DNA of 63,918 nucleotides, counting the filler, from an uncultured bacterium (GTDB lineage: Bacteria > CAYJRR01): NCBI GenBank assembly GCA_964372275.1. It is 3 parts of 3 records of this genome, joined end to end, with 100 filler letters (N's around TTAATTAATTAA, not from the genome) between each part and the next. Parts side by side here need not be neighbours in the genome. Positions count along the whole stretch, not along the records: positions 1 to 29,741 come from CAYJRR010000055.1; 2 more parts are not named here. One strand, given 5' to 3'. The stretch's first letter is position 1; every line of letters starts with the position of its first letter. The notes under the pieces were generated by a model. The model did not search any database. It was not told the origin of the DNA and saw nothing but the letters and a program-made list of their open reading frames with translations. The position numbers and the translations under genes were made by a program. Shown one piece after another: positions 1 through 63,918 of this stretch.

Positions 1-954
1 ACGACCGAGAATCCGTCGTTCGAGGTGAACGCGGCGCTTCTCTCCCGCTGCCGGGTGGAGGTGCTGCAGCCGATCGAACCGGACGCGATGCGCGGGATCC
101 TGGAGCGGGCCGCCGCCGACCGGGAGCGCGGGCTCGCAGGGGCGGTCCGGATCGCGGACGACGGTCTCGACGCGCTCGTCGGCATCGCGGCGGGGGACGC
201 GCGCCGGGGCCTGAACCTGCTCGAGCTGGCCGCCGCGACCGCCCGCGCCGACGCGCGGCGCGGGGAGGCCCCCGGCGGAGCCCGGACGGGCGGATCGCCC
301 GGGCCGACGCTCGTCGACGCGGAGCTCGTGCGTCGCCTCGCACGCTCGTCGCCGCTGCTCTACGACAAGGCGGGGGAGGAGCACTTCAACCTCGCCAGCG
401 CCTTCATCAAGAGCCTGCGGGCCGGCGATCCCGACGCGTCGATCTACTGGATGGCGCGCATGCTCGAGGCGGGGGAGGACCCGCTCTTCGTCGCGCGGAG
501 GATGACGATCTTCGCCTCCGAGGACGTCGGGAACGCCGATCCGCGCGCCCTGACGGTGGCGCTCGCCGCGTTCGACGCGTCCCACCGGGTCGGGATGCCG
601 GAGGCGCGGATGATGCTGTCGCAGGCGGCGCTCTACCTGGCGACGGCTCCGAAGAGCAATGCCGCGCTCGCCGCCTACGACGCCGCGGCCGCCGACGTCC
701 ACCGCCACGGCGCGTTGCCGACGCCGCTGCACCTGAGGAACGCGCCGACGGGCCTGATGAAGGAGATGGGGTACGGCGACGGGTACGTCGATCCGCACGG
801 CGAGCCGGGGGCGGTGGTCGACGGCGACAACCTCCCCGAGCGGCTGCGCGGCGTGCGTTACTACTGGCCGACCGATCGCGGATACGAGAAGACGATCCGC
901 GAGCGTTGGGCGGCCTGGGAGGCCGAGCGTGCGCGGCGGCGGAGGGGGCGATGA
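1..954 (+). CDS. rarA: Replication-associated recombination protein A (RarA/MgsA AAA+ ATPase), 5'-truncated
   Basis: [56 protein letters not shown] and HLRNAPT motifs; frame open at the window start. Confidence 0.95.
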
Positions 955-1838
955 CCTCGATCGCCTGGCTGGCCGCCGCGGCGGTGATCGCCGCGTCTCC
1001 GGTCGCGGGCGACCAACCGGCGCCCACCTCCGCCGCGGGGGACGCCGAGCGGCGGCTCGAGTCGGACGTCCTCGCCTTCGCCGATCACCTGCTCGCCCAG
1101 GGGGATCCCCGCCGGGCGATCCTCGAATACGAGCGATTCCTCTTCCTCTGCCCGTCGTGCGCAGCATCGGGTCGCGCGGAGCTCTCGCTCGCCACGGCCC
1201 TGCGCCGCGCGGGTGAACCCCGCCGCGCGGCGGCGCGCGTGCAGGACCTCCTCGACCGCCGCCCGGACCTGCCGGAGGCCGGGGAGGCGTGGACGGCGCT
1301 CGGCGAGGCGCTGGAGGCGGCGGGCGATCCGGGGGCGGCTTCGGACGCCTACCGCCGATGGTCGGAACGAGCGCCGGCCGACGCCGCCGAGGCGGCGACG
1401 CGCGCCGTCCGGGCGGCCCTCCGGGCGCGCGATCCGGAGCGGGTCCGCGCGGCCGCCGGGCGAACCGGTCGCGACCTGACGGCGCTCCTCGACGCGATCG
1501 ACCGGACGCGGCCTCCGCGGCGCTCGCCGGTCGCCGCCGGGATCCTCTCGGCGGCGCTGCCCGGCGCCGGACACGCCTACGTCGGTCGTTTCCGGGAGGC
1601 GTTCAACGCCCTGGTGGTGAACGCGTTGTTCACGGCGGCGGCGGTGGTCGCCTGGCGCCAGGAATCGTACGCCGTCTCGGGGGTTGTGGGGGGGCTCGAA
1701 GTCCTGTGGTACGGCGGCAGCGTGGTGGGGGCGATCAACGCCGCCCGGCGGTGGAACGAACGGGCGGAAGCGGGGCATTGGCGGAGGCTGGAGCAGACGC
1801 ATTTCGCTCCGGCGGCGACGATCTCCTGGAGGTTCTGA
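951..1838 (+). CDS. Exported TPR-like protein with C-terminal hydrophobic segments
   Basis: ATGA overlap with rarA stop; signal peptide; helical TPR-like repeats; LSAALPGAGHAY membrane motif; ends in ISWRF. Confidence 0.7.
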   Translation: MTSIAWLAAAAVIAASPVAGDQPAPTSAAGDAERRLESDVLAFADHLLAQGDPRRAILEYERFLFLCPSCAASGRAELSLATALRRAGEPRRAAARVQDLLDRRPDLPEAGEAWTALGEALEAAGDPGAASDAYRRWSERAPADAAEAATRAVRAALRARDPERVRAAAGRTGRDLTALLDAIDRTRPPRRSPVAAGILSAALPGAGHAYVGRFREAFNALVVNALFTAAAVVAWRQESYAVSGVVGGLEVLWYGGSVVGAINAARRWNERAEAGHWRRLEQTHFAPAATISWRF

Positions 1839-3994
1839 TGGGCGGTGGGGGCCGGATCCGGGCGCGGCTCGGCGTCGCGGCGGTGGTGGTGGCGGTCGCC
1901 TGGCTCGGGATCCGGATGCTCGACCGCGGGGAGCCGGCGCCGTCGCGCAGGGAGGCGGCCGATCGTGCCGTGGCCCACGCGCGTGCCGCCTGGCCGGCCG
2001 GTTTCGCGCCCGGCGGCGAGGGGGAGCGGGATTCCGCGGCCGCGGAGCGCCGCAGCACGATCACCGGCCGGGTCGTCGACGGCGTCACCGGCAGCCCGAT
2101 CCCGGGCGCCGTCCTGGTCGCGGGTAGCGCTCGAGGGGGCGACGGCGATGCGCCGCTGCTCGAGCTCACGACCGGGGAGGACGGCCGCTTCGCCCTCGAC
2201 CCGCCGGCGGGGACGACCACGCTGACGGTGTCGGCCGACGGCTTCGCCACGCTGCATCGCTTTCTGGCGTTCACCCCCGGCACCCAGGAGCTGACGCTCG
2301 CCCTCGACGGGGCCGTCCGCCTGCGCGGCACGGTCGTCGACCGGCGCGGCGCTCCGATCGCCGGCGCATCGCTCGTCGCGACCGACGAGGAGTCGGGGGG
2401 CCGGCTCGAATCGAAGGTGGCGCACAGCGCGGCCGACGGAGCGTTCGAGATCGCCGACGCGCCGCCGGGCCGCCTGGTGGTGCGCGCGCACCATGCGACC
2501 CACGCCGGCGCCGAGCTCGAGATCGGAGGGCTGGGTCCGGGGCGCGAGCGCGACGGCATCTCGCTCGTCCTGCCCGACGCCGGCGTCGTCGCCGGGCGCG
2601 TCGTCGATTCGACCGGCGGCGCCGTCGCGGGGGCGGTCGTCCGGAGAGTCGGCGGCGGGTCGCGGAGCGAGGATCGAACGGTCGAGGCGGTGACCGACGC
2701 CGCCGGCCGCTACCGGCTCGACGCGATCCCTCCGGGCCGGCAGACCCTGGTGGCCACGGGCGAGGCCGGCACCGGGGGGGTGGAGGTCGAGATCCCGGAG
2801 GGGGGAGAGGCGGTGGTCGACATCCGGGTCGAGTCGACCTGGACCGCGCGCGGGCGGGTGACCGATGCCGCCGGCGCCCCCGTCGTGGGGGCCCGCGTGT
2901 CGACGGTCCCCCCGCAGATCGCCTGGCGCGATCGACGATCGATGATGCGATTCGCGGCGCAACGGGACCTGTGGGTGCGCGGCGCGTCGACCGACGACGA
3001 AGGCCAGTTCGAGCTGCCGGGGATGCTCGACTCCCCCGCGCCGATCGAGGTCGTGACGTCGTTCGGTCAGGCCAAAGGGGAGGCGAGCCGCGAGAGGCCG
3101 GAGGTCGAGCTCGTCCTTCCGGACGGCACCACGAGCGGGACGATCGAGGGGCGGGTGACGCGCTCGGACGGGTCCGCGTTCGACGGCGCGGCGACCGCGT
3201 TGCTTTTCGCCGGCGGCGACCCGGAGGTCGATCGTGGGTGGCGGGTGCGACGCGGTCGCTCCGTCCGGAACGAGGTGGTCGGAGGGACCTTCCGTTTCGA
3301 GGGGTTGGCCCCGGGGCGCTGGTCGGTGCAGCTCCGGGCTCCGGGGTACGCGGACGTGGCTCCGGTGGAGGTGGAGGTCTCCGCGGGCGCACGGGAGTCG
3401 GTCGAGTTCCTGCTCCCGATGCAGGGTTCGCTGCGCGGCTCGTTGCACGACGAACGGGGGCGCCCGGTGCGCGGCGCTCGCGTCAGCGCGATGCGCTCCA
3501 ACGGTGGACGCGAAGAGGGCGGACGCCTCGACTGGAGCCAGGCCTCGTTCTCCGATCCGGTCGGCCGCTTCGTGGTGGAGACCGGGGAGGGGGAGGTGTC
3601 GTTGTTCGTCTACCACCCGGAGTTCCGCTCGGAGGTGGTCCGGGGGAGGGTGGCCGCGGGACGCGTGACCGACGTCGGCGTGGTCACCCTCGAATCGGGC
3701 GAAGGACGCTCGTCGATCTTCGAGTTCGCCGGGATCGGCGCGGCGATCGGCGACGAGGAGGGGCGCTACGTCGTGCAGCGCGTCTTTCCCCGCACGCCGG
3801 CCGAACGCGCGGGGTTGCGAGACCGCGATCGACTGGTGGAGGTCGACGGCGTGCCGACCGAGGGGCTGTCGCTGGAGGACCTGATCTCCCGCATCCGTGG
3901 ACCGGAGGGGACGACGGTGAGTCTGCTCCTGTCCCGCGACGGAAATCCCGAGGCGTTCCGCCTCGACGTCACCCGCGAGCGGATCCGCAGCTAG
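1838..3994 (+). CDS. Membrane-anchored carboxypeptidase-regulatory-like (Cna-B/Ig) repeat protein with C-terminal PDZ domain
   Basis: TGATG overlap; N-terminal TM helix; repeated GRVVD..G.P..GA.V...TD..GRF.L units; PDZ motif FAGIGA...PAERAGLRDRD...IRGPEGTTV. Confidence 0.85.
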   Translation: MGGGGRIRARLGVAAVVVAVAWLGIRMLDRGEPAPSRREAADRAVAHARAAWPAGFAPGGEGERDSAAAERRSTITGRVVDGVTGSPIPGAVLVAGSARGGDGDAPLLELTTGEDGRFALDPPAGTTTLTVSADGFATLHRFLAFTPGTQELTLALDGAVRLRGTVVDRRGAPIAGASLVATDEESGGRLESKVAHSAADGAFEIADAPPGRLVVRAHHATHAGAELEIGGLGPGRERDGISLVLPDAGVVAGRVVDSTGGAVAGAVVRRVGGGSRSEDRTVEAVTDAAGRYRLDAIPPGRQTLVATGEAGTGGVEVEIPEGGEAVVDIRVESTWTARGRVTDAAGAPVVGARVSTVPPQIAWRDRRSMMRFAAQRDLWVRGASTDDEGQFELPGMLDSPAPIEVVTSFGQAKGEASRERPEVELVLPDGTTSGTIEGRVTRSDGSAFDGAATALLFAGGDPEVDRGWRVRRGRSVRNEVVGGTFRFEGLAPGRWSVQLRAPGYADVAPVEVEVSAGARESVEFLLPMQGSLRGSLHDERGRPVRGARVSAMRSNGGREEGGRLDWSQASFSDPVGRFVVETGEGEVSLFVYHPEFRSEVVRGRVAAGRVTDVGVVTLESGEGRSSIFEFAGIGAAIGDEEGRYVVQRVFPRTPAERAGLRDRDRLVEVDGVPTEGLSLEDLISRIRGPEGTTVSLLLSRDGNPEAFRLDVTRERIRS

Positions 3995-4001
3995 CGTCGG
4001 G

Positions 4002-4325
4002 CTAACGCTGGAGGCCCTTTGCGTAGCGCGCGAGCGCTTCGATCTCCTCCTCCTTCAGGGAGGAGCGCCACGACGGACAGGCGCGCTTTCCGTTGCGGAT
4101 GACGGCGCCGATCGCCGTCTCGCTGGCGCTGCTCTTGGTGAGGTCGGGAGGCGGGGGTTTCAGCTTCGCGGCGTTGGGGCCATCGCCGGCGCCGCCGCTG
4201 CCGTGGCAATAGGCGCAGTTGCGCGCGAAGAGGGAGGGACCGTCCGCGGCGAGGGCGGACCCGGACGCCGCCACCGCGCCGATCGCCGCCGCCATCGCCA
4301 TCGCCCGCATCGTCGTTCGAGTCAT
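4002..4325 (-). CDS. Monohaem class I cytochrome c, exported
   Basis: Signal peptide, LFARNCAYCHG (CxxCH), PPPPDLT, IRNGKRACPSW; ATGA overlap with the upstream gene. Confidence 0.85.
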   Translation of the reverse strand: MTRTTMRAMAMAAAIGAVAASGSALAADGPSLFARNCAYCHGSGGAGDGPNAAKLKPPPPDLTKSSASETAIGAVIRNGKRACPSWRSSLKEEEIEALARYAKGLQR

Positions 4326-6274
4326 CGGATCTCCACGGTGACGCCGTCCGCCGCCCCTTCCACGGCCGGAGCGAACTGGAGCCTCTGCGGATCGACGCGA
4401 TCCCGCAGGTGGGCCGAAATCGCTTCGCGCCGCCCGGCGAACAGGACGTCCTTGAGGACCTGCGAACGGCCGGCGCGGAGGGTGATCGTGATCAACAGGC
4501 GCCGCGCGGGGTCGTCGCGCACCCGTGCGACCAGCGGCTCGAGCTTCGCCGTCTCGGCGGGGAGCAGCTCGGTGAGGTCCTCCTCGAAAAGCGGACCGTC
4601 GTAGCGGGGAACGAGGTCGGCCGCGTTCAGGCTCCACCGCCCCTGGCGCGCGTCGAAGAAGATCTCGTAGAGGAACGGGCTGCCGGGCGAGAACGAGAAT
4701 CGATCGCGACCGGAGGGCTCGACCAGCTTCTGGTTGACGCCGGACGGCTCGGCCTTCGCGACCAGGCTCCATTCGAGGCCCGGCTGGTACGGGATCCGGT
4801 CCTCGATCACCCCTGGCGTCCTGGTACGGAGGTCGATCGACGGGGCGCCGTCGGTCGACGGCACGAGGTGCACCGAGAACTGTCCGTTCGTCGGGAGCTG
4901 GGTATCGGGCGATTTGAAGACGATGCGCAGCAGGGTGTTCGCTTTCGGGGAGTAGAGGACGACGCGATCGGTGCCCGCGTGCCGGAACCTCGGTTGGACC
5001 CAGCCGGCATAGTCCCGCTTGGTGGCGCGGACGACGTAGGGGGCGTCGGCGTGCGCCGACTCCAAGGCCCACCGTTCGATCTCGGCGATGCCGTCCTCGT
5101 TGGTCACGTTCGGACCGGCGACCTTGCTTCCGGTGCGGGCGTCGACGATCCAGACGCTGGCGTCGGCCACCGGCCGTCGATTCTCGTCGATCACGTGGAG
5201 GCGGTAGGGCGAGGTCGACCGAGTCGGCCCCACCTTCACGCGTCCCGCGGGCCCCTCGGCCGGACGTCTCCCCGCGCCCAGCGCCAGCTCGAACCCGACG
5301 TGGGCCCGCAGCGGCGCCTCTCCGGGGATCGCTTCGTGGGCGCCGGCCCCTCCCGGAGCGAGATCGACCGCGGCGAGGAGCAGCATTCCGGGACGGGCGC
5401 GATACCGGAGTCCCGGGGTGATCCGCAGGCTGCCCTCGCCGTCGGTCGATTCGAACGTCGTCTCCAGGAACGGCGCGAGCCGGTCGAGCTCGACCGCCGC
5501 GGAGAGCCCTCCGACATAGCGGGTGACGGGACCGTTCCTCCCGTAGATCCCCAACCCGCGCCGCTCTTCGGGATAGATGTGGGTCTCGTTCCGATTGCCG
5601 GCTTCGATCTCGGCGAAGACCTCCTCCCACACCCGCCACGAGCGGTCGAAGAACAGTCCGGCGTTGGCCGACAGCTCCACCCGCGTCCCGCGGCGGACCC
5701 CTCGCCAGCTGGCGAGGCCGCGCATGAAGGGGCTCGTCGCCGAGAACTCCGGCCCCCGAAGGCTGCTTCCCGACTCCCCCGACTTCCCGTAGACGAGCGT
5801 TCCGACCTCGGCCCCGACGGCGTAGGTTCCGAGTGCCCGGCGCAGGCGGCCGCCGAGGGCGACGTCACCCAGATTCGCGAACCACTCCCCGGGCACCGGC
5901 GTCTCGGGGGAGAGGTTTTTCATCTTCATGTTCCAGCCGGTCGAGCTGGCGAACGCCTCGACGCCGGCGACCGGCCGGACGGCGATACCGAGCCCGCCGC
6001 CCAGGATCGTCGTCGGGCTCTCGCGGTCGGGCGGCTCCGGGATCTCGCCGCGGTTCTCGATGTTCGCGGCGCGGAAGGTCCCCGCTCCGACGCCGGCGGC
6101 GGCGCGCATGGAGAGGACGTTGCCGTCCGGGAACGACGAGCTGACGCGCAGTCCGGGACCGTCGATCGCGGTCCACGGCTGCGATTCCTGGGCGAGGGCG
6201 CCGGCCGCGAGAAGCACGGCTCCGGCCGCGACGGCCGCGGCACCACGTCGGAAGACCCTTCGAGCCGGTATCAA
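4322..6274 (-). CDS. Outer-membrane/exported protein: beta-strand-rich N-terminus, carboxypeptidase-like domain, degenerate OmpA-like C-terminus
   Basis: Signal peptide; alternating beta strands; VIDENRRPVADASV...TNEDG Ig-type motif; C-terminal alpha/beta segment resembling OmpA_C; GGGAGAGG RBS before TTG. Confidence 0.6.
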   Translation of the reverse strand: MIPARRVFRRGAAAVAAGAVLLAAGALAQESQPWTAIDGPGLRVSSSFPDGNVLSMRAAAGVGAGTFRAANIENRGEIPEPPDRESPTTILGGGLGIAVRPVAGVEAFASSTGWNMKMKNLSPETPVPGEWFANLGDVALGGRLRRALGTYAVGAEVGTLVYGKSGESGSSLRGPEFSATSPFMRGLASWRGVRRGTRVELSANAGLFFDRSWRVWEEVFAEIEAGNRNETHIYPEERRGLGIYGRNGPVTRYVGGLSAAVELDRLAPFLETTFESTDGEGSLRITPGLRYRARPGMLLLAAVDLAPGGAGAHEAIPGEAPLRAHVGFELALGAGRRPAEGPAGRVKVGPTRSTSPYRLHVIDENRRPVADASVWIVDARTGSKVAGPNVTNEDGIAEIERWALESAHADAPYVVRATKRDYAGWVQPRFRHAGTDRVVLYSPKANTLLRIVFKSPDTQLPTNGQFSVHLVPSTDGAPSIDLRTRTPGVIEDRIPYQPGLEWSLVAKAEPSGVNQKLVEPSGRDRFSFSPGSPFLYEIFFDARQGRWSLNAADLVPRYDGPLFEEDLTELLPAETAKLEPLVARVRDDPARRLLITITLRAGRSQVLKDVLFAGRREAISAHLRDRVDPQRLQFAPAVEGAADGVTVEIR

Positions 6275-6311
6275 GACCTCTCCCGTCGCACGTCAGGATG
6301 CAGGATACGAC

Positions 6312-6767
6312 CTAATTGACCGCGGGGGTACCCTTGTTGCTCCAGGGGAGCTTGGAGATCTTCGACAGCCCCTGCGCGCGGGCGCACAGATCTCCGCGGG
6401 CATCGAGGATCTGCGCCGACGCGAAGATCGTCCGCGTTCCGGCGCGGTCGATCCAGGCCTCCGCCCGGAACGAGTCGCCGGTCACCGGTCGGAGGAAGCT
6501 CATCGAAAGTTGCATCGTCGCGCTGCGCCGGGTCGGATCGAGGAGCGCCGGCGTGCATCCGATCACCAGGTCGAAGACCGCCGCGAGGACGCCTCCGTTG
6601 ACCGCCTCGGAGCCCAGGCCGCCGCGATGTTCGGGTCGGATCTCGGCCATCGTCGCCCGCACCCGATCGCCGGCGGGAAAGTCGATCGTCACGCCGAGGA
6701 ACCGCATCGTGCGGCTGGCGTTGAACCGCTCGGCGTACCGCGCCAGGAGCTCCGGCGATGGAGGCAT
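6312..6767 (-). CDS. PaaI family (hot-dog fold) thioesterase
   Basis: NGGVLAAVFDLVIG and ATMQLSMSFLRP motifs. Confidence 0.85.
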   Translation of the reverse strand: MPPSPELLARYAERFNASRTMRFLGVTIDFPAGDRVRATMAEIRPEHRGGLGSEAVNGGVLAAVFDLVIGCTPALLDPTRRSATMQLSMSFLRPVTGDSFRAEAWIDRAGTRTIFASAQILDARGDLCARAQGLSKISKLPWSNKGTPAVN

Positions 6768-6809
6768 GCGCGCATCTTACCGCCTTCGCCGCGCGCCCCT
6801 GACCACGCG

Positions 6810-7466
6810 TCAGCGAGGGGGGTAGTGGCCGGAGCGTCCCGACGGACCCGGCGAACGCATCGGTCGGAGGTCCTCGCCCATCGGGACGATCGTCTCACCC
6901 TCGGGACGGGCCGTCCCCGATCGCCTCCGCGACGGACCCCGGAGGGCGCGGACCGCGCGGCGCCCGGTCCGCGCGATCCAGGAGTGCCGCAGCGGGTGGG
7001 GGTAGAGCGCGCCCGATCCCTCGGCCAATCCGACCTCCCCCTGCGCCGCGGCGAGCGCCCCCTTCGGCGTCGGATCGCGGTCGACGCGACGGTAGTCCCC
7101 GCGCAACAACTTCAGCGCCTGCTTCTCGCGCGCGATCTCGCCGCGACTCCAGACGCCGAAGGCACGCAGGAGGGGCGTCAGCGGCTCCGGACGGCGCAGG
7201 CCGTGGGCCAGGAGGATCGCCTGCATCGCGGCCGGCAGCAGGAGCCACCGCCGATCCCGGCGCGAGAGGGCGAGCCCGATCACCGTCGCCAGGGCCGTGC
7301 CCACCTCCACGTACGACTCGATGTCGGGGCAGCGGTCGAGCCTCTTCAACGCCCGATGGATCTCCTCCTTGGGGGCGTTCCGGAACCGCTCCAGGTCGGC
7401 GAGCGTGCGCCGGTCGATCCTCTGGTTGGCGAAAACGGGGCTGTGCTCGCGGATCGCGTCGATCAT
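6810..7466 (-). CDS. DUF2892/YgaP-like membrane protein
   Basis: NQRIDRRT...LD..PDIE....TM hairpin...LLRAFGVWSRGEIAREKQALKLLRGDY resembles this family; start uncertain. Confidence 0.55.
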   Translation of the reverse strand: MIDAIREHSPVFANQRIDRRTLADLERFRNAPKEEIHRALKRLDRCPDIESYVEVGTALATVIGLALSRRDRRWLLLPAAMQAILLAHGLRRPEPLTPLLRAFGVWSRGEIAREKQALKLLRGDYRRVDRDPTPKGALAAAQGEVGLAEGSGALYPHPLRHSWIARTGRRAVRALRGPSRRRSGTARPEGETIVPMGEDLRPMRSPGPSGRSGHYPPR

Positions 7467-7593
7467 GCGAGATCGATTGGTGACCGCGATCACCCCTTGC
7501 AAGCGGAAGAGCCCTCGGTCGCGCTCGCCGCGCGATGCGCCTCGGCGGTAAAGTGGACCTTCCAGCGGTGTTCCATCGTCCGGAGGTCCATCG

Positions 7594-9063
7594 ATGCTCG
7601 CTCGTCGACTCGCGGCCTGCTTCCTTGCGGCGGCCCTCCTCTGCGCGTGCCGCCCGGAGAAGGAGGAGAAACCTCCGACGAACATCGCGGGGTTCTGGTT
7701 CGGCTCCTGGTCCGGTGCCAACGGAAAAGGGAACGCCTTCTACATGGAGCTCGAACAGGAGGACGGCTCCGACGAGGTCCAGGGGACGATCTACTCCTCG
7801 ACCCAGAAGTCCGGGACGGTGACCGGCACCGTGTCGGGGAAGAACTTCGTCCTCGAGGCCGAATACGAGCTGGGCGAGGGCTCGACCGAGACCTACGACG
7901 GCTCCGCCTTTCTGGACGACGTGACCGGCGCCTACAACGGAACCCTGCAGGGCGAAGCGGTGAGCGGCGCGTTCTCGATGACGCCGTCGGAGCTCGCGCC
8001 GTCGACGACGACCGACGTCGAGGCGACGGTGACCGGCCTGGTGGTGGACACCACCGGCAGCCCGGTTTCGGGGGCGACGGTGGTGGTCGGCGTCGGCGAC
8101 GGGCGGAGGCAGGCGACCACCGGCTCCAGCGGGACGTTTTCGCTCTCCGCGGTTCCCGGTGGGCCGCGCGTGGCCGTCGCCTACAAGAGCGGGCTCGCCG
8201 CCGGATTCCAGCCGTTCGTTATCGACGCCGATTCCGAGACGGTCCCGTCGCTGATGCTCCCACCCGCCGCCGGGAATCCGGACGAGGCGCCGACGGTCGG
8301 GACATCGCATCCGAAGGACGGCTTCGAAACCACGAGCAGCGTCATCGTGGCCGAGGGCACGGCGATCGCCGCCGGCGGCAGCCGGGCCGTCGTCTCGATC
8401 AACGAAGGGGAGTACCTGCTGCCGCTCGACGGGACGGCCTTCACCTACGCCCTGATCCTGTCGCGCGGCGTCAACCGCGTCGTGCTCCAGGCGGCCAACG
8501 GCGTGGGCGTGACCGAGAAGACGCTCCTGATGAACGTCGACACGCCGTTCAAGCGGATTCGCGTGACGCTGGTCTGGGACACCGGCAACGCGATCGAGTC
8601 GGGAAACGAGGCGACCGAAAACGACCAGGACATGCACATCTGGTACTACCCGGAGTCGGGGGCCGAGCCGCAACACGCCGCCTATACCGACCAGATCGCC
8701 ATCACCAACGGCGAGATCGACGTCGACAACGTCTGGGGGTTCGGACCCGAGAACTTCACGATGAGCCAGGCGGGGGACGGCACCTACTACGTCGCTGTCA
8801 ACTACTACAGCGGTCCGGTCGACGGTTCGGGCTCCGAGCCGACCAACAACATCATTCGCGTCTCCCTGAACGAGGGGACCGAGGACGAGACGGTGGCGCT
8901 GTACGGTCCGTACCCGTTGACGCAGTCGAACGGGAACTCCGACTACCCGGTCACCGGGCAGACCGCGTCCTGGTGGCGGGTGGTCGACATCGACGTGCAA
9001 GACGGGATCGCGAGCATCGCTCCGGGTACGAATCCGGATCTCTCCATGCAGCTGGAGGACTGA
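7594..9063 (+). CDS. Acidic lipoprotein with carboxypeptidase-like Ig domain and YfaP/DUF2135-like C-terminal domain
   Basis: Lipobox LLCAC; VTLVWD...DQDMHIW...GEIDVDNVWGFGPENFT....GTYYVAVNYY. Confidence 0.75.
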   Translation: MLARRLAACFLAAALLCACRPEKEEKPPTNIAGFWFGSWSGANGKGNAFYMELEQEDGSDEVQGTIYSSTQKSGTVTGTVSGKNFVLEAEYELGEGSTETYDGSAFLDDVTGAYNGTLQGEAVSGAFSMTPSELAPSTTTDVEATVTGLVVDTTGSPVSGATVVVGVGDGRRQATTGSSGTFSLSAVPGGPRVAVAYKSGLAAGFQPFVIDADSETVPSLMLPPAAGNPDEAPTVGTSHPKDGFETTSSVIVAEGTAIAAGGSRAVVSINEGEYLLPLDGTAFTYALILSRGVNRVVLQAANGVGVTEKTLLMNVDTPFKRIRVTLVWDTGNAIESGNEATENDQDMHIWYYPESGAEPQHAAYTDQIAITNGEIDVDNVWGFGPENFTMSQAGDGTYYVAVNYYSGPVDGSGSEPTNNIIRVSLNEGTEDETVALYGPYPLTQSNGNSDYPVTGQTASWWRVVDIDVQDGIASIAPGTNPDLSMQLED

Positions 9064-9099
9064 CGTCCGGCTGCCGCGGCGGCCAGGTTGCCGAAGACG

Positions 9100-9840
9100 T
9101 CATCCGGCGGCGCGGGCGCGGGCGCGATCGGCGAGGACGCGAGGCCAGCGGTCCTTGGTCCAGGGGACGACGGCAAGCCCGTGAGCGCGGGCGAAGCGGA
9201 CGAGCTCGCGAACCTCGCGCAGGCGCGCGCCGACGGCGGCCATCAGCTCCCCTTCCTCGTCGAAGCCGAGCGCCTGGAGCAGCGGCGCGAGATCGTCGTC
9301 CCAGGCGCGGCGCAGGGCGTCGGCGGCCGCCTCGTCGGAGGTCGACTCGAGCGCACCGGCGAACCGGTCCGATCCCCAGCGCTCGAACGCCTCCCGGACC
9401 TCGGACGCGCCGATCATCGTCCCTTCGACGGCGGAGGCGACCGCGAGGATCTCGTCCGGCGTCAGCTCGGGCAGGCGCGTCACCTCGGCCCAGCGGATCA
9501 ACCGGTCGTCGACCGCGGTCTCGTCGCGCTCGTCCGGCGTCCGCGAGAACCAGCGCCACGGCGCTCCGCGGCCGCGAAGGGCGCGCAGGTTCTCCGCCAG
9601 CGGACGACCGCGCAGGGAGCGCCGCGAAAGCGACTCGACCGCGACGTCGAGGCCGGCGAGCTCGGCGGCGGCCGGGCGTCCCGGGACCGGGCCGGCGATC
9701 GGCCGCGCGAGCGGCGCCTTTTCCGAGAGGCGGCGGAGGAGGGCGGAGACCGGCTCGGTCCGCCAGGCGCGGTCGACGCTCTCCAGGTCGACCACGCGAA
9801 GCGACCCTTTGGCGAGGAGCGCGGGCCGGCGGGCGCTCAT
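9100..9840 (-). CDS. Hypothetical protein
   Basis: 246-aa ORF with coding-like composition downstream of purE; no recognised motif. Confidence 0.5.
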   Translation of the reverse strand: MSARRPALLAKGSLRVVDLESVDRAWRTEPVSALLRRLSEKAPLARPIAGPVPGRPAAAELAGLDVAVESLSRRSLRGRPLAENLRALRGRGAPWRWFSRTPDERDETAVDDRLIRWAEVTRLPELTPDEILAVASAVEGTMIGASEVREAFERWGSDRFAGALESTSDEAAADALRRAWDDDLAPLLQALGFDEEGELMAAVGARLREVRELVRFARAHGLAVVPWTKDRWPRVLADRARARAAG

Positions 9841-9883
9841 CGGACGCGGCGTTTCGCGACGCGGAGCATGGACGGGATGCGCA

Positions 9884-10384
<501 letters not shown>

Positions 10385-10397
10385 GGGACGCGCATCT

Positions 10398-10426
10398 TTG
10401 CACGCGAAACGGGGACGCGCTAGGGT
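10398..10426 (+). promoter_or_regulatory. Putative sigma70-type promoter for the 10437 gene
   Basis: TTGCAC-N17-TAGGGT. Confidence 0.45.
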
Positions 10427-10436
10427 GTGGCACGCC

Positions 10437-10916
10437 ATGAGCCGACGGCGCGAAGGCCGAGACCACTACGACCGCCCCTCCTGGAGCGAGATCGACAAGC
10501 GGCGGGGGAAGAAGGGGACCGCCGCCCCCTCCCGACCGCCCCCGGAGCCGAACCGTTACCAGCAGAAGGTGATGGACGAGAAGTTCCACAGCCTCTTCGT
10601 CGATCCGAAGAAGGAGGCCGCCCTCAAGAAGGTCCGGGAGGAGGTGGGGAAGGAGGGGTTCGTTGCGGCGCTCGACGCCTACCACGCCTCGTACGGCCTT
10701 CCCGACGAGTACGATCTCCTGCAGGTGGTGCTCGAGGCCCACCACGCGCCGGCGTTGCGGGTCGCGGCCCTGGAACGGATGGACCAGTCGGTCGACGCGC
10801 AGGCGGAGTCGACGCGAACCGTCTTCAGGAGCCGGGTGAAGCTCCTGGCGCTGACGGCGCGCGAGCCGGCGGTCAAGAAGGCGGCGTCGCGAATCGCCAA
10901 GGCCCGCGGTTTCTAG
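10437..10916 (+). CDS. Hypothetical basic helical protein
   Basis: MSRRREGRDHYDRPSWSEIDKRR..., Lys-rich, coding-like codon usage. Confidence 0.65.
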   Translation: MSRRREGRDHYDRPSWSEIDKRRGKKGTAAPSRPPPEPNRYQQKVMDEKFHSLFVDPKKEAALKKVREEVGKEGFVAALDAYHASYGLPDEYDLLQVVLEAHHAPALRVAALERMDQSVDAQAESTRTVFRSRVKLLALTAREPAVKKAASRIAKARGF

Positions 10917-10932
10917 CGGCGCGGCGAGGCCC

Positions 10933-12351
10933 ATGGAGATCCGACGGGCGGATCGGCGGCGCCATCTGGTCTACCAGATCTTCGTCGATCGTTTCGCCGG
11001 TCCGGAGGGGCGGCCGCTGCCGGCGCCGCCCGACGGCGTCGATCCCTGGCGCCATCACGCCGGGGGTACGCTCGACGGGATCGCGCACCGGCTCGACCAC
11101 CTGGCGTCGCTGGGTGTCGATCTCCTCTACCTCACGCCGATCTTCCGCGCCCCGTCGAACCACAAGTACGACACCGCGAGCTTCGAGGAGGTCGATCCGC
11201 GATTCGGCGGAGAGGCGGCGTTCGACCGACTGGCGGGGGCGGCGCGCGAGCGCGGGATCGGGCTCGTGCTCGACGGCGTCTTCAACCACGTGGGGGAGGA
11301 GCACGGCTGGTTCCGCGACGCGTGCCGCGCCGCGACCTCGCCGTTTTTCCGGTTCTTCCGATTCGCGCGCCATCCCGACCGCTACGACCGGTGGCGCGGG
11401 ATGGGGTGGCTCCCGGAGCTCGACCTCGCGCGCGACGACGTCCGGCGGGCGCTCGCGGAGAGCGAAGGCGCTCCGTTCCGCCGCTGGCTGCGACGCGGCG
11501 CCACCGGGTGGCGGCTCGACTGCGCCAACGACCTCGGACTCCAGACCTGCGGCCTTCTCGCGCGGATCGCGCGGGAGGAGGGGGCGCCGGACGGCGTCGT
11601 CGGCGAGGTGATGGCCTGGGCCGAGGCGTGGCTGCAGGAAGGGGCGCTCGACGGAGTGATGAACTACTGGATGCGCGAGACGGTGCTGGAGGCAGCGGCC
11701 GGCCGGCTTCCCGCCGCCCAGGTCGCGTCGAACCTCGGGCGGATGGCGGAGTCGTGGCGGTGGCCCGCGCTGCTCCGAAGCTGGAACGTGCTCGCCACCC
11801 ACGACACGCCGCGCCTCGCCACGCGCCTCCCCGACCGCCGCGCCCGCCGGCTCGCGCGCCTCTTGGCCTTCACGCTCCCCGGAACGCCGCACCTCTACTA
11901 CGGCGAGGAGATCGGGATGGAGGGGGGCGACGATCCGGCGAACCGGAACCCGATGGAATGGGACGACGCACGCTGGGACCGCGAGACGTTGGAGGAGACG
12001 CGGACGCTCGCTCGGCTGCGCCGCGAGCGCGTCGCGCTGCGGGAGGGTCGCTTTCTTCCGATGCCGCAGCCGGGCCTGCCCTGGCTGTTCGCCTTCGCGA
12101 GGGTCACCGAACATCCGGAGGAGGCGACGCTGGTCGCGGTGAACCTGTCGGGAACGCCGCAGCGGGGTCGCGCCTTCCTCCCGTATTCGTGGTTCCTCGA
12201 CGCCCTCCCGCTGGCCGACCGGTGGGGCGGCACCGCGGGCGGAAAGGTGACGGGCGGGGCGGTGGAGATCGCGTTGGAGCCGTGGCAGGGGGTGGTGTGG
12301 GTGCCGGAGGACGGGGCGATCGAGGGATACCGCTTTTTCAAGCGGACGTGA
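10933..12351 (+). CDS. Glycoside hydrolase family 13 (neopullulanase/cyclomaltodextrinase/maltodextrin glucosidase-like)
   Basis: YQIFVDRF, SNHKYDT, LDGVFNH; catalytic motifs GWRLDCAN, VGEVM, THDTPR; YYGEEIG. Confidence 0.92.
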   Translation: MEIRRADRRRHLVYQIFVDRFAGPEGRPLPAPPDGVDPWRHHAGGTLDGIAHRLDHLASLGVDLLYLTPIFRAPSNHKYDTASFEEVDPRFGGEAAFDRLAGAARERGIGLVLDGVFNHVGEEHGWFRDACRAATSPFFRFFRFARHPDRYDRWRGMGWLPELDLARDDVRRALAESEGAPFRRWLRRGATGWRLDCANDLGLQTCGLLARIAREEGAPDGVVGEVMAWAEAWLQEGALDGVMNYWMRETVLEAAAGRLPAAQVASNLGRMAESWRWPALLRSWNVLATHDTPRLATRLPDRRARRLARLLAFTLPGTPHLYYGEEIGMEGGDDPANRNPMEWDDARWDRETLEETRTLARLRRERVALREGRFLPMPQPGLPWLFAFARVTEHPEEATLVAVNLSGTPQRGRAFLPYSWFLDALPLADRWGGTAGGKVTGGAVEIALEPWQGVVWVPEDGAIEGYRFFKRT

Positions 12352-12407
12352 CCGCGGGCGGTGGCACGCTGACTTTTCGGTGCCGGCGGGGCTACGCTCT
12401 CGGCGAG

Positions 12408-13499
12408 ATGCGTCGCGCACTTGCCGGGCTCGCCGTCGCCACCCTCGTCTCCTCCTGCTCCCTCGAGTCGCTCGACCCCTTCCACACCCAGTTCGACGAC
12501 GTCGAGCCGGCCAAGCGCTACTACCGGAGCACGCCCGTACCCGCGCCGGGAGTCGTCACGACGCTCACGGTGATGAGCTGGAACGTGAAGTTCGGCGGCG
12601 GGCGGATCGACTTCTTCTGGGACTGCCACGGCGACCGCACCAACATGTCGCGCGGCGAGGTGCTCTCCAACCTGGAGGCGCTGGCGGAGAAGATCGAGCA
12701 GGTCGATCCCGACATCCTGTTGCTGCAGGAGGTCGACGTCGAGTCGAAGCGCTCGGACTACCTCGACCAGGTGCAGTGGCTGCTCGACCACGGCCGGCTC
12801 AACGAAGGGGCCTACGCCTCGCAGTGGAAGGCCGACTACGTCCCCGGCGACGGGATCGGACGGGTCGACTCCGGGAACGCCGTCTTCTCCCGCTGGCCGA
12901 TCAACTGGGCGTTGCGCCACTCGCTGCCGTTGATCGCCTCCGACGACGCGCTCACCAACTACTTCTACCTGAAACGGAACATGCTCGAGGTGAGCGTCGA
13001 CCTGCCGGGCCTCGACGACTTCCGGATCGTCGCCACGCACACCGAGGCCTACGCCGACGACGGGACGAAGAAGAAGCACGTCGACCGGTTCAAGGCCAAG
13101 CTCGACGAGCTCGCCGCCGAGGGGGTCCTGTTCATCGCCGGCGGCGACCTCAACACCCTTCCTCCGGGAAGCGAGCAGGTGAGCGACTTTCCCGATTCGG
13201 TCTGCGAGGGGCGCTTCGAAGGGGACGACTTCAGCGAGGAGACCGACTACCTCTATCCGCTCTACCAGACCTACGAGGCGGAGACGCCGCTCGCCGACTA
13301 CCTGGCCGACAACGATCCCTACTTCACCTTCACCTCCGACAAGAACGGGTTCTGGAGCCGCAAGCTCGACTACCTGTTCACCAACGGCGACTTCGTGCCT
13401 GGCAGCTCGATCACCCATCAGGACGAGGAGTCGGGCGGTATGGAGACGATGAGCCGGTCGGACCATGCGCCGATCAGCGTGGAGCTCGACCTGCCGTGA
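12408..13499 (+). CDS. Endonuclease/exonuclease/phosphatase (EEP) family lipoprotein
   Basis: Lipobox LVSSC; MSWNVK, LLQEVD, GNAVFSRWP, ATHTEA, GGDLN, KLDYLF, SDHAP. Confidence 0.9.
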   Translation: MRRALAGLAVATLVSSCSLESLDPFHTQFDDVEPAKRYYRSTPVPAPGVVTTLTVMSWNVKFGGGRIDFFWDCHGDRTNMSRGEVLSNLEALAEKIEQVDPDILLLQEVDVESKRSDYLDQVQWLLDHGRLNEGAYASQWKADYVPGDGIGRVDSGNAVFSRWPINWALRHSLPLIASDDALTNYFYLKRNMLEVSVDLPGLDDFRIVATHTEAYADDGTKKKHVDRFKAKLDELAAEGVLFIAGGDLNTLPPGSEQVSDFPDSVCEGRFEGDDFSEETDYLYPLYQTYEAETPLADYLADNDPYFTFTSDKNGFWSRKLDYLFTNGDFVPGSSITHQDEESGGMETMSRSDHAPISVELDLP

Positions 13500-14332
13500 A
13501 GGCACCCGTGGCGTGGACGGCGGCTCGACCCCTGTTCGCGGCGCTGGCCGTCGCCGTGCTTTCGGTCGTCGCCCGGCCGGTCGCGGCGCGGGCGGAGGAG
13601 GGTGCGCCCGTCCGGCCGGCGATCGCGGACGGAACCTGGAGCGCCGACTCGGCGGCGGTGCTGCCGCGCCGGCGAGTCGAGGTCGGCCTGCTCTCCGAGA
13701 CGCGGATCAGCCTCGGCGGGCGGTTCGAGCTGTCGACGCAGCCGTGGCTCGACCTGCTGCGGTTGCCGAACGTCGGCGTGAAGGCGCGGCTCGCGGATCG
13801 CGGGAGTTGGGTGCTCGCCGCCAAGACGACGCTCTCCTACCCGACGCCGTTCCTGAAATCGTTCGCGCACCGCGGCCCGTTCGGGATCCTCCCGGAGGAC
13901 CAGCCGATCCCGCAGCTGGTGGCGGCGCATGCGCGCCTGCTGGTGACCGCGCGGCCGAACGCCGGCCGGGAGCTGACGCTGGAGGCGGGTGCGCGGCTGG
14001 CCGCGCAGGTGGGCGAGAACGGGATGTCGTCGATCGACCTGCCGATCCTGTTCCCGCGCACCTCGGCCTACCTGCACGGCGCCACCCTGCAGGCCGGACT
14101 CGACACCCGCGCGCGCGTCGTCGGCCGGCTGTGGGCGCACGGCGACCTCGATCTGTTCGTGATGCGGGATCCCCGCGGACGGTACGCCGCCGAGTATCGG
14201 CTGCTCGCGGCGTGGCTTGGCCACCGCTTCGCGGTGGAGGCGGGCGTCAAGGGCACGCACGGGGAGTATCCGTTCGGGACGCAGGAGCACCTCCTTCCCT
14301 ACGTCGACGTCCAGGTCGCCTTCGGCGGCTGA
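13496..14332 (+). CDS. Putative outer-membrane beta-barrel protein
   Basis: GTGA overlap with the EEP gene; signal peptide; amphipathic strands; terminal strand LPYVDVQVAF. Confidence 0.6.
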   Translation: MKAPVAWTAARPLFAALAVAVLSVVARPVAARAEEGAPVRPAIADGTWSADSAAVLPRRRVEVGLLSETRISLGGRFELSTQPWLDLLRLPNVGVKARLADRGSWVLAAKTTLSYPTPFLKSFAHRGPFGILPEDQPIPQLVAAHARLLVTARPNAGRELTLEAGARLAAQVGENGMSSIDLPILFPRTSAYLHGATLQAGLDTRARVVGRLWAHGDLDLFVMRDPRGRYAAEYRLLAAWLGHRFAVEAGVKGTHGEYPFGTQEHLLPYVDVQVAFGG

Positions 14333-14335
14333 CGG

Positions 14336-14995
14336 TCACGGGGCCGGCGGTGGCGCGGCCTCCGTGGCGCGCAGCACCTCCGCGACCCGGAACAGGTCCT
14401 GCGTGAAACGGGCCCGCTCCGCGCGGCGCGAGCGGTCGTCGGGGGCGTGGAGGATCGCGGAGGGATGGACCGTCGCCACGGTGTGCGGCGCGTAGGGGGA
14501 GGGCACGAGCTCGCCCCGGCGGCGCGTGACGCGGAACTCCGGTCCGAGCACGGCGCGCGCCGCCGTCGATCCCAGGCAGACGAGCACCGCCGGCCGGATG
14601 CGCTCCAGCTCGGCGAGGAGCCAGGGGAAGCAGGCCTCGACCTCCCGCGCGCTCGGTTTCTTGTGGAGGCGCCGGCCGCCGGCGGGTGTCCACTTGAAGT
14701 GCTTCACCGCGTTGGTGACGTAGACGACGCTCCGGTCGATCCCGACCGCCGCCAGCGCGCGATCGAGCTCCCGGCCCGCCGGACCGACGAAGGGACGCCC
14801 GGCGAGGTCCTCTTCGTGACCCGGCTGCTCGCCGACCATCACGATCCGCGCCGACGCGCTCCCTTCCCCGAAGACGGTCTGCGTGCCGCTCCTCCACAAG
14901 GGACAGGCGCGGCAACCCGCGGCCGCGAGGCGGAGCGACGGGAGCGTCCGGACGGCGGGAACGGGGGCCGGCGGGAAGGTCTCGCGTCGCGCCAC
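14336..14995 (-). CDS. udgX: UdgX-type uracil-DNA binding/glycosylase (family 4 UDG, 4Fe-4S)
   Basis: CRACPL, GEQPG, PFVGPAG, TNAVKHFK, RRLHKKP (R-loop His of UdgX), TVHPSAIL; GAGGAG RBS before GTG. Confidence 0.88.
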   Translation of the reverse strand: MARRETFPPAPVPAVRTLPSLRLAAAGCRACPLWRSGTQTVFGEGSASARIVMVGEQPGHEEDLAGRPFVGPAGRELDRALAAVGIDRSVVYVTNAVKHFKWTPAGGRRLHKKPSAREVEACFPWLLAELERIRPAVLVCLGSTAARAVLGPEFRVTRRRGELVPSPYAPHTVATVHPSAILHAPDDRSRRAERARFTQDLFRVAEVLRATEAAPPPAP

Positions 14996-15006
14996 GTCGT
15001 CTCCTC

Positions 15007-15846
15007 GTGCGCATTCGAAGCGACGTGATCCACGTCGGTACCAGCGGCTACGCCTACCCCCACTGGAGCGAGGTCCTGTATCGCGGCGTCCCGACCTCGC
15101 GCCGGCTGGAACGCTACGCGCGCGAGTTCTCCACCGTCGAGATGAACGCCACCTTCTACCGCCTTCCGACGCCGGCGGCGGCAACCCGTTGGCGCGATGC
15201 CACCCCGGACCGGTTCGTCTTCGCCGTCAAGGGGAGCCGGTTCCTGACGCACATGAAGCGCCTGACCGACACCGGTCGCGGTCTCGACCGCTTCTTCTCG
15301 AGGGTCGACCACCTGGGACCGAAGCTGGAGGTCGTCCTCTGGCAGCTGCCGCCGCAGATGGCCCACGTCGATCCCGGCCGGCTGGAACGGTTCCTGCTCG
15401 CGCTGCCGGGGGGCGTCCGGCACGCGGTCGAGTTCCGGCACGAGGCCTGGTATCGCGACGAGGTGGCCCGTCTGCTCGATCGTCACGGCGTCGCCTTCTG
15501 CGAGCACGACCTCGTCGACGCGCGCCCGCCGCGCGCGACCGGCGGATTCCGCTACCTGCGCTTCCACGGCGCGAGCGCTCCCTACGCCGGCCGCTACGGA
15601 AGGCGCGCGCTGGAGCCGGTCGCCCGGGGACTGCGCGCATGGTCCCGATCCGGACGGACCGCCTACGTCTACTTCAACAACGACACCGGTGGTCACGCCG
15701 TGCGCGATGCGCGCGCGCTGCGGGAGTTGCTCGGTCCCGCGGCCTACCGGGCGTCGAGCCAGCCGTCCAGGAACGCCGCCCGCGCCGCCGTCGCCGCGCG
15801 GATCGAGTCGTGCGCCGCGTGGAACTCGTCGAGCGTGAACGGATAG
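15007..15846 (+). CDS. DUF72 (YecE-like) protein
   Basis: IHVGTSGYAY, VEMNATFYRLP, FAVKGSRFLTH, LWQLPP, VEFRH..W, YLRFHG, YVYFNND; start may be GTG 15025. Confidence 0.92.
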   Translation: MRIRSDVIHVGTSGYAYPHWSEVLYRGVPTSRRLERYAREFSTVEMNATFYRLPTPAAATRWRDATPDRFVFAVKGSRFLTHMKRLTDTGRGLDRFFSRVDHLGPKLEVVLWQLPPQMAHVDPGRLERFLLALPGGVRHAVEFRHEAWYRDEVARLLDRHGVAFCEHDLVDARPPRATGGFRYLRFHGASAPYAGRYGRRALEPVARGLRAWSRSGRTAYVYFNNDTGGHAVRDARALRELLGPAAYRASSQPSRNAARAAVAARIESCAAWNSSSVNG

Positions 15847-16940
15847 TTCGGGTCGGACTCGACGGCCGCTTCGATCTGCGCCGCGAACCGGCCGATCTTC
15901 TCGTCGATCGCCGCCGGATTGTAGACGGCGCGGACGGCGGCGACGGCGTCGACGAACCGCTGGCGCCATACGGGGTCGGCGAGCACGGCGACCTGGTGCG
16001 GCGGCAGACCGGACAGCTCCTCGCCGTACTCGTCGTAGTAGACGACGCCGTACGGATCGGCATCGGCCGGCATCCAGTCGAACGTTCCGTCCTTGTCCCA
16101 GGGGACGAAGAGGAAGCCGCGCTGCGGATGGTCGTAGAGGTAGAAGTTGTGTCCGGCGCTCCAGTAGCCGTCCGCGTCGGGCAGCGTCGCCTCGGCCGCC
16201 CACTCGAGGACGGCGCCTTCCAGATCGGCGAGGGCGTCGATCGCCGCGACGTCGTTCGCCTGCCAGAACTGCTCGATCCGCACGCCGTCGGAGGTCTGTT
16301 CGTTGGTCTTGAGGTCGGTTCCGTACTTCCACAGGTCCCCGCCGGCCTGGCCGGGGAAGTTCCGCTGGAGGAACTCCTTGTCCAGGAACTCGATGTTGGT
16401 GAAGACGCCGTAGAGCGATCCGTTCAGGGTGAGCGTCGCGCTGTTGGCGCACGCGGCCGGGAGGCCGACCTCCCGGAACAGGTCGAGCGCGAGGCGGTCC
16501 TTGAGCAGCGACGGGTCGTAGGGCGGCGCGTCGAGCGCGATCTTGCGCAGTCCGTGGAAGCGCGCGTCGGAGTCGACTTCGTTGAACGAGATCACGAACT
16601 GCATCTTTCCGGACCAGGAGCAGCAGGGGTTCCCCTTGAGGCGCATGCGGGCGTCGGGGACGACCTCCTCCTCGCCGTCGGGTCCGACGTAGCGGAAGAG
16701 GATGGGGTGGTACGGCTTGAGCGGCAGTCCGTTCGCCTCCCGCTCCGCCCAGTTCGCGAACTCGTCCTGGAGCGCCGCCCACTCGCCGTCGGCGATCTCG
16801 ACCCGGTAGTCGACGAGCCGGTCCTCGTCGTAGAGGTCGGCGCAGCGGCCGGCGGGGACCGCCCCCCCCGGCGGGTCGAGCGAACCGCATGCGGCGACCA
16901 GCAGCGGAACGACGATCGCGCAACCCGATGGCCGAGCCAT
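15744..16940 (-). CDS. CotH-family protein kinase, lipoprotein (paralogue 1)
   Basis: Lipobox LVAAC; RLKGN, KIALD, LYGVFTNIE, DGYWSAGHNFYLY, VPWDKD; GGGAGGGG RBS. Confidence 0.85.
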   Translation of the reverse strand: MARPSGCAIVVPLLVAACGSLDPPGGAVPAGRCADLYDEDRLVDYRVEIADGEWAALQDEFANWAEREANGLPLKPYHPILFRYVGPDGEEEVVPDARMRLKGNPCCSWSGKMQFVISFNEVDSDARFHGLRKIALDAPPYDPSLLKDRLALDLFREVGLPAACANSATLTLNGSLYGVFTNIEFLDKEFLQRNFPGQAGGDLWKYGTDLKTNEQTSDGVRIEQFWQANDVAAIDALADLEGAVLEWAAEATLPDADGYWSAGHNFYLYDHPQRGFLFVPWDKDGTFDWMPADADPYGVVYYDEYGEELSGLPPHQVAVLADPVWRQRFVDAVAAVRAVYNPAAIDEKIGRFAAQIEAAVESDPNYPFTLDEFHAAHDSIRAATAARAAFLDGWLDAR

Positions 16941-16969
16941 GGCATCCCCTCCCTTCTTCTTCCAAGGGG

Positions 16970-16985
16970 AGCAAGGCGCGTGCCT
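16970..16985 (-). promoter_or_regulatory. Putative sigma54 (-24/-12) promoter for CotH paralogue 1
   Basis: Minus strand reads AGGCACGCGCCTTGCT = GG-N10-GC, 30 nt before the ATG. Confidence 0.6.
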
Positions 16986-17027
16986 GGCGTCCGGCCGGCG
17001 GAGGTCCATCCTCCGTGCGGAGGTTCC

Positions 17028-17432
17028 ATGGCGATCGACTACTCCACCGACGACCTGCGCCGAAAGCTGGCCGATTCGCGCGATCGGTTCGCGCTGGTCG
17101 ACACCTTGCCGCGCGCCTCGTACGCCAACCGACACCTTCCGGGGGCGATCTCCCTTCCGCTCGAAGAGATCGAGGCGCGGGCCGACGCGATCCTTCCCGA
17201 ACGCGATGTCGAGGTCGTGACCTACTGCAGCGGGCCGACCTGAACGCGCTCGACGCAGGCCGTGCGCCTGCTGGAAGCGAAAGGGTATCGGCGCCTCGGC
17301 CACTACGGCGGCGGAATCCGGGAGTGGCGCCGCGCCAACCTTCCGTTCGACACCGGACGCGAGCGGAGCCTCCGGCCCGAGGAGCGTCGCGTCGCGGAGG
17401 GGCCGGCGGCGCCGGAGCGACCGGTGCCGTAG
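17028..17432 (+). CDS. Rhodanese-domain protein, probable selenoprotein (UGA at codon 72, 17241-17243, read as Sec), 134 aa
   Basis: GGAGG RBS; LVDTLP...Y..RHLPGAISLP...VVTYCSGPT-UGA-TRSTQAVRLLEAKGYRRLGHYGGGIREW..ANLP: the rhodanese domain continues in frame past the UGA to a TAG. Confidence 0.85.
17255..17271 (+). promoter_or_regulatory. Candidate bacterial SECIS hairpin
   Basis: GCAGGC-CGUGC-GCCUGC stem-loop starting 11 nt after the UGA; G at loop position 2 followed by U. Confidence 0.65.
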
Positions 17433-17531
17433 GGGCCCGGAGAACGACGCGGGTGACGCGTTTCGGGTTTCGCGTCGTCCAAGATGGAGGATATCGCGCA
17501 CCCTTCGGTCGCGTGATGGCCGGCACGACGC

Positions 17532-17599
17532 GGAGTCCCGCGACGCCGTTGGAGTCCCGACGCCGCGCCGACCTCCGTCGCTGGAGTCCCGACCCCGCG
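17532..17599 (+). repeat. Three direct repeats of GGAGTCCCG (candidate enhancer-binding-protein sites)
   Basis: Copies at 17532, 17551 and 17583; copies 2 and 3 extend to TGGAGTCCCGAC(G/C)CCGCG (17/18 identical), 32 bp apart. Confidence 0.6.
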
Positions 17600-17696
17600 G
17601 TCCGCGCGTGACGGCGCGCACGCGCTGGAGCCGCCGGCCTCCGATCGGACGACGGCCACGTGGCGGTCCGCACGATCGCCGGCCGGAGCCGGCGTC

Positions 17697-17712
17697 CGGC
17701 GCGACGGTTGCA
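17697..17712 (+). promoter_or_regulatory. Putative sigma54 promoter for the VTC operon
   Basis: CGGCGCGACGGTTGCA = GG-N10-GC with TTGCA at -12, about 28 nt before the ATG and GGGAGGG RBS. Confidence 0.55.
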
Positions 17713-17740
17713 CTTCCCTCGAGAGCGGGAGGGACGGGCG

Positions 17741-18496
17741 ATGGCGATGCCGGCGGTGGAGAGCGAGCTTCCGGAGCGCGAGAGCAAGTTCGTCGTGACG
17801 GCGGAGACGCTGGACGACTTCCTGGCGCGGGCCGACGGGAACCTGGTGGAGTTCGCGTACGACCGGAGCCGTCCGGTCGCGTGGACGCGCACCACCTACC
17901 TCGACACCGACGACCTGTTCTTCTATCGGCGCTCCCTGCGCGGCGCGGCGCGCCGCCTCCGCATCCGCGAGTACGCCTCCTCGACGAGCGTGCGCGGTCC
18001 GGCGCGGCTCACCGGTCATTGCCGGCTGGAGCTGAAGGTGAGCGAAGGGGAGGGGCGCCGCAAGGTGGCCTACGAGGCGCCGGCGGAGGCGATCGCGGAA
18101 CTGGTGGAGCGCCAGGGTGACCTCGATGCCCGGTGGGACGCCTTCCTCGCTCCGTCGACCGCGCTGGCCGCCTTCCGGCGGGAGCTCCGTCTCCTCCGCC
18201 CGACGCCGCGGTTGACCGTCTTCTACCGCCGGCGGTCGTTCCGAGGCGCCGGCGGCGCCGTCCGCGTGACGCTCGACGAGGACGTCTCCTTCTGCCTGCC
18301 GACCGGCGTCGGGCGTGCGGGGGAGGCGGCCCGCCCGGACCACGAAGTGGGCTGCTTCCGACGGGGGATCCTGGAAGTGAAGTGCCTGGAGGGGGAGGCG
18401 CCCGACTGGCTCGTCGCGGCGATGGAGGACCTTCCGCCGGCGTCGGTCTTCTCAAAATACGTCCTCGGCATGCGCCGGATCGTGGGGACGCCGTGA
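17741..18496 (+). CDS. VTC-domain (polyphosphate polymerase-like, CYTH tunnel fold) protein
   Basis: RESKF (ExK), TTYLDTDDL, RLRIREY, LELK, VFYRRRSF, RVTLD, ILEVK, FSKY. Confidence 0.88.
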   Translation: MAMPAVESELPERESKFVVTAETLDDFLARADGNLVEFAYDRSRPVAWTRTTYLDTDDLFFYRRSLRGAARRLRIREYASSTSVRGPARLTGHCRLELKVSEGEGRRKVAYEAPAEAIAELVERQGDLDARWDAFLAPSTALAAFRRELRLLRPTPRLTVFYRRRSFRGAGGAVRVTLDEDVSFCLPTGVGRAGEAARPDHEVGCFRRGILEVKCLEGEAPDWLVAAMEDLPPASVFSKYVLGMRRIVGTP

Positions 18497-19512
18497 AGTC
18501 GCTGGTCCTCGCGGCGTCGGTCCTCGCGCTCGGCGGGCGCGTCGGCACGCGACAAGGGTTCGAGGCGGTTCCGGCCGGTCCGGCGGCGGCGTCCTCCCCG
18601 TCGTGGGTGGCGGGCGAGCCGCGGTTCGACGCCAAGCTGGAGGCGAGCCTGCGCCTGGCGCGGCTCCGCGCGGTGGTCGAGGCCAAGGCGAAACGCGATG
18701 GCGATCGTGGCGAGCTCGCGCTCGGCGACGCCTTCCTCTCCGCCGACCTCGGGCGCCGCGTCACCGCGCGCGGGGGATCGTTCAAGCTGCCGATCTCGGC
18801 GCTGGACGGCACCTCCTCCTGGACCCTTCCGACGATCCGTCGCGGCGAGATCGCGGCCCTGTTCGGCGATGAGTTCGAGATCGGCGGTCGGCACGTCGGG
18901 GGCGAGGTGGCGTTCGAGCCGCGCGTCGGGGCCCGGCCGTCGGTCCGGATCGGGGTCTGGAACGCGGCGCCGGTCTCGGCGGGGGACGGGACGGCGACGT
19001 CGGGAGAGGTGATCTCCGGCCGGATCGGCGTCTCGCCGGGCCGATTCGATCTCGGGATGTCGGCCGCCTCCCGGAGCGCGGCGGTCGGCGGGAGCCGCTC
19101 GCACTACGACCTGGTCGGAATCGACCTGGCGTTCGACGCGCACGGCGTTCGCGTCTGGACCGAGGCGCTGGGCGGTTCGTCGTGGCTCGACTACGACCCG
19201 GGGGACGGTCGGGACGCCACGATGGCGTCGGCGCGCGCGGTCGTCGCCTACCGGATCGGCGGCCGGTCGGAGCGTGCCGCGTACGTCGAAGCGTGGGGAT
19301 CCGCGGGGATCCTCGACCCGGATCTCGTCATCCGCCGCGATGCGGTCGAGGAGCGGTCGGTCGGTCTCAACGTCGGGCAGTGGCGGGCGTGGCGCGCGCA
19401 GGCCGGGATCGAGGAGCGCCGCCGGGATCGGAACCTGCCCGATGCGCTCGGAGGGAAGGGGCGCGTCGACGTCGACCGAACGGCGCGGGTGCAGCTCGGA
19501 CTCTCGTTCTGA
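18493..19512 (+). CDS. Porin, OprO/OprP (phosphate-selective)-like
   Basis: GTGA overlap; hydrophobic N-terminus; LGDAFL...GSFKLPIS motif typical of Porin_O_P-like barrels; C-terminal VQLGLSF. Confidence 0.6.
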   Translation: MKSLVLAASVLALGGRVGTRQGFEAVPAGPAAASSPSWVAGEPRFDAKLEASLRLARLRAVVEAKAKRDGDRGELALGDAFLSADLGRRVTARGGSFKLPISALDGTSSWTLPTIRRGEIAALFGDEFEIGGRHVGGEVAFEPRVGARPSVRIGVWNAAPVSAGDGTATSGEVISGRIGVSPGRFDLGMSAASRSAAVGGSRSHYDLVGIDLAFDAHGVRVWTEALGGSSWLDYDPGDGRDATMASARAVVAYRIGGRSERAAYVEAWGSAGILDPDLVIRRDAVEERSVGLNVGQWRAWRAQAGIEERRRDRNLPDALGGKGRVDVDRTARVQLGLSF

Positions 19513-19515
19513 CGA

Positions 19516-21315
19516 ATGGCGGAGGGGGCGATGGGGGAGGGTGCGATGTTCGTCGTCTTCGAGGGGATCGACGGCTCCGGCAAGACGACGCTCTCCAACC
19601 GCGTGGCCGCGGCGTTGCGCGCGCGGGGCCTGAGCGTCGAACACGTGCGCGAGGGGGGCGCCTTCCCCTCGAAGGTCGTCGGAGGGATCCGCGACTTCAC
19701 CCGCGAGATGCGGAACGTCGAGCTGGTGCCCGAGGCGGAGCTCCTCCTCTACGCCGCGCGCGAGGCGCAGCTTCTCCGGGAGGTGACCGTCCCGGCGCTG
19801 GCGCGCGCGGAGGTGGTGATCGCCGACCGGTTCGTCTACACGGCCGAGGTGCTGGCGCGGCACGGCCGCGGGCTGCCGGCGGAGCGGGTCGCCCCGGTGG
19901 TCGAGGCCGCCGCAGGAGGCATCGAGCCGGCGCTGGTGGTGCTGGTCGACGTCGACCCGCTGATCGCCCGGATCCGGCGGAAGGTGTCGAAGATCGTCCA
20001 ACCCGATCCACGGCCGGCCTCGCGCAAGGGCCTCTCGGGCCGAGGTCTCCAGAACCGTCTCCGCGAGGGGTACCGGGAGATGGCGGCGCGCCGCGGATGG
20101 ACGGTGGTGGAGAACACCGACCGGCCGCTCGACGAGACCGAACGGTTCGTCGTCGAGCGGATCCTCGCCGCGCGGGGTCCGGCGCGGAACGAGGCGGCGT
20201 CGTTCGCGTCCCCGCCGCGTTCGTCCGACGGCCGGGCGGGCGGCGTCCGGTCGGAGGCCGACGCGCTCGAGCGCTTCGTCGACTGGATCGACCGCCGAGC
20301 GGCGCAGGAGGCGCCGTTGGCGGCGGCCCTCCTCGCAGGACTGGCCGGGCCGGCCGTCGACGCGCGCCGCGAGCGGCTCGCCGAAGTCTCGCCGGCGGTG
20401 ATCGCCAACGGGATCCGCGGGATGACCGACCCCGTCTCCTGGCGCCTCCGCCGCGCGCTCGCGGAGCGCGTTCCCGGCGCCGTCGCCCGGTCGCTGGCGG
20501 GGCGCGCCTTCTTCGACGCCGAGGCGGGACGGCTGCGCGGGCGGCTTTCGGCCGTCGCCCCGTCGGAGGTGCTGCATTCGATCGACGGGCGGGATACCGA
20601 CGAGAGCTGGGCGCTCCGCGAGGGCTTGTTCGGGGCGGCGCCGGCCTCGGCGGTCGGTTCGCTCAAGAGGTTGGCAGGGGGACGTGCGTGGGCGATGCGG
20701 GAACGCTGGATCGCCGAGCGCGGCGGAACGGAGGCGATGCGCGAGACCCTGACGGCGACCGTCGCCGCCCGGTCGGTCACCGCGCTCGACGACGATCGCG
20801 CGTGGGAGATCCGCGACCTCGCCCTGGAGGCGGCGCCGGCCGCGACGATCGAGTCGCTGGCGGGCGTCGCCTCCGAACGGTCCTGGGCGCTGCGCCGGCG
20901 GTTCCTGGAGGTCGCGCCGAAGCCGGTGATGCGTTCGCTCCTGGGGCTCGACGACCCGCGGGCGACGGCCCTCCGGGAGTCGGTCGCCGATTGCGTGCCG
21001 GAGGCGCTCGACTCGCTGGCGGGACTGGACGGCGCCGACGCGTGGAGATTGCGGCTTTCCGCCTCGGAGCGCTGGCCGGTCTCGGCCGCGATGAGCCTCG
21101 GGGGATTGAAGACCGGGGCGGAAGGCCGGGCTTTCGTCCGGCGCCTCCTCGCCGCGCATCCGGACGAGCCGCTGCTCTGGCGCGCGGCGGCGGCGATCCG
21201 GCTCGCCGACATCCGCGCGGAGCTCGAGGCGGCGATCCATTTCGACGACGAGCGGCCCCGGGTCGAACGGCCGCCGGCGGCGATCGACGCCCCACTTCGG
21301 GAGGAGCGCGCATGA
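19516..21315 (+). CDS. Thymidylate-kinase-like P-loop kinase fused to about 8 helical (HEAT-like) repeats
   Basis: FVVFEGIDGSGKTT, ELLLYAAR, VIADRF; C-terminal repeats of P....SL.G.D...AW.LR; true start may be 19531 or 19546. Confidence 0.85.
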   Translation: MAEGAMGEGAMFVVFEGIDGSGKTTLSNRVAAALRARGLSVEHVREGGAFPSKVVGGIRDFTREMRNVELVPEAELLLYAAREAQLLREVTVPALARAEVVIADRFVYTAEVLARHGRGLPAERVAPVVEAAAGGIEPALVVLVDVDPLIARIRRKVSKIVQPDPRPASRKGLSGRGLQNRLREGYREMAARRGWTVVENTDRPLDETERFVVERILAARGPARNEAASFASPPRSSDGRAGGVRSEADALERFVDWIDRRAAQEAPLAAALLAGLAGPAVDARRERLAEVSPAVIANGIRGMTDPVSWRLRRALAERVPGAVARSLAGRAFFDAEAGRLRGRLSAVAPSEVLHSIDGRDTDESWALREGLFGAAPASAVGSLKRLAGGRAWAMRERWIAERGGTEAMRETLTATVAARSVTALDDDRAWEIRDLALEAAPAATIESLAGVASERSWALRRRFLEVAPKPVMRSLLGLDDPRATALRESVADCVPEALDSLAGLDGADAWRLRLSASERWPVSAAMSLGGLKTGAEGRAFVRRLLAAHPDEPLLWRAAAAIRLADIRAELEAAIHFDDERPRVERPPAAIDAPLREERA

Positions 21316-21965
21316 ACCCGTTCCAGACGATCGCGGACCCGACCCTCGGCGGAATCGACGTTCCGCTCACGGAGATGCTGCTCCGGCTTCTGGTGACCCT
21401 CGCCCTCGCGTCGGCGATCGCCTACCGGCCATGGCGGCGGGCGCTCGCGCAGACGGCACCGCTCTCGGTCGAGACGGCGCAGGCGCAGGTGATCATCGCC
21501 GTCGCCGGCGCGCTGATGGTGATCGTGATCGGCGACAGCACCGCGCGCGCGTTCGGACTGGTTGGTCTCGGCGCCTTCATCCGCTTCCGTTCCGGGATCA
21601 AGGATCCCCGCGACGCGGCGGTCATGTTCGTGATGATCGGCGTCGGGATGGCGACCGGGCTCGGGTTGTTCGCGGTGGCCGCCCTCGCCACCGCCTTCGT
21701 CGGCGGCGTGCTGGTCGCGCTCGACGCCACCGCGGGGCGCCGTCCCCGGACGATGACCGTGGGGATCGACCTGCTCGATCCCGCGGGGGCGCTGGCGGGG
21801 ATCCGCGCCGCGCTCCCCGGCAGCCGCGTGCTGGAGACCGGGGACAAGGGATCGATGGTGCTCGAGGTGGCGACCGACCGATCGCTCGACGCCGAGTCGT
21901 TGCTCGCCACGCTCCGCGATCAGGGCGTCGGCGGGATCCGTCGCGTCTCGCTGTCGAACGACTGA
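21312..21965 (+). CDS. DUF4956 (MgtC/SapB-like) membrane protein
   Basis: ATGA overlap; ARAFGLVGLGAFIRFRSGIKDPRD..VMF..IGVGMATG signature. Confidence 0.88.
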   Translation: MNPFQTIADPTLGGIDVPLTEMLLRLLVTLALASAIAYRPWRRALAQTAPLSVETAQAQVIIAVAGALMVIVIGDSTARAFGLVGLGAFIRFRSGIKDPRDAAVMFVMIGVGMATGLGLFAVAALATAFVGGVLVALDATAGRRPRTMTVGIDLLDPAGALAGIRAALPGSRVLETGDKGSMVLEVATDRSLDAESLLATLRDQGVGGIRRVSLSND

Positions 21966-21981
21966 AGGGAAAGGAACGACC

Positions 21982-23187
21982 ATGTCCGCGAACCGACTCG
22001 TGACCGTCCTGTGGCTCGGCGCGCTCTCCGCCTGCAACGGCCTGACCCCGCCCGGCCTGATCGTGGGCGATGACGACGACGATGACGGAGGCGGCGGCAA
22101 CGGCAACGGCGCGTGCCACGCGATCTACGACCCGGCGCGGTTTCCGACGTTCGAAGTGGAGATCTCCTCCGGCGAGCTCGCCGCCTTGCAGGACGAGTTC
22201 ACCAACTGGCAGCAACGCGAGATCGATGGCCTCCCGCTCAAGCCCTACCACCCGGTCGTCTTCCGCTACCAGGGAGAGTCCTACCCGGACGCCCGGATGC
22301 GGCTCAAAGGGAACCCCTGCTGCTCCTGGTCGGGGAACAAGATGCAGTTCGTCATCTCCTTCAACGAGGTGAATCCGGAGGGGCGGTTCCGGGGGCTGCG
22401 GAAGCTGGCGCTCGACGCGCCGCCGTACGACGCGAGCCTCCTCCACGACCGCCTCGCGTACAGCGTCCTGCGCGATGCCGGACTCCCGGCCGCGTGCGCC
22501 AACAGCGCCAGGCTCGAGATCAACGGCGAGCTCTACGGCGTGTATTCGAACATCGAGTTCCTGAACAAGGATTTCCTGAAGCGGAACTTCCCCGGCAAGG
22601 CGGGGGGGACGCTCTACAAGTACGGCTTCGAGCCGGTCACCAACGAGGAGACCTACGAAGCCGGCCGGCGGGACGCTTTCTGGGCGGCCGCCGATCTCGC
22701 CGAGCTGGACGGGTTGGCCGACCTCGATCGGATCGTCCGGGAGTGGGCGGGGGAGGCGGTGCTGCCGCACGCCGACGGGTTCTGGGCCGGATCGGGGAAC
22801 TTCTACCTCTACGATCACCCGACGCGCGGGTTCCAGTTCGTGCCGTGGGATCTCGACTATTCGTTCGAGCTCGCGCCGGTCGGCGTCGACCCCTTCGCCT
22901 ACACCGTGGAGTGGGGATCGGCACCACCGATGATCGAGATGGTCTTCGCCGACGCCGGTTGGAGGGCGCGCTTCGTCGACGCCGTCGCGGCGGTGCGCGC
23001 GGAGTACGATCCGCAGACGCTCCAGGCGCGGATCGATGCCTGGTCGGCGCAGATCGACACGAGCCTTCGCGCCGATCCGAACAAGCCGTTCAGCGACGAG
23101 GAACACGGCGCGGCGGTCGCGTCGCTGCGCGCCTACGTCGGTGACCGGGCGGCGTTCCTCGACGAGTGGATCGCCGCCAATCGGTGA
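21982..23187 (+). CDS. CotH-family protein kinase, lipoprotein (paralogue 2)
   Basis: Lipobox LSAC, Asp/Gly linker; RLKGN, DGFWAGSGNFYLY, VPWDLD; strongly similar to 15744-16940. Confidence 0.88.
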   Translation: MSANRLVTVLWLGALSACNGLTPPGLIVGDDDDDDGGGGNGNGACHAIYDPARFPTFEVEISSGELAALQDEFTNWQQREIDGLPLKPYHPVVFRYQGESYPDARMRLKGNPCCSWSGNKMQFVISFNEVNPEGRFRGLRKLALDAPPYDASLLHDRLAYSVLRDAGLPAACANSARLEINGELYGVYSNIEFLNKDFLKRNFPGKAGGTLYKYGFEPVTNEETYEAGRRDAFWAAADLAELDGLADLDRIVREWAGEAVLPHADGFWAGSGNFYLYDHPTRGFQFVPWDLDYSFELAPVGVDPFAYTVEWGSAPPMIEMVFADAGWRARFVDAVAAVRAEYDPQTLQARIDAWSAQIDTSLRADPNKPFSDEEHGAAVASLRAYVGDRAAFLDEWIAANR

Positions 23188-23230
23188 GGGTCCCGCCGGC
23201 GGCGGAAGAGTCCATGGTATCGTTTCGTCC

Positions 23231-23704
23231 ATGGGTGTCCGGTCGAGGGGAATTCGCGCGGTCGCCGGTTGGGCGGTCCTGGCGGTGGCCGGATGCGGAG
23301 CGATCGATCGAACGATCGTCAATCCGGTCGACGTGGCGAAGACCCCGCCGGGGTTCTTCGTCACGCGTGGCGATATCGCGCGAGAGCTGTACGAGCCGGT
23401 CGCGGTGCTGCACGGGGAGCGGCGGGGCGTCTACTGGATCGGCATGGTGCCGGTCCTCCGCTCGCGGATCTCCGACGCGATCGAAAAGGGGCTGGTCCGC
23501 GAAGCGCAGAAGCTCGGCGCCGACGGACTGATCCAGATCGAGACGTCCCACCAGCTGCTACCGCCGTTCCCTTACTCGATCGTGACGCTGGGGTTCATGG
23601 CCCGCATCGTCCACGTCGACGCGCTGGCGGTGAAGATGAAGCGTCCCGCCGGCGGTCAGGGGCAGGCGAGCGGTCCGGCCGCGAGCGTCACCGTCACGCC
23701 GTAG
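23231..23704 (+). CDS. Small lipoprotein (YbjQ/heavy-metal-binding-like fold possible)
   Basis: Lipobox VAGC; LVREAQKLGADGLI motif. Confidence 0.6.
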   Translation: MGVRSRGIRAVAGWAVLAVAGCGAIDRTIVNPVDVAKTPPGFFVTRGDIARELYEPVAVLHGERRGVYWIGMVPVLRSRISDAIEKGLVREAQKLGADGLIQIETSHQLLPPFPYSIVTLGFMARIVHVDALAVKMKRPAGGQGQASGPAASVTVTP

Positions 23705-24690
23705 TCGATCGGATAGACGACCGGCCAGGAGAGAGCGGGCCTGGGACCGCGCAGCATCCGGTCGATCATGGCGCTGCCGTCGAACAGGGTCAGGTCGACC
23801 GCGCCGTCGGCGGGGAGGGCGAACGTCTGGCACGGCAACCAGCCGGTCGCGAACGGTACCCCGTCTGGCGCCTGGTAGAGGAAGACCCTCGGATGGCCGT
23901 ACCAGGTCGATCCGCCGTAGCCGGGCTGCGGCGGGAACTCGCCGGTCACCTGGACGCGGACCGTTCCGCCGGCCGTCCCCCCGTCGATCCGAAACCGCCC
24001 GAAGTCGTCGGCGTCGGCGAGCTGGCGGATGGCGGATGGGACGCCGTTCGCCAGCGGCACGATGGCGCTCTCCTCGATCGCGAACCCGCCGTCGAGGAGG
24101 TGATCGACGCCCCGGTCGTGCAGCACGACGTCGTAGGGGCCGGGTGCGGCGTAGAGGTCGGCCTGCAGGAAGAACGAGGCCCGGGTCGGTCCCTCGAGGA
24201 AGAGGTTGTAGAAGCCGGCGACGCCCGCTTCGCTCGAGTAGTAGAGGCTCGGCAGCCAGGAGGTCTCCCGACCCTCGACGTCGAAGTAGTCGAGGGCACC
24301 CTGCCGGAAGGGACGGCTCGTCACCCGCACCCGCGGCACGATCTCGATCGCCGCGAGGCCCGAGACGCGCTCGTCGCCGGAGGCGATCACGAGGTCGACG
24401 CGGCCGGGGGATGCTCCGGCCGGCGCGCGAACCGTGAGCGCCATCTGCTCCGGCCCGGCGACCCGCGGCTCGCCGACCGGCTCCAGGACGTCGCCGACGT
24501 CGACCACCGTCTCCCCCTCACGCCAGTGTGTGAACGAACCGAGGACCCGGATCTCCGCCTCCAGACCGGCGACGATCTGGCGAGGTTCGATCGACACGAT
24601 CGACGGGGGCGGTTCCGAGGTCGTGGGCGCGGACCCGCAGGCCGGGAGCGCGCCGAGCGCCATGCCGATCGCGGCGGAGCGCAGTGTCAT
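23656..24690 (-). CDS. Ig-like (IPT/TIG-like) repeat lipoprotein A2
   Basis: Lipobox LPAC; SIEPRQI...GSFTHW...; QADLYAAPGPYDV; paralogous to 27298-28407. Confidence 0.7.
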   Translation of the reverse strand: MTLRSAAIGMALGALPACGSAPTTSEPPPSIVSIEPRQIVAGLEAEIRVLGSFTHWREGETVVDVGDVLEPVGEPRVAGPEQMALTVRAPAGASPGRVDLVIASGDERVSGLAAIEIVPRVRVTSRPFRQGALDYFDVEGRETSWLPSLYYSSEAGVAGFYNLFLEGPTRASFFLQADLYAAPGPYDVVLHDRGVDHLLDGGFAIEESAIVPLANGVPSAIRQLADADDFGRFRIDGGTAGGTVRVQVTGEFPPQPGYGGSTWYGHPRVFLYQAPDGVPFATGWLPCQTFALPADGAVDLTLFDGSAMIDRMLRGPRPALSWPVVYPIDYGVTVTLAAGPLACP

Positions 24691-26366
24691 TGCGTCTCCA
24701 AGGAGAGCATCCATCCGTGGAGGGTGCGGTCCGGTCCGCCCCAGATGGCGTGCTCGCTCAATCGAAGCGTCCAGGTCCCGTTCGGGTCCTTGCCGCCGAA
24801 GACCGCGTCGAGGTCGGAGGCGGCCGGCGTCACGTCGGGCCAGACGGTCCGGTAGTCGGCCACCTGCCGCGTGTAGTCGAACTCCTGGACGATCGCCTCG
24901 GTCCCGTCGGGCGCGATCAGGGTCACGCGCGTGACGCCGCGGAAGCCGTGCTCCAGGTCCAGTCCGAGGTGGACACGGGAGATCGTCCCGGCGATCCCCC
25001 CGACGGTCATCGTGCGGGAGAAGGTCTCGTTTCCGGAAAAGGTGACGAGCGGCGGATAGGCGATCGCCAATCCGTCGTCGACCACGTGCGTCCCCGGGAT
25101 CGCGTCGATCCCGGTCGTGAGGTCGAACCCGCCTCCATCGCCGCCCTCCGCTTCCGAGACGACCGCGAGCCAGATCCCCTCGCCACGGAGCACCTGGCGG
25201 ACGGTCGACGACCCGCCATCCGGGGATTCGGTCCGTGCGCGCACCGTCATGGTGGCGGGATCGAGCAGGTCGACCGCCGGCGCGAGCGCCGACGCCCCGG
25301 ACTCCGACGAGGCGGTCACCGACAGCACGCTCCACCGCGGGCCGGCATCGCCGATCGCGAAGGCGCCGATCGCCCCCGCCCCCAGCCCCAGGTCCGAGGC
25401 GCCGTCGCCGGCGGCGAGCGGCGTGACCGCGGTCTGCTCCACGTGCAGCGAGTAGGGGAGCGGCGAGGCGCCGAAGACGTAGAAGCTCGGATCGCGCACC
25501 ACCAGGTAGAGATCCTCGGGGGAATCGGCCCAGTCGAACCAATCCCCGTCTTCGAGGAGCTCGTGGACGTACCGGCCGTCGGACGGACGGTAGATCTCGG
25601 TCCAGGCGTAGAGCTGCGGGTTCTCGAGTCGGACCCGCGTCAGCGGGACGCCTGCCGCGGGGACGTGGAAGACGTGGAACTCGCCCCAGAGGTCGATCTC
25701 GTCCTGGGCCGTCGCCCCCGACGGAAGCGATCGGACCTCGACCGGAACGACGGTCAGGGCCCCCCGCGCCGTCTCCCGTGCGCCGCCGCTGGTGAGCGCG
25801 ACATCGCGCGCCCCGGGCTCGGCGAAGAGGTCGACCTTGAGCAGGACTTCGGCGTCGTCCTCGTCGACGACGTAGACGCCGAGCACCAACGCCCCCTCGA
25901 TCGCCGCGTCGGCGCCGAACGACGACCAACGCGTTCCGCGTCCGTGGAGGCGAAGCAGGTTCAGCTCCCCCTGGGCGAGCTCGGTCGTGTCGAATGCGAA
26001 CGGCGGCGCCACCTCGAACGATCCGTCGAGGCGAAGCTCGAGCGAGCCCTGTCGTAGGACGACGTCGCGGGCCCCGTAGGCCGCGTCCTCCGCGGCGGTG
26101 AGCTCGACGGCGATCGAGACCGGACTGGCGACGGTCGCCACCGCGGTGAGCCCGTCGCCGAAGTCGGCGGCGATCGGCCGGGAGGGGTCGAAGTCGGCGA
26201 GCTCGGCGGTGATCCGAACCGACGTCTGGCGGCCGGGGGCGATCCAGTTGGGCTCGACGTCGCGCAGGCGAGGCGCGAGCCCCTCGCCGTCGCCGCCGCA
26301 ACCGGCGGCGACGGCGACGAACGAGGCCGCCGCGACGATCCGCGTACGCCGGTGGCCCGCGCTCAC
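24687..26366 (-). CDS. Ig-like repeat lipoprotein B2 with C-terminal proprotein-convertase P-domain
   Basis: Lipobox AAGC; LDLEH...VTLIAPDGT...FGGKDPNGTWTLRL....LHGWMLSL P-domain; GTGA overlap. Confidence 0.75.
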   Translation of the reverse strand: MSAGHRRTRIVAAASFVAVAAGCGGDGEGLAPRLRDVEPNWIAPGRQTSVRITAELADFDPSRPIAADFGDGLTAVATVASPVSIAVELTAAEDAAYGARDVVLRQGSLELRLDGSFEVAPPFAFDTTELAQGELNLLRLHGRGTRWSSFGADAAIEGALVLGVYVVDEDDAEVLLKVDLFAEPGARDVALTSGGARETARGALTVVPVEVRSLPSGATAQDEIDLWGEFHVFHVPAAGVPLTRVRLENPQLYAWTEIYRPSDGRYVHELLEDGDWFDWADSPEDLYLVVRDPSFYVFGASPLPYSLHVEQTAVTPLAAGDGASDLGLGAGAIGAFAIGDAGPRWSVLSVTASSESGASALAPAVDLLDPATMTVRARTESPDGGSSTVRQVLRGEGIWLAVVSEAEGGDGGGFDLTTGIDAIPGTHVVDDGLAIAYPPLVTFSGNETFSRTMTVGGIAGTISRVHLGLDLEHGFRGVTRVTLIAPDGTEAIVQEFDYTRQVADYRTVWPDVTPAASDLDAVFGGKDPNGTWTLRLSEHAIWGGPDRTLHGWMLSLETQ

Positions 26367-27301
26367 GTCGAGCCCTCGAAGGCGGCGCGTAGCTCGAACG
26401 CGTCGGCCGGCGTGGGGAACTGCGAGAGGTTGCGGACGACGAGCAGGTAGCGCGGATCGGTGGCCGGATCGAGAAGCACGCTCCCTTCCTCGAACGCCAG
26501 GAGCGGCGTGCGCCCGTCCGTTTCGCGGAAGACCTGGACGACGAAATCGTCGAAGCTGGCGGACGCGTCGAGGCGCGCCCGCGGGACGCCGGAAAAGAGA
26601 CGGTAGACGCGGAATGCCAGCCACCCCCCGATCTCCCCGGCGACGGTGTCGCCGAGCGCGATCGACTCGATCGCGACCGGCTCGATCGTGTAGGCCTCGC
26701 GCACCGATTCGGTCGCCTGGACGGTTGTGACGGTGACGTCGCGCGGACCGGGGGCGGCGAACAGGTCGACCTGCACGATCGCCACCGCCTCGTCGTCGCC
26801 GAGGATCGACGCCTGGAGCACGGACGTTCCGGGTCCGAAGTCAAAGGTCGGGCCGTAGGGGGACCACACCGTGCCGCGGCCGAACAGGTGGACGTAGGCG
26901 ATCTCCCCCTGGCGGAGCCGGCCGTACTCGACGTCGAAGGGGGGGACGACCTCGAAGTAGCGGTCGAGGGTAAGGCGACGTTCGTCCTGGGTGACGACGA
27001 CCGTTCGGAGTCCCAGCGCCGCGACGGAGTCGACCGCCGCGTGCACCCGAACCAGGTCCGAACCGAGCGCCACGGCGGTGGTCGCAATGCCGTCCCCCAG
27101 ATCGACGACGACCTCCTTCGACGGATCGAAATCGGCGTATCGGGCGGTGACGACGATCTCGGTGACGCGTCCGGCGACGGCGGAGCGCGGCTCGACGTCG
27201 GCCAGACGCGCGTCGAGCTCGAAGGGGGCGGGACCGCCGCAGCCGGCCAGCGCCACCAGCGCCGGCAGCCATGCCGGCGTCCTCGCGTGTCGTCCGGTCA
27301 C
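26363..27301 (-). CDS. Ig-like repeat lipoprotein B1
   Basis: Lipobox LAGC; RLADVEP...ADFDPS...GDG; VDLFAAPGPRDV; GTGA overlap. Confidence 0.7.
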   Translation of the reverse strand: MTGRHARTPAWLPALVALAGCGGPAPFELDARLADVEPRSAVAGRVTEIVVTARYADFDPSKEVVVDLGDGIATTAVALGSDLVRVHAAVDSVAALGLRTVVVTQDERRLTLDRYFEVVPPFDVEYGRLRQGEIAYVHLFGRGTVWSPYGPTFDFGPGTSVLQASILGDDEAVAIVQVDLFAAPGPRDVTVTTVQATESVREAYTIEPVAIESIALGDTVAGEIGGWLAFRVYRLFSGVPRARLDASASFDDFVVQVFRETDGRTPLLAFEEGSVLLDPATDPRYLLVVRNLSQFPTPADAFELRAAFEGST

Positions 27302-28407
27302 GGCCCCTCCCCGGCGCACGGAAGCGGCGCGTCGCCACGCGTGGCGGTGACGGCGTAGTCGATCGGGTAGTCGACTGGCGACCGGAGCGGCGCGGGGCCG
27401 GTCCAGTAGAAGGCGATGAACGCCGCGGCGTCGGAGACGACGAAGTGGAGGTCGCCCGCCTCGATCGCCTGGTGCGCGAAGCAGGTCTCGTATTCGTAGG
27501 CGGCCGGACGGAGACCGCCCGCCGACGCCGGATAGAGCTGGGTCATCGGTCCGCCGAGGATCTCCAGGGTGAGGACGCCGGCGAAGGTGACGAGCTGCGG
27601 CGGGAACGCCCCCTCGATCTCGATCGTCACCCACTCCCCCGCGGCGAGGCCGGGAACGCGGTAGAGATCGGTGTCGAGGTCGGCGAGGAGCGAATCGGCG
27701 TGCGGCGCGGCCGACTCCAGCGCGATCGCCGCGGGCGATTCGGCGATCGGCACGGCGGCGCGCGTGAGCTCGGTCCGCTCCTTGTGGACCACCGCGAGGT
27801 CGAAGCTCCCGGCCGGCGCGAACAGGTCGGCTTGAAGCATCGCGTGGGCGCGTTCCGAGTCCTCGACGTAGACGGCGAGCGAGGCGGCGACGAGCGAGGA
27901 GAGGAAACCGTCTTCCGTCGTCGACCCCGCGAACGCCGTCGCGAATCCGGGAAGCCAGGTCGTTCCGTGGCCGGTCAGCTCGAAGAAACCGATGCCGCCC
28001 GGCTTGAGCGGACCGCCGCGGACCTCCACCCGCGGAACGACCTCGAGCGCGGGATCGAGACGCAGGCGCGATCCGCCGGTCGTGACCTCGACGGCGCGCG
28101 GTCCGGCGTCGATCTCGGCCGCGACCTCGATCGGGACGAGCAGGTGCTCGGGGCTGGCGACGATCACCTCTCCGGCCGAGGAGATTCCGGGGCCGAGCGA
28201 GACGCGCGTGGCGCCCGACCAACGGGTGAAGCTCCCGGTGACGAGCAGCTCGTAGCGATGGCCGGCGACCAGTGTCGTCGGTTCGACCGATACCACCGCG
28301 GGGGCGGGGCTCCACGCCTCGGCGCAGCCGGCGAACGGCGCCGTCGCCAGCAGCACGCGGAGCGAGGCCCTCCGCCATCGCACCGTTCCACGTCGCTCGA
28401 CCGTCAT
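27298..28407 (-). CDS. Ig-like repeat lipoprotein A1
   Basis: Lipobox FAGC; SVEPTTL...GSFTRW; QADLFAPAG; ends YPIDYAVTAT..PLPC. Confidence 0.7.
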   Translation of the reverse strand: MTVERRGTVRWRRASLRVLLATAPFAGCAEAWSPAPAVVSVEPTTLVAGHRYELLVTGSFTRWSGATRVSLGPGISSAGEVIVASPEHLLVPIEVAAEIDAGPRAVEVTTGGSRLRLDPALEVVPRVEVRGGPLKPGGIGFFELTGHGTTWLPGFATAFAGSTTEDGFLSSLVAASLAVYVEDSERAHAMLQADLFAPAGSFDLAVVHKERTELTRAAVPIAESPAAIALESAAPHADSLLADLDTDLYRVPGLAAGEWVTIEIEGAFPPQLVTFAGVLTLEILGGPMTQLYPASAGGLRPAAYEYETCFAHQAIEAGDLHFVVSDAAAFIAFYWTGPAPLRSPVDYPIDYAVTATRGDAPLPCAGEGP

Positions 28408-28487
28408 GTCGCGCCGGGAACGCGGAGGCCGGCGAAAGGTAACGCCGGAAACGACGATTCAGCGCGCGGAGGTGATTGATCCTTCGG

Positions 28488-29687
28488 TCAAATCTCGAGG
28501 AGCATCCGCGCCGGCGTCTCGATCGTCTCCTTGACGCGTCGGAGGAACGTGACCGCGTCGCGGCCGTCGACCACGCGGTGGTCGTAGGTGAGCGCCACGT
28601 ACATCATCGGCCGGACCACCACCTGTCCGTCGCGCGCCACCGGGCGCGACTCGATCGCGTGCATGCCGAGGATCCCGGTCTGGGGCGGATTGACGATCGG
28701 CGTCGAGAGGAGGGAGCCGTAGACGCCGCCGTTGGTGATGGTGAAGGTGCCGCCCGTGAGCTCCTCGAGCGTGAGCCGGCCCCCGTCGGCGCGCGCGGCG
28801 AGGTCGGCGATCGCCCGTTCGACCTCGGCGAAGCTCAAGGTGTGCGCGTCGCGGAGAACCGGGACGACCAGACCTTTCGCGCTCCCCACCGCGATCCCGA
28901 CGTCGAAGTAGTTGCGATAGACGATCGAATCGCCGCGGATCTCGCCGTTCAGGGGCGGCACGAGCTTCAACGCGTCGACGCACGCCTTGACGAAAAAGCT
29001 CATGATGCCGAGTCGCACGCCGTAGCGCTGCTGGAACGGGTCGCGCATCTCCCGGCGGAGCGACTGGACGGCGCCCATGTCGATCTCATTGAAGGTGGTG
29101 AGGAGCGCGGCGTCGCGCTGGGCTCGGACCAGCCGCTCGGCGATGCGGCGGCGGATCAGGCTCATCGGCACGACCTCCTCCTCGCGCCCGTTCGGCCGCG
29201 GTGCCGGCGCGGGCGCCTCGTCGGCCGGCACGCCGCGATCGGCCTCCCGCGCGCGCGCCTCGTCCGGCGCCGCACCGGGGGGCGAAGGCGCGACGCGCTG
29301 GCGGAGGGCGCGACGCGCGGACGGGGAAACGCGCGCTTCGAACGCATGCGGCGCGTGCACCGGGGCCGGCGGGGTTTCCCGGGGCTGGGCCGGCGCGGCC
29401 TCCGCCGGCGGGCGCCGCGGGGCCTCCCCGGGCCGCGGCGCCTCTTCGCGCGCGCCGTCGAGGACGGCGATGACGTCGCCGACACGCGCGCGCTCCCCCG
29501 GACGCTTGCGGACCTCGGCGAGGACGCCGGCCTCCGGCGCGGGGATCTCGAGCGTCGCCTTCTCGGTCTCGATCGTGACGACCGGCTCGTCGCGTTCGAC
29601 CCGCGCCCCCTCCTTCTTGATCCAGTCGACGATCTCCACCTCGCGGATCGACTCCCCCAGCGACGGGACGCGCACCTCAATGGACAT
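28488..29687 (-). CDS. sucB: 2-oxoglutarate dehydrogenase E2 (dihydrolipoyllysine succinyltransferase)
   Basis: Lipoyl domain VPSLGESI...[43 protein letters not shown]. Confidence 0.95.
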
Positions 29688-29741
29688 GCCGAGCCCCCAC
29701 CCGTTCGGGCCACTCCGTGAACGCGCTCTCGAGCAGCCGTT
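29677..29741 (-). CDS. C-terminal fragment of the upstream gene, probably sucA (E1)
   Basis: [20 protein letters not shown]-stop overlapping the sucB start; identity inferred only from the usual gene order. Confidence 0.35.
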
Positions 29742-29841
29742 NNNNNNNNNNNNNNNNNNNNNNNNNNNNNNNNNNNNNNNNNNNNTTAATTAATTAANNN
29801 NNNNNNNNNNNNNNNNNNNNNNNNNNNNNNNNNNNNNNNNN
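29742..29841. other. Artificial contig spacer (44 N + TTAATTAATTAA + 44 N)
   Basis: Six-frame stop linker flanked by Ns; genes on both sides are truncated. Confidence 0.97.
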
Positions 29842-30343
29842 CGAAGGTGTCCGGCGCGGAGTAGTTCTCCCCCCCTGCCTGATAGTTCGCGAAGAACTCG
29901 CGGAGCTCGGCCGGCGAGAAGACGCCGGGCGCACCGTACGGATAGGCGTGGGCCACCGGGCCCTCGGCGCGGTGCCAGTCCATCGAGCCGGTCCAACCCG
30001 ACAGGACCACCTCCGTCGCGCCGTAGCGCGACTGCACCACGCCGGCCTGGTTCAGATAACGGACGATGTTCGGATCGCGGATCACGAGCTGCAGATTCCG
30101 CCGCTCGTCGCGGTTGACGTCGATGACGGCCGCGCCTCCATCGCACGTGAGGAGCTTTTCCCAGGTCACCGGCCATCCCGGGTACCAGGTCGGCGCCGTC
30201 CAGGCGACGGCGGTCGAAACCGACTCGCCCACCACGGCGGCCGGGGAGCTCGATCCCTCGGCGGAGCAATCGACGGACGCATGGGCGGCGATCGGGAGCG
30301 AGGTGAGGAAGGTGAGCGACAGGACACGCGATCGGGCGTTCAT
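29842..30343 (-). CDS. Secreted hypothetical protein, 3'-truncated
   Basis: MNARSRVLSLTFLTSLPIAAHA signal peptide; GAGAGG RBS; runs into the spacer. Confidence 0.65.
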
Positions 30344-30380
30344 GAGGAAACCTCTCGGAGGGGTAGTTGCCCGCGCGCAA

Positions 30381-30396
30381 AGCAATCGGCGTGCCC
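30381..30396 (-). promoter_or_regulatory. Putative sigma54 promoter with upstream AT-rich tract
   Basis: Minus strand GGGCACGCCGATTGCT = GG-N10-GC; A-rich stretch at 30400-30456. Confidence 0.6.
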
Positions 30397-30595
30397 TCGA
30401 AATGAGCAAACATTCACCAAAAAACAAAAGGAAGTTAAGGGTTTCCGATGTATCAATGGGGCACGCATCTCCCGGCGTGGGGCGTCGATCGCCCGCGGCG
30501 GAGGTCGAGTCGTCCGGAGAATCGGATAGAGTCCGGCGCGCATGTCCAGGCCGGTGGCGGAGCGGATTGCCGGCGGCGGTGGCCGAGGAGTTCCC

Positions 30596-31309
30596 ATGAA
30601 CCGTCGAGTTGCACTCGGAGCGATCGGCGGGGCGGGCGCCTTGTTACTCGAGGGGACGATCGCCGTGGCGGAGACGAGGGAACAGCCGTTCGAACCGGGG
30701 AAGCACGAGATCAAGCCGCTGCCGTTCGACGCCAAGAAGCTCTCCGGGATCTCCGAACGGATGATCCTGTCGCATCACGAGAGCAACTACGGCGGCGCGG
30801 TGAAGAACCTCAACCGGACGGAGGTCGAGATCGCGAAGCTCACGAAGGATGCCCCCGGATTCCTGGTGTCCGGACTGCGCGAGCGCGAGCTCGTCTTCTC
30901 CAACTCGCTCGCGCTGCACGAGCTCTACTTCGGGAACCTCGGCGGCGACGGGAAGCCGGCGGGCGGCGTCCAGAAGGCGCTCGCCGCGACCTGGGGCGGT
31001 TTCGACCGGTTCGAGAGCGGGTTCCGGGCGACCGGCATGAGCCTCGGCGGCGGCAGCGGCTGGACGATCCTGGACTACGACCTCCATGGCGGCGGCCTGC
31101 GCGTGCGGTGGTCGGGCAATCACAGCCAGAGTCCCGCGTCGAGCGTCCCGTTGCTCGTCCTCGACATGTACGAGCACGCCTACGCGATCGACTACGGGGC
31201 GGCGGCGGCGAAATACGTCGACGCCTTCTGGCAAAACGTCCGTTGGGAGGAGGTCGATCGCCGATTCGAACGTGCGCGCAAAGCGCACGCGGCGCTGCGC
31301 GGTCAGTAG
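30596..31309 (+). CDS. Fe/Mn superoxide dismutase, ChrC-like subfamily, with twin-Arg-like signal
   Basis: GAGGAG RBS; MNRRVALG...; HHESNYGGAV, LHELYF, GGGSGW, LDMYEHAY. Confidence 0.85.
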   Translation: MNRRVALGAIGGAGALLLEGTIAVAETREQPFEPGKHEIKPLPFDAKKLSGISERMILSHHESNYGGAVKNLNRTEVEIAKLTKDAPGFLVSGLRERELVFSNSLALHELYFGNLGGDGKPAGGVQKALAATWGGFDRFESGFRATGMSLGGGSGWTILDYDLHGGGLRVRWSGNHSQSPASSVPLLVLDMYEHAYAIDYGAAAAKYVDAFWQNVRWEEVDRRFERARKAHAALRGQ

Positions 31310-32559
31310 AGCCAACCCCGGGCGATTCCGACGGCGGCTCCCGCTCCGACCACGACCAGCGCGCTGATCCGAATTCGCCACAGGACGAAGAACGCCGCCG
31401 TGGCGAGGGCCGCCGACGGGAGATCGCGAATGCTCTGGGGAACGACGTTCGCGGACATCGCGAGGATGAGACCGATCGTGCCGGCGGAAACGCCGTGAAG
31501 GAACGACCGCGCGTACGGCAGGCGCTCGACGGATTCGATGTAGCGTCCGAGACCGAGCACCAGGACGAAGCTCGGAAGGAAAAGGAAGACGCCGCTCACG
31601 ACCGCGCCGCGGAGTCCGGCGGCCAGGTACGACAGGAAGATCGCGACCGAGACGAGCGGGCCCGGCGTCGTCTCGCCCATCGCGAGCGCGTCCACCATCT
31701 GCTCGTCGTCGACCCAGCCGTGCACGCCGACCATCTGCTCCCGCAAGTAGGGGAGCACGGTGTACGCCCCGCCGAAGGTGACGAGCGCGGCCTTCGTGTT
31801 GACCCAGGCGATCTCACCGAGACGGCCGGCGGACGCGGTCGAGGATGCGGCCGGGTGCCGATCCTGCGGGGTCTCGCGCGGTGAGAACAGGAAACCGGAG
31901 GCGATCGCGGCGGCGAGCATGCCGATGAGGAGGCGCGGTCGGAACGTCTCCGGGAGCGGCGCCCTCCCTTCCGGAAGTCTCAGTCCGACGAGTCCGCATG
32001 CGAGGAGCAGCAGGAGAAACGGGACGCCGAGGACGAAGCTGGCGACGAACGCCGCCGCCGTCAGGACGAACGTCGCGATGCCCGCGAGGGCGCGCGAGGC
32101 GAGGCGCATGACCGCGGCGGCGATCAAGGCGACGGCGACGGGACGGATGCCGTCGAGCGCACCCCGGACGACGCGAAGGTTGCCGTGTTCCGAGTAGAGC
32201 CAGGCCAGCGCCGTCAGCGCGACGAACCCCGGCGCGATGAAGAAGAGACCCGCCACGATGCCGCCGAAGGGTCCCCGACGTAGGTAGCCGAGATGGATCG
32301 CGAGCTCCAGCGCCTCCGGGCCGGGGAGAACGTTCGCGAAGTTCAGCAGGTGGACGAACTCACTGTCGGTGAGCCACCTCCGCTTCTCGACCGCGAGATC
32401 GTGCATGAAACCGATCTGCGCGACGGGGCCCCCGAACGTGTTCAGTCCGATCCAGGCGAACGTGCGCAGGAACTCCGGCCAGGGATCGCGGCGCTCCGGC
32501 GGCAAGGGCCGGGGCGCGAGGGGGGACGCATTTGCGAAGCGACCTCTTTCACCGTCCAC
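31303..32559 (-). CDS. chrA: Chromate efflux transporter (long-chain CHR)
   Basis: IGLNTFGGPVAQIG, LPGPEA, TFGGAYTVLP, ETTPGPL, FLFLPSF; two homologous halves. Confidence 0.92.
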   Translation of the reverse strand: MDGERGRFANASPLAPRPLPPERRDPWPEFLRTFAWIGLNTFGGPVAQIGFMHDLAVEKRRWLTDSEFVHLLNFANVLPGPEALELAIHLGYLRRGPFGGIVAGLFFIAPGFVALTALAWLYSEHGNLRVVRGALDGIRPVAVALIAAAVMRLASRALAGIATFVLTAAAFVASFVLGVPFLLLLLACGLVGLRLPEGRAPLPETFRPRLLIGMLAAAIASGFLFSPRETPQDRHPAASSTASAGRLGEIAWVNTKAALVTFGGAYTVLPYLREQMVGVHGWVDDEQMVDALAMGETTPGPLVSVAIFLSYLAAGLRGAVVSGVFLFLPSFVLVLGLGRYIESVERLPYARSFLHGVSAGTIGLILAMSANVVPQSIRDLPSAALATAAFFVLWRIRISALVVVGAGAAVGIARGWLY

Positions 32560-32598
32560 GGACCGAGACGTTACCCCGATCTACCGGGCGACGAACGA

Positions 32599-32675
32599 TG
32601 GCGGGCCCAAGAGGATTCGAACCTCTGGCCTTCGGATTCGTAGTCCGACGCTCTATCCAGCTGAGCTATGGGCCC
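32599..32675 (-). tRNA. tRNA-Arg(ACG)
   Basis: GGGCCCATAGCTCAGCTGGATAGAGCGTCGGACT-ACG-AATCCGAAGGCCAGAGGTTCGAATCCTCTTGGGCCCGCCA. Confidence 0.97.
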
Positions 32676-32692
32676 GATGCTGCCGGCGCGGC

Positions 32693-32721
32693 ATGTTGCC
32701 GGCCCGGCTCGCGGCGGGCAA
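32693..32721 (-). promoter_or_regulatory. Putative sigma70 promoter for tRNA-Arg
   Basis: TTGCCC-N17-CAACAT on the minus strand. Confidence 0.35.
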
Positions 32722-32775
32722 GCGAAAAAGCCCGGCGAGAACCGATGCCGGCCGCCTCGCGGGGCCGCGGCGCGG

Positions 32776-33330
32776 CTAGAACGGCTCGATGTACCAGCAG
32801 CCGGTGGCGGTGCCGGAGACGCTGTCGCCGGTGCAGTAGGGGTCCTCTTTGAGCGCCTTCAGCTCCCAGCGATACTCTTCGGCCCCCTCCTCCTCGGTGT
32901 CGATCGACCAGATCCGGGAGACGAAGCCGCCGGTCTCGCAGTTTCCAACCGACAGGTTCCGCGCGGAGTCGATGACGTAGCCGCGCCCCTCGGACGAGCC
33001 GCCCTGCATGATCAGGTCTTCGAACTCGACGTAGACGTAGGCGACGCCGAACTCCGAGCCACTTCCGTACACCAGGCTGATGTCGAGGTAGCCGACGTCT
33101 TCGCCGCCCGCGTTCATGAACGTCCCGCCGCCGTTCGCGGTGACGATGCTGAGCGAGCTTCCGTACACGTTGCTCTCGAGCTTCAGCGTGTCCTCGGCAT
33201 CGCAGGTGATCGACGGGGGCGTGTCGCCGTCGTCGTCGTCATCGCCGGCGTCGTCGTCGTCATCGCCGTTGCAGGCCGAGGCGACGGAGAGAAGCAGACC
33301 GCTCACGAGCAGCAACAGGACCTTCCTCAT
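32776..33330 (-). CDS. Acidic lipoprotein, unknown function
   Basis: Lipobox ASAC followed by a poly-Asp linker; four further Cys. Confidence 0.75.
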   Translation of the reverse strand: MRKVLLLLVSGLLLSVASACNGDDDDDAGDDDDDGDTPPSITCDAEDTLKLESNVYGSSLSIVTANGGGTFMNAGGEDVGYLDISLVYGSGSEFGVAYVYVEFEDLIMQGGSSEGRGYVIDSARNLSVGNCETGGFVSRIWSIDTEEEGAEEYRWELKALKEDPYCTGDSVSGTATGCWYIEPF

Positions 33331-33333
33331 CCG

Positions 33334-34023
33334 TCAACGCCCCCCCTGGGTATTCCCCGTCGCCGATCGTAACACCGTACGTCGCGACGTCCGTGCGCGC
33401 AGGCCGGCCAATCCGGTGTTGGCGTGGAACGGCACGTTTCCCGTCTCCACCCGCACGTGCATGCCGGCGACGAGGTCGGCGACGTGCGCCTTCATTCCTT
33501 GCGCGCGGACGCTCTCCCACACCGATCGCACCACCGATCCGCCGTCGGCCGTCTGCTCGACGTCGAAGTAGGCGTTCCCGGCGAAGTCACCTCCGAGCCG
33601 GACGGGGATCCGGTAGAGACTCCGGCCGTCCGGGAGCCGATGGCGGACCGGCGGCCCCATCTGGACCGTCACGTGCGTCGGTCCGAACCCGCCGACCTCG
33701 AGCGGGGAGAAGTCGAACGAATGGCGGCCGTCCGGTCCGTACCGGAAGTTCCAGGCCCGGCCGTGGTTCCACCAGCGCCCCCAATCGCCGTTCATCCAGG
33801 TGAGGGCGACCTCGGGCGGCACGTCGAGCTTGACGACCGTGGCGGCCGTGATCGCGCCGTCGTCGGCGACGACGTGGTGTCCGGCCAGGCCGGTATCGCG
33901 AAACGCCGGTTCGAGGTCCCGCAGGAGATCGGCGACGCGGTCCTGCGGCGCCGGACAGTCGCCGTCGAACGGTGCCGCGCGCGCGATCGTCGCCAGGAAG
34001 GCGATCGATCGCCACCGACGCAC
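33334..34023 (-). CDS. Hypothetical protein (weak SRPBCC-like pattern)
   Basis: Coding-like ORF directly upstream of 33330; VKLDVPPEVAL..W..WW; start uncertain. Confidence 0.5.
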   Translation of the reverse strand: MRRWRSIAFLATIARAAPFDGDCPAPQDRVADLLRDLEPAFRDTGLAGHHVVADDGAITAATVVKLDVPPEVALTWMNGDWGRWWNHGRAWNFRYGPDGRHSFDFSPLEVGGFGPTHVTVQMGPPVRHRLPDGRSLYRIPVRLGGDFAGNAYFDVEQTADGGSVVRSVWESVRAQGMKAHVADLVAGMHVRVETGNVPFHANTGLAGLRARTSRRTVLRSATGNTQGGR

Positions 34024-34231
34024 CTCCGAGCCACCGCCGAACGCGCATCGGAGCCCCCCTTCGCGACTCCGAATCTATCGCGGGCCGACACGGCGGAGAA
34101 CGGATCGGTCCTCGAATGGGATCGCGATGCCTCGCACCGGTCACTCGGCTCACCGGCGAATCTCGAGGCACGTTGGGGCGCGTGCGTCCCAGGGAGGCGC
34201 CAACCGTCCGACGTCTCCACGATTTCTTCAC

Positions 34232-34247
34232 CGGCACGAACGGTGCT
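34232..34247 (+). promoter_or_regulatory. Putative sigma54 promoter
   Basis: CGGCACGAACGGTGCT = GG-N10-GC, about 38 nt before ATG 34286. Confidence 0.5.
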
Positions 34248-34285
34248 CTCCCAGGGCGTGAACCGGATCAATTCGGAGGAGCACC

Positions 34286-35146
34286 ATGAAGAGGCTGGTG
34301 TCGGCGCTCGGTGTGGTCGTCGTCTGTTCGAACGCGTTCGCGAACGAAGAGGTTCCGTGCGTGGAGGGGCCGGTCGACGCCCCCGCCGACACGATCGGCG
34401 CGCTCGCCGAGGTGGCCGGCACGAGTCCGATCGATCGATGCCTCGAGCGGCCTCGGCCGGAGCGGCCGACGGAGATGGACATCCGCGATCACATCGAGGA
34501 GATCCAGCTTTGCCTCCGGTCGGTCAACGACGACGCGGTGCCGACGTTGAAGGCGACGATCGCCAGGGTCGATCCGGAGTTGAGCCAGGCGTTCGGGCTG
34601 GAGAAGATCCGGACCTCGCTCTACGGGCTCTGCCAGGATCTCGCCGACGCGAGCGATTCGGCGCACGGCACGATGGCCCGCGTCTACCGCGACGACTGCC
34701 GCAAGGATTCGGAAAAACTGATCGGCGAATGGACCGAGTCGGTGGTCGGCTTCGGCGGCGAGCTGCGCGAGATCCGCCCCGCCGTCGCCGACTACCCGAA
34801 GTGCTACGCCGAATTCGACGCCGCGCCCCCCGCGACCGGGATGATGGACATGCGCATGCTCGCCGGAACGCTGACGTCGTGCGTCCAGGAGACGAACGTC
34901 ACGTTCCTCGGGAAGCGGATGACCGACAACATCGTCCGCTCCTTTCCCGATCGGACGCGGACCGCCGTCACGGCCCGGGTCGCGTCGTCGATCGGCGCCT
35001 CCCACGAGGCCGCCGACGAGCTCTGCTACGGCCTGTCGCAGGCCGGCGGCGAAGCCGGCGGCACCCTCGCGCTGCTCGAGGCCTCCGCCTGCGGCCGCAC
35101 GGCGGCCGAAGGGATCGGCGCCCTGATCCGCACCTACGCCCGTTGA
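34286..35146 (+). CDS. Secreted Cys-rich helical hypothetical protein
   Basis: GGAGGAG RBS; signal peptide ending AFA; regularly spaced Cys. Confidence 0.7.
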   Translation: MKRLVSALGVVVVCSNAFANEEVPCVEGPVDAPADTIGALAEVAGTSPIDRCLERPRPERPTEMDIRDHIEEIQLCLRSVNDDAVPTLKATIARVDPELSQAFGLEKIRTSLYGLCQDLADASDSAHGTMARVYRDDCRKDSEKLIGEWTESVVGFGGELREIRPAVADYPKCYAEFDAAPPATGMMDMRMLAGTLTSCVQETNVTFLGKRMTDNIVRSFPDRTRTAVTARVASSIGASHEAADELCYGLSQAGGEAGGTLALLEASACGRTAAEGIGALIRTYAR

Positions 35147-35147
35147 T

Positions 35148-36404
35148 TCACGTCGCTTCGGCGCCGGACGCGGGCCCCTCGAGAAACCACGCCTGGATCG
35201 GGCCCTTCCCCTTCGCCTCGACCGCGCCGCGGTCCACGAAGCGGAACCGTTCTCCGAGGCGCCGGCGAACCCGGTCCGTCACCTGGATGCGCCCCGGCTC
35301 CCCCGTCGACTCCATCCGACTGGCCACGTTCACCGTGTCGCCCCAGAGGTCGTAGAGCCTGCGCTGCTCTCCGATGACGCCGGCGACGGCGGGACCGACG
35401 TGCATCCCGACGCGGACGTCGATCCGGTGGCCGTGGAGCGCGCGCCCGCTCACCCGCTCGCGGACCGCCAGCGCTACCCGCGCGAGCGCGTCCAGATGGT
35501 CCTCCCTCGGTCGCGGAACGTTGGAGGCCACCATGTAGCAGTCTCCGATCGTCTTGATCTTGCAGAGACCCTCGGCCGCGACGCAGCGATCGATCTCCTC
35601 GAAGATCTCCGACAGGAACCGGACGAGCTGCGTCGGCGGCAGCTCCGATGCGAGGCGGGTGAAGCCGACCATGTCCGCGAACAGGACGCCGACGTCGTCG
35701 TGCAGGTCGGCGATGACCTCCCCGGCCCTCAATCGCCCCGCGACGGACGGCGGAAGGGCGTCGCCGAGCAGCGCGTCCGATCGCGCGCGCTCGCGCTCCA
35801 CCTGGCGCAGGACCAGTCCGCGGAGCTCGACCGTCCACGCCATGACCGCGCCCATGCACGCGGCGAAGAGGACGTGGTTCGGAATGGCGGTGCTCGCGCG
35901 GACCTCTTCCGGGATCTCGGTGGGCAGCGTCCCGAGCGCGCCCGCGGCGATGACGAGGAGGAGCTGGATCGCGGTCCACGCCGCGGCGTGCCGCCACCCG
36001 AGGAGCGCCGCCGCGAACACGATGTTGGCGATGCCCCACATCGGCTGGCCGGAGTCGGCCAGACCACCCTCGGGGATCACGTTGACCCACGTCGTCAGCG
36101 CGACGACGGCGAGCCACACGTGGACGATGAGCGCGAAGTGCGTGCCGAGCGCCGCGAACACCACGAGCAACGCCAGGGAGGAGACGCCGCCGATCGCCGT
36201 GGACAAGGGCATGATCGGCGGAGCTCCCGTAGCGAGGAGCGCGGTCGTCGCGATCGTGTAGAACACCGCGTTCAACCCCATCAGGCCGACCGCGAGCCGG
36301 CGCGCGTAGGCCTCGACCGGGGGAAGCCCCGCGGTGAGCTCGGGTCCACCGATCCGGCGTGTCCAGCCGAGGCCGAAGGGTGCGACGTCGTGGTCGACGG
36401 GCAT
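35148..36404 (-). CDS. Membrane-bound class III adenylate cyclase
   Basis: About 6 TM helices; LFADMVGFT, KIKTIGDCYM, GMHVGP, YDLWGDTVNVASRMES (Lys/Asp ATP-specifying residues), KGKG. Confidence 0.92.
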   Translation of the reverse strand: MPVDHDVAPFGLGWTRRIGGPELTAGLPPVEAYARRLAVGLMGLNAVFYTIATTALLATGAPPIMPLSTAIGGVSSLALLVVFAALGTHFALIVHVWLAVVALTTWVNVIPEGGLADSGQPMWGIANIVFAAALLGWRHAAAWTAIQLLLVIAAGALGTLPTEIPEEVRASTAIPNHVLFAACMGAVMAWTVELRGLVLRQVERERARSDALLGDALPPSVAGRLRAGEVIADLHDDVGVLFADMVGFTRLASELPPTQLVRFLSEIFEEIDRCVAAEGLCKIKTIGDCYMVASNVPRPREDHLDALARVALAVRERVSGRALHGHRIDVRVGMHVGPAVAGVIGEQRRLYDLWGDTVNVASRMESTGEPGRIQVTDRVRRRLGERFRFVDRGAVEAKGKGPIQAWFLEGPASGAEAT

Positions 36405-36432
36405 GCGGGATCTCGGACAGAGAAGTCGATGA

Positions 36433-36457
36433 AGGGGGTTCCCGAAGGAACCCCTCT
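36433..36457 (-). terminator. Stable cUUCGg hairpin 3' of the tRNA pair (terminator or processing site)
   Basis: Minus strand AGGGGTTCC-TTCG-GGAACCCCC; U-tail weak. Confidence 0.45.
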
Positions 36458-36474
36458 CCGTGCTTCGCGTGAGC

Positions 36475-36568
36475 TGGCGGAGAGAATGGGATTTGAACCC
36501 ATGCTACCCGGTTTCCCAGGTAGACCCGCTTAGCAGGCGGGCGCCTTAGACCACTCGGCCATCTCTCC
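36475..36568 (-). tRNA. tRNA-Ser(GCT)
   Basis: GGAGAGATGGCCGAGTGGTCTAAGGCG...CT-GCT-AA..., long variable arm, GTTCAAATC, CCA end. Confidence 0.96.
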
Positions 36569-36602
36569 AGGTGCTGCGTGCGGCGGCGAACGTTCGAACC
36601 GG

Positions 36603-36693
<91 letters not shown>

Positions 36694-36760
36694 GATGTAA
36701 AAGAGCGCCCCTTTCGATGCCCGATCGGGGTCGACGGACTATACGACGTAAGATGCTCGC

Positions 36761-37141
36761 ATGGCGATTCCGGTCACCTCCCTCTACGGAGGGCTCTGTG
36801 CGCTCCTCACGGTGGGCCTCGGGCTGAACGTCAGCGTCCTTCGCCTCCGCACCGGGACCTACGTCGGCAAGGAGTTGCCGAAGCCGCTCGTGCGGCCGGT
36901 GCGGGCGCACGGCAACGCGGCGGAGTGGGTGCCGCTCGGGATCGTGTTGCTCGCCGTGCTCGAGCTGTCGGGCGCCTCCTCGGGACTGCTGCACGTCGCG
37001 GGCGGCACCTTTCTCGCGGCGCGCGCGCTTCACGCCTTCGGGGTCTTGGCGAAGAACCGCAGCGGCATGGCGGGGGCCACCCTCACCTACCTCGTCGTCG
37101 CGGCGATGGGCGCGGAGGCGATCCGGCTCCACTTCGCCTGA
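36761..37141 (+). CDS. MAPEG family membrane protein (YecN-like)
   Basis: LYGGL..LL..GL..NV..LR; RAHGNAAEWVP; RALHA.G. Confidence 0.88.
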   Translation: MAIPVTSLYGGLCALLTVGLGLNVSVLRLRTGTYVGKELPKPLVRPVRAHGNAAEWVPLGIVLLAVLELSGASSGLLHVAGGTFLAARALHAFGVLAKNRSGMAGATLTYLVVAAMGAEAIRLHFA

Positions 37142-37145
37142 CGCG

Positions 37146-38865
<1,720 letters not shown>

Positions 38866-38869
<4 letters not shown>

Positions 38870-39294
38870 TCGCCCTCGACACGAACCTGCTGGTCTACGC
38901 GCACCGCGCCGGCACGCCCGAACACGACCGGGCCAAGAAGGCGCTGGCGAGGGCGATCCGCGATCCTCGGGGTTTCGGGATCGCCGTCTCCTGCCTCCCG
39001 GAGTTCTGGAGCGTGGTCACACACCCTGCCGCGGCCGGCCGACCCTCCACGCCGCGTGAGGCCCGGGACTTCCTCCGGGCGCTCGTCGAGGACGGAGGGG
39101 GCTCGGTGTGGACCCCGACTCCTGGATTCGGAGAGCGTCTCGTTCGCCTGGCCGCCGACCGGGACGTCGGCGGTCCCCGGATCTTCGACCTGTCGATCGC
39201 GCTGCTCGCCTTCGAGAACAACGCGCAGGAGCTCTGGACCCACGATCGCTCGTTCGAGGGCGTGCCGGGACTCGAGATCGTCGATCCGCTCTAG
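38866..39294 (+). CDS. VapC PIN-domain ribonuclease toxin
   Basis: MIALDTNLLVYA, EF..V.T, IFD..IA, LWTHDRSF. Confidence 0.92.
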
Positions 39295-39875
39295 AAGTAG
39301 AGGCTCATGCCGATCCGGATCAGGCGGGCGTCGTCGGCGGCGAACGGGTGGGCCGGCGCCGAGGGGTCGGACGGCTGCCGTTCGTAGAAGATCCAGCGGC
39401 CGTCGATCTCGAGCGCGAGTCGCCCGATCTCCATCTCGCCGCCGAAGCCGGCGTGGAGGCCGGAGCGCACCCAGCCCTGCGCGTCGCCGCTCGCGTCGTC
39501 GTAGAGGCTGGTGCTTTCGACGGTCACCCCGCCGAGTCCGTAGAGGTGGAAGGGACAGCCGTCGGTGAGGTAGCCGAGGATCGACAGCTGCGCCGGCAAC
39601 GTCTGGATCGTCACCGGATCGAGGCTCGTCGCGGTGTAGGGCTGGAAGAAGGTGGCGTTCCCTTCGAGCATCACCTTCGGATCGACCTGTACGCGGGCCA
39701 CGGCGCCGACGCCGCGCGCCGCGCCGGCGCCGCCGAACGGGTCGTACCAGGCGGAGTGCATCCCGAATCCGATCTGGGGATGCGCGGGGAAGGGGCGGCG
39801 GGCGTGGTCGGCGCGCGCCATCGCGGGGGTCGCGACGCCGAGTGTGACGACGCAGGCCAGGAGGGTTGCTTTCAT
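39291..39875 (-). CDS. Small outer-membrane beta-barrel protein
   Basis: Signal peptide ARA; amphipathic strands; C-terminal IGMSLYF. Confidence 0.75.
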   Translation of the reverse strand: MKATLLACVVTLGVATPAMARADHARRPFPAHPQIGFGMHSAWYDPFGGAGAARGVGAVARVQVDPKVMLEGNATFFQPYTATSLDPVTIQTLPAQLSILGYLTDGCPFHLYGLGGVTVESTSLYDDASGDAQGWVRSGLHAGFGGEMEIGRLALEIDGRWIFYERQPSDPSAPAHPFAADDARLIRIGMSLYF

Positions 39876-39938
39876 GCGAAGAAAGACGCGCCGGAACGGC
39901 GCGCTATTCGGTCCGGAAAGGATCGGGACGGCGCGGCG

Positions 39939-41093
39939 TTAGGGGTTCGGGGAGGCCCCGAGGGAGCCCGACGGGCGGACCGGTTCGTCGTGGGCGATCA
40001 GCCAGTCGACGATCCCGGGGAAGACCTCCCGCGCAGCCCGCGCCCCGGCAACCAGGTCGACGTGACCCCAGTCGTGCGGATCGCCCGAGGCGCGGCCGAA
40101 GACGCGATGCGTCCGGTCGGCCGAGCCGAGTCGCGCGTGCACGAACTCGACGGTGTCGGGGGGCGCGATCGCGTCGCGGGAGCCGGAGACGAGCAAGGCC
40201 GGAACGGCGATGCGCGACAGGCTCGCGGCGTAGTCGTCGACGCCGTCGAGCGAGTCGAAGGTGCGCTCGTTCGACCAGCGGCGCAGTTGGCGGAGCTCGC
40301 CGCGCGAGACGTTCTCGAGCGCGGTCGCCCGCAGGAGCCGGCGCTCCTCGAGCGAAAGGTTCTCCTTGCGGAAGAAGCTCCGGTTCAACTGCAGCGGATC
40401 GTAGCCGCCGCACAGCGCCGCCTGCGCCCCGCCGAACGTGCGCAGGTAGACCTGCGGAAAGGGGAGTACGCACGCCGAGAGAGACGCGCCGGCGCCGACG
40501 AGCCCGCGCCGGCGCATGTCGCCGGGGCTGGCGATCGCCACCAGCCGGTCGATGCCGTCGCCGCCGCGGCCGAGATGGGCGTATGCGACCATCCCGCCGA
40601 GGCTGTGTCCCACCCACGACACGCCGGCGCCCCCCGTCCGATCGCGGACGCGGCGGAGCAACGCGGGGAGGTCGCGACGGACGTGGTCGTCGAAGGTGCG
40701 GCGCGACGGAGACGATCCCGGCGGTCCGCGGCGGCTGTCACCGTGACCGCGCAGCTCGACCACCCAGACGTCGAATCCGGCGTCGGCGATCGCCCGGGCG
40801 AGGCTGCCGCCGGCGATCAGGTCGAGGGTGGTCCGGTTGTTGGCGAGGCCGTGGCAGAGCACGACCGGACGGCGGCGCGGAGGCAGCCCGGGCGGGATCG
40901 GGTAGCGGTGCAGCGCGAGAGACCAGCCGTCGTCGGTCGTGGCGCGCTCGAGGACCGGCGGCGTGGCGCCGGTGGGCGCCGGGGGGTGGACGCACGCGGA
41001 GAATGGGAGGAGAAGGAAGGGCGCGAGCGTGCGGCGCCGCGAGAATCGAAAATGGAAAATGGAAAATGGAAAACCGGCAGACGGGAACCCCAT
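39939..41093 (-). CDS. Alpha/beta hydrolase (lipase/PhaC-like), probable lipoprotein
   Basis: LCHGL, GFDVWVVELRG, GHSLGG nucleophile, GSRD acid, GHVDL His; lipobox FSAC; start uncertain (inside the repeat element). Confidence 0.85.
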   Translation of the reverse strand: MGFPSAGFPFSIFHFRFSRRRTLAPFLLLPFSACVHPPAPTGATPPVLERATTDDGWSLALHRYPIPPGLPPRRRPVVLCHGLANNRTTLDLIAGGSLARAIADAGFDVWVVELRGHGDSRRGPPGSSPSRRTFDDHVRRDLPALLRRVRDRTGGAGVSWVGHSLGGMVAYAHLGRGGDGIDRLVAIASPGDMRRRGLVGAGASLSACVLPFPQVYLRTFGGAQAALCGGYDPLQLNRSFFRKENLSLEERRLLRATALENVSRGELRQLRRWSNERTFDSLDGVDDYAASLSRIAVPALLVSGSRDAIAPPDTVEFVHARLGSADRTHRVFGRASGDPHDWGHVDLVAGARAAREVFPGIVDWLIAHDEPVRPSGSLGASPNP

Positions 41094-41133
41094 TGGCCGG
41101 TTTTCCATTTTCCATTTTGAATTTTCCATTTTC
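41041..41133. repeat. AT-rich palindromic element made of GAAAATG heptamers
   Basis: Left arm GAGAATC(GAAAATG)x3GAAAACCGGC, right arm its reverse complement; perfect 23-bp stem 41056-41078/41096-41118. Confidence 0.9.
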
Positions 41134-41147
41134 AGGCGAGGCGCGAA

Positions 41148-43100
41148 TCAGACCCCAGGGCGTCGAGGCCGACGCGGCCGTTGTCGCAACACGGTGATGG
41201 CCAGCGCGAGGAGCAACAGAAAGGCAATGCCGCGGGTCGGCGCGCCGCCGATCGCCGAGACGTCGCAATCGATCCCCGGATCGTCGGGGGATCGGGTGAG
41301 GACCCAGGTCAGCGTCGAGGCTTCGGAGACTCCGTCGGAGGCGGTGAGGGCGATGGCGTAGCGGCCGTCGGCGTCGAGGTAAAGCGACGTCTCCTCGCCG
41401 GCGGTCGCGTCGAGCGTCGCCGTCGAGCTTTCGGGCTGTGAGACGAGCCGCCAGGTGAAGGTCAGTGGATCGCCGTCCGGGTCGTCCGACCCCTCGGCGG
41501 ACAGCGCGATCGAAAGCCCGCGAAGCGCGACGACGGGGCCGCCGGCGCGAGGGCGCGGCGGAGCGTTCGATTCGCCGCCGACGGCGGCTTCGACGGCGGC
41601 GAGGGTGAATCCGTGCGCGCCGCCGGCGGGCCCGTCGAGCAGGAGCTGCGCGGTATCGCCGCGCACCACCGTCGAGACCTCCGACGCGGCGCCGCTCCAG
41701 CCCTCGACCGGATGCCCTTCGCCGTCGAGGATCGCCAACGCGTCGCCGGCGGAAAGCCCGATCGTCGAGAAACGGAGGCGCAGCGCGGCGGCGCCGGGGA
41801 CGTGGAGGCGCTCGAGGAGGCGGGTTCCCGGAGGGTAGGGGTGCGCGCTTTCTCGGGTAAGGCCGGTCGCCCGTCCGCGGAACGGCACGACGACCGTCNN
41901 NNNNNNNNCCACGGCGCGCAGTCCGTCGGCGTCGACCCGCTCGAAGGCGATCGGCCACAGGCCTCCGGTGTGGAAGCGCCGCTCGGAGGCGACCGCATCG
42001 CCGGCGGCGAACAGCACGGGAACGCCGGGGGCGGTGTGCACGCGCATCGGCAGTTCGATGCGCGGCGGCGAGAGCGCCGGTCGCGTCGCGAGCCGCACGG
42101 CGTTGGCGGCGTTGAGCCGTCCGCCGGCGCGGTTGCGTCCGGCGAACGAGGGGAGACGGTCGGCGCCGGCGACGAGACGCTCGCGGACCTCCTCGGCGGA
42201 GAGCGCGCCGTCGACCGACCGCACCAGCGCCGCCGTCGCGGCGACCCGCGCCGCGGCTTCGGCCGTTCCGCCGCGCGCGGGCCAACCGCTGCCGTCGACG
42301 CCGCTTCCGGCATTGCCGCCGAGCACCGCGTCGGCGGGCGCGGCCAGGTCGACGGTCGTGGCGCCGAAGGCCGACGACGACCAGCCCGGGAGCGACAGCG
42401 GCCGGTCCTCGCGGTCGGCGGCGGCGACGGCGATGACGCCGGGATGCGAGGCCGGGAAGCGCGGGGCGCGATCGAGGTCGGCGCCGTCATCGCCCGCCGC
42501 CGCGACGACCACGATCCCCGCGGCGCGCGCCTCGGCGATCGCCTCCGCCAGCGCCGTCCCGCCGGTCTGCGGATGCGCCCAGGGACAGAGGATCACCCGC
42601 GCGCCGTGGTCGACGGCGTGGCGCACCCCTTCCGCGGCCGCGGCGTCGAAACCGCCGCCGGCGGCCGGCGGCGCGAACGGTTCCGGCGGCGCGTAGACGC
42701 GGACCGGCATCACCCGCGCCTCCGGCGCCAGACCGTCCTCGCTCCCGGCGACGAGCCGCGCGAGGAGCGTCCCGCGGCCGGCCGGGCTCTCGCGCGGATC
42801 GGCATCGCCGTCGACGACGTCCCATCCTCCGACCAGCCGCCCGGCGAGCGCCGGATCGCCGGGGTCGGCCCCGGCGTCGACGATCGCCACCACCACCGCC
42901 GCCGACCCGCGCGTCACCTCCCAGGCGGCGCGCGCGTCGACGTCGGCGTCGAGCGGCGCCCGGTCGGCCTCGAGCCACCAGGGCAGGGCCGCCGCGAGTG
43001 CGAAGGCGCGCGATCGCCGACCGGCGCCGCGACCGAGCGACGCGCGCCCCCTCGCGCGGCGCTTGGTGTTCGCGCGCCGGCTGTCGTATGCAGGCGTCAT
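41148..43100 (-). CDS. Subtilase (S8)-fold surface protein with CUB-like and PKD-like domains and MYXO-CTERM-like tail; catalytic His and Ser replaced
   Basis: VVVAIVDAG, MPVRV, VVAAAGD, VDLAAP, GRLNAANAV; ESAHPY (CUB-like); DPDGDPLTFTW (PKD); C..S..GG-TM-RQRPRR tail; spans a 10-N gap; start uncertain. Confidence 0.75.
   Translation of the reverse strand: MTPAYDSRRANTKRRARGRASLGRGAGRRSRAFALAAALPWWLEADRAPLDADVDARAAWEVTRGSAAVVVAIVDAGADPGDPALAGRLVGGWDVVDGDADPRESPAGRGTLLARLVAGSEDGLAPEARVMPVRVYAPPEPFAPPAAGGGFDAAAAEGVRHAVDHGARVILCPWAHPQTGGTALAEAIAEARAAGIVVVAAAGDDGADLDRAPRFPASHPGVIAVAAADREDRPLSLPGWSSSAFGATTVDLAAPADAVLGGNAGSGVDGSGWPARGGTAEAAARVAATAALVRSVDGALSAEEVRERLVAGADRLPSFAGRNRAGGRLNAANAVRLATRPALSPPRIELPMRVHTAPGVPVLFAAGDAVASERRFHTGGLWPIAFERVDADGLRAVXXXXTVVVPFRGRATGLTRESAHPYPPGTRLLERLHVPGAAALRLRFSTIGLSAGDALAILDGEGHPVEGWSGAASEVSTVVRGDTAQLLLDGPAGGAHGFTLAAVEAAVGGESNAPPRPRAGGPVVALRGLSIALSAEGSDDPDGDPLTFTWRLVSQPESSTATLDATAGEETSLYLDADGRYAIALTASDGVSEASTLTWVLTRSPDDPGIDCDVSAIGGAPTRGIAFLLLLALAITVLRQRPRRPRRPGV
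41899..41908. other. 10-N scaffold gap
   Basis: Run of N inside the subtilase ORF. Confidence 0.95.
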
Positions 43101-43893
43101 GGGACCCGCGAACAGCGTAGGCGTCGCGCCGAAAGCCGGTCAAGGAACGCTCGGCCGGGTGTGGGACGGAGCCGCCTTCATGCCGCGCGGCATCCTGCTC
43201 TTCGCGCGCACCCGCTCGGCGTGGGGGTACGGGATCCTGCCGGTGGCGGTCTCCGCCGGGATCCTGTTCACCCTCCTCGTCCTCCTCGGCTTCTATCTCG
43301 ACGATGTCGCGCGGGCGCTCACGCCGTTCGCCGAATCGCCGTCGTGGCCCGCCTTCCTGCGGGGCGCGGTCCGGGTCAGCGCCGCGATCGCGGTGCTCGC
43401 GGCCTACGTGGTCGGCGCCGCGATCTCGTTCGCGACGCTCACCAACGTCGTCGGGCAGCCGTTCTACGAGAAGTTGTCCGACGACCTGGAGCGCCGCCTC
43501 GGCGATCCGCCCCCCGGCATCGACGCGCCGATCTGGCGGACGCTCCCCCGGGCCACGGCGGAGTCGATCCTGATGATCGTGCTCTACGTGGCGCTGATCG
43601 TGCCGCTGTTCCTGCTCGGATTCGTGCCGCTCCTCGGGCAGACGGTGGTGGCGTTCGTGGCCTTCCTCGTCTCCGGGTTCTTCCTGGCCGCCGAGATCCT
43701 GGCGATCCCGCTCGAGCGACGCGGCCTCCACCTTCGCGGTCGGCTGCGCTGGCTCTGGGAACGGCGCGCCGTGACGCTCGGGTTCGGCGGGGCCGCGTTC
43801 CTGCTGTTCCTGATCCCGCTGATGAACGTGGTGGCGATGCCGGGCGCGGTCTTCGGCGCCACGCTCCTCGTCCGCGCGCAACGCGACGCGTAG
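43099..43893 (+). CDS. EI24/CysZ-family membrane protein
   Basis: NVVGQPFYEKLS..E, FVPLLG, FLIPLMN..AMP.AVFGAT. Confidence 0.8.
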   Translation: MGPANSVGVAPKAGQGTLGRVWDGAAFMPRGILLFARTRSAWGYGILPVAVSAGILFTLLVLLGFYLDDVARALTPFAESPSWPAFLRGAVRVSAAIAVLAAYVVGAAISFATLTNVVGQPFYEKLSDDLERRLGDPPPGIDAPIWRTLPRATAESILMIVLYVALIVPLFLLGFVPLLGQTVVAFVAFLVSGFFLAAEILAIPLERRGLHLRGRLRWLWERRAVTLGFGGAAFLLFLIPLMNVVAMPGAVFGATLLVRAQRDA

Positions 43894-43905
43894 GCGCCCC
43901 TCCGG

Positions 43906-45972
43906 TCAGGCCTCGGCGGGCGCCCCCAGGAGGACGCGTGCGGCCGCGACCGCGTCGTGGGCGCCGGCCAGCGCCAGCACGTCGCCTCCTCGCAGCACCT
44001 CGCGCGCCGTCGGGACGACGATCTCGGACTCTCCGCGGCGGATCGCCAGGACGGTTGCCCCCGTCTGTCCGCGAAGGTCGAGCTCGGCGAGGCTGCGACC
44101 GACGGCCGGGCTCGACGCGGGCAGTTCCACCCGGATCGGCTCGCCGAGCCCCGGAAGGAGCTGGCGCATCGTCGCCGCCTCGGTCTCCCGTGAGGCGCGG
44201 CCCCCCCGGTCGGCCTGCGCCGCGAGCGCGGCCGCCACGATCTGGGCGCCGGCACGGACGTGTCCCTGGAGGTTGGTCGCGCTTCGCCAGAAGGCGATCC
44301 CCAGGACGAGCAGGAGCAGCGCGAGCACCACCGCCCCCTGGACGCCGGGAAGGAACGGCTGGGTCACCGCCAGCACCGGCAGGCCGACCAGCAGGAGGAT
44401 CGCCAGTTGCAGCGTCACCACGAAGGCGCGGCGCGGCGCCGCCGCCAGATCGACCTTCCCCGCTTCTCCCGGCGGGAACGCGGACTCCGCCAACAGACCG
44501 CCGAGCCGCCCGGCGAGCCGGAAGACTCCGACGGCGAACGGCGCCGAGAGGCCGGCCGTCGCCACCAGCACGATCGCGCGCGCGAACGCTTCCGTCAGCC
44601 CGATCCGCTGGGCGATCGATTCGGTGAGCCGTTCACCGCCGACGGAGGCGCCGATCACCAGCGCGGCGAGGACGGCGGCGTCGACCAGGAGGCGCCCGGT
44701 CGTGACGCGGATCTCCGACGCGGCGGGCGCCGTCCTCGGCGTCGCGCCGATGCGCTCCACCCAACTCCCGTAGAGCGCGGCGAAGGTCTGGATCGGACGC
44801 GGCAGCTTGCGGTCGACGAAGCTCGCCACCGGTCCGGAGGCACGGATCGACCACGGCGTCGTCAGGGTGGTCACCACCGAGACGGCGACGGCGATCGGAT
44901 AGAGACGCTCACCCGTCGCTCCGAGCGAAAGTCCGAGCGCGGCGAGAAGGAACGAGAACTCCCCGATCTGCGCCATGCTCATGCCGGCCTGGATCGAGGT
45001 GCGGACGCCGTTCCCGGTGAGGAACGCGCCGATCGAGACGCTGGCGATCTTCCCGGTGACCACGATCGCGGTCAGGACGGCGATCGGCATCCACTGTCCG
45101 GCGACCAGCGCCGGATCGATCAACATCCCGACCGAGACGAAGAAGATCGCCGCGAACAGGTCGCGCAACGGGTGGAACCACCGTTCGATGCGCTCCCCTT
45201 CCCCCGACTCGGACACGAGCGTGCCGGCGAGGAACGCTCCAAGGGCGGTGGGGTAGCCGGCGGCGGTCGCCAGCAGCGCGAAGGCGAAGCAGATCCCGAG
45301 GATGCCGACCACCGTCGTCTCGATCCTCTCGAGCCGGACGATCGCCCGCACGGCGCGCGGGACGACCAGCAGACCGACGACGACCATGCCCACCAGGAAC
45401 AGCGCCAGCCTTCCGACCGTCGCTCCGATGGCGCCGGTCGACAGCCCCGCGCCCGTCGAGACGGCGGTCAGCGTCGCCATCAGCAGGATCGCGATCAGGT
45501 CCTCCGCGATCAGCACGCCGACGACCACCTCGCGCAGGCGGCCACGCGTGCCGCGCTCGTCGAACGCCTTGGCGATGATCGTGGTGCTGGAGATGGCGAC
45601 GATCGCGCCACAGAAGACGCTTTCGAGCGCCGACCAACCGAAGGCGCGGCCGGCGAGGAAGCCGAGCCAGAGCATCAGGCTGCACTCGACGATCGCGGTC
45701 AGCCCCGAGGTCGGCCCCACGCGGAACAGCCGTCGCAGGCTGAACTCCAGTCCGAGGGAGAACATCAGGAACAGGACGCCGATCTCGGAGAGCGTCCGCA
45801 CGATCTCGCGATCGGCGACGAGCGGGATCGGCACGTACGGTCCGACGATCAGCCCCGCGACGACGTAGCCGAGAACCACCGGTTGTCGCAGCCGCTGAAA
45901 CAGGACCGTCGTCGCCGCCGCGACGCACAACACTGTCGCCATGGCGTGCAGGAAGGCGTGGCCGTCGGGCAT
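43906..45972 (-). CDS. CPA2 cation:proton antiporter with C-terminal RCK-C (TrkA-C) domain
   Basis: QPVVLGYVVAG..VGP, GV.FLMFSLGLEFS, AISST, AED, FFVSVG, QIGEFSF; GRSLAELDLRG.TGATVLAIRR. Confidence 0.93.
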   Translation of the reverse strand: MPDGHAFLHAMATVLCVAAATTVLFQRLRQPVVLGYVVAGLIVGPYVPIPLVADREIVRTLSEIGVLFLMFSLGLEFSLRRLFRVGPTSGLTAIVECSLMLWLGFLAGRAFGWSALESVFCGAIVAISSTTIIAKAFDERGTRGRLREVVVGVLIAEDLIAILLMATLTAVSTGAGLSTGAIGATVGRLALFLVGMVVVGLLVVPRAVRAIVRLERIETTVVGILGICFAFALLATAAGYPTALGAFLAGTLVSESGEGERIERWFHPLRDLFAAIFFVSVGMLIDPALVAGQWMPIAVLTAIVVTGKIASVSIGAFLTGNGVRTSIQAGMSMAQIGEFSFLLAALGLSLGATGERLYPIAVAVSVVTTLTTPWSIRASGPVASFVDRKLPRPIQTFAALYGSWVERIGATPRTAPAASEIRVTTGRLLVDAAVLAALVIGASVGGERLTESIAQRIGLTEAFARAIVLVATAGLSAPFAVGVFRLAGRLGGLLAESAFPPGEAGKVDLAAAPRRAFVVTLQLAILLLVGLPVLAVTQPFLPGVQGAVVLALLLLVLGIAFWRSATNLQGHVRAGAQIVAAALAAQADRGGRASRETEAATMRQLLPGLGEPIRVELPASSPAVGRSLAELDLRGQTGATVLAIRRGESEIVVPTAREVLRGGDVLALAGAHDAVAAARVLLGAPAEA

Positions 45973-46111
45973 TCGCTCGATCATATCGATGGCGGGCTCG
46001 CGGCGTTGGCGCCGCCGCGCCGATGTCCCATGGGCGATGCGCGCCCGCGGTCGCAGGGAGCGCGACAATCACAACCGATTGGAGTTGCATGAAAATCTGT
46101 CCTCGCCCGGG

Positions 46112-46127
46112 TGGCATGCGCGTTGCG
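46112..46127 (+). promoter_or_regulatory. Sigma54 promoter
   Basis: TGGCATGCGCGTTGCG, near-consensus TGGCAC-N5-TTGC. Confidence 0.7.
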
Positions 46128-46160
46128 ACCTCCCGTCAAACGGATCACGGGGAGGGCGTC

Positions 46161-46718
46161 ATGAGTCGATTCCGGAGCCTGGCGGGAGGGTTGGCGTTGG
46201 TCGTTCTCGCGACGTCGGTGAGCGGACCGGCGATGGCCTCGGCACCGAGTTGGCCGTCGGAGGTCCGTACGGATGAGAACTGGCGGAAGGCACAGGAGAT
46301 CGTGCGTCTGCGCGCCGACGCGCGACGCATGAGCGATCTCGCCGCGCAGGCCTCGACGATCGGGATGGCAGCCACGGTAGTCGGTACGACGGCAGTCGGC
46401 GGACTGCTGGTGGCAAGCCTGGTCTTTCCGGCGCTCACGCTCGCCGTTCCCGTGGCCTTCGCCCTGACGGTCGGCGTAGGCAGCGCAACGATCCTCCTCA
46501 CGTTGTTGGCCGGCCGAAAGTCCACCCGACACAAGAGGGAGGCCGAGCGTCTCACGCGCGAGTTGCGGGGCCGCATGACCTTCGAGGAGCTAGGGTGGCT
46601 CCTCGACCAAGCCGAGCGCGCGATGGACGGCGCGAACGTCTCGCGATCGGCTCCGACGACCCCGACTGGGTCGGTCGTGGCGGGCAGCGCGGCGGCGGGT
46701 GTCGGCACGAGGCGGTGA
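46161..46718 (+). CDS. Exported protein with hydrophobic hairpin, paralogue 1
   Basis: GGGAGG RBS; signal peptide; EIVRLRA coiled coil, two hydrophobic helices, ends AGVGTRR. Confidence 0.7.
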   Translation: MSRFRSLAGGLALVVLATSVSGPAMASAPSWPSEVRTDENWRKAQEIVRLRADARRMSDLAAQASTIGMAATVVGTTAVGGLLVASLVFPALTLAVPVAFALTVGVGSATILLTLLAGRKSTRHKREAERLTRELRGRMTFEELGWLLDQAERAMDGANVSRSAPTTPTGSVVAGSAAAGVGTRR

Positions 46719-46754
46719 AGAACGAGATCCGGTGATTCCTTGAGGGGAGGTCCC

Positions 46755-47321
46755 ATGGTTCGGTTGCGAGCGTGGACGGGTTGGGTGGCGGTCCTGTTGT
46801 CCGTGACCGCCGTTTCGGAGCAGGCCGACGCCAAGTGGCCGCAGGGGCTCGGCGCGGCCAGCGCCCTCGCAGCGCAAAGGGACGAGACGCAGGCGATCGT
46901 CCGCGAGATCGTCCGGCTCCGGGCGGAGGAGAAGCGGCTCGAACGGCTCGGCGAGCGTTCGGCCGATCTCGGCGTCACGGTCGTCCAGTACGGCTCGACG
47001 GTGATGGCCGGCCTGTCGTTCATGAACCTGTTCCTTCCGGTCGCCCCGGCCTTCTGGATCATGACCGGCGCGACGCTGGCCGTCGGGGTCGGCGCGGTCG
47101 TCACATCGTTCGTCGCCGATTCCCGATCGCGGAAGCGCGGCGCGGAAGCCGACCGGCTCGAGACGGAGCTCGCGAAACGGATCGGCTTCGTCGAGATGAT
47201 GCGCCTGCTCCATCCCGACGAGGTCCTCGCGGGAAGCGACGTGCCGAGACGCGCGCCGACCGTGCCCGGTGGACCGGCGGCGACGACCGCCGAGAACGCC
47301 GGCGTCGGCACGCAGCGCTAG
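46755..47321 (+). CDS. Exported protein with hydrophobic hairpin, paralogue 2
   Basis: GGGAGG RBS; signal peptide; EIVRLRA, two hydrophobic helices, ends AGVGTQR. Confidence 0.7.
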   Translation: MVRLRAWTGWVAVLLSVTAVSEQADAKWPQGLGAASALAAQRDETQAIVREIVRLRAEEKRLERLGERSADLGVTVVQYGSTVMAGLSFMNLFLPVAPAFWIMTGATLAVGVGAVVTSFVADSRSRKRGAEADRLETELAKRIGFVEMMRLLHPDEVLAGSDVPRRAPTVPGGPAATTAENAGVGTQR

Positions 47322-48313
47322 ACGAGCACGTCGATCGCCTTCGGGAGCATCCGCACCTCGACCGGCGTCGTGCCGCGCACCTCGCCGTCGGGCATCAGGT
47401 GCCGCTCCACCACCGATTCGATCCGGACACGGGTTCCGCGATAGATCCGGACCTTCGGATGGGAGACGTGCGTCCCCAGAAAGAGGGACGGAAAGACCCG
47501 CAAGAGCTCCATCCGCCCCAGGTCCCCGGCGGCGATGATGTCGAGCTGTCCGTCGTCGGCGGAGGCGTTGGGGGCCATCCACATCCGGCCGCCGGTGTAT
47601 TGGGAGTTGCAGACCGCCGCCATCGCCAGCTTCCCGTCGAAGACGGTCCGGCCGTCGACGACGATCGTGGTCTCGGGGCGGGGAAGGGCGGCGAGCTTGG
47701 CCAGGACGCCGGCGACGTAGCCGCTCGGCCCCAGCGGCTTGAAGACGCGGTTGGTCGTCTCGGCGACGTCGGCGATGAAGCCGGCGCCGAGCAGGTTCAG
47801 GAACCACCCCGAGGCGCCGCGCGCCTCGAATCGGCCCACGTCGACCGGCCGGCGCTTTCCGAAGGCGATCCGCCGCAGCGCCTCTTCCGAGGAGTCGACG
47901 CCGAAGTCCCGGAGGAACGAGTTCCCCGTGCCGACCGGAACGACGCCAAGCGCCGTCGCCGGGCGGCCGCCCGCGGAGGTCCCGGGGGATCGTCGGCTGC
48001 CGGCCGCCAACCGTCGCCGGTCGCCAGGGGCCGTCTCGCCGAGGAGGCCTTGCAGCACTTCGTGCACCGTCCCGTCGCCGCCGACGGCGATCACCCGCGC
48101 CGCCCCCGTGCGGACCGCCGCCCGCGCGAGCTCCGTGGCGTGTCCGGCGCGCTCCGTTTCGTGCACCTCGAGCGTCCCCAGCGCGGCTTCGAGCCGCGCA
48201 AGGATCGCGGGGGCGCGCCGCCGTCCCTTCCCGCCCCCCGCGGCGGGATTGACCACCACGACGGTCCGGCCCGACGCCGCGCGTCTCCGACCCGGTCGTT
48301 TCGTCCGACGCAT
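47318..48313 (-). CDS. Diacylglycerol/lipid kinase (DgkB/YegS family)
   Basis: VNPAAGGG, GGDGTVHEV, PVGTGN, CNSQYTGG, DDGQLD, PDGE. Confidence 0.92.
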   Translation of the reverse strand: MRRTKRPGRRRAASGRTVVVVNPAAGGGKGRRRAPAILARLEAALGTLEVHETERAGHATELARAAVRTGAARVIAVGGDGTVHEVLQGLLGETAPGDRRRLAAGSRRSPGTSAGGRPATALGVVPVGTGNSFLRDFGVDSSEEALRRIAFGKRRPVDVGRFEARGASGWFLNLLGAGFIADVAETTNRVFKPLGPSGYVAGVLAKLAALPRPETTIVVDGRTVFDGKLAMAAVCNSQYTGGRMWMAPNASADDGQLDIIAAGDLGRMELLRVFPSLFLGTHVSHPKVRIYRGTRVRIESVVERHLMPDGEVRGTTPVEVRMLPKAIDVLV

Positions 48314-48440
48314 CGTAAACGCGCATCCTAATACACGCGCGCGGGGCTTCGTAAAGCCTCGTCCGAGCTCCCGCCTCCGAAATTCGGGCGACACGCCCGC
48401 CCGGAAAATGCTAGTAAGCGCCGGTTGGTGGGAGGATTCC

Positions 48441-49127
48441 ATGGCGAGGCTTCAGAAGGCTGCCTTCTTCCGGGTGGAGGGGACGCTGACCGCGAGGCCG
48501 ACGCTCGCGGCCGCGGCCTGGATGGCGGCGAACGCGCAGGCGATCGGCGACCGCGTCACCCGGCTCGGCAACGTGGCGTTGGCGGTTCCGTTCGCCCTCG
48601 CCGGGCCCTGGCGTGACGCCCGGCTCGCCACCCGCGTCGGCTGGATGGCGCTGCGGGGGATGACCGAGGACCGGCTCTTCGAGTTGGGCCGCGAATATTA
48701 CGACCGCCAGATCGAGCCCCACCTCCGTACGGTCGGCCTGGACCTGATCGCCACCGCCCGCGCCCAGGGGTGCCAGGTCATCCTGATCAGCGATTCATTG
48801 GACGTGATCGTGCGCCCCCTCGCCGACCGGGTCGGCGCGGCGGAGCTGGTCTGCAACCGGCTGGAGATGAAGCGGGGCGGGGCGGGGCAGCCGCCGACGG
48901 CGACCGGGCGTCTGCGGGAGCCGGTCGTCGCGGGGAATCTCTCCGGCCAGTGGGCCCGCGCCTTCGCCGACGAGCGCAAGATCGACCTCGCCGCGTCGTC
49001 GGCGTACGGCGCCCGGGACGAGGACGGCCTGCTGCTGAGCGCCATCGGACGACCGTGCGCCGTGAGCCCCGACCGGCACCTCCGCCGGCTGGCGCGCTCC
49101 CACGACTGGCCGGTGGTGGAAGGATGA
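48441..49127 (+). CDS. HAD-IB (SerB-like) fold protein with degenerate catalytic motifs
   Basis: GGAGG RBS; AAFFRVEGTL, IDLAASSAYG, PCAVSPD..LRR.A...DWPV. Confidence 0.8.
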   Translation: MARLQKAAFFRVEGTLTARPTLAAAAWMAANAQAIGDRVTRLGNVALAVPFALAGPWRDARLATRVGWMALRGMTEDRLFELGREYYDRQIEPHLRTVGLDLIATARAQGCQVILISDSLDVIVRPLADRVGAAELVCNRLEMKRGGAGQPPTATGRLREPVVAGNLSGQWARAFADERKIDLAASSAYGARDEDGLLLSAIGRPCAVSPDRHLRRLARSHDWPVVEG

Positions 49128-50800
49128 AGCGCGACCGCCGGATCGGAAGCGCCATGCGCGCCGCGCCTCTCGCGAAGCGGCCGGCGGGCTCCCTCCCGGA
49201 GACGCTGGCCGGAAAGCACCTGCTGGTGACCGGCGCGAGCGGCTTCCTCGGGAAGGTCTGGCTGGCGATGATCCTCGATCGCGTTCCGGAGATCGGCCAC
49301 CTCACGGTGCTGATCCGCGGGCGCAAACGCGAGACGGCGCTCGCCCGCTTCGAGCGCCTGGTCGACACCTCCCCCGTCTTCCGCCCGTTGCGCGCGCGGC
49401 ACGGCGCGCACCTCGGGAGCTTCCTCGCCGACCGTGTCGAGGTCGTCGAAGGAGACGTGTCGCGGCCGCTGTGCGGGCTCGACGAGAGGGGCGCGGCGCG
49501 GATCGCCCGGACGCTCGACGGCATCGTGCACTTCGCCGGCTCGACCGACTTCGAGCCCGACCCGCGCGAGGCGATCGCCGTCAACGTGCGCGGGGCGATC
49601 CACGTCGCCGACCTGGCGGCGCGCACCAAGTCGAAGCGGCTGCTGCACGTCTCGACCTGTTTCGTCGCCGGCAACCGGTCGGGCGAGATCGCGGAGACGC
49701 TCGTCCGCGGCGTCGGTCCCAACGGGACCGCCTTCCGGCCATCCGAGGAGCTCCGTCTCCTCGAGCACGACTGCGACCGCGTCGACCGCCGCTTCGACCG
49801 CGCCGGCTCCTCCGATGCGCGCCGCGCGCGGGTGGAGGCGGCGAACGCGCGCGCGGAGCGGCTCGGGTTCCCGAACATCTACACCTATTCGAAAGGGCTC
49901 GCCGAGCAGCTCCTCGCCGAGCGCGACGACGTGCGGACGGTGGTGGTGCGCCCGGCCATCGTGGAGTGCGCCGCCGCCTATCCGTTCCCCGGCTGGAACG
50001 AAGGGATCAACACCTCCGGTCCGCTCTTCTGGCTGCTGTCGAGTCCGTTCCGGCGGCTGCCGTCGAGGCCGGAGAACCGCTTCGACGTCGTCCCGGTCGA
50101 CACGGTGGCGCGGGGTTTGACCGTCGCGCTCGCCGACCAACTCCGCGATCGGGCGCACCCGGTCTACCAGCTGGCCTCATCGCATCGGAACCCGTTCACC
50201 TTCGGACGCGCCATCGAGCTGACGGGCTTGTCGACGCGACGCCGCTTCGCCGGTCCCGACGCGACGCCGCTCCAGCGGCTGGTGCTCCGCTACCTCGACG
50301 CCGTGCCGGCCCCGGACCGCCGCCCGAGCCGCTTCCTGCCGGCGGTCGGTCGCGCGGCGCGCGGCCTCGGCCGCTTCCTCGCCCGGATCGAGCCGCGCAA
50401 GGAGCTGCCGCCCCGGCTCGACCGGGCGTTCGGCAAGAAGCTCGACAAGGCGATCCGCGAGGCGTCGTCGGCGCTGGAAGGGGCCGACCGCTTCCTCGGT
50501 CGGATCGAATACATGCTCCGCCTCTACAAGCCGTTCATCCACGACAACGACTACGTCTTCCTCGCCGATCGGGTGGCGGCGGCGAGCGCGGCGCTTTCCC
50601 CCGCCGACCGGGAGACCTTCGGCTTCGACATCGAGGCGCTCGACTGGCGCCACTACTGGGTCGAGGTGCAGGGGCCGGGCCTGGCCACCTGGTGCTTCCC
50701 GCTGCTCCGGGGGAAGAAGGCCCCCGAGGATCGCCCCTCCGATCCGCCGTTCCGCATCACCCCCGCGGCGACGCATCCCGCGCTGGAAAGGATCGCCTAG
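49124..50800 (+). CDS. Fatty acyl-CoA/ACP reductase (FAR, male-sterility family)
   Basis: TGASGFLGKV, HVSTCFVAG, PNIYTYSKGLAE (YxxxK), RPAIVE..PFPGW.EG, DVVPVD, LDWRHYW. Confidence 0.88.
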   Translation: MKRDRRIGSAMRAAPLAKRPAGSLPETLAGKHLLVTGASGFLGKVWLAMILDRVPEIGHLTVLIRGRKRETALARFERLVDTSPVFRPLRARHGAHLGSFLADRVEVVEGDVSRPLCGLDERGAARIARTLDGIVHFAGSTDFEPDPREAIAVNVRGAIHVADLAARTKSKRLLHVSTCFVAGNRSGEIAETLVRGVGPNGTAFRPSEELRLLEHDCDRVDRRFDRAGSSDARRARVEAANARAERLGFPNIYTYSKGLAEQLLAERDDVRTVVVRPAIVECAAAYPFPGWNEGINTSGPLFWLLSSPFRRLPSRPENRFDVVPVDTVARGLTVALADQLRDRAHPVYQLASSHRNPFTFGRAIELTGLSTRRRFAGPDATPLQRLVLRYLDAVPAPDRRPSRFLPAVGRAARGLGRFLARIEPRKELPPRLDRAFGKKLDKAIREASSALEGADRFLGRIEYMLRLYKPFIHDNDYVFLADRVAAASAALSPADRETFGFDIEALDWRHYWVEVQGPGLATWCFPLLRGKKAPEDRPSDPPFRITPAATHPALERIA

Positions 50801-52101
50801 TGAACATCCTGATCACCGGTGGGACCGGCTTCCTCGGCTCCTACGTCGTCGACTCGCTCCTCTCCGGGACCGATCACCGCCTTTCGCTGATGGTGCGCGC
50901 GAAGTCGCGCGACGAGGCGGCGGCGAAGCTGTGGCGCGCGATGCAGCTCCACGGCAGCGAGACGCGGTTCCGCGCGGAGCTCAAGCGCATCGACTTCGTC
51001 TCCGGCGACCTGGTGGCGCCGGGCCTGGGACTCTCCGCCGAGGCGCGGCGCGACGTCGTCCGCTCGGTCGACTCGGTGCTGCACATCGCGGCGTCGCTCA
51101 ACCGCAAGTCGGAGAAGGAGTGTCTCAACACCAACCTCCGCGGGACGCTCTCGATGGTGAAGCTCGCCCGGGAGATAAAGGACGCGCGCGGACTGGCCCG
51201 CTTCAGCCACGTCTCGACGGTGGCGGTGGCCGGAAAGCGCGATCGGGAGGTGGTGCGTGAGGACGACGCCATCGACTGGAAGCGATCCGACTACGACCCC
51301 TACGCGCGCACCAAGAAGTTCTGCGAGCACATGATCCGGGAGCTCCTCCCCGACGTCCCGAAGACCTTCTTCCGGCCGTCGATCGTGATGGGGGACTCGC
51401 GAAAGCCGGAGACGACCCAGTTCGACATGGTGCAGGCGTTCTGCCTCCTCGCCGACCTCCCGTTCGTTCCGGTCCGGTCGGACGGTCGGCTCGACATCGT
51501 CAACGCCGACTTCGTCGGCAAGGCGATCGCGCGGCTGCACGCCAAGGAGCGCACCGACCACGAGATCTACCACCTGAGTGCCGGGACGGCGTCGTCGACC
51601 GCCGGACGCATCGTCGAGGCGCTGGTGCGCGGCACCGGCCGTCGGCCGACGCGCTTCCTGCCGCGCCTGGAGCGTCCGTTCTCCTGGACCGTCGACGCGC
51701 TGGCGGCGCTTCCCGGGCGAGGGCCGGTGCAGGGGATCGCGACGTTGCTCAAGGTCTTCCTGCCCTACATCACCTACGACACCGTCTTCGACAACGCCCG
51801 CGTGACCGGGGAGCTGGGGATCCGCCCGACGCCGTTCACGGAGTACTGCGCCCCGCTCTACGAATACGCCAAGCGGGTGAAGTTCGAATACCCCTACGCG
51901 CCGCTCTCCGACACGCCCCGGCGCGCGCCGACCACCCCGCGGAGGAAGAAGACCCCGCCGAAGTCGGCGCGCAAACTGGCGCCGCGGGCACCGGTCGGGA
52001 TCGCGGCGCGCACGCCGCCGCCCGCGCGTCGCGCGCCGGCGACGCCGACGCCGGTCGGCCGCCGGGCGCCGGCGACGAAGAGCGCGCGGAGGGCGGCGTG
52101 A
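50800..52101 (+). CDS. Extended SDR / thioester-reductase-like oxidoreductase with basic C-terminal tail
   Basis: ITGGTGFLG, N..GT, HVST, YARTK, RPSIVMGDS. Confidence 0.85.
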   Translation: MNILITGGTGFLGSYVVDSLLSGTDHRLSLMVRAKSRDEAAAKLWRAMQLHGSETRFRAELKRIDFVSGDLVAPGLGLSAEARRDVVRSVDSVLHIAASLNRKSEKECLNTNLRGTLSMVKLAREIKDARGLARFSHVSTVAVAGKRDREVVREDDAIDWKRSDYDPYARTKKFCEHMIRELLPDVPKTFFRPSIVMGDSRKPETTQFDMVQAFCLLADLPFVPVRSDGRLDIVNADFVGKAIARLHAKERTDHEIYHLSAGTASSTAGRIVEALVRGTGRRPTRFLPRLERPFSWTVDALAALPGRGPVQGIATLLKVFLPYITYDTVFDNARVTGELGIRPTPFTEYCAPLYEYAKRVKFEYPYAPLSDTPRRAPTTPRRKKTPPKSARKLAPRAPVGIAARTPPPARRAPATPTPVGRRAPATKSARRAA

Positions 52102-53585
52102 GTCTGTTCGACGCGCTCGCCGGGGCGCTCGACGCCGATCGGCTCCTCCAGCGGACGATGGCCGGTCTGATCGAGACGGCGAAGCTCCGCTACCCGGTCG
52201 ATCCCGGCGCGCAGTGGCGCCCGGGCTCGCCGCTCAAGCTCCTGCTTGCCGGCTACAGCGGGACCCGCAACACCGGCGCCGACGTCCGGGTCGAGGAGAT
52301 GATCCGGCAGTTCCGCCACCTCCTCGGCGACGACCACCTCGACCTGTCGATCCTCACCCTCGATCCGGCGAAGTCGCGCGGCTACTTCCGCACGGTGAAG
52401 CAGCTCCACCTGCCGCAGCTTTTTCCGAAGTTCCTGTTCGACGCCGTGCACCGCGTGCACGGGGTGGTCGCCTGCGAAGGGTCGATGTTCAAGTCGAAGT
52501 TCGCCAACGCGCTGTCGACGATGATGGTCGGGTCGTTGGGGCTGGCGTCGGCGGAGATGAAGCTGGCGATCGGTTACGGCGGCGAGGCCGGGGCGATGGA
52601 TCCCTCGCTCGAGCGGCTGGTGAAGCGCTACTGCCGCGACGCGCTGATTCTGACCCGCAACCGCGAATCGCAAGGGGTCCTGGCGCGGCTCGGCGTGCGC
52701 TCCAAGCCCGGGACCGACACCGCCTGGACCTTCGAGCCGGCGCCGCCCGCGGCCGGCGAAGCGCTGCTGAAGGCCGCCGGGTGGGACGGGCGAAGGACGC
52801 TGCTCGTCGTCTGTCCGATCAACCCGTTCTGGTGGCCGGTGAAGCCCGACCTGGTGAAGGGGGCGATGCACGCCCTCGCCGGGATGCACGACGATTCGCA
52901 CTACGAATCGGTCTACTTCCACAACGCCGGCTCGGAGGTCGACCGCAAGCAGCGGGTCTACCTCGACGCCATCGCCTCCGCCGTCGACCGCTACCGCAAG
53001 AAGTCGGGGGCGTTCGTGGCGGTGGTGGGGATGGAGGCGCTCGACCGCGAGGCGTGCGAAGGACTCGGCGGACGGCTGGGCGGGGCGCCGGTCTTCGTCT
53101 CGGACCGGATCGACATGTACGAGATGGTCTCGCTGCTGCGCCAGGCGTCGCTCCTGGTCGCGTCGCGCTACCACGCGGTGGTGACCTCGATGCCCGGCGG
53201 CGTGCCGTCGGCGGGGATCACCATGGACGAACGGATCCGCAACCTGATGGCCGACCGAGGCCAGCCCGAGCTGGCGATGGGGGTCGAGGACGAGGACCTC
53301 GAGGAGCGTCTCCACGAGACGTTGTGGCGGTTGCACCGCGATGCCGACGGCGTGCGCGCCGGGATCGCCGCCTGCGTGGAGAAGAACCTGGTGCGGATGG
53401 GGGAGATGGGGATCGCCTTCGTCGAGCACGTGCGCGCGGCGCACCCGCGTCTCCCGATCCGCGCCGGCCTCGGGGAGGGGGGCGACCCGTGGGCCCACCT
53501 GCCGCCGTTGCCGCAGGCGGTGGTGCGGATGCTCGCGCACGCCGCGGCGGGACGCGACGGCAAGCGGCACGGACGGGTGGCCTGA
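52098..53585 (+). CDS. Polysaccharide pyruvyl transferase family protein
   Basis: GYSGTRNTGAD, TRNRES, DTAW, VASRYHAVV motifs; GTGA overlap. Confidence 0.75.
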   Translation: MSLFDALAGALDADRLLQRTMAGLIETAKLRYPVDPGAQWRPGSPLKLLLAGYSGTRNTGADVRVEEMIRQFRHLLGDDHLDLSILTLDPAKSRGYFRTVKQLHLPQLFPKFLFDAVHRVHGVVACEGSMFKSKFANALSTMMVGSLGLASAEMKLAIGYGGEAGAMDPSLERLVKRYCRDALILTRNRESQGVLARLGVRSKPGTDTAWTFEPAPPAAGEALLKAAGWDGRRTLLVVCPINPFWWPVKPDLVKGAMHALAGMHDDSHYESVYFHNAGSEVDRKQRVYLDAIASAVDRYRKKSGAFVAVVGMEALDREACEGLGGRLGGAPVFVSDRIDMYEMVSLLRQASLLVASRYHAVVTSMPGGVPSAGITMDERIRNLMADRGQPELAMGVEDEDLEERLHETLWRLHRDADGVRAGIAACVEKNLVRMGEMGIAFVEHVRAAHPRLPIRAGLGEGGDPWAHLPPLPQAVVRMLAHAAAGRDGKRHGRVA

Positions 53586-53613
53586 TCTTTTCGATACCGA
53601 CGAGGAGCGAGAC

Positions 53614-55323
53614 GTGAGCCTTCCCCTTCGACGCGAGAGCCCGACCGACACCCCCGATTCGCGCCCGGCGGCGTTCGTCGGGACGATCTTCGATCATCTG
53701 GAACGGCATCCGGAGAAGGCGTTCGTCACCGAGGTGCGCGGCGAGACGCTGGTCCCGCTTCGCGGGGGCGACCTCCTGGAACGCGTGGCGCGGATGCGCG
53801 GCGCGCTCCGCGCCGAAGGGGTCCGCCGCGGCGATCGCGTGGCGCTGATCGCACCGAACGGCCACGACTGGGTTGCGGCCGACCTGGCGATGCTGGCGGA
53901 GGCGGTCGTCTCGGTTCCGCTCTACCACCGGCAGTCGCCGAACGAGCTGGTGGCGATGATGCGCGACGCGGGGACGAGCCTCGTCCTTTGCGCCGACGAG
54001 CCACTGGCCGCGGCGGTGCGCGAGCATTGGGACGGCGCGCCGATCCGGAAGCTGGACGAGCTGGGCCGCGGAGAGGCGATCGCCGACCTCCCCGCACCCG
54101 CCGGGTCCGCCGAGGCGGTGACGTTGATCTACACCTCCGGGACGAGCGGCGAGCCGAAGGGGGTCGTCCTCACCGGCGCCAACGTCGACCACATGCTGCC
54201 GGTCACGCGCGACGCGTTGCGGGAGATGATGGGGACCGGCCGTGGCGAGGAGGACCGCGTCTTCCACTACCTGCCGTTCTGCTTCGCCGGGTCGCGCATC
54301 GTGCTTTGGACCGGCCTGTTCCGCGGGGGCGGCATCCGCGTCTCGACCGATCTGAACGACCTGGCGCGCGAGCTGAAGACGGCGCGGCCGCACTACCTTC
54401 TCAACGTGCCGGCGCTCCTGGAGCGGATCCGCAAGGGGGTCGAAGGGAAGATCGCCGCGCAGCCCGCGCCGATCCGCGCGCTCTACGCGCGCGGCCGCGA
54501 CGGTTTTTTCCGGATCGCCCGAGGCGAAGGGCGCCTCGCGGATCGCGTGGCGTTCGCGCTCGCGCGGGCCGTCATCCTGAAAAAGATCCGCGCGCAGATC
54601 GGTCCCGACCTGGTCTGCCTGATCTGCGGTTCGGCGCCGCTCGCGGAGGAGACCCAGCGCTGGTTCGAGATGCTTGGGCTTCCGGTCTACCAGGTCTACG
54701 GCCTGACCGAGACGACCGCGATCGTCACCATGGATCGACCGAGCGCGGCCGGCGGTCTCGGGGCGATTCCGGGTCGGGTCGGGTGGGCAATCCCCGGGGT
54801 CGAGCTCAAGATCGGCGACGACGACGAGCTGCTCGTGCGCGGACCGAACGTCTTCCCCGGCTATTGGGGGAAGCCGCGCGAGACCGAGGCGGTCCTCGCC
54901 GGCGAGTGGTTGCGCACCGGCGACCAGGTCGAGCTGGACGGGACGGGGAACCTGCGGATCGTCGGCCGGGTGAAGAACCTGCTCGTCCCGACCTCGGGGC
55001 ACAACGTGGCGCCGGAGCCGATCGAGCAGGCGATCGTCGGCCGCGTCGACGGGGTGACGCACGCCGTCGTCGTCGGTCACGCGCGCCCGCACCTGGTGGC
55101 GATCGTCGCCGGGACGGCGTCGCGCGCGAAGGTCGTGGCGGGGATCGACGCGATCAACGCGGAGCTGCCGCACTACCGGCGGGTGCGCGCCTTTCACCTC
55201 ACCTCCGAGCCGTTCACGCCAGAGAGCGGGCTTCTGACGGCCAACCAGAAGCTCAAGCGCAAGGCGATCGAGGCCCACTTCCGATCCGAGATCGATCGGC
55301 TCTATGCGGAGTCCAAGGCGTGA
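53614..55323 (+). CDS. AMP-dependent long-chain fatty-acid ligase 1
   Basis: GAGGAG RBS; YTSGTSGEPKG, YGLTET, TGD, GRVKN..V...G.NV.PE.IE, LTANQKLKR. Confidence 0.92.
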   Translation: MSLPLRRESPTDTPDSRPAAFVGTIFDHLERHPEKAFVTEVRGETLVPLRGGDLLERVARMRGALRAEGVRRGDRVALIAPNGHDWVAADLAMLAEAVVSVPLYHRQSPNELVAMMRDAGTSLVLCADEPLAAAVREHWDGAPIRKLDELGRGEAIADLPAPAGSAEAVTLIYTSGTSGEPKGVVLTGANVDHMLPVTRDALREMMGTGRGEEDRVFHYLPFCFAGSRIVLWTGLFRGGGIRVSTDLNDLARELKTARPHYLLNVPALLERIRKGVEGKIAAQPAPIRALYARGRDGFFRIARGEGRLADRVAFALARAVILKKIRAQIGPDLVCLICGSAPLAEETQRWFEMLGLPVYQVYGLTETTAIVTMDRPSAAGGLGAIPGRVGWAIPGVELKIGDDDELLVRGPNVFPGYWGKPRETEAVLAGEWLRTGDQVELDGTGNLRIVGRVKNLLVPTSGHNVAPEPIEQAIVGRVDGVTHAVVVGHARPHLVAIVAGTASRAKVVAGIDAINAELPHYRRVRAFHLTSEPFTPESGLLTANQKLKRKAIEAHFRSEIDRLYAESKA

Positions 55324-56210
55324 GCCGGGGCGAGCTGCGCGCCGTCGGCGGGGAAGGCCCTGGGCCGGCGGAAAATTCGACGAACTTGGCTTTCTTCGAG
55401 GGCAAGGCGCTGCGCTGGCGTCTCGACGGAGAGATCCTCGAGGTTACGCTCGACCGGGCCCCGTGCAACGAGATCGGCACGACCGCCCTGGAGGAGCTCG
55501 AGCGGCTGGCCGAGTTGCTCCATTACGGCGCGGCGGGGGCGAAGGCGATGACGATCGCCAGCGCGCGCCCCGCCGGCTTCTGCGCCGGCGCCGACCTGCG
55601 CGAGCTCCACGACGGTCTGCTCGCCCGCCGGGACGATGCGGACGAAGCCTGGCGCGCGCGAAGCGCCCGCGAGGTTCGGGTTTTCATCGACCGGATCCAC
55701 GCCGCCTTCGACGCGATCGATACCGCGCCGCTCGTCACCGTCGCGGCGGTGCACGGCTTCGTCTTCGGCGGCGGGTTCGAGCTGGCGCTGACCTGCGACC
55801 TGATCGTCGCCGACAAGAGCGCGCGCTTCTGCTTCCCGGAGCTCCGGCTCGGGCTCGTCCCCGGCTTCGGCGGGATCCCGCGTCTGCAGCGCGACGTCGG
55901 CAACGCCGTCATCCGCGATCTGCTTCTGAGCGGCCGAAGCCTCGGCGCCGCGCGCGCCCACGAGCTGGGGCTCGTCTCGCAGGTCGTCGCCCGCGGCGAG
56001 CACCTCGGCGTCGCGCGCCGGCTTGCGGAGCAGGCGGCGCGCTTCGATCCGGCGGCGGCGCGCGCCGCCAAGGCGTTCGCCAAGCCGCTCCCCGCCGAGG
56101 CGCTGGCGCGCGAGAAGGACCTCTTCTGCCGGATGATCGCCTCCCCCACCGTCGAGGCGGCGCTCGATCGCTTCGTGAACAGCAACGACGTGAGGCCCTA
56201 CCTGCCATGA
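55320..56210 (+). CDS. Enoyl-CoA hydratase/isomerase family protein
   Basis: FCAGADL, GGGFELALTCD, FPELRLGLVPG (both catalytic Glu present). Confidence 0.9.
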   Translation: MSRGELRAVGGEGPGPAENSTNLAFFEGKALRWRLDGEILEVTLDRAPCNEIGTTALEELERLAELLHYGAAGAKAMTIASARPAGFCAGADLRELHDGLLARRDDADEAWRARSAREVRVFIDRIHAAFDAIDTAPLVTVAAVHGFVFGGGFELALTCDLIVADKSARFCFPELRLGLVPGFGGIPRLQRDVGNAVIRDLLLSGRSLGAARAHELGLVSQVVARGEHLGVARRLAEQAARFDPAAARAAKAFAKPLPAEALAREKDLFCRMIASPTVEAALDRFVNSNDVRPYLP

Positions 56211-56443
56211 CACAGGAACACGGTGCCCGGCTCCTCTCCCTCGCCGAGCGGCGCTTCCGCAAGTCGTCGGGCTCCCTGAAGCTCGAGGACGACCTCTTCG
56301 AATCGCTCGCGATCGACTCGATCCAGGCGATGGAGCTCCTGACCGAGATCGAGGAGGCCTTCGGCGTCGAGATCCCCGACTACGAGGTCCAGGACGTGCG
56401 CACCTTCGCCGGGCTCGCCGCCGTGATCGCGAGGCGGCTGTGA
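56207..56443 (+). CDS. Acyl carrier protein
   Basis: LAIDSIQAMEL...IEEAFGVEIPD; ATGA overlap. Confidence 0.9.
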   Translation: MTQEHGARLLSLAERRFRKSSGSLKLEDDLFESLAIDSIQAMELLTEIEEAFGVEIPDYEVQDVRTFAGLAAVIARRL

Positions 56444-58254
56444 GCGCGATTCCGCAGTTCCCGGAGCGGTGGCGGGCGAAGGAGGCCGACCGTGCGATCG
56501 ATCCCACGCGCTACCAGTCGTTGGGCGAGATCCTGGGCGACGCGCTGGTCCAGTTCAAGACGAACCTGGCGCTGGTCGAGACCGACCGCAAGCGCGAGAG
56601 CGCCAGCTACTCCTACCTGGAGCTGAAGCGCGCCTCGATGGCGGTCGCCCGGTGGCTCGTCGCCAGCCGTCTCGGCCCCGGCGATCGCGTGGCGATCCTG
56701 ATGAGCAACCAGTCGCGGTGGTTGATCGGCGCGCTCGGCGCGCTCCACCGTGGGGCGGTGCTCGTCCCGATCGACTACAAGCTCTCCCCGGCGGAGCAGC
56801 GGGCCCTGCTCAACCACTCCAAGGCGAAGGTGCTCCTCGTCGAGTACCCGCTCTGGAAGAGGCTGGTCGACGCCGGCGGCGATTTCCTCCCCCGGGCGTT
56901 GGTCTCCGAGGCGCCGGGCGTACGCGCCGCCGTGAATGCGGCGGCGGAGGCCGTGTCGGCGGAGCTGGCGCGCTGCGGGGCGGAGCGGTGGGAGCTCCTC
57001 GACGAGGAGGGTCCGGAGCCGGCGTTCGTGCGGCGCACGCGCGACGACGTGGCCTCGATCGTCTACTCCTCGGGGACCGGCGGGCGGCCGAAGGGCTGCC
57101 AGCTCACCCATGACGCCTACCTGGAGCAGTACCGCTCCCTCTCCGCGATCTATCCGCTCGTGGAGGGGGACCGGTACTTCTCGATCCTGCCGACCAACCA
57201 CGCGATCGACTTCATGTGCGGGTTCGTCGGTCCGCTGTGCGGCGGCGCGACCGTCGTCCACCAGCGAACGCTGCGTCCGGAGTTCCTGCTCGACACGATG
57301 AAGCGGTACCGGGTCACGCACATGGCGCTGGTGCCGCTGGTGCTGACCGCGTTCGAGCGGGCGCTCAAGGAGAAGCTGGACGCGCTGCCGCCGTGGAAGC
57401 GGACGATCGTCGACACGCTCGCCAACGCGAACGAGTCGCTCACCCGACGCGCGCCGAACCGCGGTTTGAGCCGCGCGCTGCTCCGCCCGATCCACGAGGC
57501 GTTCGGCGGCGAGCTCAAGTACCTGTTCTGCGGCGGGGCGTTCGTCGACCGCGCGCGCGCCGAGTTCTTCTACCGCCTCGGGATTCCGGTGGTGATCGGC
57601 TACGGCCTGACCGAGGCCTGCACCGTCGTCACGTTGCACGACTTGCGGCCGTTCCGGGCCGACTCGGTCGGACGGCCGCTCCCCGGGACCGAGGTGAAGG
57701 TGGTCGATCCGGACGCGAACGGCATCGGCGAGGTGCTCGTCCGCTCGCGGACCCTGATGAAGGGTTACCTGGACGACGACGCGCTCACCGCCGAGACGAT
57801 CGTCGACGGGTGGCTCAAGACCGGCGACCGCGGCTGGCTCGACGCGTCGAACCACCTCCACCTCGTCGGACGCAGCAGGAACATGATCGTCACCGAGGGG
57901 GGGAAGAACGTCTATCCGGAGGACGTCGAGAGCGCGTTCGAGGGCCTCCCCTGCGAGGAGCTGGCGGTCTACGCCGCCGACTACCTCTGGCCCCGCGGGA
58001 AGCTGGTCGGCGAGGAGCTGGTGGCGGTCGTCCGCCCTCGCGCGAACGGCCCCGACGCGGTGGAGCTCCTGGCGCAGATCCGAGCCAAGAATCGCGTCCT
58101 TCCGGAGCACAAGCGGCTCGCCGGGCTGATCGAGTGGAGCGACGCCTTCCCGCGGACGGCGTCGATGAAGCTCAAGCGCGACCCGCTCGCCGAGTCGCTC
58201 CGCGAGGAGCTCACCCGCGACGCCATCCGCCCGATGGAGACGGTCGTCGAATGA
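56440..58254 (+). CDS. AMP-dependent long-chain fatty-acid ligase 2
   Basis: YSSGTGGRPKG, GYGLTE, TGD, GRSRNMIV..GGKNVYPE, PRTASMK. Confidence 0.92.
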   Translation: MSAIPQFPERWRAKEADRAIDPTRYQSLGEILGDALVQFKTNLALVETDRKRESASYSYLELKRASMAVARWLVASRLGPGDRVAILMSNQSRWLIGALGALHRGAVLVPIDYKLSPAEQRALLNHSKAKVLLVEYPLWKRLVDAGGDFLPRALVSEAPGVRAAVNAAAEAVSAELARCGAERWELLDEEGPEPAFVRRTRDDVASIVYSSGTGGRPKGCQLTHDAYLEQYRSLSAIYPLVEGDRYFSILPTNHAIDFMCGFVGPLCGGATVVHQRTLRPEFLLDTMKRYRVTHMALVPLVLTAFERALKEKLDALPPWKRTIVDTLANANESLTRRAPNRGLSRALLRPIHEAFGGELKYLFCGGAFVDRARAEFFYRLGIPVVIGYGLTEACTVVTLHDLRPFRADSVGRPLPGTEVKVVDPDANGIGEVLVRSRTLMKGYLDDDALTAETIVDGWLKTGDRGWLDASNHLHLVGRSRNMIVTEGGKNVYPEDVESAFEGLPCEELAVYAADYLWPRGKLVGEELVAVVRPRANGPDAVELLAQIRAKNRVLPEHKRLAGLIEWSDAFPRTASMKLKRDPLAESLREELTRDAIRPMETVVE

Positions 58255-59159
58255 GCGCCCGTGGCGAGGTACTCGTGGCCTCCGACGAAGGCGAATGGCG
58301 CCCCGAAGGTACGTTGACGGGGCCGGCATCCGCGTCGCGGCCCGCCTCGTCCAAAGAGTCGGCCGGCGCGCCAACGGGCGCGGGAACGCCTCGGCCGAGG
58401 GTTGCGACTCCGTTCGACGCCAACTGGATCGACAAGGCGATCGCCGTGCTCCTATGGATCATCGGCGTCGCCTGGATGACGCCGATGTTCGCCTTGATGT
58501 GGGTCGGCGCCGCTCTGCTCGGCCCCGATCGTGCCGACGGGCTGGCGCGCCTCTACACCCGGGGCCAGATCCGCCTCACCGGCTCCCGCTGGCGCGCGGT
58601 GGTGGATCCCGCCGTGCGCGCCGACACGCAGTACGTCTTCCTGCAGAACCACGTCAACATGCTGGACCACACCACCCTCTACTGCGCGACGCCGCACTTC
58701 AAGCAGGGGATGGAGCTGGAGAAGCACTTCCGCTATCCGGTCTACGGCTGGTACATGCGCTCGCGCGGCACGATCCCGGTGCGGCGCGGCGATCCCTCGC
58801 AGGCCAAGCAGCTCCTCCGCCTGATGCAGGCAGAGATTTCCAAGGGCCACTCGGTGCTCGCCTTCCCCGAGGGGACGCGCACCCTCGACGGCCGGGTCGG
58901 ACCCTTCAAGAAGGGGATCTTCTTCCTCGCCCGCGACCTCGGCGTCCCGGTCGTCCCGGTGACCGTCACCGGCATGTTCGAGGTGATGCGCAAGGGAAGC
59001 TGGCTCCTCCGCCCCGGCCACACCGTCACCGTCCACGTCGACGCCCCGATCCCGACCGCGGGCCTGAAGGACGAAGAGCTCCCCGCGCTGATGGACCGGG
59101 TCCACGCCGCCATGGCCGCCCACGTCGACCGCTACTACGCCGCCCGCCGCGCGAGATGA
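58251..59159 (+). CDS. PlsC-family lysophospholipid acyltransferase
   Basis: NHVNMLD (HX4D), FPEGTR, FKKG, VPVVPV. Confidence 0.92.
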   Translation: MSARGEVLVASDEGEWRPEGTLTGPASASRPASSKESAGAPTGAGTPRPRVATPFDANWIDKAIAVLLWIIGVAWMTPMFALMWVGAALLGPDRADGLARLYTRGQIRLTGSRWRAVVDPAVRADTQYVFLQNHVNMLDHTTLYCATPHFKQGMELEKHFRYPVYGWYMRSRGTIPVRRGDPSQAKQLLRLMQAEISKGHSVLAFPEGTRTLDGRVGPFKKGIFFLARDLGVPVVPVTVTGMFEVMRKGSWLLRPGHTVTVHVDAPIPTAGLKDEELPALMDRVHAAMAAHVDRYYAARRAR

Positions 59160-59239
59160 AGCTCGATGCCGACGCCACGTTTTTACCAGCTTCGAGATTC
59201 CGCTTCGGCATTGCCCGGGGTCGGCATTCCCCGGGTGCC

Positions 59240-59379
59240 TCACGTCGATGGTAGGACCTCTCGCACGACGGTGCGGCCGACGTCGATCTCGGCGCGTCGA
59301 AGTTCGTAGGTCTTCTGCAGGTTCATCCAGAACTCGGGGGTCGTCCGGAGGGTGCGCGACAGCAGGATGGCGGTCTCGG
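59240..59379 (-). CDS. HigA-family antitoxin, C-terminal fragment (not in the ORF track)
   Basis: ETAILLSRTLRTTPEFWMNLQKTYEL...stop; truncated by the spacer. Confidence 0.8.
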
Positions 59380-59479
59380 NNNNNNNNNNNNNNNNNNNNN
59401 NNNNNNNNNNNNNNNNNNNNNNNTTAATTAATTAANNNNNNNNNNNNNNNNNNNNNNNNNNNNNNNNNNNNNNNNNNNN
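59380..59479. other. Artificial contig spacer
   Basis: 44 N + TTAATTAATTAA + 44 N. Confidence 0.97.
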
Positions 59480-60150
59480 TCAAGGCCGAGGAGAAGAACC
59501 TGCCGCGGGAGGCGTTCGAGAAGACGGGCTACCATTGCGCCGCGCACTGCCAGAAGACCTACAACGGCGTGGCGATCCTCTCCCGCCATCCGTTGGAGGA
59601 GATCGCCGTCGGTCTCGACGACGGCGAGGACGATCCCCAGGCCCGGTTGATCGCGGCCACGGTGCGCGGCGTGCGGGTGATCTCCGCCTACATGCCGAAC
59701 GGGCAGGCGGTGGGATCGGAGAAGTTCCACTACAAGTTGCGGTGGATGGAGCGCCTGCGGGCGCATCTCGAGCGCCGCTACCGGTCCGACCAGCCGCTCG
59801 CGTTGTGCGGCGACTTCAACGTCGCCCCGGAGGAGCGCGACGTCCACGACCCCAAGGCCTGGGAGAACGAGACCCTGTTCCACGTCGATTCGCGCAACGG
59901 CCTCGCCCGGCTGCAGGGGTGGGGGTTCGTCGACACCTTCCGGCGCCACCACGCCGAGCCGGGACACTTCAGCTGGTGGGACTACCGGATGGGGGCCTTC
60001 CCCCGGAACCTCGGCCTGCGCATCGACCACGTCTTCGCGACCGATCCGCTCGCCGGCCGCTCGACCGGCGCGGGGATCGACCGCGAGGCGCGAAAGGGCC
60101 CGCAGCCGTCGGACCACGCGCCGGTCTGGACCTCGTTCGAGCTCCCCTGA
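59480..60150 (+). CDS. xth: Exodeoxyribonuclease III, 5'-truncated
   Basis: QKTYNGVAILS, YMPNG, GDFNVAP, FSWWDYR, GLRIDH, PSDHAP. Confidence 0.95.
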
Positions 60151-60195
60151 CCCCACGCCAGACGAAATCGTTCGGACTCCGGGTACAATCGGGCC

Positions 60196-62682
60196 GTGGC
60201 CTCGGTTCGGATCGTTCCCTGGTGGCAGCGGATCCCCGCAATTCTTGCGTATCCGTTCACCAGCGCCGGCGTGATGGCGCTGGCGTTCCTCACCTTCGTC
60301 GACTTCTTCGCGCTCCTCGCCAGCTTCGGGCCGTTCAAGCTGGTCTCGATGGTCTTCACCACCGGTTTCACCTTCGCGGTGCTGTTCCTGGTGATCCGCC
60401 GGTGCTCGGAGGGGAACGAAAAGTTCCCCTCGATGGGGGACATCGAGGACGTCTTCGACGACATCGTCGCGCCGGGGATGAAGGTGATCGCCCTGACGGT
60501 CGTGCTCTACGGCCCGAGCCTCTTCTGCGGGGTCAAAGGCGGACTCGCGGCGCTGAAAGGGATGGAAAAGGGCCTCTCCGCCGTCGCCGACCGGGTGACG
60601 ACCTCGCCGACCGAGACCGGTGAGGATCGGCCCATTCCCTTCGGCGGCGGGCCGTTCCCCGGCGGCAAGCCGCCCGGCTTCTTCCCGGGCATGGCGCCGC
60701 CCGACGAGGTGCTGGAGGCGATGGAGCGCGGCGGGGCGATGGAGGCGGAGGCTCCGCCGATGCCGATGCCGACGCCGCCCAAGATCCTCACGCCGGAGGT
60801 GAAGGACGTCGGAAAGACGCTCCTGATCGCCGGCGGATGGTTCTTCCTGGCGGGCGTGTTCGCCCTCGTCTCGTCGCTCCTCTACCCGCTGGCGATGATC
60901 CTCCTGGCGGTGAGCGGAAGCCTGCTCTCGGCGATCTTCCCCGGAGCCTGGATCTCGGTCTTGGGACGGGTCTTTCTCTCCTACGTCGGGCTGCTGGTCG
61001 GCCTGTTCGTCCTCTCGGCGATCTACGGCATCGCGCGCATCCCGCTGACGCTGATGGCGGTGGCGATCCCGTTCGCGCCGCTGATCGTGTTGAGCGGGGT
61101 GAAGACCTACCTGTCGATCTGCGCCGCCCAGATGCTCGGCTGGTTCGTCTGGCAGAACCGCGATCGGCTGGGGATCCAGGTGACCGAGCGCCGCGACGTG
61201 ACGGTGGAGGAGATGCGGGCCATGGCCTCCGCCGCGGCGCGCGCGCGCGGCGCGCCGCCGGCGGTCGCCCGCCGGACCGCATCGGCCCCGGCCGCGAACG
61301 GGGGGGCGGCACGGACGGAGGCCGGTGCGTCGAACGCGCCCGGGGGGCCGGCCATCGGAAGCTCCGCGGGTTTCGGATCGCCGCGCGCGATGCCGGCGAT
61401 CGCCAAGACGGCCGCGCCCGCGGCTTCGCCCCCTGCAGCGGTGCCGACGCCCGAGGCGATGACGCAGCTCCAGGAGGCGTTCACCCGCGCCTGGGGGGCC
61501 GGGAACCTGGCCGCGGCGCAAACGACGGCGGCGCCGTTCGTCGACGGGCTGTGGGCGCTGGGACGCCGCGAGATGCTTCCGCCCCTCTACCGCGCCTTGC
61601 AGCGACTCTCCCCGGACGCGTCGCTCGACCCCGATCGCCAGGCGCGGCTCGCCGCCGACCTGGAGTCGGCCGGGGAGGTGGAGCTCGCGCTCGGCGCGTG
61701 GCGGGCGATGGCGTTCGTGCATCCGGGGGATCCGCGGTCTCCCGACGCGCTTCAGCGCTGCGTCGACCTCTGCGTGCGGGCCGGCCATCCCGACTGGGCG
61801 GAGAGCGCCGCCAAGCTCCTCCATCAGCGGTACCCGGGCCGCGCGAAGGGGGGCACCGCCGCGCCCGCCGGAGGCTCGCCGGCGGGCGGCACGCCGGCGT
61901 CGGACGACCCGCTGGCGGCGCTGGTGGCGAGCGGCGCGCTGGTCCATCCCGATACGGTCGATCTGACGCTCGATCCGGGGTCGTCGGTCGACGTCTACGG
62001 ATCGCTCGGCGCGGACGGCGCCGCCGCGACCGCCGCGGCCGCGCTCCCCGCCTCGGCGGCGTTCGGCGACCCCGCCTCCTTCCCGCTCGGCCCACGGACC
62101 GCGCCGTCGCGCATCGCGTCGGCGGCGGCGAGCTCCGTCTCCTCGGCGCTTCCGGCGGCGGCCGCCTTCTCGCCGACGCCGGCGCCGGCGCTCGCCTCTT
62201 CGCCCACGGCCGGCGCCAAGCTCTCGACGGTGCGCACCGCGGCGGCGATTGCGGAGGTCGGCAACAAGCGGATGGTCAACCCCGAGATCAAGGCGGTCGT
62301 CTTCCAGGCCGAGCAGGGGACGACGCTGAAGAAGCTGGTGCCGCGGGCCGCCGCCGTCGCCGCCGTGCTCTACGGGATCCTGTGGTTGAAGGCCGTCTTC
62401 GCCGACGGCAGCTTCCGCGATCGGATCGCCGTCATCCCCGCCGAGTCCTACGGTCAGGACGCCGCGACGATGGCGGTCACCATCCGCAAGATCGCCGCCG
62501 AACGCGGGATCCCGCTGGGGCCCAGCGGACTGTTCATCGACATCGGACCCGACTCGGCGCTCGGGCGCCTGGTGAAGATCGAGGCCCACTACGCGCGTTA
62601 CTTCCCCTTCCGCCGCACGCACGTGAAGCTGGAGATCCGCTGCGACAAGGCGCTGATCCCGTCCCGCTACTCGCCTCCGTAG
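60196..62682 (+). CDS. Large polytopic membrane protein with Pro/Ala-rich linkers and a TPR-like region
   Basis: ILAYPF start of a TM bundle, about 7 TMs, low-complexity spacers, helical repeat, final TM; TACAAT 6 nt before GTG. Confidence 0.65.
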   Translation: MASVRIVPWWQRIPAILAYPFTSAGVMALAFLTFVDFFALLASFGPFKLVSMVFTTGFTFAVLFLVIRRCSEGNEKFPSMGDIEDVFDDIVAPGMKVIALTVVLYGPSLFCGVKGGLAALKGMEKGLSAVADRVTTSPTETGEDRPIPFGGGPFPGGKPPGFFPGMAPPDEVLEAMERGGAMEAEAPPMPMPTPPKILTPEVKDVGKTLLIAGGWFFLAGVFALVSSLLYPLAMILLAVSGSLLSAIFPGAWISVLGRVFLSYVGLLVGLFVLSAIYGIARIPLTLMAVAIPFAPLIVLSGVKTYLSICAAQMLGWFVWQNRDRLGIQVTERRDVTVEEMRAMASAAARARGAPPAVARRTASAPAANGGAARTEAGASNAPGGPAIGSSAGFGSPRAMPAIAKTAAPAASPPAAVPTPEAMTQLQEAFTRAWGAGNLAAAQTTAAPFVDGLWALGRREMLPPLYRALQRLSPDASLDPDRQARLAADLESAGEVELALGAWRAMAFVHPGDPRSPDALQRCVDLCVRAGHPDWAESAAKLLHQRYPGRAKGGTAAPAGGSPAGGTPASDDPLAALVASGALVHPDTVDLTLDPGSSVDVYGSLGADGAAATAAAALPASAAFGDPASFPLGPRTAPSRIASAAASSVSSALPAAAAFSPTPAPALASSPTAGAKLSTVRTAAAIAEVGNKRMVNPEIKAVVFQAEQGTTLKKLVPRAAAVAAVLYGILWLKAVFADGSFRDRIAVIPAESYGQDAATMAVTIRKIAAERGIPLGPSGLFIDIGPDSALGRLVKIEAHYARYFPFRRTHVKLEIRCDKALIPSRYSPP

Positions 62683-63918
62683 GTCTCGGGCTGGCCGGGG
62701 GCGTGCCCGGCGAGAAAGATCTCCTCCCCGAAGACCAGCTTCGCCGCCTCGTCGACGTCGGAGACGAAGCGCGCGATCTCCTGCACGGCCGCGAGGGGGA
62801 CCTGCTTGCTGGACAGCGCCGCCCCGCGAGTCGCCGAGGGCAGGAGGATCGCCTGGAGGTTGCGGTTGTACGCCGCCTTCACCTTGAGGTCGGTATCGCC
62901 CACGGGGCCGACGGTCAGCACGTCGTGCGCGTCGGCGACCACCATCCCGCTCGACGCGAGGCTCTGCGGAACGGGGCGCTGGAGGAAGACCGACAGGAAG
63001 GCGAGTGCCGTCGGAAGCCCCGCCGACAGCCCGCCCGACGGCTCGTCCTCCTTGGTCACCTTGAAGGTGTAGTCGTGATCGAACAGATCGTGGGCGAGGT
63101 GCGGAAACTTGGTGCGCGCGTACTCGCGCACCGAGAAGAAGGTGTTGCGGATGCCGTCCCGCATCTCCTTGGAGAGGTTCCCGTGCACCTGGTCGACCGG
63201 CAGCGCGCCGCCGCGCCCGGGAAGCGCCGACTCGCGTCCGACCCAGACCTCGTGGATCAGCCCCTTCGCGCGGCCGGTCATGCGGTAGACGGCGGCCGAC
63301 AGCACGCGCCCGATCGGACGGGTCTCCCGTTCGCGCTGGGCCTCCATCGCCTCGGCGTGCTCGCGGGCGGCGCGCGCGGCCGCCGACTTCGAGTCTTCGA
63401 TCTCGAGGAAGGTGGCCTGGCGACGCCACGCGTCGGCGCGGGAACGGCCGACGCGGAGCGACTCGTCGAGCGTCGCCCGGAACCGGGTCCGTAGATCCGA
63501 TTCACGGAGCAGGTCGGCCGCGCGGCGATCGCCGGTGCGCTGCACGTGGTCGAGCGTCCAGGCGAGAACGCGACGATCGGACGGGTCCTCCCGTAGCGCG
63601 GTCAGGAACAGACGCGCGGCGTCGGTCTCGTCCCCGCCGATCCACGCGAGCTCCGCCAGGTACTTGCGTTCGAGCGGATCCCGGGTGCGCGACAGGAGGG
63701 AGCGGGCCTCCTCGTGACGGCCGTCGAGCGCCTTGGCCAGCGCCGACTCCAGCCGCGTCGCCTCCGGAGGCGGTTCGCGTCCGGGAAACGGCACCCGTTC
63801 CAGCCGCGCAATCGGCAGGTACCGGCGCGCCGCCACGCGCACCGCCTCGGCGAACGAGGGGCGGTGCATCCGCCGGCGGAAGGCGCGGTAGAACTCGGCG
63901 TCGTAACGCTCGGCCGCC
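62667..63918 (-). CDS. TPR-like protein with C-terminal Lon (S16) protease domain, 5'-truncated
   Basis: Helical repeats, then GNL..EMR...SGGLSAGLPTALAFLS...VGPVG...LKVKAA....ILLP; frame open at the window end. Confidence 0.75.
   Translation of the reverse strand, partial: AAERYDAEFYRAFRRRMHRPSFAEAVRVAARRYLPIARLERVPFPGREPPPEATRLESALAKALDGRHEEARSLLSRTRDPLERKYLAELAWIGGDETDAARLFLTALREDPSDRRVLAWTLDHVQRTGDRRAADLLRESDLRTRFRATLDESLRVGRSRADAWRRQATFLEIEDSKSAAARAAREHAEAMEAQRERETRPIGRVLSAAVYRMTGRAKGLIHEVWVGRESALPGRGGALPVDQVHGNLSKEMRDGIRNTFFSVREYARTKFPHLAHDLFDHDYTFKVTKEDEPSGGLSAGLPTALAFLSVFLQRPVPQSLASSGMVVADAHDVLTVGPVGDTDLKVKAAYNRNLQAILLPSATRGAALSSKQVPLAAVQEIARFVSDVDEAAKLVFGEEIFLAGHAPGQPETYGGE

Follow-up and report, generated by a model that had tools for sequence, protein, structure and literature searches.

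A recurring VTC, TMK-like kinase-solenoid and DUF4956 gene unit in Myxococcota, with porin and CotH genes as accessory partners

The genes for a VTC-domain enzyme, a TMK-like kinase joined to a solenoid, and a DUF4956 membrane protein form a conserved core that travels together across Myxococcota, with CotH-family kinase and porin genes as accessory members. The evidence comes from one locus of an uncultured bacterium, lying in a window of 63,918 nt (the whole stretch of DNA analysed, ~64 kb), and from its comparison with 27 related loci fetched with a VTC profile.

Layout of the locus

Genes were called from codon-position GC content (GC3 of 0.86-0.93) together with Pfam and NCBIfam scans, yielding the following features (positions are those of the window).

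15744..16940, minus strand: CotH-A, a CotH-family kinase lipoprotein of 398 aa (PF08757, 3e-27), divergent from the operon
17028..17432, plus strand: rhodanese-like ORF with an in-frame TGA, between CotH-A and the VTC gene
17741..18496, plus strand: VTC-domain (Vtc4-like triphosphate tunnel) protein of 251 aa (PF09359, 6e-18), no signal peptide
18493..19512, plus strand: predicted OprO/P-family 16-strand outer-membrane porin of 339 aa, with signal peptide and C-terminal F, assigned from family and structure model
19516..21315, plus strand: long-form TMK-like P-loop kinase with solenoid (PF02223, 1e-20)
21312..21965, plus strand: DUF4956/MgtC-like membrane protein (PF16316, 29.9 bits; cut-off, 30.6; weak MgtC match)
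21982..23187, plus strand: CotH-B, a CotH-family kinase lipoprotein of 401 aa (PF08757, 8e-29)
23231..23704, plus strand: small lipoprotein of 157 aa (GC3 of 0.87; lipobox VAGC), 43 nt past CotH-B

An initial annotation of this DNA had named a VTC protein, a porin, a TMK-like kinase, a DUF4956 protein and two CotH kinases, and the families of all six genes are indeed present. It had also described a tightly packed operon, and direct reading of the sequence confirmed the junctions: VTC and porin overlap by GTGA, porin and kinase are 3 nt apart, kinase and DUF4956 overlap by ATGA, and 16 nt separate DUF4956 from CotH-B. With the ATG start of database entry P0277, the kinase would lie 18 nt past the porin. 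The two overlaps imply co-translation. The second, divergent CotH is likewise a genuine gene, but its assigned start at 17621 is not: the resulting 625-aa ORF is over-extended, as coding periodicity ends near 16900, and the start lies at 16940, where a lipoprotein signal is found. Thus, CotH-A, too, is a lipoprotein. The 157-aa lipoprotein is encoded by a sixth same-strand gene, likely part of the operon; it gave no Pfam or NCBIfam match, and a homologue was absent from the 27 related loci.

The encoded proteins are distributed over several compartments. The VTC protein and the kinase lack signal peptides, DUF4956 has ~5 transmembrane segments, the porin carries a signal peptide and both CotH proteins carry lipoboxes. 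This puts the VTC enzyme and the kinase in the cytoplasm, DUF4956, its tail facing the cytoplasm, in the inner membrane, and the porin in the outer membrane.

A core conserved across related loci

Among the 27 related loci, the recurring unit runs from VTC through the TMK-like protein with its solenoid of 27-aa repeats to DUF4956. In 19 of them, VTC is followed by the TMK-like gene in the same orientation, and 17 have the complete VTC-TMK-DUF4956 set. The gene that follows DUF4956 always encodes a lipoprotein, namely CotH-B in the window and, in 16 loci, a different protein (X250). VTC-DUF4956 adjacency extends beyond Myxococcota, to loci L024 and L026.

The remaining genes are far less constant. 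CotH is found near VTC in 4/27 loci (and 10 kb away in one further locus), and the porin is clear in a single locus, with a weak second match (1.9e-5) and absence from the other 25. The conserved core must therefore do something other than export combined with phosphorylation at the surface. The five-gene order, on whose conservation the initial annotation had made its proposal depend, was kept in one locus of 27, that of Corallococcus (L021; CotH-VTC-porin-TMK-DUF4956), and there CotH stands upstream. Only Corallococcus shares the gene set of the window, and in a tree of the kinase both sit on long branches outside the Polyangia set. Most Polyangia loci have no CotH; their neighbours are helicases and a sigma-54 two-component pair.

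A Vtc4-like enzyme beside an MgtC-like membrane protein

The VTC protein, an identical 251-aa copy of which exists in the database (P0007), scores 65.6 bits with PF09359 (cut-off, 23 bits). When compared with the yeast proteins, the bacterial family profile matched Vtc4 best (7.5e-12), the inactive Vtc2/3 scoring about 3e-3 to 7e-3. As in the yeast VTC complex (Vtc4/Vtc3/Vtc1), the catalytic domain is a TTM tunnel, and most tunnel residues are conserved in the bacterial family: Vtc4 E279, K281, K294, Y359, R361, R373, E426, K428, S457 and K458 fall on columns invariant in 27/27 sequences, and R296 on one conserved in at least 90%. Vtc4 R264/R266, in contrast, fall on non-conserved bacterial columns in the HMMER alignment, the invariant bacterial RxRxR motif aligning 11 residues earlier, at R253/R255; polymerase activity of the VTC enzyme is therefore putative, and it could be a triphosphatase. 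K200 of Vtc4, which we take to be an important residue, is outside the aligned region. The inactive yeast VTC complex carries three mutated residues, E426 among them (PMC9911596).

The resemblance to yeast also extends to the encoding of a cytoplasmic enzyme beside a membrane protein. Unlike the yeast proteins, however, the window protein is single-domain, with neither an SPX sensor nor a fused DUF202-type transmembrane channel domain detected by Pfam in its 251 aa, and its membrane partner is the unrelated, MgtC-like DUF4956. Hydropathy places a soluble C-terminal domain of ~75 aa after the transmembrane segments of DUF4956, and a conserved loop reads FIRFRSGIKD. While the window protein stays just below the PF16316 cut-off, the Myxococcota orthologues scanned reach 38-45 bits and that of L026 reaches 160. 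DUF4956 showed no detectable similarity to channels of the Vtc1 type, nor to solved structures.

A porin of the OprO/P family

The porin of the window has no Pfam match of its own at E<=0.01, and its label derives from its family and structure model. Of 220 relatives, 40 were scanned and 22 matched PF07396 (Porin_O_P; best, 1.6e-7), as did the Corallococcus L021 orthologue (34.2 bits; cut-off, 20.9). The AF2 model (pLDDT 91.4) has 16 long strands, and its top fold matches include OprP (2o4v; E of 4.5e-11), with the highest query-normalised TM-score of 0.70, and OprO (1e-10; 0.65-0.69), although Omp32 and PorB equal them by fold E-value. Moreover, at least 80% of the porin family keep a basic residue at 13 positions, and 12 of these positions lie in strands. 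The OprO/P-like porin of the initial annotation thus stands, and we assign the protein, on family and model, to the predicted phosphate/pyrophosphate (OprO/P) porins. In contrast to Pseudomonas OprP/OprO, it is shorter (339 versus 411-426 aa; 13% identity) and its gene accompanies that of a VTC enzyme, not a Pst/Pho regulon; its arginine ladder and phosphate selectivity are putative.

These features might instead describe an inward flow, in which the porin would admit phosphate or pyrophosphate, VTC would polymerise it for storage and DUF4956 would regulate homeostasis, with CotH and the lipoproteins serving a separate role in the envelope. OprP and OprO, the phosphate and pyrophosphate channels, are uptake channels induced under phosphate starvation (PMC9769906); the discussion of PMC12345266 links MgtC to the control of phosphate uptake; the product of VTC, an enzyme without a signal peptide, begins in the cytoplasm; and a Streptococcus intermedius preprint suggests that polyP may stay there. 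Acquisition and storage nevertheless appear unlikely to us, given that Pst, Pho, ppk and ppx genes are absent from the 64-kb window, that 25/27 related loci lack the porin, and that this reading accounts neither for the exported lipoprotein invariably encoded after DUF4956 nor for the kinase-solenoid.

CotH lipoproteins and the pel-associated triad

CotH-A and CotH-B match PF08757 at 96 and 102 bits and share 57% identity. The former has a lipobox (LVAAC) following the start at 16940 and the motifs DGY...HN...PWDKD, the latter a D/G-rich tether after its lipobox (LSAC); with lipoboxes in both, neither is cytoplasmic, in line with what had been supposed. Alignment of CotH-B to Bacillus cereus CotH (5jd9) shows DGF...N...PWDLD to be kept, and equivalents of the catalytic B. 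subtilis D228 and D251 are retained in both proteins (DG[FY], PWDxD), with the caveat that this numbering was transferred by spacing (the same 23 residues in the 5jd9 template) and is inferential. The Bacillus spore-coat Ser kinases and the window proteins have the Pfam CotH domain and these Asp residues in common, whereas the latter are lipoprotein-anchored in a Gram-negative envelope, and CotB/CotG-like substrates were not identified here.

The co-occurrence of CotH, VTC and DUF4956 in one locus, seen here by Pfam, has a precedent. According to Whitfield et al. (bioRxiv 10.1101/768473 / PMC7112168), pelDEADAFG directly adjoins genes for CotH, 'PPP' (VTC), DUF4956 and DUF4832, and the preprint also notes VTC-DUF4956 adjacency in Firmicutes and Actinobacteria. 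In S. intermedius, DUF4956 and CotH deletions lower Pel-dependent aggregation (in sputum medium by >50%) and change the amount of Pel, while no phenotype is reported for the VTC deletion (PMC12345266). That such neighbourhoods recur in bacteria had been correctly anticipated; that they had no demonstrated function was right insofar as the published triad comes without shown biochemistry, but overlooked these aggregation phenotypes. The authors of the mBio study state that they saw no triad away from pel loci (PMC12345266). Such triads do exist, in the window and in L026; no Pel-type genes appear among the Pfam matches across the 64-kb window. The window shares with the pel-associated set all three families, a CotH predicted to be extracytoplasmic and a DUF4956 in which an MgtC-like transmembrane domain precedes a C-terminal soluble domain. 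It differs by lacking pel genes, by the TMK-like/solenoid and OprO/P porin genes inserted between VTC and DUF4956, and by two lipoprotein CotH copies in a diderm envelope.

The pel precedent and the S. intermedius phenotypes would both suit an accessory module for matrix or surface glycans, in which CotH would phosphorylate matrix proteins or glycans and VTC and DUF4956 would tune the process, polyP not being exported. Glycan genes do lie near VTC in L023 (DUF4874/DUF4832), L024 (sugar transferase, GH10) and L011 (GT2), and in Clostridium perfringens NELoc-2 a glycosyltransferase and a HEAT-repeat protein are encoded together with VTC and CotH. In the window, however, no gene for a polysaccharide synthase or for polysaccharide export lies within ~15 kb, and the CotH-less Polyangia loci with their helicase and sigma-54 neighbours fit such a module poorly. 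We accordingly give it a low probability.

A long-form TMK-like kinase

The product of the gene between the porin and DUF4956 consists of a kinase domain (residues ~1-225) and a C-terminal solenoid of ~350 aa with a 27-aa period (~9 repeats, ~240-575). The solenoid is studded with arginine and tryptophan. The AF2 model (pLDDT 91, pTM 0.89) matches Thermus thermophilus TMK with a TMt of 0.85-0.88, and the P-loop EGxDGSGKTT, the DR[FY] motif, the lid and the overall fold are shared with that enzyme (5x7j). In contrast, the window kinase has Leu in place of Tyr99, the residue mutated by the depositors of that enzyme (5xal, Y99F), and Ala in place of Gln100. It also reads REGGxFxS, with 2 aa inserted, instead of REPGG, and differs further by a longer, more basic lid and by the added solenoid.

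These differences are systematic. In 21/21 long forms aligned, the nucleoside-site motif DRxxDSxxAYQG is replaced by DR[FY]x[YFH][TS][AP][EQ][VI][LI][AG]x, and REPGG by REGG (REEG in one) with the 2-aa insertion, whereas in the 17 short TMKs the AYQ position still holds an aromatic-polar pair, in most of them as AYQG. With TIGR00041, the window kinase is barely above the cut-off (87.6 versus 83.25 bits) and its long-form relatives reach 91-98, about half the score of canonical short TMKs (168-179). Sequence and model together thus indicate that the "dTMP kinase" of the window belongs to a long form of its own, with a divergent thymidylate-kinase fold, predicted to be rigidly joined to its solenoid. 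The protein may still be a housekeeping dTMP kinase: it passes TIGR00041, 818 or more clusters throughout Myxococcota have its form, and the 64-kb window showed no further tmk.

That the neighbourhood is synteny without shared function, the long protein being a myxobacterial dTMP kinase placed between VTC and DUF4956 by chance and inherited there, with the CotH and porin genes as unrelated insertions, would agree with the passed TIGR00041 model, the "dTMP kinase" name in the sources, the TMK fold match and the kinase domain being the best conserved part of the related loci (55-64% identity versus 35-46% for VTC), but is quite improbable in view of the order and strand kept in 19/27 loci, long-branch window and Corallococcus included, the overlapping genes of the window, the nucleoside-site motif replaced in every long form aligned and long-form scores of 88-98 bits.

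Discussion

We tentatively read the locus as a myxobacterial version of the widespread, published VTC-DUF4956(-CotH) neighbourhood, built out across every envelope compartment and possibly handling a phosphoanhydride product. The VTC enzyme would make this product, polyP or a short oligophosphate, from NTP at the membrane, with the kinase-solenoid as a candidate nucleotide-handling or scaffold partner. DUF4956 may receive or translocate it, by analogy with Vtc4 feeding the Vtc1/3/4 channel, and the porin may pass (pyro/poly)phosphate over the outer membrane. The CotH lipoproteins would phosphorylate envelope or surface substrates. PolyP might be exported and might fuel CotH; the proposal makes no choice between exported polyP and some other donor.

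PPK2 shares the TMK fold. A bolder and very unlikely extension would, on the model of PPK2, make the long "dTMP kinase" of Myxococcota a polyP- or oligophosphate-handling kinase, not a thymidylate kinase, whose solenoid docks it to VTC and DUF4956; the three would be a bacterial counterpart of the eukaryotic VTC complex and deliver a phosphoanhydride polymer to the periplasm. With the porin and CotH lipoproteins of the window and Corallococcus, the route would continue to the cell surface, and the polymer would serve as phosphodonor in a place that lacks ATP.

While the triad beside pel operons was already known, the recurring VTC-TMK-like/solenoid-DUF4956 unit, together with its porin/CotH variant, is new.

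Gene organization of the VTC locus

The G+C content of the window is ~71%, and many long ORFs are therefore spurious. Genes were called by third-position G+C and then confirmed with Pfam and NCBIfam:

15744-16940, minus strand (divergent): CotH-A, lipoprotein signal starting at 16940
17741-18496, plus strand: VTC protein, 251 aa (PF09359, 6e-18; matches the database VTC entry P0007)
18493-19512, plus strand: exported protein (porin), 339 aa, with signal peptide and C-terminal F
19516-21315, plus strand: TMK-like kinase with helical C-terminal half (PF02223, 1e-20)
21312-21965, plus strand: DUF4956 protein (29.9 bits against a cut-off of 30.6 bits)
21982-23187, plus strand: CotH-B (PF08757, 8e-29)
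23231-23704, plus strand: small lipoprotein (orf157), missed in the initial annotation

The tight packing that had been proposed from the sequence was borne out by the junctions from VTC to CotH-B, the first and third of which overlap by GTGA and ATGA, while the second and fourth leave 3 and 16 nt between the genes. For CotH-A, a 625-aa ORF reaching 17621 was discarded as an artefact, with coding periodicity ending near 16900. The true start lies at the lipoprotein signal (16940), and CotH-A and CotH-B are thus both predicted lipoproteins. The two share 57% identity, are strongly acidic and, relative to B. subtilis CotH, both keep the equivalents of D228 and D251 (alignment to 5jd9, and spacing). 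A promoter and terminator scan of positions 15500-24000 found none, Rfam returned three tRNAs only over the window, and the CotH-A/VTC gap showed no remarkable repeats.

That gap holds a rhodanese-like ORF of 134 codons (17028-17432, plus strand) whose active-site loop is interrupted by an in-frame TGA (17241-17243; …YCSGPT[TGA]TRS…). When the TGA is read through, the match to PF00581 (3.9e-13) spans the stop and covers model positions 2-101 of 102; the TGA could be a selenocysteine codon, mark a pseudogene or be a sequencing error. A hairpin that begins ~16 nt downstream of it is no more stable than shuffled sequence (z 0.54), and the ORF had no homologue in the 27 related loci described below. 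At its 3′ end, CotH-A overlaps a convergent DUF72 gene (15007-15846, plus strand) by 103 nt (15744-15846).

Elsewhere in the window, three adjoining minus-strand genes (24687-28407; 559, 318 and 369 aa) weakly match domain III of the quinohemoprotein amine dehydrogenase alpha subunit, the first also carrying a proprotein-convertase P-domain; they probably encode paralogous secreted proteins. A plus-strand run at 49124-59159, comprising two NAD_binding_4 ('male sterility') reductases, two AMP-binding enzymes, an enoyl-CoA hydratase and an acyltransferase, looks like a cluster of the fatty-alcohol or ether-lipid type, presumably resembling the ether-lipid genes of myxobacteria.

Vtc4 tunnel residues in the VTC family alignment

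A profile built from 27 VTC relatives matched Vtc4, the catalytic subunit, at 7.5e-12 and the inactive Vtc2/Vtc3 only at 3e-3 to 7e-3; the window's VTC protein alone gave no Vtc4 match in the PDB, and tblastn against plasmids gave no match. Counting positions along the profile alignment, Vtc4 residues E279, K281, K294, Y359, R361, R373, E426, K428 and S457/K458 map to columns that do not vary among the 27 sequences, and R296 to a column conserved in at least 90%. R264 and R266 align to non-conserved columns, an invariant bacterial RxRxR being aligned 11 residues earlier; in a catalytically impaired yeast complex, E426 is described as mutated together with R264 and R266 (PMC9911596). On this alignment, polymerase competence of the bacterial protein is plausible rather than established.

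A TMK-like kinase fused to a solenoid

The N-terminal 225 residues of the kinase align to T. thermophilus TMK (1e-22; structural TMt 0.85-0.88), while the C-terminal half forms a solenoid of about nine 27-aa repeats, each with a conserved Trp and Arg (self-similarity at offset 27 peaks 5.6 sd over the mean of other offsets). A confident model of the entire protein (pLDDT 91, pTM 0.89) suggests that the two modeled halves are held in a fixed arrangement. A profile search of the PDB found no sequence relative of the solenoid, and Foldseek with the full model gave, among the matches listed, TMK-domain matches only and no named solenoid relative.

We compared 21 such long forms with 17 canonical short TMKs. 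In all 21, the nucleoside-site motif DRxxDSxxAYQG of canonical TMK is replaced (Tyr99 to Leu, Gln100 to Ala), REPGG carries a two-residue insertion, and the lid is longer and more basic. On TIGR00041 (cut-off 83.25) the long forms score 88-98 bits and canonical enzymes 168-179 bits, so that the 'dTMP kinase' label, which source annotations give to at least 818 sequence clusters of the long form, rests on just 4-15 bits over the cut-off; this widespread family is probably mis-named. Fragments of the long form made up most of what a search for short TMKs retrieved, and a literature search on Myxococcus tmk yielded nothing useful. A defence system was rejected, since PADLOC gave the kinase only weak matches at the P-loop level.

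The porin and the DUF4956 membrane protein

The porin has 220 representative relatives. Pfam Porin_O_P was matched by 22 of 40 aligned relatives, though not by the window's own member; the orthologue in Corallococcus coralloides scores above the Pfam gathering threshold. The AlphaFold2 model is a 16-strand barrel (pLDDT 91.4, pTM 0.87) for which Foldseek gives OprP the highest TMq (0.70), with OprO also among the best matches and with Omp32, an anion porin, and PorB level with both on E-value. At least 80% of family members retain 13 basic positions, and all but one of these (12) lie in strands. OprP and OprO are described as channels for phosphate and pyrophosphate (PMC9769906). A profile search of the PDB with the porin found nothing.

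DUF4956 comprises about five hydrophobic segments, a highly conserved, predicted cytoplasmic basic loop with the sequence FIRFRSGIKD, and a soluble C-terminal domain of ~75 aa, which the positive-inside rule places, as a prediction, in the cytoplasm. Its profile found no solved relative in the PDB.

Conservation across 27 related loci

Using the VTC profile, we fetched 27 loci from species-representative genomes, mainly of Myxococcota (L026 and L027 are Actinomycetota, L024 an unclassified bacterium), and searched them with the window proteins and with HMMs in six frames.

Gene arrangement in the 27 loci
TMK-like gene immediately downstream of VTC, same strand: 19/27 (L007 too short to judge)
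Full VTC–TMK-like–DUF4956 order: 17/27 (L001 without DUF4956; contig of L010 stops after the kinase)
X250, a lipoprotein of ~250 aa, after DUF4956: 16/27 (L001-L003, L005, L006, L008, L009, L011, L012, L014, L015, L017-L019, L022, L025; all Polyangia-type)
CotH near VTC: 4/27 by our count (L021, L023 twice, L026; 10 kb off in L013)
Porin family: 1/27 clear (L021); weak match in L013 (1.9e-5)

Among the 27 loci, only C. coralloides (L021) had the gene set of the window, as CotH–VTC–porin–TMK–DUF4956; the porin and CotH could be ancestral or could have been gained twice. In the kinase tree these two are long-branch outliers to a tight Polyangia group; the VTC tree did not resolve whether kinase-bearing and kinase-less loci form separate clades. 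Outside Myxococcota, CotH–DUF4956–VTC occurs in L026 and VTC–DUF4956 in L024. X250 also lies near VTC in Hyalangium (L020:12869-13660, minus strand) but the window lacks it and has CotH-B in that position; two X250 members weakly match a DUF3108-like family, and hhalign found X250 unrelated to CotH or orf157.

Two loci deviate in other ways. In L025, a MAG, the matches to VTC and the kinase-solenoid are broken into several shifted pieces (10001-13207), which points to frameshifts or assembly errors; given these pieces, the cassette may be decaying there. In L013 (4738-8457), the place of the TMK-like gene after VTC is taken by genes for an SGL-like protein and for a PPDK_N protein (PEP-utilising, ATP-binding), with the weak porin-family match and CotH 7-10 kb downstream on the opposite strand.

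A candidate envelope-spanning phosphate-polymer module

Our leading, if tentative, reading of the locus is a phosphate-polymer module that would span the envelope. The conserved engine would consist of VTC, kinase-solenoid, DUF4956 and an exported lipoprotein, extended in the window lineage by the OprO/P-like porin and the CotH kinases. The analysis shows which families the proteins belong to, their compartments, the gene packing and its conservation; polymer synthesis, membrane passage, the porin substrate and any polyP–CotH link are what we infer. Conceivably, as the initial annotation had suggested, polyP fuels CotH in a compartment free of ATP; since most related loci lack CotH, any such link cannot be the core function.

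The locus might instead serve inward phosphate acquisition and storage, which we consider improbable.

Control of matrix or glycan by an accessory module, as beside pel, is likewise an unlikely account.

In published work, CotH, 'polyphosphate polymerase', DUF4956 and DUF4832 genes are described as an accessory set directly adjoining the pel operons of streptococci, clostridia and bifidobacteria (bioRxiv 10.1101/768473). In S. intermedius, deletion of the DUF4956 and CotH genes lowered aggregation in sputum medium by >50% and altered Pel levels. No phenotype was reported for VTC deletion, and the authors state that they encountered the triad at pel loci only (PMC12345266). The C. perfringens NELoc-2 listing includes VTC, a mis-named membrane protein, CotH and a HEAT-repeat protein (PMC2879425), and in B. 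thetaiotaomicron a DUF4956 gene adjoins a DUF2490 gene, the two sharing one line of an iron-stimulon table (PMC10434189). The literature searched held no report of a demonstrated activity of bacterial VTC or DUF4956 and no description of the kinase–porin variant.

Mere synteny around a housekeeping tmk is more doubtful still, with the nucleoside-site motif replaced in every long form compared.

The locus joins a phosphate-type porin, a widespread and probably mis-named kinase family of at least 818 clusters and the known triad, in a host group that is non-pathogenic and partly culturable. It exposes an automatic 'dTMP kinase' annotation resting on a marginal score, and it touches on the unsolved question of where extracytoplasmic CotH kinases obtain their phosphodonor. 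Alongside PPK1 and PPK2, bacterial VTC-domain proteins would provide a third way of making polyphosphate.

Follow-up and report, generated by a model that had tools for sequence, protein, structure and literature searches.

The window, i.e., the whole stretch of DNA that was analyzed (63,918 nucleotides), contains on its plus strand a rhodanese-like gene whose reading frame is interrupted by TGA and which lies between a CotH-domain gene and a VTC-domain gene. The features of this locus are as follows:

15747..16940, minus strand: divergent CotH-domain gene (Pfam CotH, 5.6e-27), a neighbor outside the system
17019..17023, plus strand: Shine-Dalgarno-like GGAGG, read from the sequence, 4 nt upstream of the ATG
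17028..17432, plus strand: predicted full selenoprotein gene, 134 codons including that of Sec72, then TAG (translated with TGA as U)
17046..17333, plus strand: rhodanese homology domain (PF00581), residues 7-102, across the TGA
17226..17228, plus strand: TGC codon of Cys67, by alignment the canonical catalytic cysteine and the first residue in the active-site loop
17241..17243, plus strand: UGA, putative Sec72 in the motif C-S-G-P-T-U-T-R-S (TGA in 72 of 79 motif-matched loci)
17255..17271, plus strand: candidate SECIS-type hairpin GCAGGC/GCCUGC with a 6-bp stem and the apical loop CGUGC
17346..17381, plus strand: C-terminal tail motif FDTGRERSLRPE, residues 107-118, conserved in the Myxococcota-type clade only
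17660..18496, plus strand: VTC-domain gene (Pfam VTC, 7.8e-18), 228 nt downstream, a neighbor outside the system

A rhodanese frame interrupted by TGA

The frame is opened by the ATG at 17028, a start backed by homologs that align from residue 1, and reads ...VVTYCSGPT up to a TGA at codon 72, after which 62 more in-frame codons precede the TAG at 17430-17432. The initial annotation had described a frame that halts mid-domain at YCSGPT-TGA, with the next 62 codons completing the rhodanese domain, and both points were borne out: the TGA falls inside the Pfam Rhodanese match of the read-through protein, and this match (E = 3.9e-13; 50.1 bits vs. a cut-off of 22.2) runs through it. The GC content by codon position was 0.69/0.48/0.86 upstream of the TGA and 0.71/0.57/0.86 from the TGA to the domain end, i.e., unchanged past the TGA. 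This codon is otherwise the usual stop in the window, where it ends 19 of the 27 long ORFs. A scan of the window for in-frame TGAs flanked on both sides by coding bias returned only those at 17241 and 19510; the latter was rejected as a second selenoprotein, being an ordinary stop after which the next gene continues in the same frame. The search for promoters and terminators between 16700 and 17800 found none.

In canonical sulfurtransferases, the active-site loop of the rhodanese domain comprises six residues of the CRxGx[R/T] type. The loop of the window protein, YCSGPTUTRS, is two residues longer than the canonical YCGGGF--RS and does not conform to this six-residue form. Cys67 aligns with the cysteine of 6mxv and of the homologs P0007-P0010, which places it at the catalytic position, and it is found in all 63 sequences of the alignment (A5). 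At least 90% of these sequences have Sec or Cys at position 72, and Ser75 is likewise conserved in at least 90%. Residue 72 is Ser in one close relative (P0014), while another protein (P0134) lacks both cysteines. The tail motif FDTGRERSLRPE is common to L002, L003, P0014, P0134, P0171, and P0173. The rhodanese product is probably cytoplasmic.

Conservation of the TGA and of the downstream frame in relatives

A scan of species genome contigs confirmed 146 relatives, and the best 80 of them were kept; the codon-72 counts cover the 79 of these in which the motif was located. Codon 72 was TGA in 72 of the 79 loci, TGC in four, and TGT in three, while TAA and TAG were never encountered. The TGA-form loci span several phyla, with one locus per species-representative genome (72 genomes, one scan), and in every one of the 72 (drawn from the best 80 of 146 relatives) about 40 or more conserved codons follow the TGA. 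A cysteine stands at the aligned column in five homologs (P0003-P0006 and P0011), as the codon does in the seven TGC/TGT loci, and also in BH2092 (PDB 3nhv; YCWGPAC), in agreement with the earlier claim that YCxxxxC rhodaneses carry Cys at the position of the UGA; Sec and Cys thus form a pair at this site. The read-through genes of the three nearest relatives (L001-L003) are 58 to 63% identical to the window gene, and all have TGA. In the tree, the window protein groups with these three genes, which come from Myxococcota metagenome-assembled genomes (MAGs), and the source organism is probably a Myxococcota bacterium. The distribution of Sec and Cys states on the tree needs five changes, of which the starred branches force only one. 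Among soil bacteria, the Sec-rhodanese family seems to be widely distributed in Acidobacteriota and Myxococcota.

Over 69 loci (2346 pairs), mean pN/pS was 0.132/0.642 downstream of the TGA and 0.183/0.708 upstream, and comparison of the window gene with L001-L003 gave dN of 0.26 to 0.34 and dS of 0.82 to 1.1 for the downstream half. Purifying selection downstream of the TGA is as strong as upstream. The initial annotation had asked whether relatives carry Cys or TGA at codon 72, and would have been abandoned had the genome lacked Sec machinery with TGC or TGT in all relatives, or had the downstream half been under relaxed selection; this refutation fails, since the relatives carry mostly TGA. 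The conservation of the UGA together with that of the frame behind it is the pattern looked for in a selenoprotein gene.

The same comparison exposed a recurrent fault of gene prediction. Fifteen short predicted proteins were found, two of which are C-terminal halves (P0171 and P0173), while the other 13, the window's own included, are 61 to 71 residues long and all end at ...YCSGP[T/R/G]. The expectation that annotation would split the gene was therefore correct: the 13 proteins end exactly at the TGA, and two of them are present in GenBank as 70-residue products named 'rhodanese-like domain-containing protein'. Ten further truncated proteins (P0086, P0163-P0168, P0172, P0174, and P0175) are metagenomic. 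The NCBI PGAP pipeline draws its selenoprotein names from NCBIfam models, and no NCBIfam model scored above its own cut-off with the window, Geobacteraceae, or Pyrinomonadaceae version of the protein, so PGAP has no means to rescue these genes. The correct annotation would be one selenoprotein of 134 residues, not a 71-residue fragment or a pseudogene, and the same correction would be due in many genomes (72 TGA-form species representatives in one scan).

The genes around the rhodanese gene are not conserved with it. Homologs of CotH or VTC adjoin the rhodanese gene in none of the 80 related loci (best 80 of 146), and a tblastn comparison of nine window neighbors with these loci yielded a single weak match to Tmk (E = 1.3e-4). 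The neighbors of L001-L003 are unlike one another and unlike those in the window. A functional link to CotH/VTC was rejected on this absence of synteny, and the suggestion that placement in a VTC/CotH locus is meaningful found no comparative support across the 80 loci; the position between the two genes appears incidental, and the rhodanese gene appears to stand alone. No conserved partner gene emerged across the related loci (best 80 of 146), in which ArsM-like genes lie beside the rhodanese gene in 11 of 80 cases and ArsS genes in 7 of 80.

The downstream hairpin and the decoding of UGA72

The 6-bp hairpin reported by the initial annotation at 11 nt past the UGA is present as described, with GCAGGC at 17255-17260, the loop CGUGC at 17261-17265, and GCCUGC at 17266-17271, which places the loop 17 nt from the UGA. 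The bSECIS model, as given in the legend to Fig. 2 of PMC13188914, asks for a loop of 3 to 9 nt with G among its first two positions, a stem of 4 to 16 bp, a UGA-to-loop distance of 16 to 37 nt, and a minimum free energy of -7.5 kcal/mol or lower. The window hairpin satisfies this model, with a 5-nt loop, 6 bp, a distance of 17 nt, and -9.7 kcal/mol for the 17-nt hairpin by itself. The stability of the hairpin was nevertheless dropped as evidence: compared with dinucleotide shuffles, a 65-nt stretch showed no extra stability (z = 0.61; 143 of 200 shuffles folded at least as well) in window DNA of 71% GC. Taken singly, the window hairpin is no better than chance in DNA of such composition. At the gathering score, Rfam returned no SECIS family match in the whole window, and at E ≤ 10 only a chance M23 match (12.4 bits) was found between 17180 and 17340.

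Comparison of related hairpins was more informative. In the window and L001-L003 every one of the 24 cells of the hairpin is paired, with one compensatory C-G/G-C change, which is not significant, as 135 of 500 shuffles matched it with these four sequences only. Among 69 loci of the Acidobacteriota type, the post-TGA hairpin is paired in 95.8% of cells, with two-sided changes in four of seven pairs (18 cells), a result that none of 500 shuffles matched, and RNAalifold independently recovered the same helix. The Arg codon in the loop is CGT in 64 of these 69 loci, whereas at the other Arg positions of these genes CGT accounts for 26 of 207 codons; by this preference G-U is retained in the apical loop. 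The hairpin of the window clade has another register and the loop CGUGC vs. CGUGAAYU in the Acidobacteriota type; a covariance model of the latter element (R1) gave no match at the TGA of the window or of L001-L003, and homology of the two hairpin types is therefore not established. The case for a Sec reading thus comes from the comparative evidence and not from the hairpin alone.

With regard to the decoding machinery, a Pfam scan of 44 window ORFs, chosen by eye from 55 codon-bias-filtered frames, revealed no selA, selB, or selD domains, and the tRNAs of the 64-kb window are one for Arg and two for Ser, with no tRNA-Sec. In one related locus (L063), the TGA-form gene and a tRNA-Sec (ARAGORN; Rfam RF01852, 65.4 bits vs. 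a gathering score of 47) share a contig; on it there is also a gene of the CMD/AhpD-like kind whose C-H-Y-U motif has an in-frame TGA for its U.

Judged from sequence comparison, 17028-17432 is very probably an intact gene for a single-domain rhodanese of 134 residues in which UGA72 is recoded as Sec via a downstream SECIS. The selenoprotein reading advanced by the initial annotation is accordingly upheld by the conserved TGA, the Cys replacements, the downstream purifying selection, and the hairpin with its compensatory changes. UGA72 would be decoded as selenocysteine during translation, with the hairpin at 17255-17271 acting as a bacterial SECIS to which SelB with Sec-tRNA(Sec) would bind, by analogy with the established bacterial mechanism. 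Such a gene would also mark the source organism as a likely selenium user.

Three other explanations were weighed against Sec decoding. The one that survives best, though improbable, is read-through of the UGA without Sec, in which either near-cognate or suppressor decoding would insert Cys or Trp, or the Sec pathway itself would insert Cys under selenium shortage, yielding an ordinary YCxxxxC-type rhodanese; it would suit the absence of Sec machinery from the 64-kb window and the seven of 79 relatives in which Cys suffices at position 72. However, the conserved hairpin, its SECIS spacing, and the G-U loop are what SelB-dependent decoding needs, TGA serves as the usual stop in the window, and the L063 contig combines the same gene with tRNA-Sec and a second selenoprotein gene of the CxxU type. 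A pseudogene or sequencing error, i.e., a recent change of TGC or TGT to TGA in a YCxxxxC rhodanese that leaves the downstream half untranslated, is very unlikely. It would take a single-base change, Cys-form homologs exist, the hairpin is ordinary for its GC content, and the window shows no Sec machinery; yet the TGA recurs in 72 of 79 loci from several phyla, the three nearest relatives included, selection downstream is purifying, and the hairpin with its G-U loop is kept at synonymous sites. Just as hard to sustain is a split gene, in which a 71-residue N-terminal piece would assemble with a C-terminal piece started at GTG 17262: a 56-codon ORF does begin there, and gene callers predicted C-terminal pieces elsewhere (P0171 and P0173), but the stop is always TGA (72 of 72, with no TAA or TAG), its site aligns with the Cys of full-length homologs, no start is conserved past it in the aligned loci (the column is CTG or ATG, within the 3' flank of the hairpin), and the break would fall within the active-site loop.

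Putative chemistry and comparison with known families

In the selenoprotein, Cys67 would occupy the canonical catalytic position, with Sec72 five residues further on in the lengthened loop. Cys67 may form a persulfide by accepting sulfane sulfur (or selenium in its place); attack on it by the selenolate of Sec72 could give either a selenenylsulfide between the two residues or a relay intermediate, to be reduced in turn by thioredoxin or glutathione. On this basis, we tentatively suggest that the enzyme may function as a sulfurtransferase or persulfide reductase that carries its own resolving selenol, an assignment that is possible but somewhat less than even in our estimate. Speaking for chemistry at the Cys67/Sec72 pair are the invariance of Cys67, the presence of Sec or Cys at position 72 in at least 90% of sequences, and the spacing seen in TsoB (cf. 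below); counting against it are Ser72 in P0014, the loss of both cysteines in P0134, and the lack of a conserved partner gene. A more speculative idea, which we consider unlikely, is that the C-x4-U rhodaneses form a distinct catalytic class of Sec-dependent persulfide/polysulfide or metalloid reductases and are not simple sulfur carriers, with the Acidobacteriota branch perhaps engaged in organoarsenic or organoselenium biosynthesis; the organoarsenic role is proposed because of the ArsM-like and ArsS neighbors (11 and 7 of 80 loci). No experimental study of a Cys-x4-Sec pair on a rhodanese loop was found in the literature searched, and the gene offers a small single-domain model for the role of this pair.

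The candidate element resembles the SECIS of the Escherichia coli fdhF type in that the hairpin directly follows the UGA and has a small apical loop with G-U. The fdhF stem begins 11 nt after the UGA. The window's UGA-to-loop distance of 17 nt lies inside the 16 to 37 nt consensus range, and unlike the fdhF-type SECIS, the window hairpin has no evident bulged nucleotide.

GlpE and PspE (PDB 1gmx and 2jtq) share the fold family and the position of the catalytic Cys with the window protein, whereas they have a loop with two residues fewer and with neither a second Cys nor Sec; the matches are weak (31 bits for the PspE models), and all stay below the family cut-offs. Closer in its loop is BH2092 of Bacillus halodurans (PDB 3nhv and 3o3w), which has the same domain, an extended loop, and a second Cys at +5 (ITYCWGPACNGAT vs. 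TYCSGPTUTRST in the window protein). It differs in having Cys instead of Sec, hence neither UGA nor SECIS, and its PDB molecule name carries no function.

The best NCBIfam match is TsoB (NF045694), to which residues 6-119 align at profile positions 47-168 (E = 4.1e-13); the match is confined to the rhodanese part and, at 48.3 bits, misses the cut-off of 805. TsoB is described as a rhodanese/DsbD fusion-like selenoprotein, 'form 5', and a selenoproteome review lists it with the motif UxxxxU. Its U-x4-U spacing equals the C-x4-U spacing of the window protein, and provided that the two motifs correspond, positions 67 and 72 can both be Sec. The window protein differs from TsoB in lacking the DsbD-like part, in having one Sec, and in its length (134 residues, against 572 positions in the profile), and its gene has no Tso operon nearby. 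The rhodanese_LYCAU family (NF041203; form 3) has the motif CxU, as opposed to C-x4-U in the window protein, which scored 27.4 bits against a cut-off of 115.

Among the closest known selenoproteins is rhodanese 'form 1' (UxxS; example WP_010941598.1), which the reviews credit to Zhang and Gladyshev (2005) and present as predicted computationally only (PMC13188914 and PMC9312934). The window protein shares with it a single Pfam Rhodanese domain and one Sec followed by x-x-Ser (U72-T-R-S75), i.e., the UxxS motif, and the family of the window gene has a member in a Geobacteraceae MAG (L014; YCSGPT-U-SAS). From motif and taxon overlap, we infer that the window protein would be a member of form 1. 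The review passages searched mention neither Acidobacteriota nor Myxococcota, and no annotated Sec-bearing RefSeq record was returned when the Geobacteraceae member served as the query. The window clade is set apart from form 1 by its own hairpin register and loop (CGUGC, not CGUGAAYU) and by its C-terminal FDTGRERSxxPE tail. The initial annotation had presented Sec-containing rhodaneses as a little-known kind: their status as computational predictions stands, while the novelty does not, the UxxS form being already covered in reviews. Predictions of rhodanese selenoproteins date back to 2005, so the window gene opens no new category; it adds to a known, computationally predicted Sec-rhodanese family.

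Interrupted rhodanese frame and its annotation

The initial annotation had described a rhodanese frame that stops mid-domain at YCSGPT-TGA, continues for 62 codons in the same frame and would be split by standard annotation, and all three points were borne out. The relevant features of the window are the following:

17019–17023, + strand: GGAGG ahead of the start codon
17028–17432, + strand: predicted rhodanese selenoprotein ORF (ATG start at 17028, TAG stop at 17430–17432)
17241–17243, + strand: in-frame TGA, codon 72 of this ORF
17255–17260, + strand: 5' arm of a SECIS-type hairpin stem (GCAGGC), followed by the loop CGUGC
17266–17271, + strand: 3' arm of the same stem (GCCUGC)

The residues MAIDYSTDDL...VEVVTYCSGPT precede the TGA, and the 62 codons that follow it, beginning TRSTQAVRLLEAKGYRRLGHYGGGIREWRRANLPFDTGRERSLRPEE..., run up to the TAG. 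The 134-residue read-through product matched Pfam Rhodanese over residues 7–102 (E 3.9e-13; 50.1 bits, with the gathering score at 22.2 bits), and therefore the TGA is located inside the domain. The GC content per codon position was equal on either side of the TGA (0.69/0.48/0.86 upstream; 0.71/0.57/0.86 downstream, up to the domain end).

A search of the 'shorter' length class of proteins retrieved 15 short entries, 13 of which, including the window's own 71-aa fragment, were 61–71 aa long and ended exactly at ...YCSGP[T/R/G], while the other two were C-terminal halves starting near ...VRLL. Several of them came from long contigs (1.18 Mb, 161 kb, and 22.8 kb), so they were not clipped by contig ends. 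Two of the 13 are truncated GenBank entries of 70 aa (MGC4115042.1 and HEY3452496.1), named only 'rhodanese-like domain-containing protein'. This fits the finding that no NCBIfam model reached its cut-off with the window protein or with those of two related loci, L014 and L017.

TGA position among relatives

Relatives were collected in one scan of a species-representative genome collection, which gave 146 confirmed loci, and the best 80 (L001–L080) were kept. The motif was located in 79 of them, and the codon aligned with the window TGA was TGA in 72, TGC in four, and TGT in three; neither TAA nor TAG occurred there in any of the 79. The remaining locus, L078 from Nonomuraea, lacks the first Cys (YSTDSAC). 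Since the ranking was seeded with the subfamily's own motifs and only the top was kept, 72 of 79 describes a close family and not all rhodaneses. All 72 TGA genes stay in frame past the TGA, and their second half is strongly conserved. Full-length relatives in large protein collections have a Cys where the window has its TGA (YCSGPTC, YCGSAAC, and similar). Among 63 aligned sequences, Cys67 is invariant; at least 90% have Sec or Cys at position 72, and Ser75 is likewise conserved in at least 90%.

Among what would speak against its reading, the initial annotation had named relatives with TGC or TGT throughout and relaxed selection downstream of the TGA. The codon counts contradict the former, and the latter is at odds with the substitution rates: in 69 TGA loci (2346 pairs; the window's clade left out), mean pN and pS were 0.132 and 0.642 for the 36 codons past the TGA versus 0.183 and 0.708 for the 35 codons ahead of it. 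Between the window and L001–L003, the downstream block gave dN of 0.26–0.34 and dS of 0.82–1.1. These values clearly point to translation of the downstream half. Of 27 long ORFs in the window, 19 end at TGA as their ordinary stop, and a genome-wide reassignment of the code can therefore be dismissed.

A quick maximum-likelihood tree places the window together with L001–L003, from Myxococcales/Myxococcota metagenome-assembled genomes (SH-aLRT 98), and this clade shares the C-terminal tail FDTGRERS[LIV][RH]PE. Among the read-through genes of L004–L080, an H-x-H motif (E-S-E-H-K-H type) was noted in the C-terminal tail, most often close to or at its end; it occurs in 62 of the 72 genes of the TGA form, and the window clade has FDTGRERSxxPE in its place.

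Hairpins downstream of the TGA

The same 69 TGA loci, which exclude the window's clade, are hereafter called Acidobacteriota-type. They share a hairpin with a 7-bp stem and the loop CGUGAAYU, located 14 nt past the TGA. In the alignment, 95.8% of the stem cells were paired and four of the seven pairs had changed on both sides (18 cells), values that were reached by none of 500 shuffles, and pairing fell to 25–76% when the partner was slid by 1–3 columns. RNAalifold, unprompted, predicted the same helix. The covariation lies partly at synonymous third positions (GCU...GCA versus GCC...GCG). CGT encodes the loop Arg in 64 of the 69 loci but accounts for just 26 of 207 Arg codons in the rest of those genes, a bias that reflects RNA-level selection keeping G-U in the apical loop.

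Cys-form loci were scored with a covariance model built from the 69 loci. L005, nested among Sec forms in the tree, was the only one to retain the element intact (61.5 bits, 10211–10258), while L041 (10211–10258) has retained the sequence with three of seven pairs broken (27.2 bits), and the remaining Cys-form loci gave no match at the hairpin site. The two loci look like cases of Sec-to-Cys replacement of different ages.

The 6-bp hairpin with a CGUGC loop, postulated for the window, is indeed present 11 nt past the UGA and folds alone at -9.7 kcal/mol; the 65-nt stretch containing it was not unusual among dinucleotide shuffles (z = 0.61) in this 71% GC window, and by itself the hairpin proves nothing. 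L001–L003 have it as well (stem in alignment columns 15–20/26–31, loop CGUGC), in a register slightly off the Acidobacteriota-type one, with 24 of 24 cells paired and one compensatory pair, C-G in the window versus G-C in the others, that was matched by 135 of 500 shuffles, four sequences being too few for significance. The Acidobacteriota-type covariance model did not detect the hairpin in any of the four. We treat it as a putative separate SECIS variant having the CGUG loop start in common with the Acidobacteriota-type element. The bSECIS consensus in the Fig. 2 legend of a 2026 review (PMC13188914) specifies a loop of 3–9 nt with G within its first two positions, a stem of 4–16 bp, a UGA-to-loop distance of 16–37 nt, and an MFE of ≤ -7.5; as worded in that legend, it accommodates the window hairpin (5-nt loop, 6-bp stem, 17 nt, -9.7 kcal/mol). 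The loop has G at position 2, followed by U.

Genomic setting, active-site loop, and known selenoproteins

No tRNA-Sec was found in the window, and no SelA, SelB, or SelD domain among the 44 window ORFs scanned. At 36475–38654, a seryl-tRNA synthetase gene has two tRNA-Ser genes beside it, with anticodons GCT and TGA; neither is a tRNA-Sec. Among the 80 related loci, a tRNA-Sec accompanies the rhodanese gene in one, L063 (Acidobacteria metagenome-assembled genome, TGA form), at a distance of about 9 kb on the contig (15691–15789; ARAGORN; Rfam RF01852, 65.4 bits versus a gathering score of 47). It also has a minus-strand CMD/AhpD-like gene (~11880–12553) with an in-frame TGA in C-H-Y-U and about 90 residues beyond, a candidate second selenoprotein. 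Together, these show that at least one carrier of the rhodanese family is demonstrably Sec-equipped. The region L063:6078–16401 further contains genes for an ArsS radical SAM protein, another CMD protein, a GT2 glycosyltransferase, a fatty-acid hydroxylase, and a pyridine nucleotide-disulfide oxidoreductase.

In the window, a CotH/VTC cluster (15747–23184), in which two CotH genes flank three others, surrounds the rhodanese gene:

15747–16940, - strand: divergent CotH-domain gene, upstream neighbor
17660–18496: VTC-domain gene, downstream neighbor
18133–19512: ORF without a Pfam match
19513–21312: 600-codon frame with a thymidylate-kinase-like N-terminus
21757–23184, + strand: second CotH-domain gene

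Only one other in-frame TGA of the window, at 19510–19512, has coding bias both before and after it; it was rejected as a second selenoprotein site, being the ordinary stop of ORF 18133–19512. The next gene, the thymidylate-kinase-like one starting MFVVFEGIDGSGKTT, begins about 35 nt past this stop and shares its frame by chance.

For nine window neighbors, no homolog was located close to the rhodanese gene of any of the 80 loci, except for one weak Tmk match, and the neighbors in L001–L003 are unrelated (acyl-CoA dehydrogenase and a TPM-domain protein, or ferredoxin-like proteins and an epimerase). We consider the CotH/VTC location most likely incidental. Within the Acidobacteriota branch, 11 of 80 loci have a gene for an ArsM-like methyltransferase directly downstream, starting about 110 nt past the rhodanese stop (351 bits, below the NF040538 cut-off of 500), and seven of 80 have a radical SAM gene of the ArsS (seleno)protein family no more than about 3.5 kb away (TIGR04167, 451.8 bits; cut-off 300); L073:2522–3682 and L019:7432–8439 are examples from these two sets. 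The arrangement suggests a possible connection with organoarsenic metabolism, which concerns the Acidobacteriota branch and not the window.

The classical sulfurtransferase loop has six residues, and the window loop, YCSGPTUTRS, does not match it, being two residues longer than that of canonical rhodaneses (YCGGGF--RS; P0007–P0010, PDB 6mxv). The same extended loop, as YCWGPAC, is present in a solved Cys-form relative, BH2092 (PDB 3nhv/3o3w), the PDB name of which carries no function. The best NCBIfam match of the window protein is the rhodanese part of TsoB, for which PMC13188914 gives the motif UxxxxU, equal in spacing to C-x4-U of the window protein. If this motif sits in that rhodanese part, both loop positions could be Sec.

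The likeliest chemistry, which we propose tentatively and at somewhat below even chances, is that the Sec72 selenolate would resolve or relay a Cys67 persulfide via a selenenylsulfide, which a thiol reductant would then recycle. Two relatives speak against this model: P0014 (55% identical), with Ser at position 72, and P0134, which has neither loop cysteine. So does the lack of any conserved partner gene among the related loci. P0014 and P0134, metagenome-derived close relatives with the window clade's C-terminal tail, may be non-catalytic paralogs.

Taken as a prediction, with Sec machinery searched within the window, the selenoprotein reading of 17028–17432 is well supported and, in our judgment, highly probable. 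Rhodanese-related selenoproteins have been on record since 2005, as seen in passages of PMC13188914, PMC9312934, PMC1088965, PMC2398784, PMC1976440, PMC1794560, and PMC5877670; the finding would be no surprise to a selenoprotein specialist. A literature search on rhodanese, selenocysteine, and Acidobacteria returned, in the portions retrieved, nothing on this rhodanese family, and the passages of PMC13188914 mention neither Acidobacteriota nor Myxococcota. The family is so far known from computational prediction; the gene is of use to annotation and offers a small system in which to study Cys/Sec chemistry on a rhodanese loop. The same review passages list five rhodanese forms (UxxS, UxxG, CxU, UxxG, and UxxxxU), and U-T-R-S of the window protein fits the motif of form 1 (UxxS; example WP_010941598.1). 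L014, from Geobacteraceae, belongs to the same family as the window protein, and motif and taxon overlap together suggest membership in form 1. The window gene thereby adds a new member to a known family, in a Myxococcota clade that has a putative SECIS variant and a tail of its own.

Follow-up and report, generated by a model that had tools for sequence, protein, structure and literature searches.

In Myxococcus xanthus, the elbABCDE cluster (ether lipid biosynthesis; MIBiG BGC0000871) encodes a HAD-like protein, ElbB, and an NAD-dependent protein, ElbE, in addition to ElbD. A sequence-only reading of a 63,918-nt window, the whole stretch of DNA analysed here, had proposed that the modules of ElbD are encoded by separate genes in an uncultured bacterium. 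Is this locus a local rearrangement of an elb-like system, and what lipid would it make? The evidence points to a conserved ten-gene lipid-biosynthesis operon that appears to be an ancient sister of myxobacterial elb. Its predicted product is an alkyl-ether or otherwise fatty-alcohol-derived glycerolipid, a reading to which we assign a probability of roughly 0.55.

Organization of the cluster

Genes were called by third-position GC frame analysis of the DNA, which is approximately 71% GC. Nine plus strand genes, g1 to g9, occupy positions 48441–59159 next to one minus strand gene (Table 1). 7/8 plus strand junctions overlap by 1–4 nt, the exception being a 28-nt gap between g4 and g5. The frame calls and Pfam/NCBIfam searches bear out the earlier description of nine co-oriented, mostly overlapping genes with a divergent lipid kinase, and the same searches found no ketosynthase in the cluster, as had been claimed. 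The kinase and g2, g3, g6, g7 and g9 retain their catalytic motifs. An artificial linker (44 N, TTAATTAATTAA, 44 N) follows 220 bp after the end of the cluster. Since the DNA beyond this linker comes from another contig, the right-hand genes in the window are not real neighbors of the cluster.

The kinase scores 141 bits against TIGR00147 (cut-off 118.65) and has a GGDGT motif at residue 121. Its longest ORF encodes 374 aa. Because ortholog alignments begin at residues 45–63, the start is probably ATG 48313 (331 aa) rather than 48442, which would leave a 127-bp divergent intergenic region toward g1. Neither a sigma-70-like consensus site nor an Rfam family match was found in that region.

Table 1. 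Positions of the predicted genes and other features in the window.
Feature	Position	Strand	Basis
YegS/BmrU-type lipid kinase (DAGK_cat + YegS_C)	47318..48442	-	Pfam/NCBIfam, motif
Likely divergent intergenic/promoter region, kinase/g1	48314..48440	.	Inferred from revised kinase start
g1, HAD-IB-fold protein, dead active site	48441..49127	+	Pfam HAD 57.6 bits
g2, FAR1-type fatty acyl reductase	49124..50800	+	NAD_binding_4 174 bits
g3, stand-alone thioester reductase, NRPS/PKS terminal R-domain type	50800..52101	+	NAD_binding_4 146 bits
g4, distant PEP-dependent ketal-pyruvyltransferase superfamily member, GT-B-like fold	52098..53585	+	PS_pyruv_trans PF04230
g5, long-chain acyl-CoA-synthetase-like ligase, FadD11-like	53614..55323	+	AMP-binding + AMP-binding_C_3
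g6, crotonase-family enoyl-thioester hydratase	55320..56210	+	ECH_1
g7, 78-aa acyl carrier protein	56207..56443	+	PP-binding; D-S38-I phosphopantetheine site
g8, adenylate-forming ligase, ElbD adenylation-domain counterpart	56440..58254	+	AMP-binding
g9, PlsC-type acyltransferase	58251..59159	+	Pfam Acyltransferase; H134xxxxD139
Contig-join linker, artificial	59380..59479	.	End of 29,538-bp contig carrying cluster

Distribution and gene order

A search with g4 matched at least 599 stretches, and at least 589 species genomes were confirmed. By these matches the operon is common to hundreds of bacterial species of soil and marine origin. Distribution and gene order had been named beforehand as checks. 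The cluster recurs, and order is kept, with the kinase inside the operon, in 29/45 loci that have both flanks; 20 of the 29 carry every gene and the other 9 lack only g5. Where at least 3.8 kb of upstream sequence was available (63 loci), the HAD gene was found in 56 loci and the FAR and thioester reductase genes in 57 each. Where at least 6.8 kb lay downstream (51 loci), the hydratase was found in 44, g8 and the kinase in 37 each, the ACP and g5 in 36 each and the acyltransferase in 33, the ACP and acyltransferase counts being lower bounds because tblastn thresholds can miss diverged genes of these two kinds. Gene order is kept across Myxococcota, Acidobacteriota and others, and its presence in other phyla indicates an arrangement beyond chance. 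The idea of a local or recent split of an ElbD-like system does not agree with this distribution, by which the cluster is an old, stable split relative of the ElbD system and not a recent fission.

The divergent kinase is not the typical layout. Its homologue in relatives is an internal operon gene, on the plus strand after g8, in 40/40 loci with a kinase match; in this genome the gene has been relocated to a divergent upstream position. A convergent CDP-alcohol phosphatidyltransferase gene adjoins the operon in 11 acidobacterial loci.

Among cultured bacteria, Paraliomyxa miuraensis SMH-27-4 (locus L044) is a candidate carrier, with matches to 9/10 operon genes and g1–g8 in order. A gap of approximately 0.8 kb precedes g8; the kinase follows g8 at a distance of approximately 2.7 kb, and g9 gave no match.

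Relation to ElbD-type proteins

Comparisons were made with database proteins of ElbD architecture (FAR-ligase-ACP-acyltransferase) rather than with M. xanthus ElbA–E themselves. The long proteins most closely related to g8 are nine that combine FAR, AMP-binding, PP-binding and Acyltransferase domains. 9/9 match g8 at 29–36% identity and 7/9 match g2 near full length at 29–35% identity; of the other two, P0122 matches g2 in the C-terminal part only and P0128 does not match it. g9 gave weak local matches to the C-terminal acyltransferase of the nine proteins, and g7 matched none of them. There are 1505 long g2-related proteins (E ≤ 1e-20), and among the matches listed most of 120 have the ElbD architecture. 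FAR-acyltransferase fusions are also present among g2 relatives.

FAR and A-domain phylogenies were built as quick searches without bootstraps. The FAR tree sets a g2 clade (32 rows, support 99) apart from a clade (56 rows, support 99) containing all 28 ElbD-type rows. In the A-domain tree, which includes few other stand-alone ligases, one split (support 97) divides g8 and ElbD-type A domains from g5 and NRPS/PKS/Aas domains. By these trees g2 is a sister lineage of the N-terminal domains, and g8 of the adenylation domains, in ElbD-architecture fusion proteins. Such phylogenies had also been named as a check, and the g2 and g8 clades do adjoin the ElbD-type domain clade. The proposed homology of stand-alone genes to ElbD modules is thus upheld for g2 and g8, while for g9 it extends to weak local matches only.

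The first ligase, g5, is a different matter. g8 outscores g5 on 34/35 fused proteins, g5 groups apart from ElbD-type adenylation domains, and it is missing from 9/29 complete loci. Judged by this occurrence, g5 is an accessory operon member. Its absences and its place in the tree weaken the earlier suggestion that two fatty acids are activated.

Predicted functions of the encoded proteins

The HAD assignment of g1 holds for the fold, as indicated by Pfam and by an AF2 model (pLDDT 92.8) whose closest structures are 3fvv and SerB, but not for the active site. Motif I reads F-R-V-E-G where DxDGT is expected. The nucleophile position is R or K in 57/57 orthologs, so the catalytic aspartate is gone, and the motif III Lys and first motif IV Asp are also missing. 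With these residues g1 cannot be a canonical phosphatase. g1 and g2 form one ORF in 17/57 loci, and natural g1-g2 fusions also occur among database proteins (P0278, P0285, P0290 and P0310). g2 has GASGFLG and Y253xxxK motifs and aligns end to end with the solved FAR 7eoz (E 4.7e-38), although its Sterile domain is weak (29.6 bits, under the 35.4 cut-off).

g3, described earlier as an SDR, is instead an NRPS/PKS-type thioester reductase and not a classical SDR. It has GGTGFLG and Y168xxxK motifs, and among solved structures it is most closely related to MxaA (1.3e-21), to R domains of PKS/NRPS and to carboxylic acid reductase. The R domain of MxaA releases alcohols. The two catalytic glutamates are present in g6 (GGGFE154, PE175), and g9 has one hydrophobic segment (residues 62–91).

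The pyruvyltransferase-like assignment of g4 is supported by a PF04230 score above the cut-off (32.3 versus 25.3 bits). The protein is far under the cut-off for the CsaB equivalog TIGR03609 (66 versus 213 bits) and also far under that for WcaK (NCBIfam). An AF2 model (pLDDT 89.5) has a two-domain GT-B-like fold that in structural comparison comes closest to generic GT-B enzymes (TM about 0.5); no solved structure was matched at the sequence level. Among the best 80 of at least 589 confirmed relatives, R187, R357, H359 and R379 are kept in 80/80 and Y53 in 79/80. The spacing of these five residues resembles that of the CsaB PEP-binding residues Y14/R148/R306/H308/K328. Identity across phyla is 50–70%.

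Proposed pathway and alternative products

Acyl-CoA would be provided by g5 or a housekeeping ligase and reduced to a fatty aldehyde or alcohol by g2 with its non-catalytic HAD-fold partner g1. A carboxylic acid would be adenylated by g8, which presumably loads it on carrier g7; the bound thioester would then be processed by hydratase g6 and reductively released by g3. The C-O-C linkage is assigned to g4, using PEP, because g4 is the only operon protein whose superfamily makes such bonds. Recognised ether-forming enzymes (AGPS, PlsA/Ger) were not found in the operon by Pfam/NCBIfam. The free lipid alcohol from the g4 step would be phosphorylated by the kinase and acylated by membrane-anchored g9, giving a phosphatidic-acid-like product for head-group attachment. 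The operon product is probably a fatty-alcohol-derived membrane lipid, as predicted from these enzyme families.

We wondered whether g4 might instead cap a diol. In that case g6 would hydrate a carrier-bound enoyl or 3-hydroxyacyl chain and g3 would reduce it to an alkane-1,3-diol, unless a monoacylglycerol-type diol served instead; g4 would add a pyruvate ketal to this long-chain diol or hydroxy-alcohol, producing an anionic, phosphate-free, non-ether amphiphile, and the kinase and acyltransferase would give a phosphorylated or acylated variant. Ketal capping is the canonical reaction of the g4 superfamily, whose PEP-binding-like residue spacing is kept, and in the 4,6-ketals found on sugars the ketal spans a 1,3-diol. 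The two glutamates of g6 and the similarity of g3 to alcohol-releasing R domains also fit. However, Pfam/NCBIfam found no acyl-CoA/ACP dehydrogenase in the operon to make the enoyl substrate, and this scheme leaves no role for the FAR-HAD pair, which is closer to ElbD and more tightly coupled than the rest of the operon. A literature search combining pyruvyl transferase with ether lipids returned nothing relevant, and we know of no pyruvate-ketal diol lipid of this kind. We consider this product unlikely.

An NRPS-like specialised-metabolite cluster, in which ligase, ACP, R domain and hydratase yield a fatty aldehyde or alcohol that diffuses as a signal instead of bulk membrane lipid, is quite improbable. 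The A-ACP-R logic and the PKS/NRPS terminal reductases nearest to g3 would suit it, as would a TetR regulator directly downstream of the operon in 15 loci. PMC12766979 attributes a developmental signalling role to products made by the elb cluster of M. xanthus. Conversely, the kinase, the PlsC-type membrane acyltransferase and the acidobacterial CDP-alcohol phosphatidyltransferase point to phospholipid assembly, and a core envelope function would better account for the very high conservation that g4 shows between phyla, in at least 589 species.

A wax-ester or neutral storage lipid, made by esterifying the FAR alcohol, is very unlikely even with FAR, acyl-activating enzymes and an acyltransferase all present, as there is no WS/DGAT-type enzyme, g9 is PlsC-type with HX4D, and such a pathway would leave the kinase, ACP, R domain, hydratase and g4 unused. 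Equally remote is cell-surface glycan modification, with g4 pyruvylating a polysaccharide that the acyl-handling genes acylate: g4 is annotated in databases as a WcaK/CsaB-like polysaccharide pyruvyl transferase, but it falls far under both cut-offs and the conserved set has no glycosyltransferase, flippase, polymerase or sugar-nucleotide gene.

Comparison with known systems

g3 resembles PKS/NRPS R domains (MxaA) and carboxylic acid reductases in sequence, in sharing an operon with a ligase and carrier, and in A-carrier-R logic. It differs from PKS/NRPS R domains in standing alone and in scoring 117 bits against TIGR01746 (cut-off 213). With CsaB of Paenibacillus alvei and Pvg1p of S. pombe, g4 shares PF04230 and the GT-B-like two-domain fold, and with CsaB the invariant Arg/Arg-x-His/Arg set, spaced like R148/R306/H308/K328. 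In contrast to these enzymes, it is under the equivalog cut-off and lies in a lipid operon without glycan genes. The eukaryote-like peroxisomal route (FAR1, GNPAT, AGPS) and MXAN_1676-1674 of M. xanthus likewise have a FAR1-type reductase, as g2 would be, supplying fatty alcohol; the operon differs in having no AGPS homologue (Pfam/NCBIfam).

The closest counterpart is M. xanthus elb. Both have a FAR-like reductase, an adenylating ligase, an ACP and an AGPAT-like acyltransferase, and, as had been proposed, HAD and NAD-reductase genes accompany the ElbD modules here (g1, g3), matching the published description of elbB and elbE. In this operon each of the four ElbD modules has a gene to itself, and the HAD protein is without its nucleophile, ElbB being compared by description. 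The PEP-pyruvyltransferase-like enzyme, enoyl hydratase, kinase and usual second ligase are absent from the published elb description. Since hydratase, kinase and pyruvyltransferase are not annotated there, the extra genes may signal a different product. The published account leaves the steps to the alkyl ether open, and because ElbD's own chemistry is unsettled in print, kinship with ElbD does not fix the mechanism here.

A preprint (bioRxiv 10.64898/2026.06.23.733905) describes elb-like clusters of sponge symbionts and Acidobacteriota in which elbD is split between the reductase and adenylation domains, and clades with DAG kinase, glycerol-3-phosphate acyltransferase and CDP-alcohol phosphatidyltransferase neighbors. 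In its main text 'pyruvyl' and 'hydratase' do not occur, and the complete four-way split and dead HAD are not among the features described. The variants resemble the acidobacterial form of the operon, which, compared by text description, may correspond to 'clade 1' of that study.

Organization of the gene cluster

Because the window is about 71% G+C, gene calling relied on third-position GC and on frame plots, in preference to ORF lists. Nine genes lie side by side on the plus strand: g1 (HAD-fold), g2 (FAR, a reductase), g3 (thioester-reductase-type, TR), g4 (pyruvyltransferase-like, PT), g5 (ligase), g6 (hydratase, ECH), g7 (ACP), g8 (second ligase) and g9 (PlsC-type acyltransferase, AT). 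Seven of the eight junctions overlap by 1–4 nt and one has a gap of 28 nt. The overlaps are the signature of what is predicted to be a translationally coupled operon. A tenth gene, encoding a YegS-type lipid kinase, is divergent to the operon. The sequence-only reading had described these genes as a split, elaborated ElbD-like lipid cluster. The gene cluster as a whole was confirmed, and Pfam and NCBIfam searches upheld both the folds assigned to its genes and the statement that it has no ketosynthase.

The kinase ORF is probably over-extended. Since alignments with 40 orthologs mostly start at residues 45–63, the ATG at 48313 is the likelier start, which leaves 127 bp for divergent promoters. 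No match to the sigma-70 consensus was found in the kinase/g1 intergenic region, and no Rfam family was found in 46000–59379. Terminator-like sites were not commoner than in shuffled sequence (6 vs 4.1).

The window is made of at least three joined contigs, with linkers of 44 N, TTAATTAATTAA, 44 N at two places, and it contains a scaffold gap of 10 N. The piece bearing the cluster is 29,538 bp long. The cluster ends 220 bp short of the contig end, so genes from 59480 on are not cluster neighbours. A supposed AT-rich intergenic gap after g9 was rejected as the low-GC stretch is the N linker, and ORFs that span linkers, such as one of 1333 aa, are artefacts of contig joining. Upstream of the cluster are ordinary chromosomal genes for a Na+/H+ exchanger, a CysZ-like protein, a subtilase, a hydrolase, seryl-tRNA synthetase and tRNAs. 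Directly past the second linker, on another contig and outside the cluster, is an ORF with an Exo_endo_phos (sphingomyelinase/phosphatase-fold) domain. A neighbouring contig piece carries an unusual grouping of two CotH-kinase-like genes around a VTC-domain gene and the gene of a 599-aa protein that has a thymidylate-kinase-like domain.

Positions of the genes, assembly features and other ORFs discussed in the text
Feature	Position	Strand	Remark
Operon g1–g9	48441–59159	+	nine genes
g2, reductase	49124–50800	+	stand-alone
g8, ligase	56440–58254	+	stand-alone
Lipid kinase	47318–48442	-	divergent to operon
First linker	29742–29841		contig join
Second linker	59380–59479		contig join
Scaffold gap	41899–41908		10 N
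1333-aa ORF	59428–63429	-	artefact
Exo_endo_phos ORF	59569–60150	+	other contig
CotH/VTC grouping, first gene	15744–17621	-	
CotH/VTC grouping, second gene	17660–18496	+	
CotH/VTC grouping, third gene	19516–21315	+	
CotH/VTC grouping, fourth gene	21982–23187	+	

Conservation of the operon in other genomes

Of the 8000 candidates scored in searches with g4, 7414 are homologues at E≤1e-3. Identity to g4 is 60–71% in the best 120, and the named ones are from Myxococcota. An alignment of 22 of these (A1) was used to scan one genome per species. At least 599 stretches matched; confirmation was obtained for 589, from which the 80 best loci were kept. Locus L044 belongs to Paraliomyxa miuraensis SMH-27-4, a candidate cultured carrier of the operon. 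By record title 36 of these are Myxococcota (Sandaracinaceae, Polyangiales, Nannocystales), 23 are Acidobacteriota (Terriglobia, Blastocatellia, Acidiferrales) and 10 are "Proteobacteria"; the others are scattered or unlabelled, and several MAG labels look unreliable. No match to g4 was found in plasmid records.

Synteny was mapped by tblastn of the ten window proteins against the 80 loci (E≤1e-10, at least 40% of the query). The counts are lower bounds because tblastn may miss diverged short genes. In the 63 loci with at least 3.8 kb upstream, HAD was found in 56, FAR in 57 and the second reductase g3 in 57. Where at least 6.8 kb was available downstream (51 loci), the hydratase was found in 44, g8 in 37, the kinase in 37, ACP in 36, g5 in 36 and the acyltransferase in 33. 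Both flanks were available in 45 loci. Twenty have the complete order HAD-FAR-TR-PT-lig-ECH-ACP-lig-kinase-AT, 9 have the same order without g5, 13 are partial and 3 have g4 alone. The operon is a conserved unit and not a local oddity. The first ligase, g5, is absent from 9/29 complete loci and is dispensable in them.

In every one of the 40 loci with a kinase match, the kinase gene shares the strand of the operon and comes after g8 (between g8 and g9 in 34; no g9 match in 6). None of the 40 has it upstream and divergent, as in the window. There the 4-nt overlap of g8 and g9 indicates a clean relocation of the kinase.

Two genes recur downstream. Directly after the operon, and in its orientation, 15 loci carry a TetR-family regulator (L004, L006, L009, L011, L014, L016, L019, L022, L023, L026, L031, L032, L040, L052, L053). 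A CDP-alcohol phosphatidyltransferase gene lies convergently, on the opposite strand, in 11 acidobacterial loci (L043, L048, L055, L061, L064, L069, L070, L071, L075, L077, L078), which hints that the operon product receives a phospholipid head group. Four loci (L002, L007, L017, L039) have a solitary g4 homologue, 53–67% identical, among unrelated neighbours (SecDF, RecJ, a radical-SAM MiaB-like gene, FG-GAP proteins). The remaining operon genes, if present, are elsewhere in these genomes.

Relationship of the reductase and ligases to ElbD

To compare the cluster with ElbD, the multidomain ether-lipid enzyme of M. xanthus, we used database proteins with the exact ElbD architecture (FAR-ligase-ACP-acyltransferase; here called ElbD-type) and not M. 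xanthus ElbD itself. Among longer relatives of g8, nine such proteins (1220–1583 aa) rank far above NRPS/PKS proteins. In BLASTP g8 matched 9/9 (29–36% identity, E 9e-81 to 6e-65) and g2 matched 7/9 near full length (29–35% identity, E 5e-81 to 2e-51). The exceptions for g2 were P0122, matched in its C-terminal part only (E 1.5e-17), and P0128, with no match. The matches of g5 reached only 26–30% identity (E 3e-47 to 3e-35), those of g9 were local (E 1e-15 to 5e-8), and those of g3 were weak and confined to the Rossmann part. No match at E≤1e-3 to the nine proteins was found for g7, g1, g4, g6 or the kinase. In 35 fused proteins that match both ligases, g8 outscored g5 in 34 and tied in one.

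When 1.84 billion representatives were searched exhaustively with g2, its relatives numbered 6202 at E≤1e-3, of which 468 were at E≤1e-30. The best 150 include stand-alone forms, ElbD-type proteins, and FAR-acyltransferase, FAR-ligase and HAD-FAR fusions. In a quick IQ-TREE tree of 133 reductase domains, from which 18 of the best 150 were dropped for short matches, the window g2 falls in a 32-row clade (SH-aLRT 99) with 30 stand-alone rows. A separate 56-row clade (SH-aLRT 99) contains all 28 ElbD-type rows. Long relatives of g2 number 1505 at E≤1e-20. ElbD architecture is found in most of the 120 listed, among which the names Polyangia, Polyangiaceae, Kofleriaceae, Anaeromyxobacteraceae, Bradymonadia and Planctomycetota occur. 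In 16 long relatives no fusion of the reductase with g4, hydratase or kinase was found. NCBIfam offers no model specific to ElbD-type proteins.

The adenylation tree holds 87 domains: the two window ligases, 30 rows from 16/80 loci, 30/136 ElbD-type domains and 25/93 other long proteins. It separates g8 and the ElbD-type domains from g5 and the NRPS/PKS/Aas domains with support 97, and a branch with support 99 sets the ElbD-type domains apart from all others; few other stand-alone ligases are sampled in it, and three "g5" rows are cross-matches on g8 in loci without g5.

The kinship with ElbD proposed in the sequence-only reading therefore stands for the reductase g2 and the ligase g8, which group with ElbD-type domains in the trees and in BLASTP. 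The picture of a split ElbD needs amending. In these trees g2 and g8 appear as sister lineages of the ElbD-type domains, which points to an old, stable split form and not to a recent fission of ElbD.

An ElbD-type protein searched against plasmids matched only a ligase-ACP-acyltransferase gene of Rubrobacter radiotolerans, with uninformative neighbours, and ordinary ligases. The Rubrobacter gene (L081, plasmid 1, 33458–36193) is a fusion without a reductase, is 31% identical to the matching ElbD-type part and has unrelated neighbours.

The HAD-fold protein and its link to the reductase

The g1 protein matches PF12710 with 57.6 bits. Its AF2 model (pLDDT 92.8) has a TM score of 0.80 to 3fvv and 0.62–0.71 to SerB structures, and the modelled fold can confidently be called HAD-IB, Rossmannoid with a cap. 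To our knowledge, motif I bears the nucleophilic aspartate in all HAD phosphatases. In g1 this motif is F-R-V-E-G. Across 57 orthologs, Arg occupies the position of the nucleophile in 56 and Lys in one; at +2 there is Glu in 56 and Asp in one. A profile of 41 orthologs (A2) matches phosphoserine phosphatases over the C-terminal half only, and in the profile alignment serine stands where motif III has its lysine, and motif IV lacks its first aspartate. The combination of motif I DxD, motif III Lys and motif IV acidic pair that marks HAD phosphatases is thus not present. By these motifs g1 is predicted to be CATALYTICALLY dead. The idea that this gene encodes a phosphatase was dropped, since the motif I nucleophile, the motif III lysine and the first motif IV aspartate are lost in g1 and its orthologs.

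In 17/57 loci, all of the Acidobacteriota type, g1 and g2 share one ORF without a stop (L048, L050, L055–L057, L060, L061, L063, L064, L067, L069–L071, L075–L078). They are separate in the other 40, as in the window. Database HAD-FAR fusions are P0278, P0285, P0290 and P0310, and the R-x-E-G motif was seen independently in P0285 and P0290. P0285 is 58–80% identical to acidobacterial g2 orthologs. We conclude that g1 is a putative non-catalytic or repurposed partner of reductase g2, not the phosphatase suggested by its fold name. The partnership is proposed from the natural fusions.

Motifs of the other enzymes

The reductase g2 matches PF07993 (174 bits) and keeps both the GxxGxxG motif, as GASGFLG, and the YxxxK motif, at Y253. 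Residues 24–521 align end to end with residues 9–503 of the solved fatty acyl-CoA reductase 7eoz (E 4.7e-38). Its Sterile domain scores 29.6 bits, under the cut-off of 35.4. An NAD_binding_4 domain with its motifs followed by a C-terminal Sterile region makes g2 a FAR1-type protein.

Reductases of PKS/NRPS R domains and carboxylic acid reductases act on carrier-bound thioesters. Among solved structures g3 is nearest to MxaA (1.3e-21), the terminal reductase for myxalamid, and to other R domains of PKS/NRPS and carboxylic acid reductases. It scores 117 bits against TIGR01746, below the cut-off of 213, and an ACP gene lies in the same operon. It had been called an SDR, and is not a classical one.

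The hydratase g6 keeps two glutamates, GGGFE154 and PE175, which we take to be the crotonase catalytic residues, and it should be a true hydratase or dehydratase. An Asp-Ser phosphopantetheine site is present in g7, HX4D in g9 and GGDGT in the kinase. Residues 62–91 of g9 are the sole membrane-like segment in the gene set. The ligase g5 is FadD11/ACSL-like with AMP-binding_C_3.

The pyruvyltransferase-like protein

The g4 protein scores 32.3 bits against PF04230, narrowly above the cut-off of 25.3. Residues 47–391 cover nearly the whole CsaB model TIGR03609 (66 bits vs a cut-off of 213), and scores against WcaK models are below 20 bits. The AF2 model (pLDDT 89.5, pTM 0.88) has a GT-B-type fold. 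Its best PDB matches in Foldseek are generic glycosyltransferases and UDP-GlcNAc 2-epimerases at TM 0.36–0.50. The family profile had 0 matches to PDB sequences at E≤10, and the ESM Atlas gave only g4's own family.

Mutagenesis of P. alvei CsaB is reported to show PEP binding by R148, H308 and K328; docking adds R306, and the acceptor site includes Y14 and F16 (PMC10435577). Pvg1p is described as having its fold and arginines in common with CsaB (PMC4872226). In g4 R187, R357, H359 and R379 are invariant in 80/80 loci and Y53 is found in 79/80; all are also invariant in the 22 aligned homologues. The spacings are 134 vs 134 in CsaB for Y53-R187, 170 vs 158 for R187-R357 and 20 vs 20 for H359-R379, the equivalence of residues being drawn from spacing and the TIGR03609 alignment range, not from a residue-level alignment. 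From these residues g4 likely uses PEP.

A saccharide acceptor in a glycan pathway is expected of ketal-pyruvyltransferases such as CsaB, Pvg1p and WcaK. No glycan-synthesis genes were found in the conserved operon or in the recurrent flanks of the relatives' loci. With no glycan gene alongside it, g4 probably acts on a lipid or a precursor of one.

Proposed pathway

The operon is best read as making a glycerolipid that is an alkyl ether or is derived in some other way from a fatty alcohol, a reading to which we give a little over even odds (about 0.55). This account draws on the gene set, its conservation, the intact motifs, the kinship of two modules with ElbD-type proteins, and the dead HAD protein with its fusion; the remainder we infer. 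The FAR/HAD pair (g2 with g1) would yield a fatty alcohol or aldehyde. A carboxylic acid would be loaded by g8 onto the ACP g7, and the hydratase g6 and the R-type reductase g3 would process and then release the ACP thioester. The only C-O-C-forming chemistry encoded in the operon would be that of g4. The kinase would phosphorylate the free lipid alcohol, and acylation by g9 would give a phosphatidate analogue ready for head-group transfer.

In a bolder version, which we regard as improbable, the glycerol backbone of the ether lipid would be supplied by PEP and not by glycerol phosphate or DHAP. Enolpyruvyl transfer from PEP forms an enol ether in the chemistry of MurA. Here g2, with g1, would make a fatty alcohol, and g4 would add the enolpyruvyl group of PEP to give a 2-alkoxyacrylate, an enol ether. 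This acid would be placed on g7 by g8, hydration at C3 of the enoyl thioester by g6 would give 2-O-alkylglyceroyl-S-ACP, and reduction by g3 would give 2-O-alkylglycerol for phosphorylation by the kinase and acylation by g9. Such a scheme would account for a hydratase without a dehydrogenase and for the kinase, and would give every puzzling gene a role. If true, this way of making alkyl glycerol ethers would be new to biology. The ethers expected from it are of sn-2 type and so differ from those of M. xanthus, which are sn-1 and are described in a review as 1-O-alkyl lipids.

Four other products were weighed against the glycerolipid. One is a lipid diol carrying a pyruvate ketal, and another is a lipid signal made in the manner of an NRPS. 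Wax esters are argued against by the acyltransferases encoded, as the only one in the operon is the PlsC-type g9 (PF01553) and there is no WS/DGAT. Modification of a glycan fits poorly with a conserved operon and recurrent flanks that lack glycan-synthesis genes.

The operon matters because aerobic bacterial ether-lipid synthesis is only partly understood, and the makers of the ethers and tetraethers of Acidobacteriota, lipids that serve as climate proxies, are still debated. The operon is a large unstudied elb relative in the phyla of that debate, present in at least 589 species genomes. It adds three candidate players: a hydratase, a transferase predicted to depend on PEP, and a HAD protein, catalytically dead, that would partner the reductase. 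Its separate and presumably soluble modules, with a membrane segment in g9 only, should be easier to reconstitute than ElbD-type proteins of 1,400–1,600 residues.

Comparison with known systems

According to a review and a PNAS paper, the M. xanthus elbABCDE operon encodes two proteins of the NAD-dependent epimerase/dehydratase family (ElbA, ElbE), a HAD-like protein (ElbB), a protein of unknown function (ElbC) and ElbD, a single polypeptide with FAR-like, acyl-CoA-synthetase, ACP and AGPAT-like domains. The same sources state that alkyl ether lipids of M. xanthus need ElbD and probably also ElbE, and that the route from fatty acid to ether, including the step forming the ether bond, is unknown. 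ElbA–ElbE correspond to MXAN_1531–1527, and ElbD is listed as UniProt Q1DC43. No paper linking a pyruvyltransferase with ether lipids or elbC was found in the literature searched.

Diverse elb-like clusters, including an elbD split into reductase and ligase, are described for sponge symbionts in a 2026 preprint (bioRxiv 10.64898/2026.06.23.733905), with DAG kinases, G3P acyltransferases and CDP-alcohol phosphatidyltransferases as neighbours. It credits acidobacterial split forms to Sinninghe Damste et al. 2018. The terms "pyruvyl" and "hydratase" are absent from its main text. The operon may overlap "clade 1" of that preprint.

A survey of Myxococcota BGCs reports that the canonical elb cluster is not conserved in Nannocystis, Polyangium and Sorangium and is absent from Sandaracinus amylolyticus. 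Among the best 80 loci the split operon occurs in records of Sandaracinaceae, Nannocystales and Polyangiales. We infer that it could fill the elb gap in Polyangia.

Some metagenome screens count "ElbD homologues" by BLAST(P) with thresholds of E<1e-30 and an identity of 30% or more. Such screens may partly score the stand-alone g2 and g8 proteins, since these show 29–36% identity to ElbD-type proteins with E down to 1e-81.

With the HAD-fold g1 and the NAD_binding_4 protein g3, the operon has candidate counterparts of the HAD-like ElbB and the NAD-dependent ElbE. ElbD is a single polypeptide, whereas here its parts are four separate genes, g2, g8, g7 and g9, likewise separate in the mapped relatives. 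The operon belongs to the wider elb-related world, lacks the single polypeptide that defines ElbD, and carries components not described for elb.
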